Shown here: one piece after another, positions 1-64,000 of the stretch | How positions within the stretch are numbered: the stretch's first letter is position 1 | How the letters are laid out: each line of letters begins with the position of its first letter | Origin: Lepidodermella squamata | Lineage: Eukaryota > Animalia > Gastrotricha | Assembly (NCBI GenBank): GCA_047495785.1 | Contig: JBLDXI010000038.1 | Span: 496,001 to 560,000 of the forward strand | Length of the DNA stretch: 64,000 bases | Direction of reading: 5' to 3' | The notes under the pieces: model-generated | Seen by the model: the letters and a program-made list of their open reading frames with translations, nothing else | Told to the model about the DNA's origin: nothing | The model's database searches: none | Position numbers and translations under genes: made by a program

Positions 1-5
1 TTTAG

Positions 6-3000
6 AACGGATTCTATTTTCTTACGATGAAATGGAAAATTCATGGGAGATATATCTACATATTTTAAACATTCCAACCGCATCCGATCATGCATTTCAT
101 TTTGCAATTTCCATGCTCGAGGTTGTATATTTTTCCAACTGCTCATTTGTAGCTTTATTGGCGCTTCTTTTACAGGGTAAAGTAACAAAGCAATGGCTAC
201 AACTGCCATCGAATGTCCGCCTCGCAGTTCGCTCAGGAATTTGTAGCTTGGTTCAGCAAGTAGTTTCTTGTAACAGCCATTTGACTAGGCAGCCGTTTTT
301 CGTCAAAAAATTGCTCAGACTTTGCGCGGATATAGCCAGACATGATTGGCCCCATGAATATTCTGACTTCATGGAATCTGTATTCCAGGTAAATTCAATT
401 GCAATTTCATTACCCGAAGCAGGCATGCGTTATTATGTTACAGCTCTGTAAAAGTGGCGATCCACGCCAGGCTGCTATTGGATTTACATTCCTGCGTACA
501 GTCTCAGAGGAATTTTCGGACGAAAGAGCTTTATTTACGATCCAACGACGAAATCAACTGAAAAGTCTTTTTGAGCAGCTGCTTCCACAGATAGGCGAGC
601 TGACAGCAATGGTGTTGTATTCTTGGATCTCATCTCTATCAGAGAATTCTCCTAATTTTGCGGAAAAGGATAATTATGGGAACGTTGGACTAGAGGCGTT
701 AAATTGTCTCGGACATTTATTAGTATGGTCACCGCTGCATCCGCTGTTTGCCGAGCAGCAGCGGCTAGCTTTGGCCGATTTGTTGTTCCAAATTCTGTCG
801 AACGGCTTTGCTGATGCCACTACCAAATGCGATAATAAATGCCGAAGTGGCGCGCAGCAAGTGCTAAGTTGCATAGCCGAGCTTTTTGGGCGGCAGCGTT
901 GTTTGCCGAAGGATGCGCATGTGCTATTGCAAATGGCCTCATCCCTTTTTCAATTTGTTGCCCAAATGGTCACCCCGCAGCTGGAAACGCTGCGTCAGGA
1001 TACAACGAATTTGAGCGATCAGTCGAATAGCCTTCTCGATGGTATTACGAACTGCCTATCTACGTTTTTCTCGACATGTTTCACTCCATTGATTTTGAGT
1101 AACCCCGCAAACCGCGAGGGGGCGATTTTGACGGATATGCTGGTTTTGCTGGCGAGATATACACTAGCCCAACCAGACATCGACAGTCTATGTGCATGCC
1201 TTGACATTTGGGGCGTTGTGCTCGAAGCCTTTGTGTCTTCAGGAGAACAAACTGTTCTGGCGGCGATTCAAAGTAGCATTCTTGAATTTGCGTCGAGACT
1301 TCTCGTTCGTGCAATGTTCAGCACGAATCAGCGAGAGTTGGATGAATTGGACGACGGGGAGAGTGGCAGTGGCGGATCTTCGAACATGGGCAATACCAGC
1401 GGTAAATCAACCGAAGATTTCGACAACAGTAACTGTGATTTTGACGGAATTTTCGGTGATAATTCAGCCGAAAAGGATTATCAATTAGCAGAAGGCGATG
1501 GCTCTGACTTGCCGAAAGCTGAGCGATTTTTCATCGGAGTTTCGGTTGTTATTCGGCAAGCAGCTATCGCTTATCCTACAGCCGTGCTTTCAGATTTGTT
1601 ATTGAAGTCTACTCAGGAAAGAGCGACTTTTTTCGTCGAATTGACCAGAAATCTCATGCCTGAACGAATCCTCAATTCCAATGTCCGAGCGGTTGATGCT
1701 GCTCGAATACATTGCGCCTCGAGGGATTTAGCGACTTTGGTCTCGTTAATTGCAGGGGTTTGTGACCTCATGGACCCTGCGACTGGGTTATCGGTGTTCT
1801 CATCGTTGACTGTTCTAACTTTGCAAAGTTGCCACTTGGTGGCGAATGCGCCTCCAGTCGCCGAAGCTTCATCTTCACCTCTGAGAGAAGATCTAGTTCG
1901 TTTGCATTCGCGGCTATTCGCATCCCTTCGCGCTGTTTTTATCCACAATGCAAGGCCTATTTTAGTTGGCACCTTGACAGCTACCAAGTCGACAAATGAA
2001 GAAACTGAGCAGCAGTTAACCGAAACTACAATTAAGGCTATCGAGGCTGGTGTCCGACTGATAATTGAATCGAAATCGCCAGAAATCCTTCAAGCCTCTA
2101 TCCCATTTCTTTACGCGTGCCTGACATCGAGAATTCCTGTTGTTTCGACTTGCCAATCATTTTCAGCTCTCTACCCGTTCCTGACAGCCGATCCGAGCTC
2201 AGATTCAGTGCTCGGTTTGTTGGGGCAAACGTTACGAATCCAACTTTGCTGCGGCCTTGTCGCAGCTCATTTTCTGCCACATGCTGAAACGCGAGATAAT
2301 GCTCAAAATTGGCCGGGTCGAAGCGATGCGTTATCAGCGCTGTTTTCACAAATAATAGCGCCTTATTTCAATCCCAGTTTTGCCAACGCAGCGATTAATA
2401 ACAAAGCTGCAGCTCGACTGAAATGGCTGAAAAACTCCCTACGTTTGGTTACCGCAATATGTCGCCTTGTAGCCACCGAATCTCCGCAATCACGCCAAAT
2501 TGTTGTAAATTGCATTGTCATGGGCTCAATTGAGCCAACAAAGCAACCTCTTCTCTCAGTTTGTCTGCAGCTGATCCCCATATGGCAGCAAAGTGGCGAT
2601 GTTGAAGGCGTACTTGCCCTGCTCTCCTTCCTCTCAGCTGTCGTGAATTTGCAGGCTCAGGTCGTGCCGGCCGAAATGGACAGGCTGATTCAAACAGTCA
2701 TGGACTCGTTTCCGCCCAATTTAGTCTGCTCTAATCTTTTAGCAGCAAATGCGGCAGTATCTCGCCAAGTTGAGATGAGTAACCATCAGTTAGCGGCAGC
2801 CTTCCTATCTATTTTGCGCCACGTGTTCGAGAAAGGGGACTTCGCCTCCCAGGCAGTTCAGCGCAGGAATAAGCCCTTCCTTTCAGCGGCGATTCGCTAC
2901 TCGCTGCACGATCTGCGACCAGCTATTGCGGCTAACCAAGCTAGCATTACCGCAGTGTTACCGGCCTTCATCGCCTTAATGGAGACAATCGTCGCAGATA

Positions 3001-3763
3001 ATTGGCACTTCTTTTCGCGAAAATTTGGAAGCGCGAGTGGACTCGGATCGCTCGTAGATGATGTAAATTTGATGATTTGAATTCTTATGAAATGATTGAT
3101 GATTTTTTTCGATAAGATCGACCGGTTGGAAGAACAACACTACGGCTCGTTGATAAGCATAATTGAAACGCTATTTACTGCCCTGCTGTTGCCGGATATC
3201 GAAGTTGTGAGACGAGCGGTTACTGCGTTGAACCGGCTTGATACCAGATGTCGGCTTTTCTCGCGGAATTTCTTCGCGTCGTCGCCGGCAATTTGCAACG
3301 CTGTGTGCTCAACGATTCTCATCGCCCTTCAGACTGGAGCTCACGATCTGCTGAGAGATGACATTCTTGTATTGCTGCATGCTATTCTGGATAAGTCCGC
3401 AATAAATCCTAATGGTATGCTTGATTGAAATGTTTTTATTTTATTAGAAAATTTCATAATTCAGAAGCAAAATCCGGATTTTCATTCTTCTTCAACTCGG
3501 TGCTTCCTGCGTATATTTCGGCTCAACTTCCGCCAGATAGTGTGGCAGTTAACGAACTGATGGGATCGCTAACTTCAATGGCACCACCTGGTTCGCAGTT
3601 GCCAACCGATCAACCGACTTTCACTAGTCTGATGGCCCGCTTTATTTCCGATCTACGCTTTCACGTTGCAATGGCTAGCAAAGGTCCAACCTTTGCGGCG
3701 ACCCCAGCCATGCCCGCTGTTGGTTGGCTTCTAGCAGCGGCCGGTGCGACGAGTCCTAGCTGA
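6..3763 (+). CDS. XPO6: Exportin-6 (importin-beta family), 5' partial, multi-exon
   Basis: The window opens at an intron end (tttag). GT-AG introns at about 122-175, 389-443, 3063-3116 and 3415-3457 join ORFs 32..451, 399..3080, 3096..3428 and 3425..3763. Motifs DIARHDWPHEY..F, LRTVSEEF, EALNCLGHLLVWSPL and C-terminal DQPTFTSLMARFISDLRF match exportin-6. Confidence 0.85.
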
Positions 3764-3919
3764 GAATGTTCAGGCCGAAGCTGTGCAAAAACTAGATTTA
3801 TCAAAGAAACGTTCATCTAGTGAAATAAATGTTCAAATTTATAATATATTTACGAAATTTGCTAGCATCTTTGACGAATATGCGCATATGAATTATTTTG
3901 AAGCATTTTTCTCATTTTA

Positions 3920-4611
3920 TTACAAAAAACGAAGGAATAAATAATTCAATGAACTGATCAGTTTTAAATGCAGCTGTGATGCGAGGAATAGATAAATTGC
4001 TGGCACATACATCGCTGTTAAAAAATCAAAGCTGATTGACGGGGAACCTTCATTGCAATAGTGATCGAAGCAGCACTCGCAGGTGCAAGCAGCGTCCGGG
4101 ACTTGACCACATGAAACTTTCGTTTGCTGTAAAAGATGAAAATCCTTTTTTTCGTGTCGAAATGGTACTAGTAAAAACTGACTTCGCAATAGTCGTTGCA
4201 CGACGGGTAGTTTTGCGTTCGACGATAGCATGATCGCACAATCCTGAAAATATAAACAGCATGATTTATTCAGTTTTCTGGAGGAAAATCAGGCTTGCAT
4301 GTTGCTGATGTTGGAGCTGAAATGAGTCAATTTGGCACAGGCTACACAGCCGTCTCTTGCATAAGCAACCTTACAAAATTAAGCACTAAATCGGCTTATT
4401 TAAGTATCAAATTGAAATATACCATCGTCTTTGGTGTCTCCTTGAAGTCGTAGCAAACAAATTTGTCACTTAAAACAACTTGAAATATTAAGGTAAAACA
4501 ATTGTTCGCAGTTAAAATCTTGCCGGGCGAACAATTACCTTTTGTGCAAGACAGAATCACCATCAAAACATTGATCGGGTGTTTTGTTATGCAGAACCGC
4601 TGCAGAACCAT
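3920..4611 (-). CDS. Ly6/uPAR three-finger-like, probably GPI-anchored, protein (5 exons)
   Basis: The spliced product reads MVLQRFC...VLMVILSCTKVVLSDKFVCYDFKETPKTM/VAYARDGCVACAKLTHFSSNISNM/IVRSCYRRTQNYPSCNDYCE/QTKVSCGQVPDAACTCECCFDHYCNEGS plus a hydrophobic tail. It has the CY..C..CAK..RSC..CC...YCN pattern of LU domains. One intron (4244-4298) is GC-AG. Confidence 0.7.
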
Positions 4612-5103
4612 ATTAGGTTGACATGAAGTTGTTGAGCAGAACCAGGCGTAGCTTTCACCGAAAATCGGATCAGGGCAGAATAAAGTCCTAATTCAGGTTA
4701 TAGCGACAGTCGCTAAAACGCAGTTGACCTTATATCTGTCGTTATTTTATTGGCGAATAGATCAGTTGATACTGCGGCTCCGTTATACGAAATAAAAATG
4801 AAATGCAATCGGGTAATGATTGTACATATAAAGTTATTTCTTTATATCAAAAACCAGTCGAAAATGAGCTGATGCGAAACATTTCAACGGCAAGTTGTGT
4901 TTTATTTTGCTTATTACAAAAAGTGGATACTTCCTTTTTGACGCTAGTCACAGTAGAAAATACGGCCATTATAGCTTCCATTGACAATACGGCGGTCCAT
5001 ATCGGATTTGGATTATAATAGCACACGAGTGATTCGCATCCGGGGATTTAAAAAGGCGACACAACTTTACAGCATTTTGGTGATATATGTTTAATACAAA
5101 AAA

Positions 5104-6605
5104 TCACTGCGACGAGCAGGCACTGCCGCGTTTGTTTCGAATTTTGCGCCTACTCCGTTCGTCTCTAGGGGAGATTGGCGAAATGACAGCCCGAACCGCC
5201 TCTTCAAATACTTTCTTCAAATTTTGGCGAGTGAAGGCACTGCATTCAACATATTTTAACGCTTCGATTTTTGCAGCCATGGCTAATCCTAAAATCATTT
5301 TACACTAGTTGAAATAACTTTTTGGCAATCCTCACCTTCCTCGTACGATATTGGAGTCGTTTTTTGGTTGCGAAGGTCTCGAATGGCGTCGAGATTTTCC
5401 CTCAAATCGAGTTTCGTACCAATCAGGATAACAGGAGCTTTTTCAGAATGAGCTCTAACCTCTGTGATCCACTGGAAAAGACGGGGGAAAAGAAAAAATA
5501 ATAATTATTCGATGCTTGACTAACTTCTGCATCGCTTCATCTTAAGCATCAAGCCCTTAAGACTAATACAGGATCATTGCTATCTAGGCCAATGATAAAA
5601 ACGATGACTGGTGTCAGTGAAACCACGAGCCGACGATGAGACGTAATTCTTTTGTGTCTTTCATGCCACCAAGAACCAATAATCGATGCTTTTAAAATTG
5701 ATAGCCATTCAAAATATCGTAAACGACTTGTGTTTTTCTACAGATAATCGACTAGGCCTGGTGCAACTGTTAGACCAAAGGGTTTGACGTGGTGGCATGG
5801 TTTTGCCGCCGAAAGTAAAAACCGCGGAGTGGGAGGCCTTATGAACCCACTTTTTGATGAGATGTTTTTTCAGGACATACCGTCAAATGGGGTGACTTTG
5901 GCATACCAAAAATCAAAGATGGTAAGGTAAAGACCCCGTGAGTGGGGTAGTCGCCCCGCCAGTCACCCCATTTGACGGCAGCTAATAGGAAAGTCTTAGG
6001 ATAAAAATGTTTGACCTATCTAGCTGCAGTTTGTAAAGAAACTTCGTAAAATCATCTCCGACGTCGCTTGGTCTGGTAAAAACTTACTCGGCTCTTGACA
6101 TTGTCGAATGAAAGGCGGCTGTATAGAGCGAAGAATGTTTAATTTTACAACTTTTATTATTCCACTGGCAGGCTTACCTTATGATTGAGAAACAAATTAG
6201 AAAGACATCCTGCACATACAAAAGGTATGTAAGTTATTTAACGTTAAAAAATTCGTTTCCTCTTACAGCATCTCCATATGAGAAACGAAACCTCATGTCG
6301 GAATAATGCGCATCATCCTGACCAGCTGTGTCCCACAATCCCAAATTTATAGCTTGTCCATCGACAATCATATTTGCAGCATAATTGTCGAACACTTGAG
6401 AATAAGTAAATCGTAACAGACTTTTTCAAGAGAAATTGTGGCTGCTACCTGTTGGGACGTATTCGATTGGAAATCTGTTCTGGGAGAAGCTGATGAGAAG
6501 GGACGTTTTTCCGACGGTACCATCGCCAACTATCACACATTTAACAGACCGCATTCTACTGAAGGTGTTTTCCCGAGTTGGGCTCATTTTTAATTTTTCG
6601 GCCAT
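5104..6605 (-). CDS. Rho-family GTPase, Rac/Mig-2(Mtl)-like paralog A, divergent switch II (6 exons)
   Basis: The spliced product contains [43 protein letters not shown], a polybasic tail and CSSQ-stop. The start could be 6605, 6587 or 6554. Confidence 0.85.
5878..5980. mobile_element. Short MITE-like element in the long intron of GTPase A
   Basis: Perfect 18-bp terminal inverted repeats: CCGTCAAATGGGGTGACT (5880-5897) and AGTCACCCCATTTGACGG (5961-5978). The left flank is TA and the right flank CA, consistent with a TA target duplication carrying one mutation (Tc1/mariner-pogo type). Confidence 0.65.
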
Positions 6606-7232
6606 ACTTTCAACAACTCAAAAGTTATTACTACAGCTAATGGCTGGGTCATCTAATCTCGGGGAGAGCTTTCAGCGGCTAAAAGCTTCATCGCTACACG
6701 ATTCACAAACAGATGTTAATGTGCTCAACAGATAGTATCGCCGTTTAATGACATTTAAACTGCAGGGATGATACCACGTGAAATTGATGATGATGATGAT
6801 GCTAATTGAGCGTGAGCAAGAGGACGTGGTCAGTGCAGACGAACTACCAGCTGCAAGTTTCAGTGTTCGGTCGTTTTGATTCGGCGCGATAAGATAAGCA
6901 CGCACGCCAGCTTCCGCTTATTAAAATTCCGCTTATCTGGTTAGTAATTTTGTCAATTACGTCTGATTTCCAGGCCATAAAAATGAAGAAAACAAACGAC
7001 CGCTGAAACACCGACTTTATTTTGCCTCATGAGCGACAAAACATCAATACATCGTCAGGAAATAAATAGCATAGCGACACAAGTTCAGCTCAGTTTAGCA
7101 GATTTTAGGCTTGAGATGGTCTATAATAAGTCGATTGCAATTCCCTTTTCAAGTTCCAAGAACATGTTTTTCACTAAAATGTTAGTTCAGCATACTTATT
7201 CGATAACATCTAGATCTTCAGCAACGGCGTTT

Positions 7233-8010
7233 TTAGACAGGCATCATTCCTTTTCCGACGTTGGGCAGAACTAAAAGCAAAAAATAATAGATATTAAATT
7301 AATTAAAAAAACTGAGTCTCACCCTTCTTGATGTACAGGTAGAAGAAATCACAGTACAGAATGGTTTGGATGCAGCCGGCAAGAACAGCAATAATATCGA
7401 TGTAGCTCTCTTCGTAGTAGCGGTAACCCCAGTTCAAGATGTACAGGGCGCGGTACAGACCCAAGAAGAACAGGTAGTGCGAAGTGATAGTCTCGGCCTC
7501 GCCGGTTTTAGCCAACATGAACAACTGGGGCATGATAGCAACGGCCTCCAGATAAATCGAAAAGGTCCACAGAATCTGATATTTCAAAAAGTTTTAGTTA
7601 ATTTGTTAATTAATTTTTTTATAAATCTGAAGTTACGGGTGCCAATTCATAAAACTTGCCTCGATGAAAGTAAATTCGTAGTTGACGAGCAGGGCGAGGG
7701 CGACAACCGGCGGAACCATGAATTCAACGCGGAAAGTGTCCAGGCTGAGTTGATAGGTTGGGCGAAACTTCAAGAAGATCAGATAGAGAGTGGCGTAAGT
7801 GGCACCGAGGAAGAGCACTTTCATGACCGAGTTGTAGACTGAGATGAAAGTGAAGAACAGATCGAGATAGCGCGTTGTGAAGACCAGGGCGAACAGCACT
7901 TGACTCTTGGCTGACAGGCCGGAGACAGATCGCGACTTCCAGATCTTCCACAGCAGCATAAGCATGGCGACGAGATGGGACATGTCGCCGAGAAGACGAA
8001 AAATGTTCAT
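7233..8010 (-). CDS. KDELR: ER lumen protein-retaining receptor (KDEL receptor/ERD2), 3 exons
   Basis: [51 protein letters not shown]. Intron 7576-7659 is GC-AG. The last exon reads [12 protein letters not shown]-stop. Confidence 0.97.
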
Positions 8011-8133
8011 TTTCTTCGGTTGAACCCTCAACAAAAAACTTAACAAATCTAAAAGGATATAACGAATATTTCGGTTTATTATATAATACTCGAACAGGGC
8101 ATTTGAGCATATCGGATGAGACTATAGAAGACA

Positions 8134-9602
8134 TCAAATTTGAGGAATTTGAGCAGTCCGCGATCGAACTTGGAATTCACAGCCTTTCGAGGACGGCAAG
8201 AGCCGGGTTGTTCCGTTTAGATCGATTGGACACACGAAGGCGCCATCGCGTTGGCTTTGAAGAACGACACGGTCGCCGATGCGCAATGGACGGCCAAGAG
8301 TTACCGACAAGTCAGGGTGCAGAAAGCGGAAGTAGTCGTCGCGAATGGTCGGTTCATTGCGATCCCATGCCATTGTGCCATAGCAGTCTATTTCAAAAAT
8401 AAAATTAAAAATTTTCTCAGTCACTAAGGCAAAAAATGACACGCGCCTAAAAGCGCGGGATTTTTTTATCTTGACCTAAATCTTACAAGTCATGTTACAA
8501 TGCAAGGACAACAGAAAAGAAACTAATCTCCAATAATGCACTGCGTGCCCAAAAGTAATTCAATGACAACTATTGAACACTCGTGTCACATGAATGATTA
8601 ATAACATTCGATATACTACTAACCGAAGTCGGCATTAGTGAGGTAGCAAGTGCATTTCGGGTTGTGAACAGCCACCGGCTGACCGTAGTAGACAACATTA
8701 TTCCAACTTGAAGCTGATGTGTTAGAACTGGCGGTTAGCACGACTTCCTGACTTTCCAAATTCGAACGTAGCAGCCGGCTATTTGACTTGGCGCATCCGC
8801 GTTGATGAGAAAGCATACGCGAGAATTTTTCACCAAACAGCGTGACAACGTCAACGCCGGCTCGAACAACAGGCGCGTATTGCTCGGTTTGTTCGACGAG
8901 GCGCTGCAAGAAGTTGAAAACCATGTTCAAGTCACTGAGCGCCGCGTCACGTAACAAATGGTCCTCGAGCTGTTGAGCTAAAAAGAAATAATCGTCGCGA
9001 ATGGTCGAATGGAAAATGGTGAAAAAATTAACCTAAATCAACGACTTCCAGCACATCTTCGAACATGCGATAGATGTGCGAACTGGGAAATCCGAACGAG
9101 AAATGCCGCTCATCAGTTATTCGTGACTGTAGATTTCCGAGCAACGTCGCGATATAATTCAACAATGAGGCACTATCAACAAGCGCCAACTTCCATGTTG
9201 CAGTTGTGTCAAATCTAAAAATTAAACGAGGATCATTAAAATCCGAAAATTAGGGTGGATGCTCCCTTTTCCTAAGCAAGCCCACTCCCAAATAACTGAT
9301 AAAAAATCGAACTTGTTGCGAAGAGCTTTGACGAATTGGAAAATGGCACCCGATGCCTTGCGAATGTAGACGTAGTGCGAAATGCCGTTGCTGTCCACCA
9401 GCAAATTGTAAGTCCAAGTCTTTGATGCCTCGTGGATTTGCGCCGACGCGGCTAGTGCTAGGTTAAGCTTAGCAGATACTGCAGTCGCAAAATATTTGTC
9501 GACCTTGCCGTCCTCGCCAATGCCTTCGATTTGATCAGCGAGCACGCGACAATTGACGAGCAGGGCGTTGGCCAGGCACAGGGCGAGAGCGAACGAACGC
9601 AT
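8134..9602 (-). CDS. Uncharacterised secreted protein (4 exons), helical N-terminal part plus beta-rich C-terminal domain
   Basis: Signal-peptide-like start MRSFALALCLANALLVNCRVLA. GT-AG introns 9215-9312, 8978-9032 and 8388-8623 join four exons in frame into a protein of roughly 360 aa. Confidence 0.7.
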
Positions 9603-10879
9603 TGCCACAGTGACGATAGAGAAAAAAGGAGAATGAAAAAGATGCAAGCTCAGGCATGCCAGGTATTAGGATGGTAGAAGCTGTAAGCTGCTATTGCTAG
9701 TAAACATAGCCGATGAACCCCGGCGTAGGAAAAAATACGCTGCAGATGAATGCAGCGCGAATTTCACGAAACACCGCGCGTGTATCTTCCCTGTGCAACA
9801 AGCACACAACGGCCAAACACAGAGCGGCCATTGTTGTGGGCACAAATGGCAGGACAAAGCCGGGGTCAGCATCTTCTCTTCACCGTGCATATGTGCGTAG
9901 CCACATGAAACAAAATCATCAAGGCTACCACATCGTAAGACAGCACAAACCTCGGCGACAGGTCCGTGCTCACGGACGACCGGCGAGCAAACGAAGGAAA
10001 CGAAGATACATACCTACATACAAACATAGGTACGTGTGCGTTTTACTTCAAACATCACTGCTGATACGCCATTGGTCCACGCCGTGCTGACTCAGCATTA
10101 CGTAGGCACCTACAACCACACACATAGTAAAAACACTAAAAACAATATGCACCCATTTATATGTGAATGAACCTAGTTTTTTTACTTCTCCTCGTTCCGG
10201 CTCAGCGTACCATCATCATCTGGGAAAAAATAATAACTGATTATGGTAAACATCTTTTTCATTTTTTTAATCAATGCAGCAGTCAGAGCGTTATTATACA
10301 AAGAACAAGTTTTTCCATTAGATAAATTCACCTCGGGCTTATTTTTATTAAGAATAATCTTTGCTGAACGCTGCTGAATAAAATAGCACAGATTTTTCCA
10401 TTAATAAATTATAGTATTCATCGGACTGGATGTGACCTTGCAAAGCAGAATGAAGTTGACTTCCAACCATTTGTATGTAGTACAAGCTGCGAGCATTCCG
10501 CGCGCTTAGAGATCGGCGCGGTCTTCAACGATATCATGCATTCAATTTCAATCAGTTCTTGAATAAAAGATGACTATCACATCCAGTTACAACGTGAAGA
10601 TATTTGTAAGATTTGGAGCAAATAGCGCGAGAAAACATACAAACACCCATGTCCTCAAGGATTTTGTTTGACAGTGTATACAGATTGCATTTGAAAAAAA
10701 ACTTATCTACCAAAGTCAACGTCGTATATAATTTAAAAATTATATTATGAATGGTACATCACAACGCAATTTATGGCTTGCAGTTATTTATAATTAGTTG
10801 TGAACACATTTTAAATCAATAGAGTCCTTGCATTTTATAAATGCTTGTGCTCTTTCAGTTGTAGATGGTGGTGGTAGCT

Positions 10880-13137
<2,258 letters not shown>

Positions 13138-14617
13138 TGTTGCAGGTTTAGTTTGTTGTAGTAGCCGTGGGAGGAAGGAGTAAAAAAGTCTTTCAATAAA
13201 ACGAGTTGATCTAAAAGGTGAGAAGATACAATTATCATCAGCCAATCCTCAGCAAATAAAAGGCCGAAACCTCGCAACTTTATTGTTTCAAAGGTGTGTT
13301 TGCACGGCGACAAACGTAGCAGTAGCAGCAGCAGCTCCACGTCGCCAAACAGTATGTCAAATAACAAGTAGCGCAGCGGCGGGACAAATGGCGCGCGAAT
13401 CAAATTACTACCATCCGTTATCAAGCACGTGTACTCATAGAAAAAGATTTAAATCGGTTGCATAAGCGTTTTTATAGCTGCACACTTAAAGCACCAGTGG
13501 TACTAATTGCTCCGGAGTGTGAAAATGTGGTCTCTATTATGGTACAGAGACGGCAATACTTTTGACCTATACGTAGCAGAGGGCTAGGAGGCGGGGCGCT
13601 ATTCGATAAATCTAATACATTCAAGGCTAAGCTAATTAGCGGTGAGAGAAATCGTGCCAAACAAACGCCATCGCCCATCGCCGCAAGTATAAAACCAGAA
13701 ACAAGAAGCAACATCTACTACCACAGCTAACAAGTCATGTCACTGCTCTACTACGTTCAATAATTGCTATCAAAGAAGTCGTCGAAACGTGTCATTGGAG
13801 AATAATTGCTTCGTCATAACGCGACTGCTGAGCTTCACAATAATATAAGTATTGGTTATAACAATAATTATTAGAATTATCATACATCTTCTATAAATTA
13901 CAAATAATAGTAACAAACCAGCGGACGGAAAACAAGAAAAACTTGAAAAATTAAACGACGTTTTTCTTAAAGCGGCTGGATGGCCATCAATGCTACTCAC
14001 AGACAGCCACTAAAATCACTCACTACGTTGATGGGAAATATTTCGAACGAATCCGATCGAAATTGAATACATCACCGATCACCGAAAAGTCATGTCATTT
14101 GGCAATTCGAACGCAGCAACAACAAGAATCGACGTCAGCAGAAGAGACACAAACAGATACAACAAGCGAGAGAAGGTGTAAAAGAATATTTTACTTGCGG
14201 TAGGCCGCAATGTTAACACTCAATTATATTATTGTTGCTTCACACAAGAAAGTGTTCTATTGCATCCGAAATGTCGTCGTAAATTGAGAGAATCTCCAGT
14301 CAGTTGTTTTTGGTAAAAGATGCACAATACAGCAGTTCTGAGAGACACACGCGAAGGAAGCAGATGAGAAGCTGGAGCAAACGGAAGTATGGTTCGACTT
14401 AATGATTTCAAGAATTTAGTCAGAGCATTCGGTTCGATTACATTTGATAAACCTTTAATAACTCATGTCAGCCCTAAGCTTGAGTTGGAACAAGTAAAAA
14501 TGGAATTAAGAATATTGATCAGATGGATTCAAATCTAATCGAATCTGAAGCTCCGCTTCTTACACAAAGCACAGAGGGACAAGTAATCGAAGAAGTATAA
14601 AAACACATTTTTCGGCT

Positions 14618-15322
<705 letters not shown>

Positions 15323-15844
15323 GAAGGCGCGCTGCTGGCCACCGTCTATCACTAATATCTAAGAAAACCTACAAAACAACAATTCGAATATGAAGGTACA
15401 TATTAATTTTCAAGTAAAAATGAATCATAATAATATCATCAATTTGTACATATCGGCAGCCAACTTGACTCGAGGCTTGACTAATGCGACAGATGTGACC
15501 GGATGAGGCGACAACATAAAAAAAGAGACGAAAGCAGCTTTGTTTCAGGATTAGAGAGCAAAAGGACCAGATATTTCAATTCGTAATAAAACGTATCGCA
15601 AAATCATATGCATGTCAAATTTTCCGAAACAGAAAATACACGATGAGCCCATAAAATGAGATAAAACGACGTTGAGAAGGCGGAAGACCGCTGCAAAACG
15701 GCAGCTAACACATAGAAAGCATCAAAGCAGGAATGGTATCGAATCGTTTTGCATATGCACAAAAATTAGTAAATATCAGAGGCGATAAAACAATATCAGC
15801 ATGGAAGATCTACATAATGAGCTAGAAGAAGAATATTTTATACT

Positions 15845-16565
15845 TCAAGATAAAAAACAGCAGCCGCTTTGATTTGCTTGCCTTTTGCGCTTCATCGCTA
15901 TATCTTGTGAACGAGAAAGCGCAGCTCTCACTGAGAATTCGAAAATTTCCTTAATTCCATCCTTGCGAAGAGCTGAGCACTCGAAATATTTGACAGCGCC
16001 CACTTGCTTTGCCATTAGCAGTCCTTGAGGCGTTTCTATAGGCGACAAATTTCGTTTGGATAATTCTTTCAACGTGTTAGGATCTTCACGAAGATCAGTC
16101 TTCATGCCGCAAAGTATTAGCGGTACTTGTGGACAGTAGCTCTTGACTTCAGGATACCACTGCAATTCAAAAAGAAAAATGAAATAAGATAAAAAAGAAA
16201 CAAAAAAGTGCATCATCTCACCTTTGCTCTGACATTTTCAAAGCTAGCAGGGTTTACGACTGAAAAACATAACAAGAAAACGTCCGTTTGGGGATAAGAC
16301 AATGGTCGGAGACGGTCGTAGTCTTCTTGGCCCGCCGTATCCCACAATCCCGCAACTATCGACTTGCCGTCCACGAACACGTTGGCTGAAAAGTTGTCGA
16401 AGACAGTTGGAACATAGTCGGGTGGATATGATGCTTGGGTGTATGAGAGTAGCAATGAGGTCTTACCCACAGTTCTGAAAATTTCAAACGATTACATGAT
16501 ATGATATCAAAACGAACGATAACATACCCATCGCCCACCACCACCAGTTTCACAGATCGCTGCAT
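15845..16565 (-). CDS. Rho-family GTPase, Rac/Mig-2-like paralog C (3 exons)
   Basis: [54 protein letters not shown]-terminus CCFLS. Confidence 0.92.
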
Positions 16566-17065
16566 GAAGATGACGTTGAGCAACGTGGCATCAATCAACC
16601 ACTCTCAATTACATTCAACTAAAATGAAAAAAAATAAAACTTGAGATGGGATAACACGAGCTTTAAATCAAGTCGCTTCAAAAAACACGCACGCGCTAAC
16701 AATCTAGTTTTTTTGTAAAATCCACGCGTCCAGACAAGTCATTAAGGAAGGCACGCGTTTGGTTGCGCAACATGATTTCTAGGGCGCGTAAAAAAATGAA
16801 AGCGCATGGATCTAATCACAAATTTTCAATGACGTTAATGCTTTGAAAAGTACTGATGTCTCCGAATATTATTCCATGGATGAATGAGTCGAACAAGCCG
16901 CCAAGTTCGCAGTCACATTTCGTGCACTATTTTCAGCCAAGGAATAATTACATTAGGTACCATAAAACTTACCATCGTGAGGCTCGAGTACGAAATATGA
17001 TACGAATAATATTGCCATTTATGACTCCGCTGTCAATTCGGCTGGGATAGCGTAAATAACGTCTT

Positions 17066-17292
17066 CATGATGTACATACATTTTCAAATACTTCATTATG
17101 TTTCGCCATTTCGAACAACCGCGACTCGCGTTTCAAGAAACACTTGACTGCCAAAGTTTCGATGGTATATTCATAATCTTCCTCAGGGCGTATTATCAAA
17201 AGCTGTTAACCCAAGCGTCTCTTGAAACACGATTCACGGTAGCCCGAAATGGCGAAAGATAGTGAAGTACTTAAAAATGTGATTATATCATG
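17066..17292. repeat. Long imperfect inverted repeat (foldback; palindromic MITE-like)
   Basis: Arms of about 105 nt (catgatgtacatacattttcaaatacttc...tttcgccatttcg...gtttcaaga versus tcttgaaac...cgaaatggcgaaa...gaagtacttaaaaatgtg...atcatg) flank a loop of about 15 nt. Mismatches are mostly transitions. Confidence 0.8.
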
Positions 17293-19573
17293 GATATGTG
17301 CAGTTAATTAAGCGATTCCAGCAGATTTTAGCTTGGGCTATTCAATCTTAAGTCAAAGGCCAACTCACTCATTGCTCATCCTTCTCAGCTTAACAACCGA
17401 TAACCGATGGCAGAGAAAAGTCACTAACTAAATTTAGATGGTTTCGGGAGAGGAGAAATCGTCGTTAGTGATTCCATAATCCATAATTGTGATATTTAAC
17501 GATAAACAAAGAAAGTGTTCCTACCACTAGTGAGTATGCGCCTAATTAATCAGCGGCTAACAGTCATACGCATTATACGGTAAACAAGAATGCCTGAGAA
17601 GATCTGCCTCGAAGTGATTGCGTTAGCCGCCAGCATTGCATTGGGAAGTTCATATCAGAAGGCAGAACCAAGAACCTAAGTTCAAGGCAGTCTCGTATTC
17701 AAGGCAAAGCCTAGTAGTGAAATATTCATGGGCCGAAATACAATTCCATGGGATAGATTCATGTCTCAAAAGATAGTTTCATTTTTTCAGCTACTTGAGG
17801 ACCGAAACTGATGCGAACAGTGCGAAACTGCTGTTTACTAATCCTCCTAACAATCCTATTAGCGCTCAACAACTATTAAAAGGGCACGGGATTCTATTTG
17901 TGCTGGTTTTAGGTTGAAAACAGCCAAGTAAAAAAGCGAGAGGGTTTATTCATACAAAAAAATACAAGGGTGCTGACTCGAATAATAATTGATCTCATAG
18001 ACTTAGAATATCCTATTTACGGTAATAAAATAGTTACTATGAGGCACTGATGACAAAAAAATGGCACTATGGCGTAAGGCGGAACATGAAGAAAGTTTAC
18101 ATGCTGACTCTGATATCATATAAAAACAAGATACCGGATGGGTTTTTGTAAACCTTCAAGAACAAGAAACAAGAATATATTTACATCCACTCGGTAACCA
18201 ATGATAGCAAATGCCAACATTAAAATCTCAAATCAAAACACATGCTTCATGCTTTACATGGCGGAGGGCGTAGCACTGCGAGGCAATCCAGGTAATTGTA
18301 AAGATAGCGGCTATGCGTGTAGTATCAGAACAGGAGCAAAGTGCCTAAACCTAAATAATGAACAGAAGCCAGCGTAAAGAACTGGCAGCAGCAAAGCAGA
18401 GGTAGCAAAACAGAGATCGATAAGCGGACGTGTCCATTCGAATGATGAAACCGAAGAACGCTGAGTAATCCTTTCATTCGGTTTGTGTTCGAATATGTAA
18501 AATATAAACGTGAAGGTCATGAAAGCCTTTTCCAGGTCCCAAATCTAGCAGACGATTATTTAGAAAACTCGGTTAATAAAAATATTATTATATTTTATAT
18601 TTTAAAATTTCTAATTTCCAAGAACAATTCGAAAATCGAGAATGAAAATCGCATCGATCCAACCACTTTATTGTTGTTGGTGTTTGTGTGCGGTTAGTTT
18701 TTGGTTCAATAGTGGGCAAGTGTCGTCACCGGTCACCGGGATAGCAAGCCAAAACTGTGGCAAAAACCTCTGCTTAGCACTGAAAACAGCTTTCAATTTA
18801 TTCTTATTGCTGCACGGCTTGCACGGGAAAAAGTTGAGTTAACTCAGAATTGGGAATTACCACATACCATTGGTAATTTACGATTTCTCCTCGCCCGGAC
18901 AGACTCAAGCTGTCGCCATAAGGCGGAGGTAGTGAGAAAATCCCAATGAAGGTTCCTAAGGGCCGAACAATTTTCGTAAAAAAAGATGGATTGGTCTGGC
19001 TAATAGGTTGTCATTCGGATAGCAGGATGGCATCTGACGGCTGCGTTATTATTAGGAACTCGTGCATTGGCGCACTTAATTTTTCACAATTACAACTAAG
19101 CCAAGCTTTGCGCATTCTTGTGTTTTATTTTTATCCGCGAGATCTCTAGGAAACCTTGTCGAGGTCGACCTGTCATATAAACCAACAACGCGAATAACAA
19201 AGTAATCAGGTTTCTTCTATCTTCTACGTTCATACCCTTTCGAGAAGGCAGCTAAACAGAAATTGGTCGCCAATCTCCGCTTTGAACAGTTGGCTTTTAC
19301 TGACGTTTAATTTCTTGTTCGCTTTAGTTAATACTTACGTTTGTAAAATACCTTTTGCGGTAATCGGTAACAGCAGCATGAACAATAGTTACGGTAACAT
19401 TATTTTGACAGTTTGCCCACATTATTAGTTACTCTGTCGTTATCTTAGGTGATCGACCATACGGAAAACGCCCCGACGACAGAATCTCTATGCACAACAA
19501 GAAGTGAGAGCCATTTTACGTTTAGCATCGTGTTGATTATATCTGTTATCGCAGTACCGGCAATCATTCTGCG

Positions 19574-20267
19574 ATGTCATCTTCGAACTACGGGCATGTT
19601 CCTACAGGTGCTCAGTTCTCTGGGCCATCTTCACTGCCTGGTGCCGGTGGGCGTTCACACAGCTGTTCATCGCCTGGAAGCAGCACTGGCAGCATTTGCA
19701 GTACTGGAACTGGTAGTATGATCGTAGCTGGCTCTAACGAAGGTTATGGCATGTATTCGGAAAGTGATTACGCCCATGGGCAGCCGCCTCCGCTCATTAA
19801 TCCCCGAAATAATCATCACAGATATTCTAACCAGGGAGCGACAATGTCACCTGTTACTCCTTATTCGCCCAATTCCCACGCGTCGAATCAATCGCTGATG
19901 TCATCCCCCTTGCCATTCGGTTCGGCTCCCTCAGCTCAAACATCATCGCCGTCAGGTAAGCATTTAGTCGAACACCGCACAGCGTGAAACTGGTTTTTTA
20001 AATAACACAGGCTCAGTATCTAGTAGCACGGACATAACTATGGCATGCTCTCCCTCAGTTGTATCCCAAGATCCAGCTTACAGAACAGTTTTATCTTTCG
20101 TCAATCAAAGGTGGAAGGATTTCCAAGCAAAGCAAGCTAGAGCGTTATCTTCTAACAATCAGTCTTGTTTCGACGAGTTCTCTCCTGGCCTTCAGTCAAC
20201 CGGCGTTTCGTCCACTTCAATTTCCAGATGTACTGCTCCACCGCAAGCAGCAATGCCTGTCCCTTAA
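19574..20267 (+). CDS. Ser/Pro-rich protein with a short C-terminal helix; weak resemblance to the MCRIP/FAM195 family (2 exons)
   Basis: ORFs 19574..19987 and 20040..20267 are joined in frame by a GTAAGC...ACAG intron (about 19956-20010). The helix PAYRTVLSFVNQRWKDF recalls the MCRIP helix, but the family call is tentative. Confidence 0.6.
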
Positions 20268-21743
20268 AATTTCGGACATGCCGATGATAGCACCAGTTTG
20301 TTGCATCACATTGGCGAACTGATTCATCAAATTTATCTAGGTTGCTATTGCTGTTCTGTTTTCTTTCTGCGCTGGAAAATGTTACGGTCGATATCAATAA
20401 TTTGTTGAAATGGCGTGAATAAGAAAATTAGTTGCCTGCCGTCGCAATATTCGTAGTTTCTGTGAGCGTTGTACTTTTGAAAAAGTGTTGTTGATTGCGG
20501 GTTCAATGGAACTTATGTTCAACTGTTGTACTTGAATATTTATTTGTCAAGTGGAGCGTCGTGAAGAATCTAATGATTCCAATCGTCACTTGTTATCTGC
20601 TTTAATAGCATAGCAGTACCCGCTTTATTCGGCTGGAAACTGCATTTTCCGTGTTGTTTTCATTTCTGTTGGGCCTATCGGCTCAAAGTGAAGAGTAATT
20701 TTTCGTATGACAATTTGTATAGCATGGGAAAATGTGTTAATAAAACTTGGCATGTTAGACGCAACGAATGTTTTTCTCATTTATTGACGAATAAGCTAAG
20801 TTTCAAGTCTTTGAGATTCGGCGCGGCAGATCGACCATCTTGAAGTAATTCTACGCCATCACAAGATAGAGTCGTCCAATTTCCAAGGTTTGATCTTTGA
20901 CCATACGATACAGTAGTAATCAAATTGAAGAGAATGCGTAGTTAATCGGCCGAAGGAAAAATACGCGAATATTTATTACACTCTCGATTTGGAAGGTTAC
21001 GTTCAATCAGGCATTTCAAGAAATAAAAATGGATATAAAATTAGGAAGAACTAAAATATTTACATCGGATGCAACACCGCGAAAATTCTTTTGATTGAGA
21101 GATAGAAAAATAAATTCTTTAAGCATTAATAGAGCGCTATCACATAAACAAGGCACAATGTTTTTGGATTTCAAGAGACTATTTTTGAGAATGTGAAGAA
21201 AATAACTAATAGTGCGATCATAATTGGGAGAAAACAGAAGCCGTGGCTGTAAAACGGCATGAATAACACCGGCTAAGAACAACTCGTGCTCTATCTCTAC
21301 TGAAAACCAATTACGTGACGTGAGTGTAGCTAGAACGAAAGTCGTAACGCGTTCGTTGGCGTTAATGTGAAATTTGAGTGGTGCTATTTAAAAATGGGCA
21401 ATATATTTGGCAACGAAGATATTTTGCTAGGTATGTGATAATAGTGTAATGAGCCAATTGATTATTTTATAACAAAAAAATTGAGAAAACAAAAATAATT
21501 AATTCAGTGATTCATCAAAAAATAATTTCCAATATGTTTTTATGACTGATATAACAAGTCGTTCTTTACCGCCAAGCAGATATCTCGGAGCTTCAATGTT
21601 TCTAGAAATATTCGCATAATGTAAAAATCAATTTTGATAATAATATTAGGTATATTATGGTTTTTGCATAATAGTTATAAAAATAGGGACATGTTGTTTG
21701 TGCGTGGATGAATTGAACAGTCTCGTTAAACAATATTTATATT

Positions 21744-24700
21744 CTAAGGATATTCTTCCTCATCTTGTACCATTGGAGCAGTCTCTTCAGCGGTTGTTAC
21801 ATTTGGCGATTGATGCAGGGTTTCTGAGCGGGGACCATTAGCCGAAACATCGTTGCTAAACTCGACCGGGCTCGGTGGCCGGCCGTCGCCAACCAATGCT
21901 GACGACTGAACGGTTCCCATTGACAACGGGGCATCCGACACCTGCACAGCTATTCTACCGTTGATTTCATTAGGCGTGCCTCCAGCAGATTCCACAATCA
22001 TATCCTGGTTGGAATTCTAGCACGGGATGGATGATGAAAAATAGCTAGGAAACGAGAAAGTAACTACCTCAATGGATGCTAAGCGATCATCTACGTGCAT
22101 AGATTCGCCATTTTGTTGATTAATTTGCTGCAACACCTGCTGCTGATGCTGCTGATTTTGAGTGCTAGAGGCAGAAACAGGTCGTCTGCGTGAGCCGCTG
22201 CCACCAGCACTTGGTGTTCGAGCACTCCCAGGCCTCGCCGTAGTGACAACACTACCAGGGTCTCTTTGGGCTGCCTGTCGCAAAATGCCACCGTTGCTAT
22301 CGATTGAGGCCTGCATACTATTCAACCCCATGCCCGGGCCACGCTGAGCATTAGGACCATACGCTCTCATAGTCGCTGGCGAGACACCCTGCATAGGCCG
22401 AGCATTCTGAAAAAAATTAAGTCAAGCAACTTGGGAAAACACATAACAGGGAAAACTAACGACTGCTGGAAGACGCTCTGAGTACCTAGCGCGGTACATG
22501 CGACCGTCCGCGCCTTGAATATCGCGTTCATCTTGAGCTAGATCGTACAGCAGAATATCTTCAGGAACGACTGCACTCAGATGGGTGATACGCGTAACCC
22601 GATGGTGGGGGTAGGTCATCGTATGAGAGCCCCCTACTGGACGCTGAGCCAGGTATTGCCCTTCGACTGTGGTCGCAGCTTGAGGCGCTATTCCTTCAAT
22701 TTCTGCTGGTGAGATGCCGGTACGGCTGGTTTGTGGTGGAGGAACAGAAGGTAAGTTTGACGTTCTGAACTCATCAATTGCGTTAGCCAAATTTCAAAAC
22801 CGCACGATAATGACGGCATGCAAAAACAAAAACAAACAAAACAAACCAAAAGGTGCAGATAAGACAAGCAAAACCAGGCATAGGGAGATGAGGCTCAAAC
22901 AACTGATTCAAATATTAGCCATCATGATGAAAAAGCTTATGACTCATGCTTAAATATTCATATAAGATTTGAGCCTCATGAATAAAATATGAACCAAATA
23001 ATTCGGCGGTCGGATGTCAAGTCTAAATCCGGGGATCCCAAAGCAAGCTATTGCCATGCATGCAACATGCTTAAAACTCAACTAAAGGAGTGAAGCGCAT
23101 TCGAGGTACCAAATGCATGCTAACACCGGCATATAATGAATGGGGTATTGAAATATCACCTGTTCCAGCTGGGAGCAACAGTTGTCCGTGAGCGGCTAAG
23201 GTTGTACTCAGTATTCATGCTGAACACACAATTAGTTGGTTAGTATTTTCGGGAAAGTGTTATCGATTACTCGTCGAGGGAAATAGTATTTCCTAGCTTA
23301 AATATCAACCTGCGTTCGACGAACCCTTGACAGCCAAATGAAGGCGCGTGATCGCCTACTGAGGCTGGTCTAGGGTCCCTAATGGCACCTTTTCGGAGTT
23401 GCCCGTGACCGCTGGTGAGCTCAGCGAGAATTTTCGGGTAGGACCCGACAAATCGCTTTAAATCTGACGGTTCCATGTGTTCGATAGTATTATGGGCAAC
23501 TGCGCGTTGGCAAGCTAGCCAAGCGCGATAGTTTCCCCCGTGTTGACTGATATTGAAATTTGTCAAAAAAGTCAAAGTGCATTGAAACATTGGCGTGAGA
23601 AATTAAAAGCAAAGCAAGCGGGTTAATGCCGTCCCCGTAATTTATAATATGTTCCAGTCAATAATTATCGAATTTCAAGAATTTGATTTCAAAGGAATTG
23701 GGACCGCTTCAAACCTTTTTGTCGCTTGGCGAATCTGCTCTAGTTCGTAGGTCGTAAATGGCCGTGGAGTTCGAGTCGCTGGAATGCCAGACCCTGGTCC
23801 AGGGATTGAAGGAGGTGGACTAAACGGCCGCAACTCGATTGGTCGATCGCAGCTAAGGCAATGAGACCGAACAACTTTGAAAGCTGCAGCTTCATCTGGA
23901 TTATTATCGGTGGCAATATGCTGAAAAAATTATTAACGCTAAAAGGTTGGCAGGATGGATCGAAAGCGACGAACCTGAGCACCCAATTTGCCGAGTTTTG
24001 AACTAATTGCTTTGAGTTTTGCCTCCAAATAATCACGAAGCGTTTCTAGGTCACTACGATCAGCCTTCCGCGCAAATTCGCTGTTAAATTTCATTACCAA
24101 TAAAACCTTACTAAAACGAGTTTTTCTCAAGAGTTACCCATCCAGCCGCAAACGCGCTCGTTTAGCTTCTTCTTCGAGCAACTCACAACGCTGCTGCATT
24201 TCCTCGATTAGCCGGTTCAAATCCCGTATCAATTGTTGGATTCTGTGGAGAAATGATATACCTTTGAAAGAAATCGCACGGTAAGTCTTACTCGGCGGCG
24301 TTTGCCTTCCGATCAAGCTCAGGCCTATCAGCCTTTCGCATGAGTTCTTCGCAAACCCACAATCGGTCAGCCTTGTCTTCTTGTAACCGCGCCGTATCAG
24401 CCGTGAGAGTCGAAATACTCGCCGTGTGACCTGCAACGTCTGTAACCAGACTGGTGGAAATGCGCCGTAGTCGCTCCACCTCATCGCGAGCATCATCCAG
24501 CGAATCTCGAAGCTGTCGGATCAAGTCAGCATCCTGTAAATCGCAACGTAATTAATCAACTTCATGAGTAAAAAATAATATGAACTGACGCGTTCACGGA
24601 GCGAAGTGAGATTTTCGAGTTGCTGGCGGAGCGCATCAATGCTAGACAACAGCGAGTCAGATAAGTGCATATTGGCAAGATCGGACCGGTCAGCCTTTCG

Positions 24701-26697
24701 AAGGAGTTCCTCTTGTATATCGGCAATTTTCTTGTCTGTTTCGTTAGCCCGTTCCGTTAACTTGGCGATCGCTTGAGAGTATTCGTCCAGTTTCGAAAGT
24801 GTCAGGGCGCTCAATTGGTCTCTTTCATTGTCGCGATCGAGAAGTGCTTTCATGTCGGCTTCTAGCTTTGCAATCTGGTCGGTGAACTGCTGCATGCGTT
24901 GCTGAACGTTCTGCCAAGCTTGTTGGCTCTGTTGGCGAACCGCGTTCAATTCGTCCTGTGTTGCGTACTTACCAGTTGTCTTTTCCAAGTTCCGCTGGAA
25001 TTCATTAAGGAAAAGTTAATACATACTCCAATCGATGAAACAGAGAGTATACTTGGAAAGCTCGCTATTTATGAAGCGTTAATGTTGCTTTGACTAATTT
25101 ACATGTGTGAATTAGAGCGTCAGAAGATTATAAAAGCAAAGCCCCATTCAGTCAATCGTTTTGTGAGTACAAATTCTTCAAAGCATTCATATACCAATCT
25201 TTCCTCGATTCTCGCCAACTGATCTGGTGTTGGCATGTTTGCAGCCTAAGATCGTTTATGGAAAGTAAACAAAATAAGCCAGAATTCGAACATCGAAGAT
25301 TCAACGCAAGAGCTAATATGATTCCGAACAATTATGATAGAATATTACGATATACCCAAGTTAGAAATAATAAATTAAATAGCTGGAACATAACTACTCA
25401 GCTAGTGCGAAAAGCCTCAAGATATACCTTCCCATCATTTTGCTTATCACGAGATTTCTAAATATTGGTGCAGAAATCGGAAATTAGGATTCAAGAATTT
25501 CATTTAGACAGACAATGGTTAAACACATGGGACCTGACGATTTGTAACAAGACAACATTTAAACGTTTAACTTTACCGCGAATGGATCTTCCAGCATTAT
25601 TGTTTCAACCGAATTGCTCAATGGCAAATTCGACTTTGGTGCCAAATTAGCCTATTAATTAATTGATAAACATGCGTTATTACCGGTGGAAAGTCGAGTC
25701 CCTTCGAAATTGCATTCAAATTAAACGTGATTAAAGCCCTATACTGCCTTTCGTGTGAACGCTTTTGAAACAAAAACTTTTTTTCGCATTCCAGTTACCG
25801 AGGGTGGGGCCAGTTGGAAAGAAGGTCGAGTTTCTTGTGCAACATTCCCACAAGAAGTGGCACCAATAGGAACAGGTAAAACTGCTCCGCTACCATCGAG
25901 TAGCGCCGAATCAGTAACGGTGAAAGTGGGGACAACAGTAATATTTCTAGCGGGCATGTTATCTGCCCCGGGGGGTATAGAAGGCTTGCATACCTCTGAG
26001 TTGAGGGACAACGTCTTTTGCTACCAGACAGGTTTAAAAATTGATCATTCAAAATAACTCGTTGAATTAGTAAGTATTTTTTCGAGTTTGACTTACAAAA
26101 TCGGCAACTTGCGCCATAAGCCTATCTTTTTCGTCCTCGAGGCGCGCGATCTTATCCATCAGTGACTCGACTAGCTCCGTGATCTAACGAAGCAAAATAT
26201 TATCTCATCGAACATCGAAGTCGACAGGATCAACGCACCTTAGACATGCCAGTTTCGTTGGCGTCACACCGTTTTTGAAGCTGGATGAATTTCCACATGT
26301 CAGATACGGGTTGGGATCCTGTTCCCCCTCCTCCTCCACCTGACTGATCGCCACCCAATTTGCTGCGTTTGGCAGCCAGCAATTCATCGGCACCAGGGTA
26401 GTTGGTTTCAAACTGGTTTAACTTGGTTTCCACGGTCTCCATTCGCTTAAGAAGATTTGAGTAATTCGGAGGCAGAACGCCAGTGGATTGGCCAGTGGCA
26501 CCAGCAGTTCCAGAGCCTCCAGATATCTTTTGTAACTCTTTTTCGTCAGCAACCACTACTATCTTTTCTCCGCCGAAATTAAGCCGCTTCACCAATTCGT
26601 GCAGAAACTGTTGCAAAACGTTGAAGTTGACAGCTCCGACCTCCGGCGACGCCAGCGCCAGGTCGATCATGCTATCCAGGGTGACTTCACTCTTCAT
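21744..26697 (-). CDS. QRICH2: QRICH2/C16orf96-like coiled-coil protein (DUF4795 type), multi-exon
   Basis: N-terminal LDSMIDLALASPEVGAVNFNVL, repeated (R)KADR motifs, DEAAAF...HCLSCDRP, RPFTTYELEQIRQ, GGSHTMTYP and DIQGADGRMYRAR. These motifs show that the ORF fragments from 21744 to 26697 belong to one gene. Confidence 0.85.
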
Positions 26698-26781
26698 TTC
26701 TTAACAGACCTATAAGTATGAACAGGTACATATTTTTGGTGCATTTAATACACAATTTGAAAATCTTCGTTTAAAAACTTG

Positions 26782-28907
26782 TCATAAGAAAATCCGCGAG
26801 GTAAAATAGAAACAGCACGAATAAATAACAGCGAAAAATGATCCATCCGAGGGAAGTTGCGGTGCACTTGACAGAGGAGCATTCATGAAAAAAGGGTAGA
26901 AGAAATCCCATTCCAGGCGATACTCGTCATATCGTGTTTTCTTGATTGTCGATGGAAGCTGCGATGAAATTTTTCATTAGTTTTAGAAGCAAATTGAATG
27001 AACGTCATTATCACCTTCGTATGGTCTTCGAATCTAACATGAAAGTTGACGGATATAGACGGGTCAGGACAAGGCACCATTCCCAGACATGGAAAATCGT
27101 AATTCTTTGGTTCACCGAAGTCGTAAGCAACACCAACGATTTGATAAATCGGATTTCTCATCGACTGCTTGTTAGCATACAAAATACGAAGGGTAACGCT
27201 GGTTCGCAAACTATTTGAAACATGAAATGAAAATATGTAACTAGTTGTTTACGTGATAGCATACTTTTGACAAGTTCCTGGGCGGCTGCTATTTGGTGCG
27301 CGGATTGAACCGTATTTCACGGTATCGTTGAGGATAGGCACCCAGTCACTAGCTGAATTCGGATCAGAATCACCAAGCATCGCCACGTGAGTAGGGCGAG
27401 CTTTAGGATCGCCGTAGGCTAGATCATAAATTTGCTGCTGAATCTGTTCGCAAGATCCCTTTAAGGGTAGTGTGCAGAATGTCAGAAACTCGGCGCCGAA
27501 TCGAACATCTCTCCGTTTTGACATCGAGCATTTACCGTCATCAGTGATCTCCGGTAGAGTTAAACCGGAATTAAGAGCTGTGACTTTTTGAGAAATTATC
27601 ACGCTTGTTGATATCGGTTTTCCTTTTTCATAATTGGCAGCGCCGCCCAAATAATTTGCAGCGCTTTGGCGTTTGAAAGAAACACTGAAAGACTGAGGAA
27701 AGTTTTTGTATTCACCAATCGGTACATTCCTCAAAGTTATAACTGCTTTGACAGATGTTATAGCGCCATCGTCAAAGAAAATTGTATATGAAACGTCACT
27801 GACAGCATTGCTGCAAACGCTACCAGCGAGTTTTGCTTTCGAACAAGCTACACCACTTCCCGATGAGCTCAAGCACTCAGCGGTGATGGGAATGGCAATT
27901 CGTCCGTTAAGTGCCTTCTGAACCACGTCATCGCCGATGATTTTACGAACGTCCGAGAGGTCACTTATCATTGTAGTAGTCAAGAATATATCGACTGGTA
28001 AAGTGTAATTGATTCGGAATGTGGATGATTTGAATAGAGACGGATATCGAACAACATTAAGGCCAAAATGGTATAACTCTGAAGATATTTGCGGTGCGCT
28101 GCAGAAATCTGAGCCATCGGCATAACTCCGCCAGCAAGTCAACCTTGAATTCACCATGAAGGTAACTGGTGCGTTGTCGCTACAAGATCCACTGCTAGAG
28201 CTGGGAATAGTGAAAAAGCCTAAAGAGCAAAGCTCCTGATCGTCGGTAGCCTGTTTCGAAGATCTGCAGACAAAAAGACGATCGCCAAAGGTATAGCGAC
28301 CCAGAACTGGTATAAGGCCCTCCGTATCGCTTATAACGATATCTTTTTTAAACTGGGCGATTAGCTGGTTAAAGTATTGGTAATCGTTGGACGTTTCCAG
28401 TTTCTTTGCATAGTTTCTGTTTGGCGAATCATCGTAGTCAATGCAAAACAACGTCGCCGTTATGTTTTTGAAATCAACAAATGAGGATGTGCGGTAAAAA
28501 GCCAAAGAATTGGCATCAATACAACGCCGGCTTATTGCGATATCCTCAGTGTCAAAACAATCATCGAAAGCTTGCAAGTCTTCCGCGGAACAATCGGGAT
28601 CGCAGCAGCAACCTACATCGCAGCTCAATTTGTCCCTATTGCAAAAGCATTGCCTGGTTTCGACCCGTTTGCTAGATGGCGTCGTTTGGCGTGGTGATGG
28701 GGCGGGGGTGATTGCTGATATTGCTCTGGGCGTTACACCTTGCCCCAGATTGGAACCGATTACTGATGGCTGTTGGTTTTGACCCGGTTGCGCAACAGGT
28801 TGGACGGTTTGTGGTTGTCCCAAAACCGGCTGGTTGTTGCCAGGAATATTTTGCTGAGCAAATGCAATCCAGAAACCTCCAATCAAAATTATAAATGTTC
28901 GTGTCAT
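26782..28907 (-). CDS. TCTN: Tectonic family protein (paralog B), 3 exons
   Basis: Signal peptide MTRTFIILIGGFWIAFA, Cys cluster CFCNRDKLSCDVGCCCDPDC, NYEKGKPI, VRFG, W(V)PI, and a last exon ending WDFFYPFFMN plus a hydrophobic tail. Confidence 0.9.
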
Positions 28908-28988
28908 AACCCCTAAAATCAGCAAAAGATTAGCAACTCTGATGAAAAATTTCCTCAAAAAGATGTGCTGGATTACAATTACTGTCTT

Positions 28989-31019
28989 TTAGAAAGACCA
29001 AAAAGCAATACATGAAGTAACAATGAGTAGCATTCTTGTTGACAGATAAACACTGCTGTAAGCAGAGTTCATAAAAAATGGATAGAAAAAGTCAACGGGC
29101 AGGAAGTTCTCGATTTGCCTGGTCGGAGCAATGACTGGCGTTGGCGGCTGAAAAATATAGGTTTCGGTAGACATAACAAGTGAGTTCAGATTTGTTAAAG
29201 CTTACCAATGAGTAGTCTTCAAAAACTACAGCAAATTTTACGATTACAAAAGGTTTCGAAGAGCAGAAAGCGTCGGAGCATGATACAGAGTATTGCCTAG
29301 GTGGATCAAACTCGTATATTGCGTCGATTATTTGAGCTTGAGGATTACTAGCAGAACCAGCATTAACAAAGCTAATTCTCAATGTGACCCCTGTTTGCAG
29401 ACTTTAATAATTATATTAAATATAACTGATCTTTTGAAAATAAAAAAGCTTCACTTTTCACAAAACCCAGTCTTGGGATCGCCAGTTACGGATATGTCAG
29501 TGAAATTCGACCGCAATGGAATCCACTCAGCAGGAAGGGAAACGTTTGAGTTGCCGTATATTCCGATTCGATCATGCTGTAGTGTTGTCCCCATCAACAC
29601 ATTTTTGATCGCCAGTTGGGTAAGGGAGCACGTCTTTTCGAAAGAGATCATGCAGCTACTAGAAACACTAATTCCAAACCGCACCGGCATTCTTCGAGCC
29701 AAGGAGCAATCGCTTCCTGGAGCATTATCAACACTGAGACTTGTAAGCCACTCGCCATTAGAGACCGGTAAATTGATACGATAATTTGGTTTAGATGTAC
29801 GCGTTGCCAGAACAGAATCTTCAGTGAGGCGCATTTCAAGCTTGCCGGCTAAAATCGGTTTGCCAATAGTGTAGCCAGGTCGGCCACTCGATTCTGATAT
29901 GTCTGAATTGATATCGCTGAAGTGAGTAAAGGTCACTGAGAATGTTTGTCGATAAGTTGGCGAGTCAGAGCGTGAAAAGTTGCGCAGAAATACTTCAGCC
30001 CTGACTTCACGGATGCCATCTAGATTCGAACCATTGTAAGAGTATGCAATAACCCATGAAACGCCGGCAACTAGATTTACGCATTTGTCATCTGAATAGT
30101 ATGCTGTGCTCTGGTCTGAAAACAAGGCGGGGCATGGTACAATAGCGCTGGTCGTTGAACTTCTGCAAAGCGTTCTCACTGGGACTGTACTGTTCTCTAC
30201 ATAAGAAGCGGAACGACGAAAATCAGCAGTCATGTAATCAGATAGTTTCGCAGCATAACTAGCATCTCTTACAATACGATACCCCGCGTTGTATGTAGTA
30301 TCGATCAACCACGACGGTATTTGCTTCGATTTGCAGGCGCTGATGAATAATTCGACGTTTTCAATATCGTGCCAGCAACTGAATTGCTCGTTTATGAGAA
30401 ATGTGAGAGGTCGTGGGCCAGAGCAAAGCCCACTCGCGGCGGCATTAGGAATGTTAAAATAGCCTAACACGCATTTTTCATTGGCATTTGCTGGATCGGA
30501 CCGACAGACGTAAACAGGATTACCGCGATGATAATTTTCAAGATCAGAATGTCCAGAATTATCCATCAATTTGACAAGAGACGGGTCATCTTGATTGTTT
30601 ACGAAATTGAATCTTGTTTGTTGGTCAACATTAGTGAGCGCATCGGGAAGAGGAGAATCGGATTTTTTCGGATAATTGTCATAATCAATACAGAGAACGT
30701 CAGTAACGGACAGCTCCAGTTCCAAAATGGGAATATGGTATAATGGAACAAACGGCTGCACCTCGTTGCATTTGCGGTTTTTTCTGATCTCGCGCTCCTC
30801 AGAGCAAAATTCAAAAGATGCAACATCTTGCACAGTGCAGTCATCGTCGCAACAGCAGTTAAGTTCGCAAACTGTGGTATCTTTGTCACACAGGCAATTA
30901 GAGGCATCACGTCGAAAATACTTAGCGCTCGTTTCGTTTCCAATTGGCGTGACGTCACCTACTGCGCAATTATTAAATAATGTTATCAGAACAAGCACGT
31001 AATATAAACTATACAGCAT
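28989..31019 (-). CDS. TCTN: Tectonic family protein (paralog A), 3 exons
   Basis: Signal peptide MLYSLYYVLVLITLFNNCAVG, CLCDKDTTVCELNCCCDDDC, SGRPGYTIGKPILAG, PVRFG, and LPVDFFYPFFMN plus a hydrophobic tail. The ATG at 31019 follows a TTAG acceptor; 31091 is an alternative start. Confidence 0.92.
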
Positions 31020-31610
31020 TCTAATTAATAAAAAAATTAATAGTTGCATAAGTAAATGTATTCTCAATTCCCGTCGGCTTCTTGTAGGCATGGCAGTATG
31101 TATTTTTAATAAGAGACATGTAACAGTTTCAATTTCAAATTTAATGGTAAAAAGTAAAAAGCTATTTTTGGTAGGAAGAATTCATTGATGACATAGACTA
31201 AACACATATCACATCGGATGCCGACTAGCTTCCTGTGCTCATGTTTATCTCTCAATTCTGCGTTAGTTTGTCCCAGTTTGAGATTCTCTCTAAAGAAAAT
31301 AATGTAACCCTGTTGAATCTGAGCAATGGGCAGCGATCGCTCTGCATAAGCGTGTCGCGTAGTGCGCGTAGGCCATGGCAGCTCAAAGGATACTCAAAGG
31401 TTGTTAAAGACGAGCCTCCTCAGAGAGACAGCTCGCGTATGATCCACAGCGTGTGTTACAAAAGTGCAATAAGCAATAAGGGCTGCAAAAAATCAGGAAA
31501 TGAAATAACGCTAACATTGGGGAAAAAAAACTGATTATCTACCATATACCGCGACTACTCAACTCAGATTCTACTGGCTTTCATGGGGAAACATTTCTGA
31601 CGCCATTGTT

Positions 31611-31625
31611 GTTGCCAAGGACAAC
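31611..31625. promoter_or_regulatory. Candidate RFX X-box upstream of the tectonic cluster
   Basis: GTTGCCAAGGACAAC resembles the palindromic X-box GTTGCCATGGCAAC. A second half-perfect site, GCTACTCATGGCAAC, lies at 31900-31914. Confidence 0.45.
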
Positions 31626-32741
31626 ATCAACTTACGAAAAACGCGCATTTTTACATCTTCACAGTTTTAAATTATTTAACTTAAAAAAAGTAAAATTTCA
31701 ATGTTGAAAAAATTGATCTGTCTAATTTATAAAAAAATGATATTAATACGCTTTAAAATAGAGGGCACCAATGAAGCTCGGTTCAAAAATCAAACCGAAA
31801 ATCTTGAAGTCGATGTGATACAACTCTGAAAAATCCGAAAACTGAAAATATGTTATGTAGACCGATGTGGAGTTTTTGGAAATCTTTGCTCGCAAGTGGG
31901 CTACTCATGGCAACAACACCAACAACCAACAGCAAACGCCTTTCTTTATTGACCGAGTCAAAAAACAATTTCTAAAGCAATTGTGAACTAGTTTAAACTG
32001 GCTGAAACTGAGGAGTTTGAAGGCCGACCCTGTCCTGATTTTTAGCACTAACGGTACCAAATCCCTTCGCATGCAGTCCCTGTAGCCTGTACCCGCTGCT
32101 GATGGCTGATGACGCCGACTGTTTTACTGGCTCCGATTATATGTTTCGAGCGCAAGGAATCGACAGCAACTTCGACTTATCCTGTCATCATTTCTTATAA
32201 CCGCTGTATTCCGGTTAGCTTCGACAGAGAACATCACGTGGACTTCTCTCAGCAGGAGAAGCAGTCCAGGGTCCATGCCTTCGCCTTGCTTTTAAACATT
32301 GTTATGTTTTGCTGACGACAGCGAGGCCAGTTCTTGTGGCTTCATCACTTTTTCCGGTGGCATGTCTTTTAGTCTTTTCCGAGTATTTCGACGCGTTTAC
32401 AAGTGTCGCTGCTGCTTGATCTCCTCCTTATTGTGCTTATTGTCACCCCAGGCCGGTTTACTCTTCATTCAAGATTCAAGATCATAAAATAGCGATGATG
32501 ATGGCTTTACCAAGCTCAGGGTTTCGCCGCTTTTTATCTAATCATCGTCATCATCATCATCATCTCATCCTCATTACTTGATTTCTCGTATTGCATCAAA
32601 ATATAGTCATTAAAAAGAAAACAGAATATATAGTATATAGCAATATTTGGATCGAGCGCGAAGGTAGGCGTCCGGTCGTAATCTCGGAGAGGAGTTTGAC
32701 TTCTTCTGTTAGCAAGATTATCGGTTCGCCCATGTAGAAAT

Positions 32742-32870
32742 GAGAGCGAAGTACGTTATAAGCGAGGTCAATTGACTTCACTGTACTCCCTTCGAGCCTG
32801 CCATTTTGGTTCGTTATAGCAAATGTTCCTTATAAGTATACCCCATTCGTTATAACGATTCTGCACTGTA
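32742..32870. mobile_element. Remnant end(s) of a pogo/Tigger-like MITE
   Basis: Repeated (TT)CGTTATA(A) subterminal motifs and two CACTGTA ends (about 32785 and 32870), which read TA-CAGTG on the minus strand. No matching second terminus was identified. Confidence 0.4.
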
Positions 32871-33647
32871 GATCATGGTGGATACAAGCTGTAATTTCAC
32901 CTACCTACTGTTTATTTGGATATCGGATCACGAATAGGAAGTGAAGAATACAGCTTATAAGTATAACGCTATATTACAGTGGGTCCGTTACTGTAAGTCT
33001 CTACAAAGGCAATTATTTTTAATTGAAGAAGTATTATTAAGTGGTTATTAGTAATTTTGTGGCCAGAATGTTTATTCCTTAACAATAATGAAAATGAGCT
33101 TTAGTAAATAGACATATTCTGCCTGGGTGGGACATCAGTTTCCGCCTTACCTGTTGCAGGGACCGCGTCGCCAACGGCAGCGCAAAAAAGTTACGTGTAA
33201 GTACATGGTCTTGGTGTACATGGTTAACACATTATGTCCGAGTAGCTTACAGCAGAGCTGTGCTGTTATGTGAGTTCCTTTTTCTTCCGTACCATTCTCT
33301 CAAGGGAACCTTTCGACGAGCAGATTAACATTCCGACGCGTTCCAAAGGCGCAAAGTTAGCTCGGTTCAGGATCCTCGAATTGCTCTCTTCATTGAAACT
33401 CATGTAGCATACGACGGTTGCAGAAGTCCTGATTTGACCTGTGTTTTTTGTGGAAGCGCCGTAATTTTCTCATTTTTCCTTCATGGAGGTCTTACGCAAA
33501 GTCACAGCCTGAGTTGAGGAGAATTAGGTAGCCAAAAACAGCGGTGCAACTCTGCTTCGGTCTTATTAACATCAATATGCTCGTGTGTAATTTTTTAAAA
33601 TTTTTTTGTTTTTTTATAGTGTTATATTCTGTCTAAATATTGACAAC

Positions 33648-36465
<2,818 letters not shown>

Positions 36466-37409
36466 TTCTTATTTATATTACTTTTCAAGTCTCATTTGCC
36501 AATATGATGATCATTTAAACAATTGGATGAACAAACCAGCTGATATCAAGTTAAAGATTGTTGAATATTCGACAGAAGGCCCCGGGGCCTGGTGCCTCGC
36601 ATTCTCATATTGCCTGCTTAAACTGAATTTCAATGTCTTATAATGCCTGTTTTTTCAGCCTTCGAATTTGCGATGATAAACCTTTCATCAGCGGATTGTG
36701 AGCGAAGCTGGATATTCTAGCAACGAAGTTTCTTTGTGTTTTTTCATTATTCGTTGTCTCGCATCGACTCAATTAACGGCTAGTCATGCTTCATATGGGT
36801 AACTTGTCGTTTTTTCAGCGCGTTTTTATGCGCCTCATCAAATCTCATTTCTCATTATCGTATTGCTGGCGAATTGCGCTCATTGGTGGCATCTCAATAC
36901 GTAGTATGTAAAACTGTGGCCAAGTGCAAGTAATGAACAGCATGTTGTAGCACACCGTATTTCCATAGTATCAGGATTATTTCTATTTCATTGCTCTTAT
37001 TTTGTACATTTTTGATGTTTTGTGGTGCATTATACAATCATTGAAGCTTTGTGAGAGATCTACTTGAGTTGCCAATTCTTGTAAAAATTGCCATTGCAAT
37101 TGGAATAAAACTTCGTTATTTAAAAGCCGAGGTTCTATTGCCCTAAAAAATCAGTGGAAAGTGGTTCGTCGATAACTGAACAGGATCAGGATTAGAGACT
37201 GAGCAGGAAAATGCAAGCTGATTATGCAACTGGTTAAACAATGTCGCCAAGGAAAATAAAAATACTCCACCTTAACGCAAAAAATATGTTCTATTAATGA
37301 TCGGACACAAATTTATTTTAATCGAAATCACAATCACAATTATCGACTGAAAGTTCTAAAATTATCATTTGAAAGATATAAATAATCATGCGAAATATAA
37401 GCGCTTCGT

Positions 37410-39284
37410 TTATTGCTGCTGCTGTAGACGGCTGCATTCTGCGGCGAACTCAGCCAGCAATTTCGAGTACGTTCGCTGTGATTCCAGCAAAGCAGCCAAC
37501 TTCTGTCCAGCCCGTAACAGCATGTCATTGGCCGTTTTCTTGCGTTGTTCTGCTTTTGCTTTCGATTCAGCCACCGATGCCGCGGCTGCTTCGATCTGGC
37601 GCAGCAGATCAGCAGCAGCTGCATGGTTGGTCGACGTGGGTGTCGGGAAAGCTTTAGGATATGCTTGGATAAGCGAATTCAGGAGGTCAAGTTCTCGATT
37701 GACGATCAGCCTGCTGTCATCAACAACGTTGTAGCGACGGTACAGCTGTTTAGTTTGACGATGAAGCTCAGCAATTTGGTCAAACAGCTCCACGAACCGA
37801 CGTTGATATTGCGCAAGCTCAGTTCGCGACGGAATTTCGTCCAATTTACGCACCATAACAGCGACGCGACGAGCTCTTTTAGCCAACGCCAGTCGAGCAT
37901 CAGCCAGCCGCTTCTCCGCAATCTCGACATTTTCACGAAGCTCACCTGAATGATTTTGAAAAAAATGAAAACGAAGCAATATAAGTATCCAGGGACTCAC
38001 CAAGGCGATCTCCGCCGATTCTCTGACCGGCAGCAACTGCTGCTTCAGCCTCAGCAACTGCAGCGGTCAGTTTTTCATGTTCGGCTCGCCAAGTTGCTTT
38101 CGATTCCTTTTCGATTCTCTCTAACGCCGAGCGTTCGTCCATCAGAGCGGATAGCGTTTCAAGAGTTCTAAATTTTGCGATTAACATAATTTCATCAAAA
38201 AAATGAAAATTGTTGCTTACTCTCGATGCTCGCCGGCCCAAAGCGAATTAAGCTCAGCCAGGCGTCGACGAACATCCTCAGCCGCAGTTGCCTGCTCGTC
38301 GCGACGCTTCTGCGGTTCAGCGTTTTCATCTACCAACTTCTGGCGCTGTTCGTTAGCTTCAGCTATCTTACGCTTTGTCTCCTCAATATTTTCCGTCAAC
38401 ATTTCAATCTGCTTGCCAACCGACAGTTGCTCCTCGCGATCGCGACCGGCTGCCTCGAGTGCTTGACGTCGAGCGGCCGCTAGTTGACGAAGGTCGTCAG
38501 CAGCTCCGACTAACGCGCTGCGAACAGCAGCACCGGTTCCTGGCTGCTTTTTCGAGGACAGTGCCGCCATTTGCCCAAGAATCTGCTGCTTCCGCTCTTC
38601 ATCCATCGCATCCGCCGGCGATTCCTGCTGCTGTTCCGCTGCTTCTTTCTGAGCACTGCCGACCAGCGATGACGAGTCGCCATATTCCATAAGCGTCACC
38701 GAAACGCGCATTTCCTCTTGGAGAACTGTCTTCGGGTCTGCGTGGCGAAAACGGCGAGTCGGCGGGAAGGCGTTGTCAATGTTCGAAACCGTGGCGGCCG
38801 CCTTAATCGGAACTTCATCTTGACCGAAGACACGTTGACGCTGATAATCGGCTTGTTTAGCCATGATATCGCTCAGCTGCTGTCGGGTGTCGACCGCGCT
38901 GCGAACTAACCACTGAACAGCCGGAAAGATGGACTTAAAATCAAGACCTTGGAGCTGGTGAGGTTCAAGCAGAACCGGGCAGCGCATAAGCCGAAGCACG
39001 CGGACGACTTTTTCGGTGAGTGCAATTTTGGTGCCGATAGTCGCGTTTTCTTGGAAAAGGCTGTCCAAATCCACGTCAATGTCTACGTCGCTGAAACTGA
39101 TAGCCCACGCTATGCCGCCGACAACACGGTCAAACGGCGACAATGCCTTGATGCGAGCCCGGAAGTACCCGGCTGCCACGAGCAACTTGACAATATCATC
39201 GAATCGCCGCGCTTGCTCTTCGTCCTCGCGTACATCAGCAATGCCTGAGCGCTGGTTGGGCGCCGACTCGTCAGCCACTGTCAT
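37410..39284 (-). CDS. CCDC93: Coiled-coil domain-containing protein 93 (CCC/Commander complex), 3 exons
   Basis: DVREDEEQ, LLVAAGYFRARIKALSPFDRVVGG, LEPHQLQGLDF, LDEIPSRTELAQYQRRFVELF. Confidence 0.95.
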
Positions 39285-39701
39285 TTTCAACAGTCGGTCA
39301 AAAACACAATCCTAGACAAAATGTGCATATTTATTTTAATCATCATTAACAAATATTATGATCTCTTTTTGGCTCTCTGAGAGAAGCGTAATCACCAATG
39401 TTCAACGTCGATATCTGACTTCCGTAGAGAAGTTGCTTTCTTTTTCGTATAAGCTCAAAACACGTCACAACCAGTCGTGGAAGCCTCATTGCGTGAGAAT
39501 ATATTGGATGTTGCGAGGAAGTAAAATGGATGCTGCCCGCGTGAGAAACGAGAAGTAGAAAAATAGCTATGAATGATAAAACCAAGATTCAGACGACGCC
39601 ATGATCGTAGAAAAAGCAGAGGAGCTCCACAATAGGAAATCGCGGAAATGTAAAAACCAGCAGTTGTACAAATCAGGTGAGAGTAGCAAAAAGGCACAAG
39701 C

Positions 39702-39732
39702 AGAGAGAGATAGAGATAGAGAGATGGAGAGT
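39702..39732. repeat. (AG)/(AGAT)-type microsatellite in a 3' UTR/intergenic region
   Basis: agagagagatagagatagagagatggagag. Confidence 0.7.
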
Positions 39733-39842
39733 GAAAGCGATACACATACACACGAGCGCATTGATTGATCGATTAATCAATCTCTTTCGTCATAACAGTC
39801 TTGACACCGGTTGGCTGCTGCAGGTTATAATCAAACCAGCGG

Positions 39843-42800
39843 TTAGAAAACATTCGCCGACGCACCGCTTGTTGACTGGATCTTCACCACCGAGCCATCC
39901 GGCCCACCCATCGTATCGTAACCGTTGTCAGCTTCGATGCCTTGATTCGTAGCTTCACCCGTAGCACCGCCGGCGGTGCGGTTTTCAAAGGAAACGGTGC
40001 GGGATAGTCGAACATGCCGCATCTGATCGTGGTGTCGCCTGCGGTACTTGACGAAGAAAAAGCCAGCCGCAGCAATGCCGAGTAGCACGAGAACCAGCAA
40101 AGTAACGCCGAATCCGATCGCGACCGACCTCATCGAGTTGTAGCGCTGCTGCCATGCTAGTGTATCGCTGTTGAGAGCCGTGGCATAGCGCGAGTCCGCC
40201 CCCGATGAGCCCGTCAGCAACATAGGCGAAGAACCAATCACCATCGGTTTGTTTTTGAAGGTTATGGACGCCAGAACGACAATGTAATAATCGGTCGACG
40301 TGTTCAACGGAATGGTAAGTTGACGCGAGTTGCCGTCCATCTTAATTCGATAAAATCGAGTGAACGCGGCCGAGTTGCCACTGGCTGCGCGTCGGTAGCA
40401 AACCTCGAAATAATCATTCGGAGAGTCGCCCAGGTCATTTGACGCGGCGACAGGCACGCGAACGGACCACATGACCGCGGCAAATGCATTCGAGCTTCGG
40501 GTGACTGAAATAGTCACAAGTGGAAGCGGTTCGTCGCTAGTTGGATTACGAGTAGCCACGTCAACTGCAGCCGATCCCTTTTCAGGGTCCGAAAAGTTGT
40601 AAACATTCATTGAAGTGACAGTGATGCGGTAGGTTACATCGGGTAACAGCCCTGTTCGCTGATAGTTAAGGCGTGGAATCTGAGTGATATGAGCTGACGT
40701 CGACCAGAACAAGTTCGAATCCCCTGAAGAAACCTCAGTGAAGTCCGTAAACGGCGAGCGAGGATCCAATGTTGATTCGTAAGTGACCTTGAAGCGAGAC
40801 AAATAGTCAGATTTCGCTGGCGGGATCCAGGAAGCATTAGCCGTGTAGGGACCCATGAAGACTTTGAGGTCGCGTGGAGCGCTAGGCAGACTGTCAGCAA
40901 GGGCACACTTTGCCATTGCTTCGAGACATCTCGCCTGTAAAATGTAGGAGCGCGATGCAACCGGGGACTGGTGTGGGCACCTGCAGCCGTCTAGATTGCG
41001 CAGCGCCGCCTCGCAGCAATCGGGATCAAGCATTTCAGACAGCGCCGCAATATTGACCGATGTCATCGGCGAGTCGGTCTGCCCAGATGGACCTGGCCTG
41101 GTTGGTATGATTAGCGGGTATTTGGTGGCAGCGACCGTAGGCACGGTTGGGCGTATAAAGTCGACTGCAACTTCGCACGTGGCGCTCCCGAAAATGTTAG
41201 ATGCGTTGCATGTGAACGACGTAGATTCCATCATAGAGGCTAAGACCTGGATTATCGAGATTGAAGTGTTGCCTGAGAACGTTGTACGCGGGTACGAACG
41301 GAATGGCGTTGCACCTTGGTACCATCGGAATGACACTGGATAGCCGGTAAAAGAGCAGTTTATTGGCACAGTTGCATAGTATCGCGTAGGTAACGTCAGC
41401 TTTCGGAATGGCAGAGTAGCAGACGGTTCGGACAGTACTTTGACGAAACGTGTGGATTCGTAGTAGGTCTTCGTAAAATTACTCTGAACTCGACAAGTGT
41501 ACTGCCCAGACATATTGGCCAGTATCGGGTTGATCGTTAAATTCGTCGCTCTTGGGGTTGGCGTGGCCAACTGAACACGAGCGGGAGAAAGCAATTGACC
41601 CACTGTTGACGACGGTGATGCCGAGCGAATGCTGAATGTTTCGCTCATCGGGCCAGGCGGCGAATACCACCAAGTCACGTTACCGAACGCGAACTGAGGC
41701 GAGCAAATCATGGACAACGATTTGCCGTTCGGGGTATATTCACCAGGTGACAACAACATAGTGACGTACATCGATTCTCGCGAGGTCGAAAAAGTTACTT
41801 CAGACGAAGGCAAACTGATCGCGCTTCTATTCGATATCGCGACAACCCATGCGCGATACATGGTCGACGGGCGCAAGTCACCAACTGTCACAGTCATCAT
41901 GCCAGGGTCGATAATGGTCACAATGTCGTTTTCATCATCACTATCGTCGTCTATAGTCGGGTAGCTGGATGGAATCGCCGCGCTGATGTTGGTCAACGTT
42001 CGAACGTCTGTGGCGTTTGGCTCCGGGTAATAAAACAGCGTGTAAGACGAAAGGCTTTCGGCATTTCTGCTCGGCGGCAGCCACCTCAAAATTGCGGAGA
42101 TCGCCGCGGTGGAAACAACGGAAAGTCGGCGTGGACTTGACGGAATCGAATTGAAGCGGCGTTGATAGCAAGATATGATCATAGGCATAACAGATATGCA
42201 ACTTCTCGGTACCGTGGGTCTTTGCGTCGCAGACGTTGTGCATAGGTGTAGGCACTCGCTTGGAACCCCGGTGTTCACGCAGCAATCCCTGTTGCCCTGG
42301 TTTGCCGCGGGAGATTTGTCAGCCGTAGACCAGCAAGCGAGTAGTTGTGGCACATCGTCTGGGCAATGCGTCAAGCTGAGCGCTCGAACGTCGGTACATG
42401 CTCCGGAGCACGAGTCAGTCAATCTGATGCTACTACAACACGTCGAGATATTTGCCATCCATTGCGAGAACGGAATCTTTTGGAATTCGACAACGGACGA
42501 ATTGCTCGAATCATCTGGCGCAGTTATGAACGAAATTTCGTTCGACGCAAGACTTTTACCGGCGCTATTGACTGCAAAAACGCGGAAAGTGTAACGCGAT
42601 CGAGGGTTCAATCCGTGAATGAGACGTTCGTAAACTGGGACTTTGGGTGCCACGGCAATTGAGTATTCGGTTTCAACCTGGTCATCGAGTCCAGTCCAGG
42701 CTGATATCAGGAATGTTGAAAAGGCTGGAGAGTCGGCGGTCGGTGGACGCCAGGACACCACGACCGAATGAGCTGTAATGTTGTAAACATCGAGAGAACG

Positions 42801-45204
42801 AGGTGGTTTCGGAATAGTAGCCCAGCCTTCACGAATGCATTGCATGATGGTTTGGCTAAATGAAACACAGACGGCTTGATCTCGACCGATATCACGGTAG
42901 TTGGGCGACACGGCACACACCCGCAGACATTGGTTTGGAATGCCTTGACGAGAGCAGCACAACGAGTGATTTCTGCCATCAGCAGCACACGCAAGCACTT
43001 TGTGAAAATCAGCGTTTAAACACGAATAAAATAGCACAGGATCGGCTGCGGCCATGGCGGATGTGTTGGAGAAAACATCAGCGTTGCAAAACTTCATGCA
43101 CTCAGACTTGACGCCAAGCATCGCGCAACACGAAGGCAGATCAGGCTGGGCGCCCGACGAGTTGGTCACTTCAGCGACAGGCAACGTCGAGAAATCAATG
43201 ACCGAAGTCAACCCTGGTCCACTGGCGCTTTCAGCCCAGACAGTAGCAACGTAAGGCTGGTCCGGATCTAGGCCACTCACAACCATTCGAGTATTCGTAG
43301 TCGGAATAGCTTGCCATTGCATAGCATCCTCCTCGAGCGAAGACGGCGCAAGCGAGTGGGGCTTGATCAGCAGTTTGTACCTGAGGACTATCTTTGCATT
43401 GTCAGTTGGGGGAGACCAGTCGAACGTCGCCGAAGTCGTCGTAACATTTGCTACAGTAAAATTCGCTGGAACTCCGGGAAACAACTGCTTCCCCTCGAGA
43501 AAGCAAGCATTCATTAAGCCGACATAACGCAAGCAAGACGCATGCTCAATGCCGAATGTTGGCGCATTCGGGGAGCAAAAAGCTTGGCAGTTGGTCGGGA
43601 TACGACGCATTTTACAACAATTTGCGTGATCGAATTGGCCAGATAAGCACTTAAAAATCGGCTGCAAAGCATCGGAACACGTGAATGCTACGTTGCCGTC
43701 CGTAATATTGCGCAGCTGTTCCGGTGTGTGTCGCGCAGTACAAAATAATTCCATGCAGTCGGCAGGCACCCGGGACCTCGCGCAACAGCTACCAATAGAT
43801 CGGTCGTCAGTTTCCTATTTATAATGAAAAACTTCGTAAATTATCACCAATTCGGTCAAAAAATAACTACCGTTGGTTTAAAATTCGGCGGAGTAAAAAT
43901 GTCTGATATGAACGAAGGAGCGCTAGAACCGTGAGATGATATTGCTGTGACGTAAACAGCGTAGCGAGTGCCAGGCGTCAAACCGGCTAGTTCCATTTTG
44001 GTATCACTGGTCAAGCCAGGAGTTATTTGGAAATCATTGTCATTAAAATTTTCGTCGTCACTGGCGACAGGTGCAACAAAAACGCGGTACTTGATTTGCG
44101 ATTCAGCGTAGAAACCAGTTGTAGACGGAGGAAGCCACCGCACGAGAATCGAAGTCGACGATAACGGTGTCAGTGAAACACTTCTTGGTGGGTCTGGAAT
44201 TGTGTGCTGGCCTTCCTCCATGCACCGCGTAATCGAAGAAATTTGAGGGAAACAACGCAGAGATAATGAAGCCACCCTGCCCAGGCCGAACGATGTTAAA
44301 TTCGCGCCTGCTGGCGGGGTGCAAAAATCGAGGCAATCGGCGTTTACGAACCGACGAATACAACACGGAACGTGGTTTCGCTGGTCCGATGCACAGTACA
44401 CAAAAGTTCCCAGGTGCTGCATGCATTGAACGGAAGCAACGATGTCGTAAGCACTCCATGTCGACTGACCGCTGCAGAGTTTTTGACAAGTAGCCGATAC
44501 GTTCATTCTACGACAGCATTCTAATCAAAAGAAACGAGCCTGCTGAATCACGCAATAAATTAGACGGAATTCTGACCTTGTCTCTCGAACAACATAGTGG
44601 ATGATATACCAACTGATGGCAGAGGGCTAGAAGAGGTGCCGTTGATTGTTAAAACTGCCGTTTGGATCAAACGATTTCCAACGCCGGAAAACACTTGACA
44701 GCTGTACGTGCCAGCGTCAGCCACGGTCGTATTCGAAATTTGAAGGTCGAAATGAGTGGCCCCGCTCTCTGTAAACAAATCGGAGTTTTACATATTCGCT
44801 CATAAAACAAAGATTTGTCAGACCTGATCTTCCTAAAATTTTGTAGCGCTCATCCATCATGAGCAGCGTCTTGTTAACAGATAACACCAGCCCATGGTCA
44901 AGAAACGTCCATATCACGCGTTGGGCCAGATCAGCTTGTTGTAGAACGCACTTGAAAGTTGCCGTTTCGCCAGTTTGAACAGACTAGGCGGAAAAGCTAA
45001 CACTTGAGCGTATTTTATTAATTGCAATTTTACCACAGATTTAGGTCCCTCCATTATTCTAGGAGCCGGGTCATTTTGCTGCAGCCAAGGCAACACCAAT
45101 TCTAGATGGAAAAATCTTGTATGAACCAGAATAAATAAAAATTATTCAATCTTACGTGCTGCTGAAGGTGCCAGGAAAAATAAGAAAAATGTCCGATGGA
45201 ACAT
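39843..45204 (-). CDS. Type I membrane protein with Ig, cysteine-rich DB modules and fibronectin-III repeats (IGDB-like)
   Basis: A signal exon (MFHRTFFLFFLAPSAA) and an Ig domain are followed by alternating DB (CASDQRNHVPCC, CAADGRNHSLCC) and FN3 units, two more Ig-like units and further FN3. A TM helix (VAIGFGVTLLVLVLLGIAAAGFFFV) precedes a short tail. The terminal exon is about 4 kb. Confidence 0.88.
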
Positions 45205-48200
45205 TTTTCCGAGAAAAAAATCAGGCCAGATGATATTCCGATTAAATGCAAATATTCAAAATGACAGACGAGCTCCTATACGAATGTACAACAAAAGGTG
45301 TAATGTCACCAAAACGCTTTGTCGCAACCCCGCCGAAGCGAACACACCTGGTCAAACTCATTTTCTCAGTAAAATATGCCTGGCGCATCTCGGAGTGATA
45401 AATGTGTTACATATGATAAGTTACCGCCACGGTCACCCTTTACACAACGCACAAACAAGCGCCACATGTACGGCAAACAAAATGCCTGCAAAGAAAGGTC
45501 GAACGACCGTTGCACAGAAGTGTACCAATAGCGACGCGCTGCTCTATTCATCGCTCAGTCGCTGTCCCTTCCCTTTATTGGCGCAAGATGCAAGATAATA
45601 AAAGAAACTGCATTCATCTTCAGCAAACCGAGCGCGTAAAGCGCGACGGCAGTTGACTACGAAAACCAACAATAACATAATAATTATGTTCTACTGCAAC
45701 CCATCGCATTAAACAGAAAACAGCAAAGAAGAAAAATAATGCGCGGCGTTATATACGTGCCTACGCTACAAGGTTAAAAACAAAAAGCATATGGGAAGAC
45801 ACGTTACATGATCTTAATGCTGAAATCTGCCAAGTTTTTGGCAAACAAACAACTCTGCGCCAAAAGACTTAAAGATGCCGCATCAAGATACGCGAATACT
45901 AAGAATAACAGACATTATATCAATTAAATCTTGGTGCTTATGTGCGACCTTGCGACACATTTACATCCCGCATTTTTTGTCAACGCCACGGAAGCAAAAC
46001 GACAAAAACAAAACCTCACCATTGAATCTTTGTTCCACCATATCTGAGCAAAGCTGTCAGGATGTAGTAGTAAAAACATATAGGAACAGTAGGCATTCAG
46101 GTTTCGATGTTTCGTCGTAACCTATGCATCGAATAAATATCTTTGAATCGACCCTAAGGCTAACTTGAACATAAACCAACATTTTGTAGACGCTAGATCA
46201 TGGTGACAGTAGTCAATAATATGCTCTAATAATACGGTAATATTTTGGTATGAACTAACGACTATGCGCCGCGTATCTCAGGTAATAAACGATCTGAATA
46301 TCTAAACTCTAGCGCAGCAATCGTCATAATATGTTATCAACATATTAACCATTTATTAAACGGCTCGTGGTATGTACGCAAAAATTTGTGGTCGAGAATA
46401 AAGCTTTCGGTCATTTCTCGTGTGGCTCATCACTTTATTATTTTTATGATAACCAGCTGGAAGCTTAAGAGTAGATATGACTAAATGAGACAGATGATTG
46501 ACGGCCCAATTTAGCTCACTTTTTTCCGAGGCACGATCGTTGCTTACCTGAAGGGTCCCGATCGGATTTTTGACAGAGAAATCAATTCGGGTCTTGGCTG
46601 CAATGATCTCTCGACAAAAATATACCCTGATGCGTATTGTGGACGTTGCAGTAGGTGTTAAGCAGTGTTTTTAAGCAGTTTAACAGTTTAAATTTTAAAC
46701 ACCAAACGAGAAATTTTTAAACACCAAAAAGGGCGAAATTTGGCTGAAATCGCAAGAAAAACAGTCTTCATCCCCAAAATTACACTCCAAAACCGCAATT
46801 TTAAACACCAATTCGATCCTTAAAAAACACGTTGTGTTAAGAGACCGAATTAAGTTCAAGTTGTTAATGTGTTAAGAGAGCAAATACGGGGCCGGCGCTA
46901 TCTGTCATAATTTTTCGACCAACAGTCCTAATTTTCACATTGGGGTCTTGAGTAATTTTCTGACCTGTCGTTATACGCGTAAGACCGATGGACTCGATTT
47001 TAAGCAATTTAAATGAAATAAATGTTATATGTTCCCTTTTTGAAAGGTGACTTTCCTCCCATCGGCCTCACCTGGACAGCAATCCATTTAAATTTCTGTC
47101 TCCCATAATGAGATGACCTTCGAATCTCGAAAAGATGCTACGTAATGCGCTCGGCTAGGCGTTGATCATCAACTATCTTCCGTATTGAATGTGTTTGAGT
47201 GCGCGACTCTACTAGTCGCACCAGTGACATCACATGACAGAGTCGCAGTAGAAACCAACGAGAGAAAAACAAGGTGCAGCAAGCAGTTGTTCAATAGCAA
47301 AGTCATTGCACCAGTAGCACTATCAGAAACTGAGGGCCCGTTTAGAAGGATGAGATACAAACGCCAATAATATGGAAGCCAAGGAGTCTGTTTTAAAGAT
47401 ACCACTGCAGGTCACATTTTGAACTAGGAGACAGAGCGAGCTGAATTGTTTGTTAGCCAGGTTTTCTAAAGAAAAATCAAGATTGCGATGCATTTAATAA
47501 ACGGTCGCAGTAATAACAGTGCCTAATTTCGCCACGATTTACATAAAATCGGCAGCTTCCTCTCTAAATCGAGCGTTATCGCTCAGACTACTGACTTCAT
47601 GTCCCAAATGATGCCACGTAATCTTTCCAATTGTGGTGGAAATTTTCTCGGCCACGGAAGACCGTTCGTCTCCGGCCCACAGACTAAAGAAAACACGGAG
47701 GACCAAAAGGAACACTAACGCCCACTACAGATACGTACCCTGTAATTATGTTCGAGTTGATTCGTTCGGTATCAACAAGGCAGGTGAGAAGGGCACGCAT
47801 CGAATCCAACATATTTCGTGTGAAATTCATTCAATGTCTCAGCGACACTGCCTATTCTCTATTCCTGCCTGCCTGTCGTATTCACCAAGGAAATCAGGCT
47901 CTTCGTAACTCGTAACTTTGATAATGACGGCGGCTTTCCACTCAGTTCAGGGTTTCGCAGAGTCGGCACAGACAAGGTCACGCCAGCCGGCCCTGTTACT
48001 ACCCTGTTACTACCTCTCAGGTGGAAAATGACAATACAGGCGTGGGATCCAGGGCTGTCGCTTAATATAATCGTGGTCGTTATGGATGGCAATATGTTCG
48101 TCCCCCCTGGAAACTTCTTTCACAACTCGTCTGCTCTGCCAGCATCACCAAGATAAAATGTCAAAAAAGCCTAACTAAAATAGCTACTGTTTAGCGGGCA

Positions 48201-48396
48201 AAAGTCATATTTTTCTCACAGGTAATATCATTACAATTTGCGTATGATTATAATTATATTTCAATAAGAGATTAAAAAGAGATCGAAGTAAGTTTTTTGC
48301 TTTTCAGAGAGAACCTGAAGGGTGCCTGAGTCTGAGACAGCGTGTTGTGGGAGTTGACCGTGGCAGAATGCGTTGCCTCCCTTGCTTCTGGTTTCT

Positions 48397-48428
48397 CCTC
48401 GAGCCTCGAGCCTCAAGCCTCAAGCCTT
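48397..48428. repeat. 7-bp tandem repeat (CCTCRAG) x4.5
   Basis: cctcgag cctcgag cctcaag cctcaag cctt. Confidence 0.8.
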
Positions 48429-48912
48429 ACGCGTTACGCTAACCACCGAACCTTAACCGTTAACCTTTCCCTCTTCCTTCCTACCTACTAATTCCTCATC
48501 CTTATCGAGCCTTTTTGGTTTTTATAGTGTAATGGCAAATGACATCGTCTGATGCAATTTTCGGCGCTGAGTATTTATAAATTTCTCATCTCTCTCGCTT
48601 GACGTGAGATATGAGATATGACATATGATGTTGCCCAATTGAACTTGATTGTCTTTATTGGTTATTCGCTGTAGCCGACTGTGTTGTCCGCAGGCAATTG
48701 TCTTCAAGCCATGTCCTCTGCACTCTGCTAACAACCCAGGAAATGTTGCTTGATGCTGGCTAACTTTTTGCCTTTCGATTAAATTGATGAATAACTTTGA
48801 AAGTCTCAATGATGGCCTGCTTTTTGCCATCAAATTTTCTTCTTCAATTCTGCCATTCATTGTATTCCATAATTATTTATATATATAGTGAGTATTACTC
48901 GTCAGCTTGAAA

Positions 48913-49576
48913 ATGGCCCAGCGTCGTTTGACTTACCGCCGCCGCCTTTCATACAGCACCGTCTCGAATCGCAAGCGAATGTAAGTTTGTTCTCATTTGA
49001 TTTTATGGATCATCATCCATGTCTTTGTCGTTCTGGCTTTTATGAGGGCATATTAACTTAACATATATCGTCGCTCATAGCCAATTTCTGGCGCGCATAA
49101 GTTGAAAAGTCAGCGTGGTTTGTAAATGTTGAACTCAAGTCAACATTATTCGGGGCGTATTTTCATGTTATCGTAAATTTAGCTCAGCCTTGTTGAAAAA
49201 ACTAATAGCTGATGCTATTTAATGATCATTATATGTTTACAGTTCGAAGACGCCTGGAGGCCGACTAGTTTATCTGTACGTGAAAAAGGCCCCGAGCCTC
49301 CCACGTTGCGGTGACTGCAAGGAGAAGCTCCATGGCATTACCCCGGCTCGCCCGATGGAACTCGCCAGCATGTCTCGCCGTATGAAGTCAGTTACTCGGG
49401 CGTACGGTGGCTCCAGGTGCCACTCGTGTGTTAGGAATCGGTTAGTTTCCTTACTTGATGTTCATGATATCACCACAACAATCATATCTTATCATAGCAT
49501 TGTTCGCGCTTTTCTTCTGGAGGAGCAAAAGATCGTCGCTAAGGTCGTCAAGGCCAAGAAGGCCGGCAAGCTGTGA
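48913..49576 (+). CDS. RPL34: 60S ribosomal protein L34, 3 exons
   Basis: MAQRRLTYRRRLSYST, KTPGGRLVYLY, VTRAYGGSRC, IVRAFLLEEQKIV. Introns at 48981-49242 and about 49441-49497. Confidence 0.98.
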
Positions 49577-49728
49577 GAAATTATATTGGTGATAAGTAGG
49601 GGCCGGATGAAATGACTGCAAATAAATGCTGAGAAACTAATTGTCATGGCATCTAACGTATACTTTTATCCAAATTAGATTCGTTAATTATTTTGAATAA
49701 GTTATCACATAATCTACTAAATCATCGA

Positions 49729-52700
49729 ATGGGAAAAGACAGGTTCGTTAAAATTGTCTGAATGAGACACGCCACTCAACATTCACTCAACTCTTTTTTT
49801 CAGAAAACGATCGAGGAGTCGGTCGCCTAAGCGCGTCCGTAAGCGTTCCCGATCCAGGGAAGACAGGAGGGATAGAAAGCGTTCTCGCTCTAGGGATCGC
49901 AGTCATCGCGATCGAACTGGCAACGATAAAAGTCGTGACAAGGAACGTCGTGATAGAAAAGATGACAGGGTGCGCGAAAAGTCACCTAACCAATCATCTC
50001 CTTCTGATTCAGAAGCCGATAAAACTAATCAGTCATCTTCGTCGCGTAAAGTAAGTGCTACGCTTCCCACTGGTTCCAATGACCCAGTGGTCGCTTCATC
50101 AATGTCGTATTCAGAAAAAATCTTGAAAATGGAGCCAAAAAACGAGCTGATTGACGCGCAAATGTTGGAAGATGAAATGGAAAAACGCAAAAGGAGGATC
50201 GAATTTTGGAGGCAGCAGAGAAAACAAGCCATGGGATTAAACGAGGCCAGCAATGAAGGAGTTTCTCATGCGCCTAAAGGTTGGTATTATCAAACTTTCT
50301 ATTTATTTCTCTTCTATGGCTTTCTGTTTAGGTAAAGAGTGGTCTTTGGAAGATGATGCTGAAGAAGAAGAAGATGGCGGCGGAGGTGGAGCTGGGACCA
50401 CTGCTGCCTTAGAACCAGTTATTGAGGAATCAGCACCTGAACTGCTTCCTGTAAAACAAGAGGAATCCGAACCAAGCAATGAAGTTGCTTCAAACGGCAA
50501 CGCGCCTGAAAAAGAATTGCCGACTAAAAATGGCGAGGAGCCTATGAAAACTGAACCGCCACCGGAAGAGGACGAAGTTGACCCCTTGGATGCTTACATG
50601 TCGCAAGTATATGAGGATGTTAAACGGCTGAAAAATATTGTTGAAGAGCCTCCGAAGAAAAAAGCGGAGCCTCATCCAGATGCTATGGATATTGAAGAGA
50701 AACCATCGACTAGCAAGGTTGCTGTGATATCGGTTGTGAAACCTAAACCTGGTGCTAGTGTATCTCGCCGCGGGGAGTTACTGGAGCAGAATGCTGACGC
50801 CATCGAATATTCTGGCGAGAGCGAGCCTGATGACGCAATTGAGGCATCTCTGGCTAAACTGAACCAGCGTAAACTTGACTTGATCGCCGTTGACCATTCT
50901 AAGATCGACTACCCTGAGTTCAGGAAATGCTTTTACAGAGAGGTTCCGGAAATCGAAAAAATGACGGTGCAGGAGGTTGAGAAATTGCGGACACAGATGG
51001 ATGGAATTCGAGTGAAAGGAAAGAAAGCACCAAAACCTATTCTTTCTTGGGCTCAGTGCGGTGTTTCTCTTAAAGTGATGGACGCGCTGAAGAAAAACGG
51101 ATTTGAGAAGCCGACGCCGATTCAATGCCAAGCCATTCCGGTTATCATGTCAGGTCGCGACATGATCGGTATTGCGAAAACCGGCTCAGGAAAAACCCTT
51201 GCCTTCGTCATTCCCATGCTGCGTCACATCGAGGACCAAGCGGAGCTAGAAGATGGCGACGGGCCTATCGCTATCGTGATGGCTCCTACCCGAGAGTTAG
51301 CTTTACAAATCACAAAGGAGTGTCGTAAATTTACCAAGTCCCTCGGTCTTCATGCGGTATGTGTGTACGGTGGCACTGGAATTTCAGAGCAAATCGCTGA
51401 GTTGAAGCGTGGCGCTGAAATTGTGGTTTGCACTCCTGGTCGAATGATTGATATGTTAGCGGTTAATAGCGGTAAAGTCACAAATCTGCGTCGCTGCACT
51501 TACGTTGTGGTGGACGAAGCCGATCGTATGTTTGACCTTGGATTCGAACCCCAAGTCATGCGCATCGTTGAAAGTGTCCGGCCTGACCGGCAAACGGTTA
51601 TGTTTTCTGCAACTTTTCCGCGCCAAATGGAAGCGTTAGCGCGACGATTGCTTAACCAACCGATAGAAATCCAAGTAGGCGGTCGCTCAGTCGTCTGCTC
51701 AGACGTCGAGCAACATGTCGTAATTTTGGAGGAGCATCAAAAGTTCTTGAAACTTCTCGAACTCTTGGGACTATATCAAGAACAAGGTGCTGTTATTGTT
51801 TTCGTCGAACGGCAAGAAGGTGCCGATGAACTTATGCGTTCGTTACTTCGCCACTCCTATCCATGTCTTTCGCTACACGGCGGTATCGATCAATACGATC
51901 GCGATTCGATTTTAACCGACTTTCGAGATGGAAACATCCGTTTACTTGTCGCCACCTCAGTTGCGGCTCGTGGCCTTGACATTCGGGACATGATTTTAGT
52001 TGTCAATTACGATTGCCCCAATCACTACGAAGATTATGTTCATCGCTGCGGTAGGACAGGCCGTGCTGGAAACAAAGGATACGCTTGGACCTTCATGGCT
52101 CCAGGCGACGCGAAGCATTCTGGTGAAATAATTAGGGCGCTCGAAGCCAGCGCAGCGGAAATACCTGAGACTTTGACGAAAATGTGGACTGACTACAAGG
52201 CGCAAATGGAAGCTGAGGGCAAAACGGTCAAGTCTTCGTCAGGTTTTGGTGGCCATGGGTTCTCGTTCGATAAGAGCGAGGATAATTTACGGGACGAGCA
52301 GCGTAAAGCTCAGAAGGTAGCCCTTGGCCTTGCGGACAGTGATGACGAGGCGGAAATGGCGAATGCCATCGAAGAAAAAATCGAGAACATGTTCGCAAAT
52401 TCGACGATGCGCATTTCTGACAGAGTCGTAGCAAAGCAGATGCCGATGGCGGTTCCCACCGCTCCCGTCGCCGCAAAAGCCGCCAGCTTGTCGGTACAGC
52501 AGCGTCTTGAAGTTGCTCGTTTGGCTGCCGCGAAAGTGCAGGCTCAGAAAGCTATTGGAATCGAAGCCCAAAAGATCAATCAACATGCAGCAGCCGCAGT
52601 CTTCAGTGGCGATCGGTTGAAAGCAGTGTCTGCTGTTACAATGGCTCAACAAATGGCGGAACAAATCAACGCGAAATTAGGCTATCAGAAGGAGGATAAA

Positions 52701-53048
52701 CCCGACGAGGCAGCTGCTGCTGAACAGTGCCGATACTACGAGGAAGAAATTGAAATTAACGACTTGCCACAACAAGTTAGATTCCGCCTGACCTCTCGCG
52801 ACATCCTTGGTCAGGTTTCCGAATATGCCGGCGACTGCGGCTTGTCTGTAAAGGGTACTTATTACCAACCAGGCAAAGAACCTAAGGAAAATGAACCTCG
52901 CAAGTTGTACATGCACATTGAAGCCACGTCAGAAATGGCGATTAATAAGGCTCGCAACGAGATCAAGCGGGTTATCAAGGAGGAATTGGTCCGCATGCAG
53001 CAGCAGCAGTTGAACCAATTGTCTCGTGGACGATTCCGCGTTTTCTAA
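49729..53048 (+). CDS. DDX46: DEAD-box RNA helicase DDX46/Prp5, 3 exons
   Basis: RS-rich N-terminus, DPLDAYM, AKTGSGKT, PTRELA, DEADRMFDLGFEPQV, SAT, HRCGRTGRAG, and a C-terminal EIEINDLPQ KH-like region. Confidence 0.97.
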
Positions 53049-53191
53049 AAACTCGTTCACTTTCTTTCATTGAATTTTCGGGATTATCACCCGCTGAAAA
53101 TAAATGTGACGTTGTCGTTTTATTAACAAGCCTTTGATCTGTGTTCATTGCAATAAATTGCAGTGTTTGAATTGTGTCTTTTTTCATTTAG

Positions 53192-55292
53192 ATGTTCTTG
53201 ATAAAATGGTTTGTTGAGGCTTAACCAAAGTTGGCTCAACGTGCCAAGCCTAGCTGCTGCTTTTAATATGCTGCCGCCCCTCTCGTTCAGCCTGCCGACT
53301 CGTGAAATAAAATGGGGCGCAGTTGCAACGCTTGTCAACTCGATTGTTGGCGTTTCAGTTCTAGCGATGCCGCATTGTTTCGTAAGCATTGAATTTTCTC
53401 TTCCACGAGTCGTTTATTTTTTTACTTACAGATGAGGTGTGGCCTGCTACTAGGAACGGCTTTACTGTTCATCGCGGCAATCTTGACCATAGTCTCATGC
53501 AACCAGTTGTTTTCCGCGGCGGCGGCATGTACGACTGTTGGAATCTTAAGAGGATCTCTTGCTCCCCCATCATATCAAATTGTCGCACTCCGAACACTGG
53601 TACAATCAACTTGATTGTGTGAATCCAATGTTATTGTTGTTTTTTGTACAGGGTCCATGGGCTAAGTTGCTTTCGGAATTGGCGATATCATCCTTGCTGT
53701 TCGGTATTGCAATAAGTTATTTCGTGATAATAGGCGATATCGCGCCAGATTTGACTCGGCACTTTTTCTTACCACACTCAACGCCTGACGATAGCGGTGC
53801 GTCGTTTCTGCCGGCGTGGTTAACAAGATTATTGATTCTCGTGCCACTGACATACGGCGTGGCACTACCCTTATCACTTCAGCCGGACTTTTCGGGCAGA
53901 ACTCTGTTTTTTGTAAACGCAACTGCGCTCACTGCCTATTTGCTACTAGCAGCTCGAATCGTCCTTGGTGCGCTGTTACTCGCCCCTCACACTCCGCTGT
54001 TTTCGCCCGGAATTCTTCTATCTGTCAACGTCGTCCATCCTCTCGGCCTACTGCCATCCCTGTCTATATTCATTCTTTCCCTGTCGTGTCAGTTTCAACT
54101 TCTGTCCTTATGCACTGGCGAGGAGCCGATGTCCGTCGTCGATGCGCGAGTTTCTGCCAAAGTTGCTGTGATTTTAGGTAATTATTTCCTACATATCGAT
54201 TTTCGCCATGACGGCGCAGGAAGAATTAAAGTCTCTATTACTCGTGAGTGGCATGATACATAGCAAATATTTGGGCATAGTTCTTTCTGATATGGGTGAC
54301 CCGGTGTGGATGGCGGTTGAGATAAGGCGACTTCTAGATATTCCATGATATGAACTGTCGCAAATGGGATTTTTTGCCAAGTACTTACCATCTCGATATG
54401 GACCTCGAAAAAGTAGTTTCATGTCAATTTTACGTTATTTTTTCTAGCCACTCTCCTGTATTGGTCGATCGGGGTTTTTGGATATGTCGCGCTCCTTCTG
54501 GTGGCAGCAACTTCTCCTTCGTCGAACGCTATTCCCGGCGATATTTTTCTAACTCTCAACCAACTGGGAATGGCTGATGATCTTCTCAAATTCGGCTTCA
54601 TTCTGGCGCTTATAGCCGGCTTCCCTCTCATGATAATCCCAATTCGCAATTGTATATTCACTATGTCGTCCTGCTTCAGCCGGACGCGTATATCTTCTAT
54701 CTCGTCCAGTTCGAAACAGAGTTTGATGAGCTCGAGTCAAGACAATCTACCCCAGCTCGTGCCATCACCAGGTTTTGTCCGCTATTCGACCATCTTATTG
54801 CTCACGTTTTGTCTGATCCTCGCTGTTTGTTTCCCCGATATGGAATTCGTCCTCGAGTTAACTGGAGCTACGGCAGGCATTTGTGTATGCTACATCCTAC
54901 CCTCCCTCATGTACGCTTGGGCCATCAAACGGCAGGTCCGAAATTACGGTGTTGGTACCGATTCTCCCCCTCACCGCTTTCAACAGATGCGGTTATACGT
55001 GGCTTATGCATTGGTAATATTTTTCATATTTTCGTGCAATTTTCGCAAATGAACAATTTTTCAGGCTGCATTCGGGTTGTGCTTTGTTTGCGTAGCAGTA
55101 TTTATACCTTCAATGGCGTTACGTTCGGACGATGCTCACATCATTTTGGACGGTGCCCCGGGATCTGCAAAAGGTGATGCGAGAGCATCCCTGGTGACAG
55201 CCGCTGCTTCAGCTTTGGCTAACCATGGCTCCAAATTATTAGCGGCTGACAACGAAGCTCCCACCCAGCTTCAGAAGGCGCTCGTCAAGTAG
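53192..55292 (+). CDS. SLC38A10: Amino acid transporter SLC38A10-like, multi-exon
   Basis: LVNSIVGVSVLAMPHCF, CGLLLG, ISYFVIIGDI, SCQFQL, GFPLMIIPIR, LELTGATAG...YILPS. The start is uncertain: either ATG 53192 with an intron at 53209-53290, or ATG 53268. Confidence 0.85.
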
Positions 55293-55785
55293 TATGAGCG
55301 TATGTATAAATTAGCCTGCTTTTGTTGAGCTGTGCCGCTACGCGGTGTCGGACATGGCGGTTCTTTTATTATATAATATAAACATTGAAATTTTGTTGTC
55401 TGTAATTTGTCTCGTCGGATATGATAACTTGTGGCTAAAAAACATTATTATACCACTTCATTGTCTTTCAGAGCTTTCCAAAAATTGATGATTGGCGTTC
55501 ACTCTTTACGGTAAAACGTAAACCCAAACTTAATAAATCTTTTTGCTGAGTGGAGGGATGTTAGCAGACGGTATGACTGATAGTTTCTGTGATGACTTGT
55601 GTGTATTTGCGACTTTGATGATCGGAAAGTTTCTAGCGATAATGATAATTGAACTTCTAACGCACTTATTTGAATGAAAGCTTACTTTCCAATTTGAAAG
55701 CGATACAATGGTGAACCGATAATAAAAGATTGGTAGCTTGAAACGGCTTGCTTTCTTTTTCTAGACTGATTGAATTGACTTGACG

Positions 55786-57295
55786 ATGTGGCAAGTAGCC
55801 TGTCGCAATATTTCATGCTGCCGTTTTAGTCATGTAGCAGCACGCAACTTGGCTACTCAAGCAGCCCCAAGTCAGCCAAAGCCAGCTGATTCCAAAGAAC
55901 AGCAGAAAATGACGGTTACAGTCACCTCGGCAGCTGTGCCGCCTCTCGTTCGGTCTCTGTTGCTCCGGGCAGTAGGCGTGCTGTCAAAAAACAACCCACC
56001 GACAGTTGCGGATCCAGTATCATCGCTATTCTTGCGCTCTGGTCCCCAGAACTCACCCATCTCACATGACCTTGATTTTCTGGTAGACGTCAGAAAGCAA
56101 CCCCAAGACAACTGCCCGCTCGAATCGGTTGAAGCGAGTTCTCTACCCACTTTGAATGACAAACAAACATTGTCCCAACGGGTAGCCATCTATTTGGCTC
56201 TTGGTAAAGCTCGGCTCAGTGCCCTCGTTGTTTTAACCGCTTCTTTTGGCTACGGTCTCGCGTTGCTGGGTTCGCCTCTTCTTGTCAACGCCTCGCTGAT
56301 GTCTCACATGACAACATTTACTGCTGCTACGATCGGAACAGCGTTTCTCGCTGTTGGTGCAAATACGTTCAATCAGTTTATTGAAGCTCCATACGACTCG
56401 CAGATGCCTCGTACTCGAAGTCGTCCCTTGGTAGTAAGAGCTATATCACCTGAGCACGTCCTAGTTATGGGTATTACCTCCTCGGTGATTGGGGCGGCGG
56501 TTTTGGCTGCGACTACCAATCCGGTAACGGCGAGCCTCGGCGTTGCGAATTGTCTACTTTACGCCGGGGTTTACACGCCAATGAAGCGAACCAGTGCCTA
56601 CAACACTTGGATCGGTGCTATTGTTGGAGCTCTTCCGCCGTTAATGGGATGGTCTGCGGCAACTGGCGGTCATCTCGACCATGGGGCTTACGTCTTGGCG
56701 GCAATATTATTTTCATGGCAGTTCCCCCATTTCATGGCGCTGAGCTGGAACATGAAGGGCGAGGTGAGTAGACTGCTCTCTTCTGAAAGGTTCTCGGGCG
56801 AACGTTCCTAATTAATTTAATTATTTTCGCACTGAGAGCTCATGCATTTTCAGTAATTCCAGTAAAAAAACACAATAATTTCAATTTTGGCGCTTGAGCA
56901 TTTTCAACATATTTATGAAAAAATTGTTAAATTTGATAAAGTTTGACAAAAAGTTGATTATTTCCAGTGCCTTTTATTTACTTGTATTTTCTCAGTATGC
57001 GCGAGCTGGCTATCAGGTGCAAGCAGTGGTCGATCCTCAAGCGTGCCGTCGCGCGGCTCTCCGTCATTCATATGCTCTAACTGCATTTTGTTCCGTCGCT
57101 GCCCCGATCGCCCACCTGGCTCCGTGGTCTTTTGCTGCAGTTTCGCTCCCTGTGAACCTTTACCTTTTGAGATTGTCACATCGATTCCGGCATAATCCCG
57201 ATGCAAACTCCGCTCGTAGCCTATTCCGCTACTCTTTAATTTACGTTCCAACCTTACTAACTATGTTATGTGTGACGAGTTATATCGGCAAATAG
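55786..57295 (+). CDS. COX10: Protoheme IX farnesyltransferase, mitochondrial, 2 exons
   Basis: LGKARLSALVV, ANTFNQFIE..YDSQMPRTRSRPL, YTPMKR, GAIVGALPPLMGW, WQFPHFMAL, EYARAGY. Basic/Ser-rich presequence. Confidence 0.96.
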
Positions 57296-57629
57296 CTTAG
57301 AGAACCTAGTCTTCAAATGATGAATTTCTAAGACAACCATGCTCATTTTGCATTGATGAATTATTCTGCCAGCTATTGCTAAAAATTTGGTGTATTATAG
57401 CGCCGGCGTTCCCTTTTTAATTTGTTTTGGTTTTTGGTGCTGTGAAATGTTGACTGCCTGTTGCGTCGTCTCACGTCTTTCACAGGGTGCATTTGGTCGG
57501 AGCACCCCAGTTCGGAGCAATAAGAACGCGCCTGCAAATCCACCGTTTTCTGATTCGTCTTCCGATGAGCTTGATTTGCAGTCTCCAGTCAAACACCACG
57601 CGAATTGTCTGAGTCATCGCAATAAGCGT

Positions 57630-59271
57630 ATGGTGAAAACCGCAGCTGCCAGTCGCACCGAGCCAGCAGTTTCCGGCGAGCTACCCTATCCTTCGATGAG
57701 TAAGCCCCAGGTTGTCGACAAACGCAAGCGATTCATGGCGTAAATTAAATCCTGTGCTATTGAGTTTTTGGTCTGAGTTTCAAATTTTCAGACCGAACCA
57801 AACGTACTTTTTCAAGGAGGATCCGCTTCTGGTGATGAGAGCCAAAGGGCAATATTTATACGATGAGAATGGAGTGAAGTATTTAGGTGAGTGTTTAGTT
57901 GCTTTTTGACTATTGCAACCTCATGGTTCATCAACCAGACTGCATCAACAACGTCGCTCATATCGGCCATTGCCACCCAAAATGGGCAGCTGCTCTTGGG
58001 CGTCAATTGACTGAGCAGACAACAAATATTCGCTACTTGCATCCCGCTGTTCCGGAGTTGGCGCATAAAATTGCGAAAACTATGCCGGAAGGATGCAATC
58101 TCTCTGTCACCTATTTCGTGAATTCGGGATCGGAAGCAATTGATCTGGCCCTTCGCATCGCGAGGGCCCATACGGGTGGTCATGATGTTGTGGCGTTGGA
58201 GCACGCGTATCACGGCACGCTCACTTCCACAACAGCTTTCAGTCCATACAAATATATCAACTTCCCAGAGGATGTCAAGAAACGAATGGATTTACCCCCA
58301 GAATGGTAAGAAACAGATGTATCATTAATTTGTCTCATCCAATAAAGGAAAATAACATTCGAGATTTCACTGACCACTTCCGCTGGCATTAACGATTGCT
58401 TTTTTGCAGGGTTCACATCGCCCCATGCCCCGATCCATATCGCGGAAAATTCAGGGATACTGATGCTGCTTCGGAAGGCAAGGATGTTGATGATTATCTT
58501 GCTGCGCGTTATTCTGACGAGCTCGATAAAATGATGGGCGATGCGGTAGCTCGTGGACGCAAATTTGGCGTGTTTATTGCCGAATCTATCCAGAGCTGTG
58601 GTGGTCAGGTTGTCTACCCACCTGACTACATGCGTCGTGCCTACGCTGTTGTGCGCAAATATGGCGGTGTCTGCGTAGCCGACGAGGTTCAATGCGGTTT
58701 CGCCAGGGTTGGCGATAAATACTGGGGATGGGAAACGAACGCCGGTGCCATTCCTGATATTGTTATTATTGGTAAATCGATGGGCAACGGCTTCCCGGTA
58801 GCAGGTGTTGTGACGCGCCCTGATATAGCAGCGAGCTTTGCTCGTCAGTGGCCAGAATATTTCAACACGTACGGAGGCAATCCTGTTTCTGCTACAGCCG
58901 GCCTTGCTGTTATGGATGCGCTTGAAAATGAAGGGCTGGCGAAAAATGCGCACGAGATGGGCAAGTTGTTGCGTCAAAATTTGAACAAATTGGCTGCCAA
59001 ATATCCGGAGGTTGTCGGTCAAATTCGCGGTCGCGGTCTCATGTACGGCATCGATATTGTCACTGACGCGAAGTCTCGTAACCCAAATCAGCAACTGGCG
59101 GTTGCTATCAAGTCGAAAATGCGGCTTGATCACTGTGTGATTGTATCTACGGACGGCCCTTACGATAACGTGATCAAAATTAAGCCGCCCATGTGCTTCA
59201 ACGCCGGCGATGTGCAACGCCTCAGTGAGTGCCTGGACCTGGTGATTGGTCAGCTGAGTTCCAAAAAATAG
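57630..59271 (+). CDS. ETNPPL: Class-III PLP enzyme, ethanolamine-phosphate / 5-phosphohydroxylysine phospho-lyase (AGXT2L), 4 exons
   Basis: YLDCINNVAHIGHCHP, VNSGSEAIDLALR, HAYHG, AESIQSCGGQ, ADEVQCGFAR, PDIVIIGKSMGNG, KIKPPMCF. The frame is open further upstream (ATG 57447; acceptor 57485). ETNPPL versus PHYKPL cannot be resolved. Confidence 0.9.
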
Positions 59272-60038
59272 CGAAGACGGCGTTGGCAATTTACTTCTGA
59301 TACTTCTACTATTGTGCTCTAATTGACTAACAACTAACAACTTGAGTTGATAATCTAGTCTATCCGTTTTCAAGTGTCTTCCGTCACGGGTATTTTGCTG
59401 CAAATTACACTTAGACCCGATTAATTTCTAATTTTCTGCTGTAAGCTTGAATGTTTTCTCTTGTTGTTGCTATATCAACTTTTTGAACTGCTGAAACTAT
59501 TGTTAAAAGCATCGAGTCAAGTCATGAGTACGGGACGTGCCAATGTTTTTATTTTTTCCCAATTTTCGGAACGGGAGGGAGTCAGATTAGACGCGAGCGT
59601 TTTTTGCTCTCCCTTATTTTCGAGCCATATTGTTGGTAAAAGATTCAACTATTTTTCGAACTCCGAAAAAATTTTAGACGTCTGCGGTGAAAGAACGGCA
59701 TTCTGCAGTCTTCCAAATATTTAGTGAGAGGCCTAATTTTCTTTGAATGAACGCCTTGCAAAATTTCTGAACAAGTTCAATAAAATAATTTATTAATTGT
59801 TTGCGTTTTCTTCATTTTGGGCGATATTTTGCAGAACAGCAGGTAATGCGTAAAATAGCAGATAAAATCAATCAAATCTCCGGCTGATACACGGGTGTTC
59901 AGGCTGTTTACCTGGGTAACATGTAGGTAATTGGGCAACGATTACATAAACAACACTGGCAACTGAAAAAAAGATACACGGCACCTCGAATAGCTAATAT
60001 CGTAGAACCATTGTTATTGAATTTCACCCGGTAATCGA

Positions 60039-61894
60039 TCACACGTGCTGCAAAGTTCTATGACTAAACGCTGCATCTCCGTGGTTGATAGGAACGTCTT
60101 TCGGATTATTTGATGCCATTTGCACTTCGACTAGGCGGAAAGATCGCAGAAGCTCGGCAATGCTGGAAATCAGCTGGCCAATGAGGTTAAATAACGGTTG
60201 CGTTGATCGGAATGTAGCAGAGAAAATATTATGAACAAAGCTTAGAACCGGGGCGATAATATGATTGAAAAGAGCCACCAATATTGGCTGCAGAAAATAA
60301 GAGCCAAACACAGATATGAAAGCTACGATCATTGGCTGAATAAGTCCTCCAATAGCAGTTTTTGACACTTCCATTATCAGGGCAATCACAAACGCGAATA
60401 TGACACGAATAATACCGAAAACTTCAGCCAAAGCCCGCTGAGTCATCAATTCGAACCTAGGGTGATACATTGTAGAAAATCGAGCGATAGGTAATAATTT
60501 GTTGAAAACCTCGCAACGATTCGCATCGTTTTTGTTGGTGGATTCTCTCTCGGTAATAGAAATCTCCTGTCGGCTCCACTAGGTGCCTGACTGAATTGAT
60601 ACTCATAGCGCGACTGCTTGAATAGATCAAAGTAATTCTCCCCCTCGTATTCTTTCTCCTTGGGCTGGTCAGCGGCTGGATTGAAGTTCGCCTGCGATTC
60701 GGTAGCATCCTGCTTGACCATGTCTGATGGAATCATTATCCCAGACCATTTCCGAGGTTTATTAGCAAGATCACCCTCGGTTTCCAAGCTTTTGTGATCA
60801 TGTACGGGAATAGCAATGGAAAGAGCGTCATCGCGCACCTAGGTTTGGATTGAAGAAATTTAGGAATAGAAAAGGAGCAAAACCCCGAGCAAACCTGTGG
60901 CATGATGATAGATGAATCGGCGGGCTGTGCCTTTACTGGCTTTAGGGTAGCCCTTGAAGACTGATCAACTTCGATGGCAGTTCGAATAGATGCAACACTT
61001 ATATTGTCTCCTTTTTTACTTCGCAGTTCGCTGGCAGTTTCGCTGAATGATATTTCTGCAATCATAATTTGATTAAACGACACGCATGGCCAAGTAATGT
61101 GCATGAGGTATGCGAGATTCGATAACACGAGACACACGCCAATAACAGGCACCGAATTTCTTCAAGCCGTCAACTAATAAAGGGGGTCGGCGCAAAATAA
61201 GCTCGCACCAGCTTATGATTAAAAACACAAATTCAATTTGGTACCTTTATGGCGTGCGTTTCATATATACCTATTGCGACCACAAGCAAAACAACTTCAC
61301 ACCTGAGGGGACATATTTGGACGCTGTTTTGCTGCTTGCGTTTTGCTTCTTCAATGGATCGGCCGTTGAAACTGTCGTTTGTTCTTTGACCGCGCCAAGA
61401 TCGTCGAATGTCTGTCTCTTCGATGCTTTGCTTGTATTTTCTTTGAATGATGCAGCAGATATAGAATCACGTCGCTCTTTGCTTTTTGGGCCTAGACATT
61501 GAAAAATACAATTTATGTATAAAACTGGATGAAGCTGTGACGTGAAATACTGTGCAGATGTAATTGTTTTGATTCATTCTGAACCGTGCTTTGTGCAGTA
61601 TCGACAACAATCGGTATGTCTTTGATGGACACGATAATCAGTTGAAAACAACATGAAATTTAGTTAATTACCGAGAGAAGAGGCTTGATCGTAGACAGAG
61701 TCTTCCTCAAGATCCTCCCCACCATCAGTTGTATCGCTCTGAGAAACAGACCTTTTGCTCAAGCCATTTACAGTTCTTCCTGGTTGTCTCTTAGCTTCAC
61801 TAGCTCCATCTTTTACCTCAGTAATGGTGTCCCAATCTGATTCGTCGCCATCGTCAATTTGGACGTGCGCAAGTGGTCCACGTGCGCGATTCAT
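60039..61894 (-). CDS. Uncharacterised protein: disordered N-terminus and long C-terminal hydrophobic/amphipathic segment, multi-exon
   Basis: Minus-strand exons near 61894-61670, 61490-61305, 61055-60897, 60838-60511 and 60457-60039 have GT-AG boundaries (e.g. IVAR/FELMTQ). The C-terminal ~110 aa are membrane-like. The start is uncertain (61894 or 61995). Confidence 0.7.
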
Positions 61895-64000
61895 TGGTAT
61901 GGCATGAAGCCAACGCAACACAGCAAAGCACTAATTGACATCAAGAATTGAAAATATAGTATGTCATACTCTGACACTCTGAGGGATGTTTCCATGGGAA
62001 AAATACGATGCAAAATCAAGGCAGTATAAACTGAGCTTCGTTTTCGACTTCACCGAGGTTTCTACATATTTTCGAGACATCCTATTTTGGGCAACGCCCA
62101 AGCCTGCGCCGCGAACGGAGCCAATCGAGATGACTAAACAATCTACGATTTAGTTCGCCCGAAATCATTTTCCAAGCACTTTCAAGAACTTCCGGCAAGA
62201 AGAATTCACGATAGTAGAGCATACAAGGGTTTAGTTTCCAGCACTAAGGGCAATATGGACCGGCTAGGATTTTCAAGTTTTCGGAAGATATAATTGATGG
62301 TGAAAAGTCGTTCTATGTCGCAGACGCCCATAACTGTAAAGCGCGCATGTATATAATGCACGTATGTCTGTAATTTTACGCTGGACTCGCCCTTTTGGGC
62401 CGTCTTCCGTCGAACGGACGCAGATTTGCACGCCGAGAGACCAAGGGCCGAGGACTTTCTGGCGTCGTAGCTAAGGACGCTTAAGTCGGTAAAATAAAAT
62501 TTGTATAGCAACAATTTTATTGTTTTTTTAATGTATTTTATGAAAGGTAAATAATTACGTTTCAAGACAATTTAGCGCGCAATTATGAAAAGTGGAAAGA
62601 ATGAAAAATGAACTCCTTAACTGTCTATTTAATTCACCGAACGCGGCAAACGTGACCTGCCTTATCTCCAACGGTCGGTGGCTCGGGGACGACCATCGAT
62701 ACCTGATGTTCGTTGTAGTGCCGCCTGGTAATCTACGATCGCATCCACCTTCCCTCACAATGAGTGCGGCAGTGAAACTTTTCGGAGTGTGAAGTCGTAA
62801 TTATCGTCACATCATCGTTTCCCGGTTCAGAGAATCAATCACACAGCTAGCATGAATGGCATCTGAATATTTGCCTACAAAATTGTCCTTGGATGCGATG
62901 ATTGGCCATAAAAATATGGATGCGATGGCTGGCCTCTCTCAATAATGCTGCGAATTTAGAAGGGATTGTGAGCAAATTCCCCACTTGAAATGAAGAGAAC
63001 ATAATTGAAATGAATCAGACGGCTAGGAACCGATTGGCTGGAGGTTCGAAAAAGACTTGTCTGATTCAAATCATTATTGAGAATGGAGACATTAAAGGTC
63101 GGAGTCAATTAATGCTAAGAAAATACTAAAATAACAGAAAATATCTATAAGTATCAGTAAAATTTCGCATGCTTGTCATCGACTGCGAAGAACGTGCACA
63201 AACCTTACTTTGATGAAACATTTCATGTTAATATTTTAAGGAAGCGTAACATTATCAAAATGTTTTGCCGCCGAGTTCTTCATTTGTGAAATTGGCAATG
63301 TTATTTCGCTGGCTGTTTCGTTCTTCAAGGGAACTTTTCTCAATCAAACAATGTCCTCTGGCAGCATAAAACTTCTCAGCATGTTTCCATTTCCAAACAG
63401 TTGAAAGATACATGAGACGTACTATATGAAAAGATATATAGAAATGATCTCGGTAAAAAATTGAGCTATTACATAGCCCAACCCCCAAGCTACATTATTT
63501 GATTTGCTTTGGAGAAAATTCATACCCTTGCGAAAACCCTAAATTGTGAAAAATTGGTTCCACGGAACCGACAAAAAAATGCCGATTGCAACAAATTGCT
63601 GCTTAATTTGGCACCTCCACTCTGAGGTATTTAGCGAAAACATACAAAATTCACCATTTAAAATTTGCCTAATGCGCTTTTCTACACAACTTGCAATGAA
63701 AAAAGGTAAAAATCCTATTTGCATAAGAACAATCAGAGATACTGCACCTTGATCGATAAATTTCGGTGATCGCTACTCCCTAAATTGCTTTATAAATACT
63801 AGCAGCTAGTTATCAACCTTCAAGTCAGCCGTGCATTTATACCAGTTTCAACAGTTCTTGCTTTCAATTTTTCTTTTCAATTAACTTGGCATGTGCACGA
63901 AAAATTGTGAGGAGTTGTGATGATAAATGGCTGGCATGGCCTGAATTATTTACCACCTTTTATGCAGATACAAGATACCTGGCTGCCTGTCACAAATAGT

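Follow-up and report, generated by a model that had tools for sequence, protein, structure and literature searches.

Gene content and organization of the locus

The window, that is, the whole 64,000-nt stretch of the Lepidodermella squamata contig that was analysed, contains three minus-strand genes arranged head to tail, with ATGs at 31019, 28907 and 26697 as read directly from the sequence. The first two encode tectonics (A and B), and the third a DUF4795-containing coiled-coil protein. The coordinates of the genes, gaps and intergenic region are as follows:

31020..33648, between strands: divergent intergenic region of 2.6 kb, separating tectonic A (minus) from a PRELI/CRAL-TRIO gene (plus, ATG 33649)
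28989..31019, minus: tectonic A (gene 1); Pfam PF07773 58.3 bits, PF25752 25.2 bits
31019-29455, 29401-29206 and 29147-28989, minus: tectonic A exons, read from the sequence, the last including the stop codon (28991-28989)
29454-29402 (53 nt) and 29205-29148 (58 nt), minus: tectonic A introns, both skipped in RNA contigs
28908..28988, minus: first gap of 81 nt, lacking both AATAAA and ATTAAA; T-rich tract followed by the TAG acceptor 28915-28913 at its end
26782..28907, minus: tectonic B (gene 2); Pfam PF07773 72.4 bits, PF25752 34.2 bits
28907-27265, about 27210-27015 and 26958-26782, minus: tectonic B exons; stop codon 26784-26782
27264-27211 and 27014-26959, minus: tectonic B introns, the former predicted (contigs end at both borders), the latter (56 nt) confirmed by RNA
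26698..26781, minus: second gap, 84 nt; ATTAAA 26748-26743, then the TAG acceptor 26712-26710
21744..26697, minus: gene 3, about 15 exons; ATG 26697-26695, stop codon 21746-21744
26238-26184, minus: first intron of gene 3
24533-24294, minus: gene 3 exon with DUF4795 match 1 (38.9 bits, cut-off 34.8; profile positions 6-82)
24079-23975, minus: gene 3 exon with DUF4795 match 2 (profile 122-151)
23920-23717, minus: gene 3 exon with DUF4795 match 3 (profile 157-207)

The co-orientation of the genes and the lengths of the two gaps (28988-28908 and 26781-26698), first put forward in a sequence-only reading of this DNA, proved exact. The trio has a divergently oriented neighbour upstream and a convergent one downstream. 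Only at its head is there a long non-coding stretch, the 2.6-kb divergent region, which is also the only place where a conventional promoter could fit. Other short same-strand gaps occur within the window, for example after the DDX46 gene. An Rfam scan of positions 20000-34000 gave nothing useful.

Identity of the three genes

Tectonics are proteins of the ciliary transition zone, where they belong to the MKS module. Both A and B score above the Pfam curated cut-offs (22 bits) for the tectonic DUF1619 domain and for DUF1619_N, so that the proposed identity of genes 1 and 2 holds at the domain level, and a full HMMER search with a tectonic recovered 1379 relatives. Members of the family are secreted or membrane-anchored, with a signal peptide and, in TCTN2/3, a hydrophobic anchor at the C-terminus. 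The N-termini of A and B (MLYSLYYVLVLITLF... and MTRTFIILIGGFWIAFA...) read as hydrophobic and signal-peptide-like, and their C-termini read as hydrophobic as well. The two proteins share 24% identity with each other and about 24-27% with any named tectonic. Differences in BLAST score had hinted that A and B were orthologues of TCTN1 and TCTN3, which was ruled out by both trees, where the two are sisters. Because they are sister copies despite 24% identity, A and B are, judging from their sequences, an old lineage-specific tandem duplication. The 121-Mb assembly contains no tectonic genes besides these two.

In gene 3, the DUF4795 matches are colinear across the three exons, and a whole-genome scan returned two stretches, both from this gene, making it the sole DUF4795 gene of the assembly. 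Its earlier designation as QRICH2-like is borne out at the domain level. QRICH2 (glutamine-rich protein 2) is required for mammalian sperm flagella (PMC6347614), and by homology gene 3 would have a ciliary role. An Atlas feature search with one DUF4795 exon and sequence searches of the PDB gave nothing useful.

Expression and transcript ends

The RNA data consist of assembled contigs from one small SMART-type cDNA run of 2015, and contigs of this kind drop rare precursors. All three genes are expressed in this run, and four introns were confirmed. The contigs leave 28780-29007 (around the first gap) and 26675-26770 (around the second) uncovered, ending at about 28779 and at 26674, short of the acceptors of genes 2 and 3; gene 3 is represented by one contig of 3,504 nt that starts at 26674 and runs downstream. 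No contig bridges a gap or carries a leader-like loose end, and all stop short of the three acceptors and 5' ends. Coverage of gene 1 ends at or before 31049, and therefore an in-frame ATG at 31091 is unused, the 5' end lying near the acceptor. Farther upstream, 31438-32000 is without RNA contigs and only faint fold-back contigs are found at 31214-31364. A 20-nt loose end at 26771, considered as a possible 3' end, is the SMART PCR primer; its orientation is incompatible with any genuine cDNA end, and it was treated as a chimera.

Splice acceptors and candidate leader RNAs

An AG acceptor had been proposed 1-12 nt before each start codon. This was confirmed, the three AGs (31022-21, 28914-13 and 26711-10) lying 1, 5 and 12 nt ahead of their start codons, as was the ATTAAA noted about 30 nt before the last acceptor, which sits 32 nt ahead of it. 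An AG alone before an ATG is a weak signal: 52% of the window's ATGs have one within the 12 nt upstream, and finding it at three of three has a chance of 0.14. All three acceptors are TAG, however, a triplet found there for only 12.6% of window ATGs (about 0.002 by chance for three of three), and they are similar to confirmed intron ends. Outside the trio, TAG acceptors are found in front of the start codons of B9, TMEM231 and the PRELI/CRAL-TRIO gene. The rDNA spacer of the genome carries two leader-RNA-like modules, each with an exon, a GT donor, an Sm-like site and a terminal hairpin. A bdelloid rotifer leader sequence has no match in the genome at up to 3 mismatches.

Candidate RFX sites

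Upstream of tectonic A, two X-box-like sites had been pointed out as evidence that RFX drives the trio:

31611..31625, minus: X-box-like site GTTGTC-CTT-GGCAAC, matching 11 of 12 half-site positions with a 3-nt spacer, 590 nt upstream of the ATG
31900..31914, minus: half X-box GTTGCC-AT-GAGTAG at 31914-31901, with one mismatch to the nematode-type consensus, 880 nt upstream of the ATG

Both sites exist as loose matches, but they are distal, align best with an atypical 3-nt spacer and occur at background frequency. Sites with one mismatch to the nematode-type consensus number 1.8 per kb in the window; the loose fly-type pattern is found at 0.58 per kb both in the window and in seven real ciliary promoters, and two such sites in 900 nt have a probability of about 0.1. 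The 14-nt consensus of nematode type is absent throughout 26000-34500. The genome does contain one RFX gene (PF02257, 120.6 bits, G000:C3:4119653-4119880), and the transition-zone, MKS-module genes B9 and TMEM231 have 14-nt X-boxes (GTCTCC-NN-ARNAAC) 115-135 nt before their ATGs, which suggests that an RFX regulon operates in this animal. Bona fide ciliary promoters in this genome are either devoid of such sites or have proximal consensus X-boxes of a different look. Perfect X-boxes looked enriched genome-wide (AT spacer in 23 of 50 among the sites listed); as regulon evidence they were discarded, 15 of 20 fetched lying in three repeat families and the genes beside the five unique sites being non-ciliary. 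The claim that RFX drives the trio thus failed on proximity and on above-chance consensus, and RFX control of these genes is unsupported. The B9 and TMEM231 X-boxes (14-mers about 120 nt before the ATG) provide a yardstick for future RFX claims in this genome.

Functional coherence and linkage in other genomes

The functional coherence claimed for the trio was overstated, since A and B are paralogous copies in tandem. The old A/B duplication accounts for two thirds of the "functional coherence", and therefore only one adjacency is left to explain. Chance alone would yield a single ciliary neighbour a few percent of the time, and the neighbours of seven other ciliary genes of the genome are not ciliary. 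Conservation of the linkage had been advanced as a check. The tectonic genes of a mollusc (Patella) and a brachiopod (Lingula) are not linked in this way; among close relatives, the one contig available is 1.6 kb long and begins inside exon 1. A metagenome scan yielded two distant TARA loci, neither with a second tectonic or DUF4795, a scan of genome contigs for linkage in relatives returned nothing, and word-based searches for relatives found only a frog tectonic besides the query itself. In a literature search, no report of a ciliary operon was found.

Interpretation

We lean slightly towards the trio being an operon-like, three-gene cluster of the spliced-leader type in a compact invertebrate genome. 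From the observed identities, exons, spacing, acceptors and expression we infer joint transcription and leader addition at these acceptors. The two tectonic genes stem from an old tandem duplication, and the sole DUF4795 gene is located directly downstream. Transcription would start once, in the 2.6-kb divergent region ahead of tectonic A, and proceed through all three genes; a leader would then be trans-spliced to the TAG acceptor before each ATG, forming the 5' end of each mRNA, with the 3' end of the preceding gene made in a coupled step. Several observations argue for this operon reading. Neither gap has space for the 3' UTR and poly(A) signal of one gene together with the promoter and 5' UTR of the next, the first lacking a poly(A) hexamer and the second having its ATTAAA just before the acceptor, while TAG precedes all three ATGs in acceptors that resemble confirmed intron ends. 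The long non-coding region is found only at the head of a cluster with divergent and convergent flanks, all three genes appear in one RNA run with the 5' end of gene 1 near its acceptor, and leader-RNA-like genes are present in the rDNA spacer. Counting against it are the absence of the linkage in mollusc and brachiopod and, weakly, the absence of contigs that bridge a gap, extend to an acceptor or bear a leader-like loose end, the data being assembled contigs from one small run.

The same absence of bridging RNA would fit three separate, tightly packed transcription units, with genes 2 and 3 starting in the gap or in the last exon of the upstream gene, an explanation that we consider rather unlikely. 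The TAG before each ATG would then be a leader acceptor of monocistronic transcripts or a coincidence; since such acceptors also stand at first or solitary genes (PRELI/CRAL-TRIO, B9, TMEM231), the acceptor alone is no proof of an operon. Word depth in the contigs is about twofold higher for gene 3 (36-45) than for genes 1 and 2 (17-25), which would also suit separate units, although such depths cannot rank genes. Yet there is hardly any room for promoters in the 81 and 84 nt between the genes, the first gap has no poly(A) signal, and the similar same-strand gaps elsewhere in the window, such as that following DDX46, likewise speak against independent units. Quite improbable is the reading of the trio as a cilia polycistron that is functionally coherent and under RFX control via the sites at 31611 and 31900. 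It would draw on the presence of an RFX gene, the 11 of 12 half-site positions and loose fly-type fit at 31611, the fact that the genome has no tectonic or DUF4795 genes outside the trio, and the regulon to which B9 and TMEM231 point. Against it stand the 3-nt spacers and large distances of both sites, their chance-level frequency, the lack of a nematode-type 14-mer across 26000-34500, the different form and position of the genome's two convincing X-boxes, the single adjacency left by the paralogy of genes 1 and 2, and the non-ciliary neighbours of the seven other ciliary genes.

Should the trio be co-transcribed, it would constitute one more animal operon. Unlike most, it would unite paralogous genes of the transition zone with a flagellar gene, and it would allow a modest natural test of the idea that operons can enforce co-dosage among components of the cilium. 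It is conceivable, but improbable, that a leader-resolved operon has retained both tectonic paralogues and the sole QRICH2-type gene because one promoter, perhaps responsive to RFX via the atypical site at 31611, controls how much of all three is made in ciliated or flagellated cells; if true, the trio would be a rare case of functional coherence in an animal operon.

Comparison with known systems

Like the tectonic family (TCTN1/2/3; tctn-1 of C. elegans), A and B combine DUF1619_N and the tectonic domain with a cysteine-rich motif in the N-terminal part, a start that resembles a signal peptide and a C-terminus that reads as hydrophobic. They differ in being mutually closest, very divergent, and not orthologues of separate vertebrate paralogues. 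Gene 3 shares with QRICH2 a long coiled-coil, DUF4795 in the C-terminal half and then a short Q-rich stretch, but is shorter (mRNA of about 3.5 kb) and has no glutenin-like Gln-rich repeat region. With the RFX/DAF-19 X-box regulon of C. elegans, Drosophila and vertebrates, this genome has in common an RFX gene and proximal X-boxes at B9 and TMEM231, whereas the trio is without a proximal consensus site and its two candidates are distal and at chance frequency.

The trio looks like an ordinary animal operon. As in nematode (C. elegans SL2-type) and tunicate (Ciona, Oikopleura) operons, same-strand genes lie about 100 nt or less apart, each downstream ATG is closely preceded by an acceptor without a donor, one long upstream region stands at the head and, in one of the two gaps, 3' end signals lie near the next acceptor. 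It differs from nematode operons in having TAG acceptors rather than TTTCAG, and its first gap, without a poly(A) hexamer, is closer to the tunicate type. The lineage differs from both nematodes and tunicates, its DDX46 being nearest to those of spiralians, at about 60% identity.

Gene layout and identity

The three genes, read on the minus strand of G000:C38:496001-560000 (an assembly of 121 Mb in 151 contigs), have exactly, to the base, the coordinates proposed in the sequence-only reading:

Gene 1, tectonic A: ATG 31019 to stop 28991-28989, minus strand
Gap between genes 1 and 2: 28988-28908, 81 nt
Gene 2, tectonic B: ATG 28907 to stop 26784-26782, minus strand
Gap between genes 2 and 3: 26781-26698, 84 nt
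Gene 3, DUF4795 gene: ATG 26697 to stop 21746-21744, minus strand

The splice acceptors claimed to lie 1-12 nt before the ATGs were recovered in all three cases, as T/A-rich, acceptor-like tracts ending in TAG at 31021, 28913 and 26710 (1, 5 and 12 nt from the ATGs of genes 1, 2 and 3, respectively). An AG within 12 nt upstream is found at 52% of all ATGs in the window and TAG at only 12.6%, the chance of TAG at three out of three being about 0.002 against this background. The ATTAAA said to precede the third acceptor is present at 26748-26743, while no poly(A) hexamer was found in the first gap (28988-28908). Upstream, a divergent non-coding region of 2.6 kb separates the trio from a plus-strand PRELI/CRAL-TRIO gene (ATG 33649); downstream lie convergent plus-strand ORFs (19449-20322).

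Domain searches were run exon by exon, not on joined full-length gene models. Gene 1 matches the tectonic domain PF07773 at 58.3 bits and DUF1619_N at 25.2 bits, gene 2 at 72.4 and 34.2 bits, in each case with its large first exon and above the curated cut-offs. This upholds the tectonic identity of both genes, each of which has its own hydrophobic signal-like N-terminus and a hydrophobic C-terminal end. Gene 3 has multiple exons and a coiled-coil product; three of its exons in a row match DUF4795 colinearly:

24533-24294, minus strand: profile 6-82, 38.9 bits (cut-off 34.8)
24079-23975, minus strand: profile 122-151
23920-23717, minus strand: profile 157-207

In QRICH2, a protein required for mammalian sperm flagella (PMC6347614), DUF4795 forms the C-terminal domain, and "QRICH2-like" is thus right at the domain level. 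A six-frame scan of the whole assembly revealed a single RFX gene, and neither a second DUF4795 gene nor a third tectonic gene.

Expression of the trio

Only two sequencing runs matched the window DNA: X2, with one long near-identical contig that may be the source of this DNA itself, and X1, a small 2015 run labelled "RNA?" that was examined as assembled contigs. The X1 contigs skip the GT..AG introns 29454-29402, 29205-29148 and 27014-26959, and one of 3,504 nt joins 26239 directly to the exon at 26183, which identifies X1 as cDNA and shows expression of all three genes. Depth arithmetic on bins showed no coverage at 26675-26770 and 28780-29007. The X1 contigs bridge no gap, reach no acceptor and carry no leader-like loose end. 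They neither support nor refute an operon, because rare precursors drop out of contigs and coverage of cDNA ends is low. The sole loose end, in a tectonic B contig at 26771-26773 (9-11 nt past the stop), is fused to a SMART PCR primer whose orientation fits no true cDNA end, and was dismissed as a library chimera.

Coverage of gene 1 stops at or before 31049, placing the mRNA 5' end no more than about 30 nt from the acceptor. An in-frame ATG at 31091, 24 codons before the tectonic A start (the stretch 31091-31020 would add MPTRSRRELRIHLLMQLLIFLLIR), is therefore probably not used. Past about 31049 there are only faint fold-back contigs at 31214-31364 (depth 2.5-4.75, with 'opposite strands' joints), 200-350 nt upstream of the tectonic A acceptor, which are either cDNA artefacts or outron/precursor traces.

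Origin of the tectonic pair

Tectonics A and B share just 24% identity, at first sight a sign of ancient paralogues, and BLAST scores drew A towards proteins named tectonic-1 and B towards tectonic-3. This was contradicted by both trees (FastTree with 137 tectonics; IQ-TREE, LG+C20 PMSF, with 55), which placed A together with P0127, its orthologue in a relative (46-52% identical), as sister to B with support of 99. An intron position common to A and B, after the TGT-GAA/CAA-AA codons, agrees with the trees. The sister placement indicates an old lineage-specific tandem duplication, predating the split from the relative carrying P0127. The adjacency of A and B then needs no functional explanation, and only that of the DUF4795 gene is left to explain. 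An estimated few percent of animal genes are cilium-related, so one such neighbour is not statistically significant. The functional coherence attributed to the trio is accordingly overstated. No general tendency to ciliary clusters was seen around seven other ciliary genes of the assembly, whose neighbours are a translation GTPase, a kinase, a YjeF_N protein, a retroelement and unknowns.

Nor was the linkage found in Patella and Lingula, where neither another tectonic nor a DUF4795 gene lies within 10 kb of the tectonic gene. Contig L035, from the relative, is 1.6 kb long and ends in intron 2, and further searches brought up nothing from closer relatives.

RFX motifs

Two X-box-like sites had been proposed to head the trio:

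31611: GTTGTC-CTT-GGCAAC, 11/12 half-site positions, 3-nt spacer, 590 nt from the ATG
31900: GTTGCC-AT-GAGTAG, good left half only, 880 nt from the ATG

Both occur at background frequency in all three checks. In 74 kb used as a control, 31 sites had at least 10/12 positions and spacers of 1-3; the loose fly-type pattern GYTNYY-N1-3-RRNRAC had a density of 0.58 per kb both in the window and in seven bona fide ciliary promoters (P ~0.1 for two such sites in 900 nt); and one-mismatch versions of the nematode-type 14-mer reached 1.8 per kb. The exact 14-mer, with a background of 0.06 per kb, is absent from 26000-34500. It does occur 115-135 nt before the ATGs of two ciliary genes (gene strand GTCTCC-NN-ARNAAC):

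L027:3679-3692 (G000:C10, ~2523869): B9-domain gene, GTTATTTTGGAGAC
L034:1398-1411 (G000:C74, ~1292897): TMEM231, GTTTCTCGGGAGAC

Exact matches at two of seven ciliary promoters are by estimate a roughly 1% event, so an RFX regulon probably exists in this animal, and these two are probably genuine RFX sites. Unlike them, the sites upstream of the trio are distal and of background frequency, and the claim of RFX control over the trio was not borne out; a full RFX-driven cilia polycistron is improbable.

An apparent genome-wide excess of perfect GTTGCCATGGCAAC palindromes was also considered and rejected as evidence for a regulon, being produced by three repeat families. These share flanks (for example TTTTAGCCCT-GTTGCCATGGCAAC-GCTTGGAAATC) and contain 15 of 20 examined genomic GTTRCCATGGYAAC sites (L007-L026), indicating that such RFX-type palindromes are carried by mobile or repeated elements.

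Leader-RNA-like modules and the DDX46 neighbourhood

Two paralogous modules resembling spliced-leader RNA genes lie in the rDNA spacer, between 28S and a 5S gene of opposite orientation:

L001 (G000:C2:2908301-2911419), 1875-1780 and 2325-2215, minus strand

Their short exons end in ...TTCGAATTCTAAG|GTATGA or ...AAATTTTCTGAG|GTTAGT. Beyond the exon, each module has an Sm-like motif (AAUUUGA or UAUUUUAG), a terminal hairpin with perfect pairing and a run of Ts. The rDNA unit with the modules recurs every ~8.46 kb, and 47 5S matches were scored.

DDX46 of the window shares ~60% identity with proteins of molluscs, brachiopods and nemerteans, and 71% with a protein on the metagenomic contig L040 (ENA ERZ27333047 k141_274370, 14 kb), which comes from a relative. 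The animal itself is probably a small spiralian. Relative to window 39843-56811, L040 keeps the order and strands of fn3/DB/Ig (minus) and DDX46, amino-acid transporter and UbiA (plus).

Operon or independent units

The arrangement of the trio gives slightly better than even chances to a leader-resolved operon. The gaps are too short for a 3' UTR, a promoter and a 5' UTR, there is a single long upstream region, TAG acceptors directly precede all three ATGs, and leader-RNA-like genes are present in the rDNA spacer beside 5S. The same layout, with an acceptor at the ATG, follows DDX46 (53049-53200), where two AATAAA lead up to TTTCATTTAG|ATG at the start of the plus-strand gene that follows. The same short gaps weigh on the alternative of tightly packed, independent units, which we consider rather unlikely. 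In its favour, TAG acceptors also stand before first or solitary genes, the B9-domain gene and TMEM231 each having one before its ATG, and such acceptors thus show at most the use of a leader, not co-transcription.

Spliced-leader-resolved operons are an already known kind of system. If the operon reading is true, the trio would be a further example, with a gene content that is unusual but statistically unremarkable.
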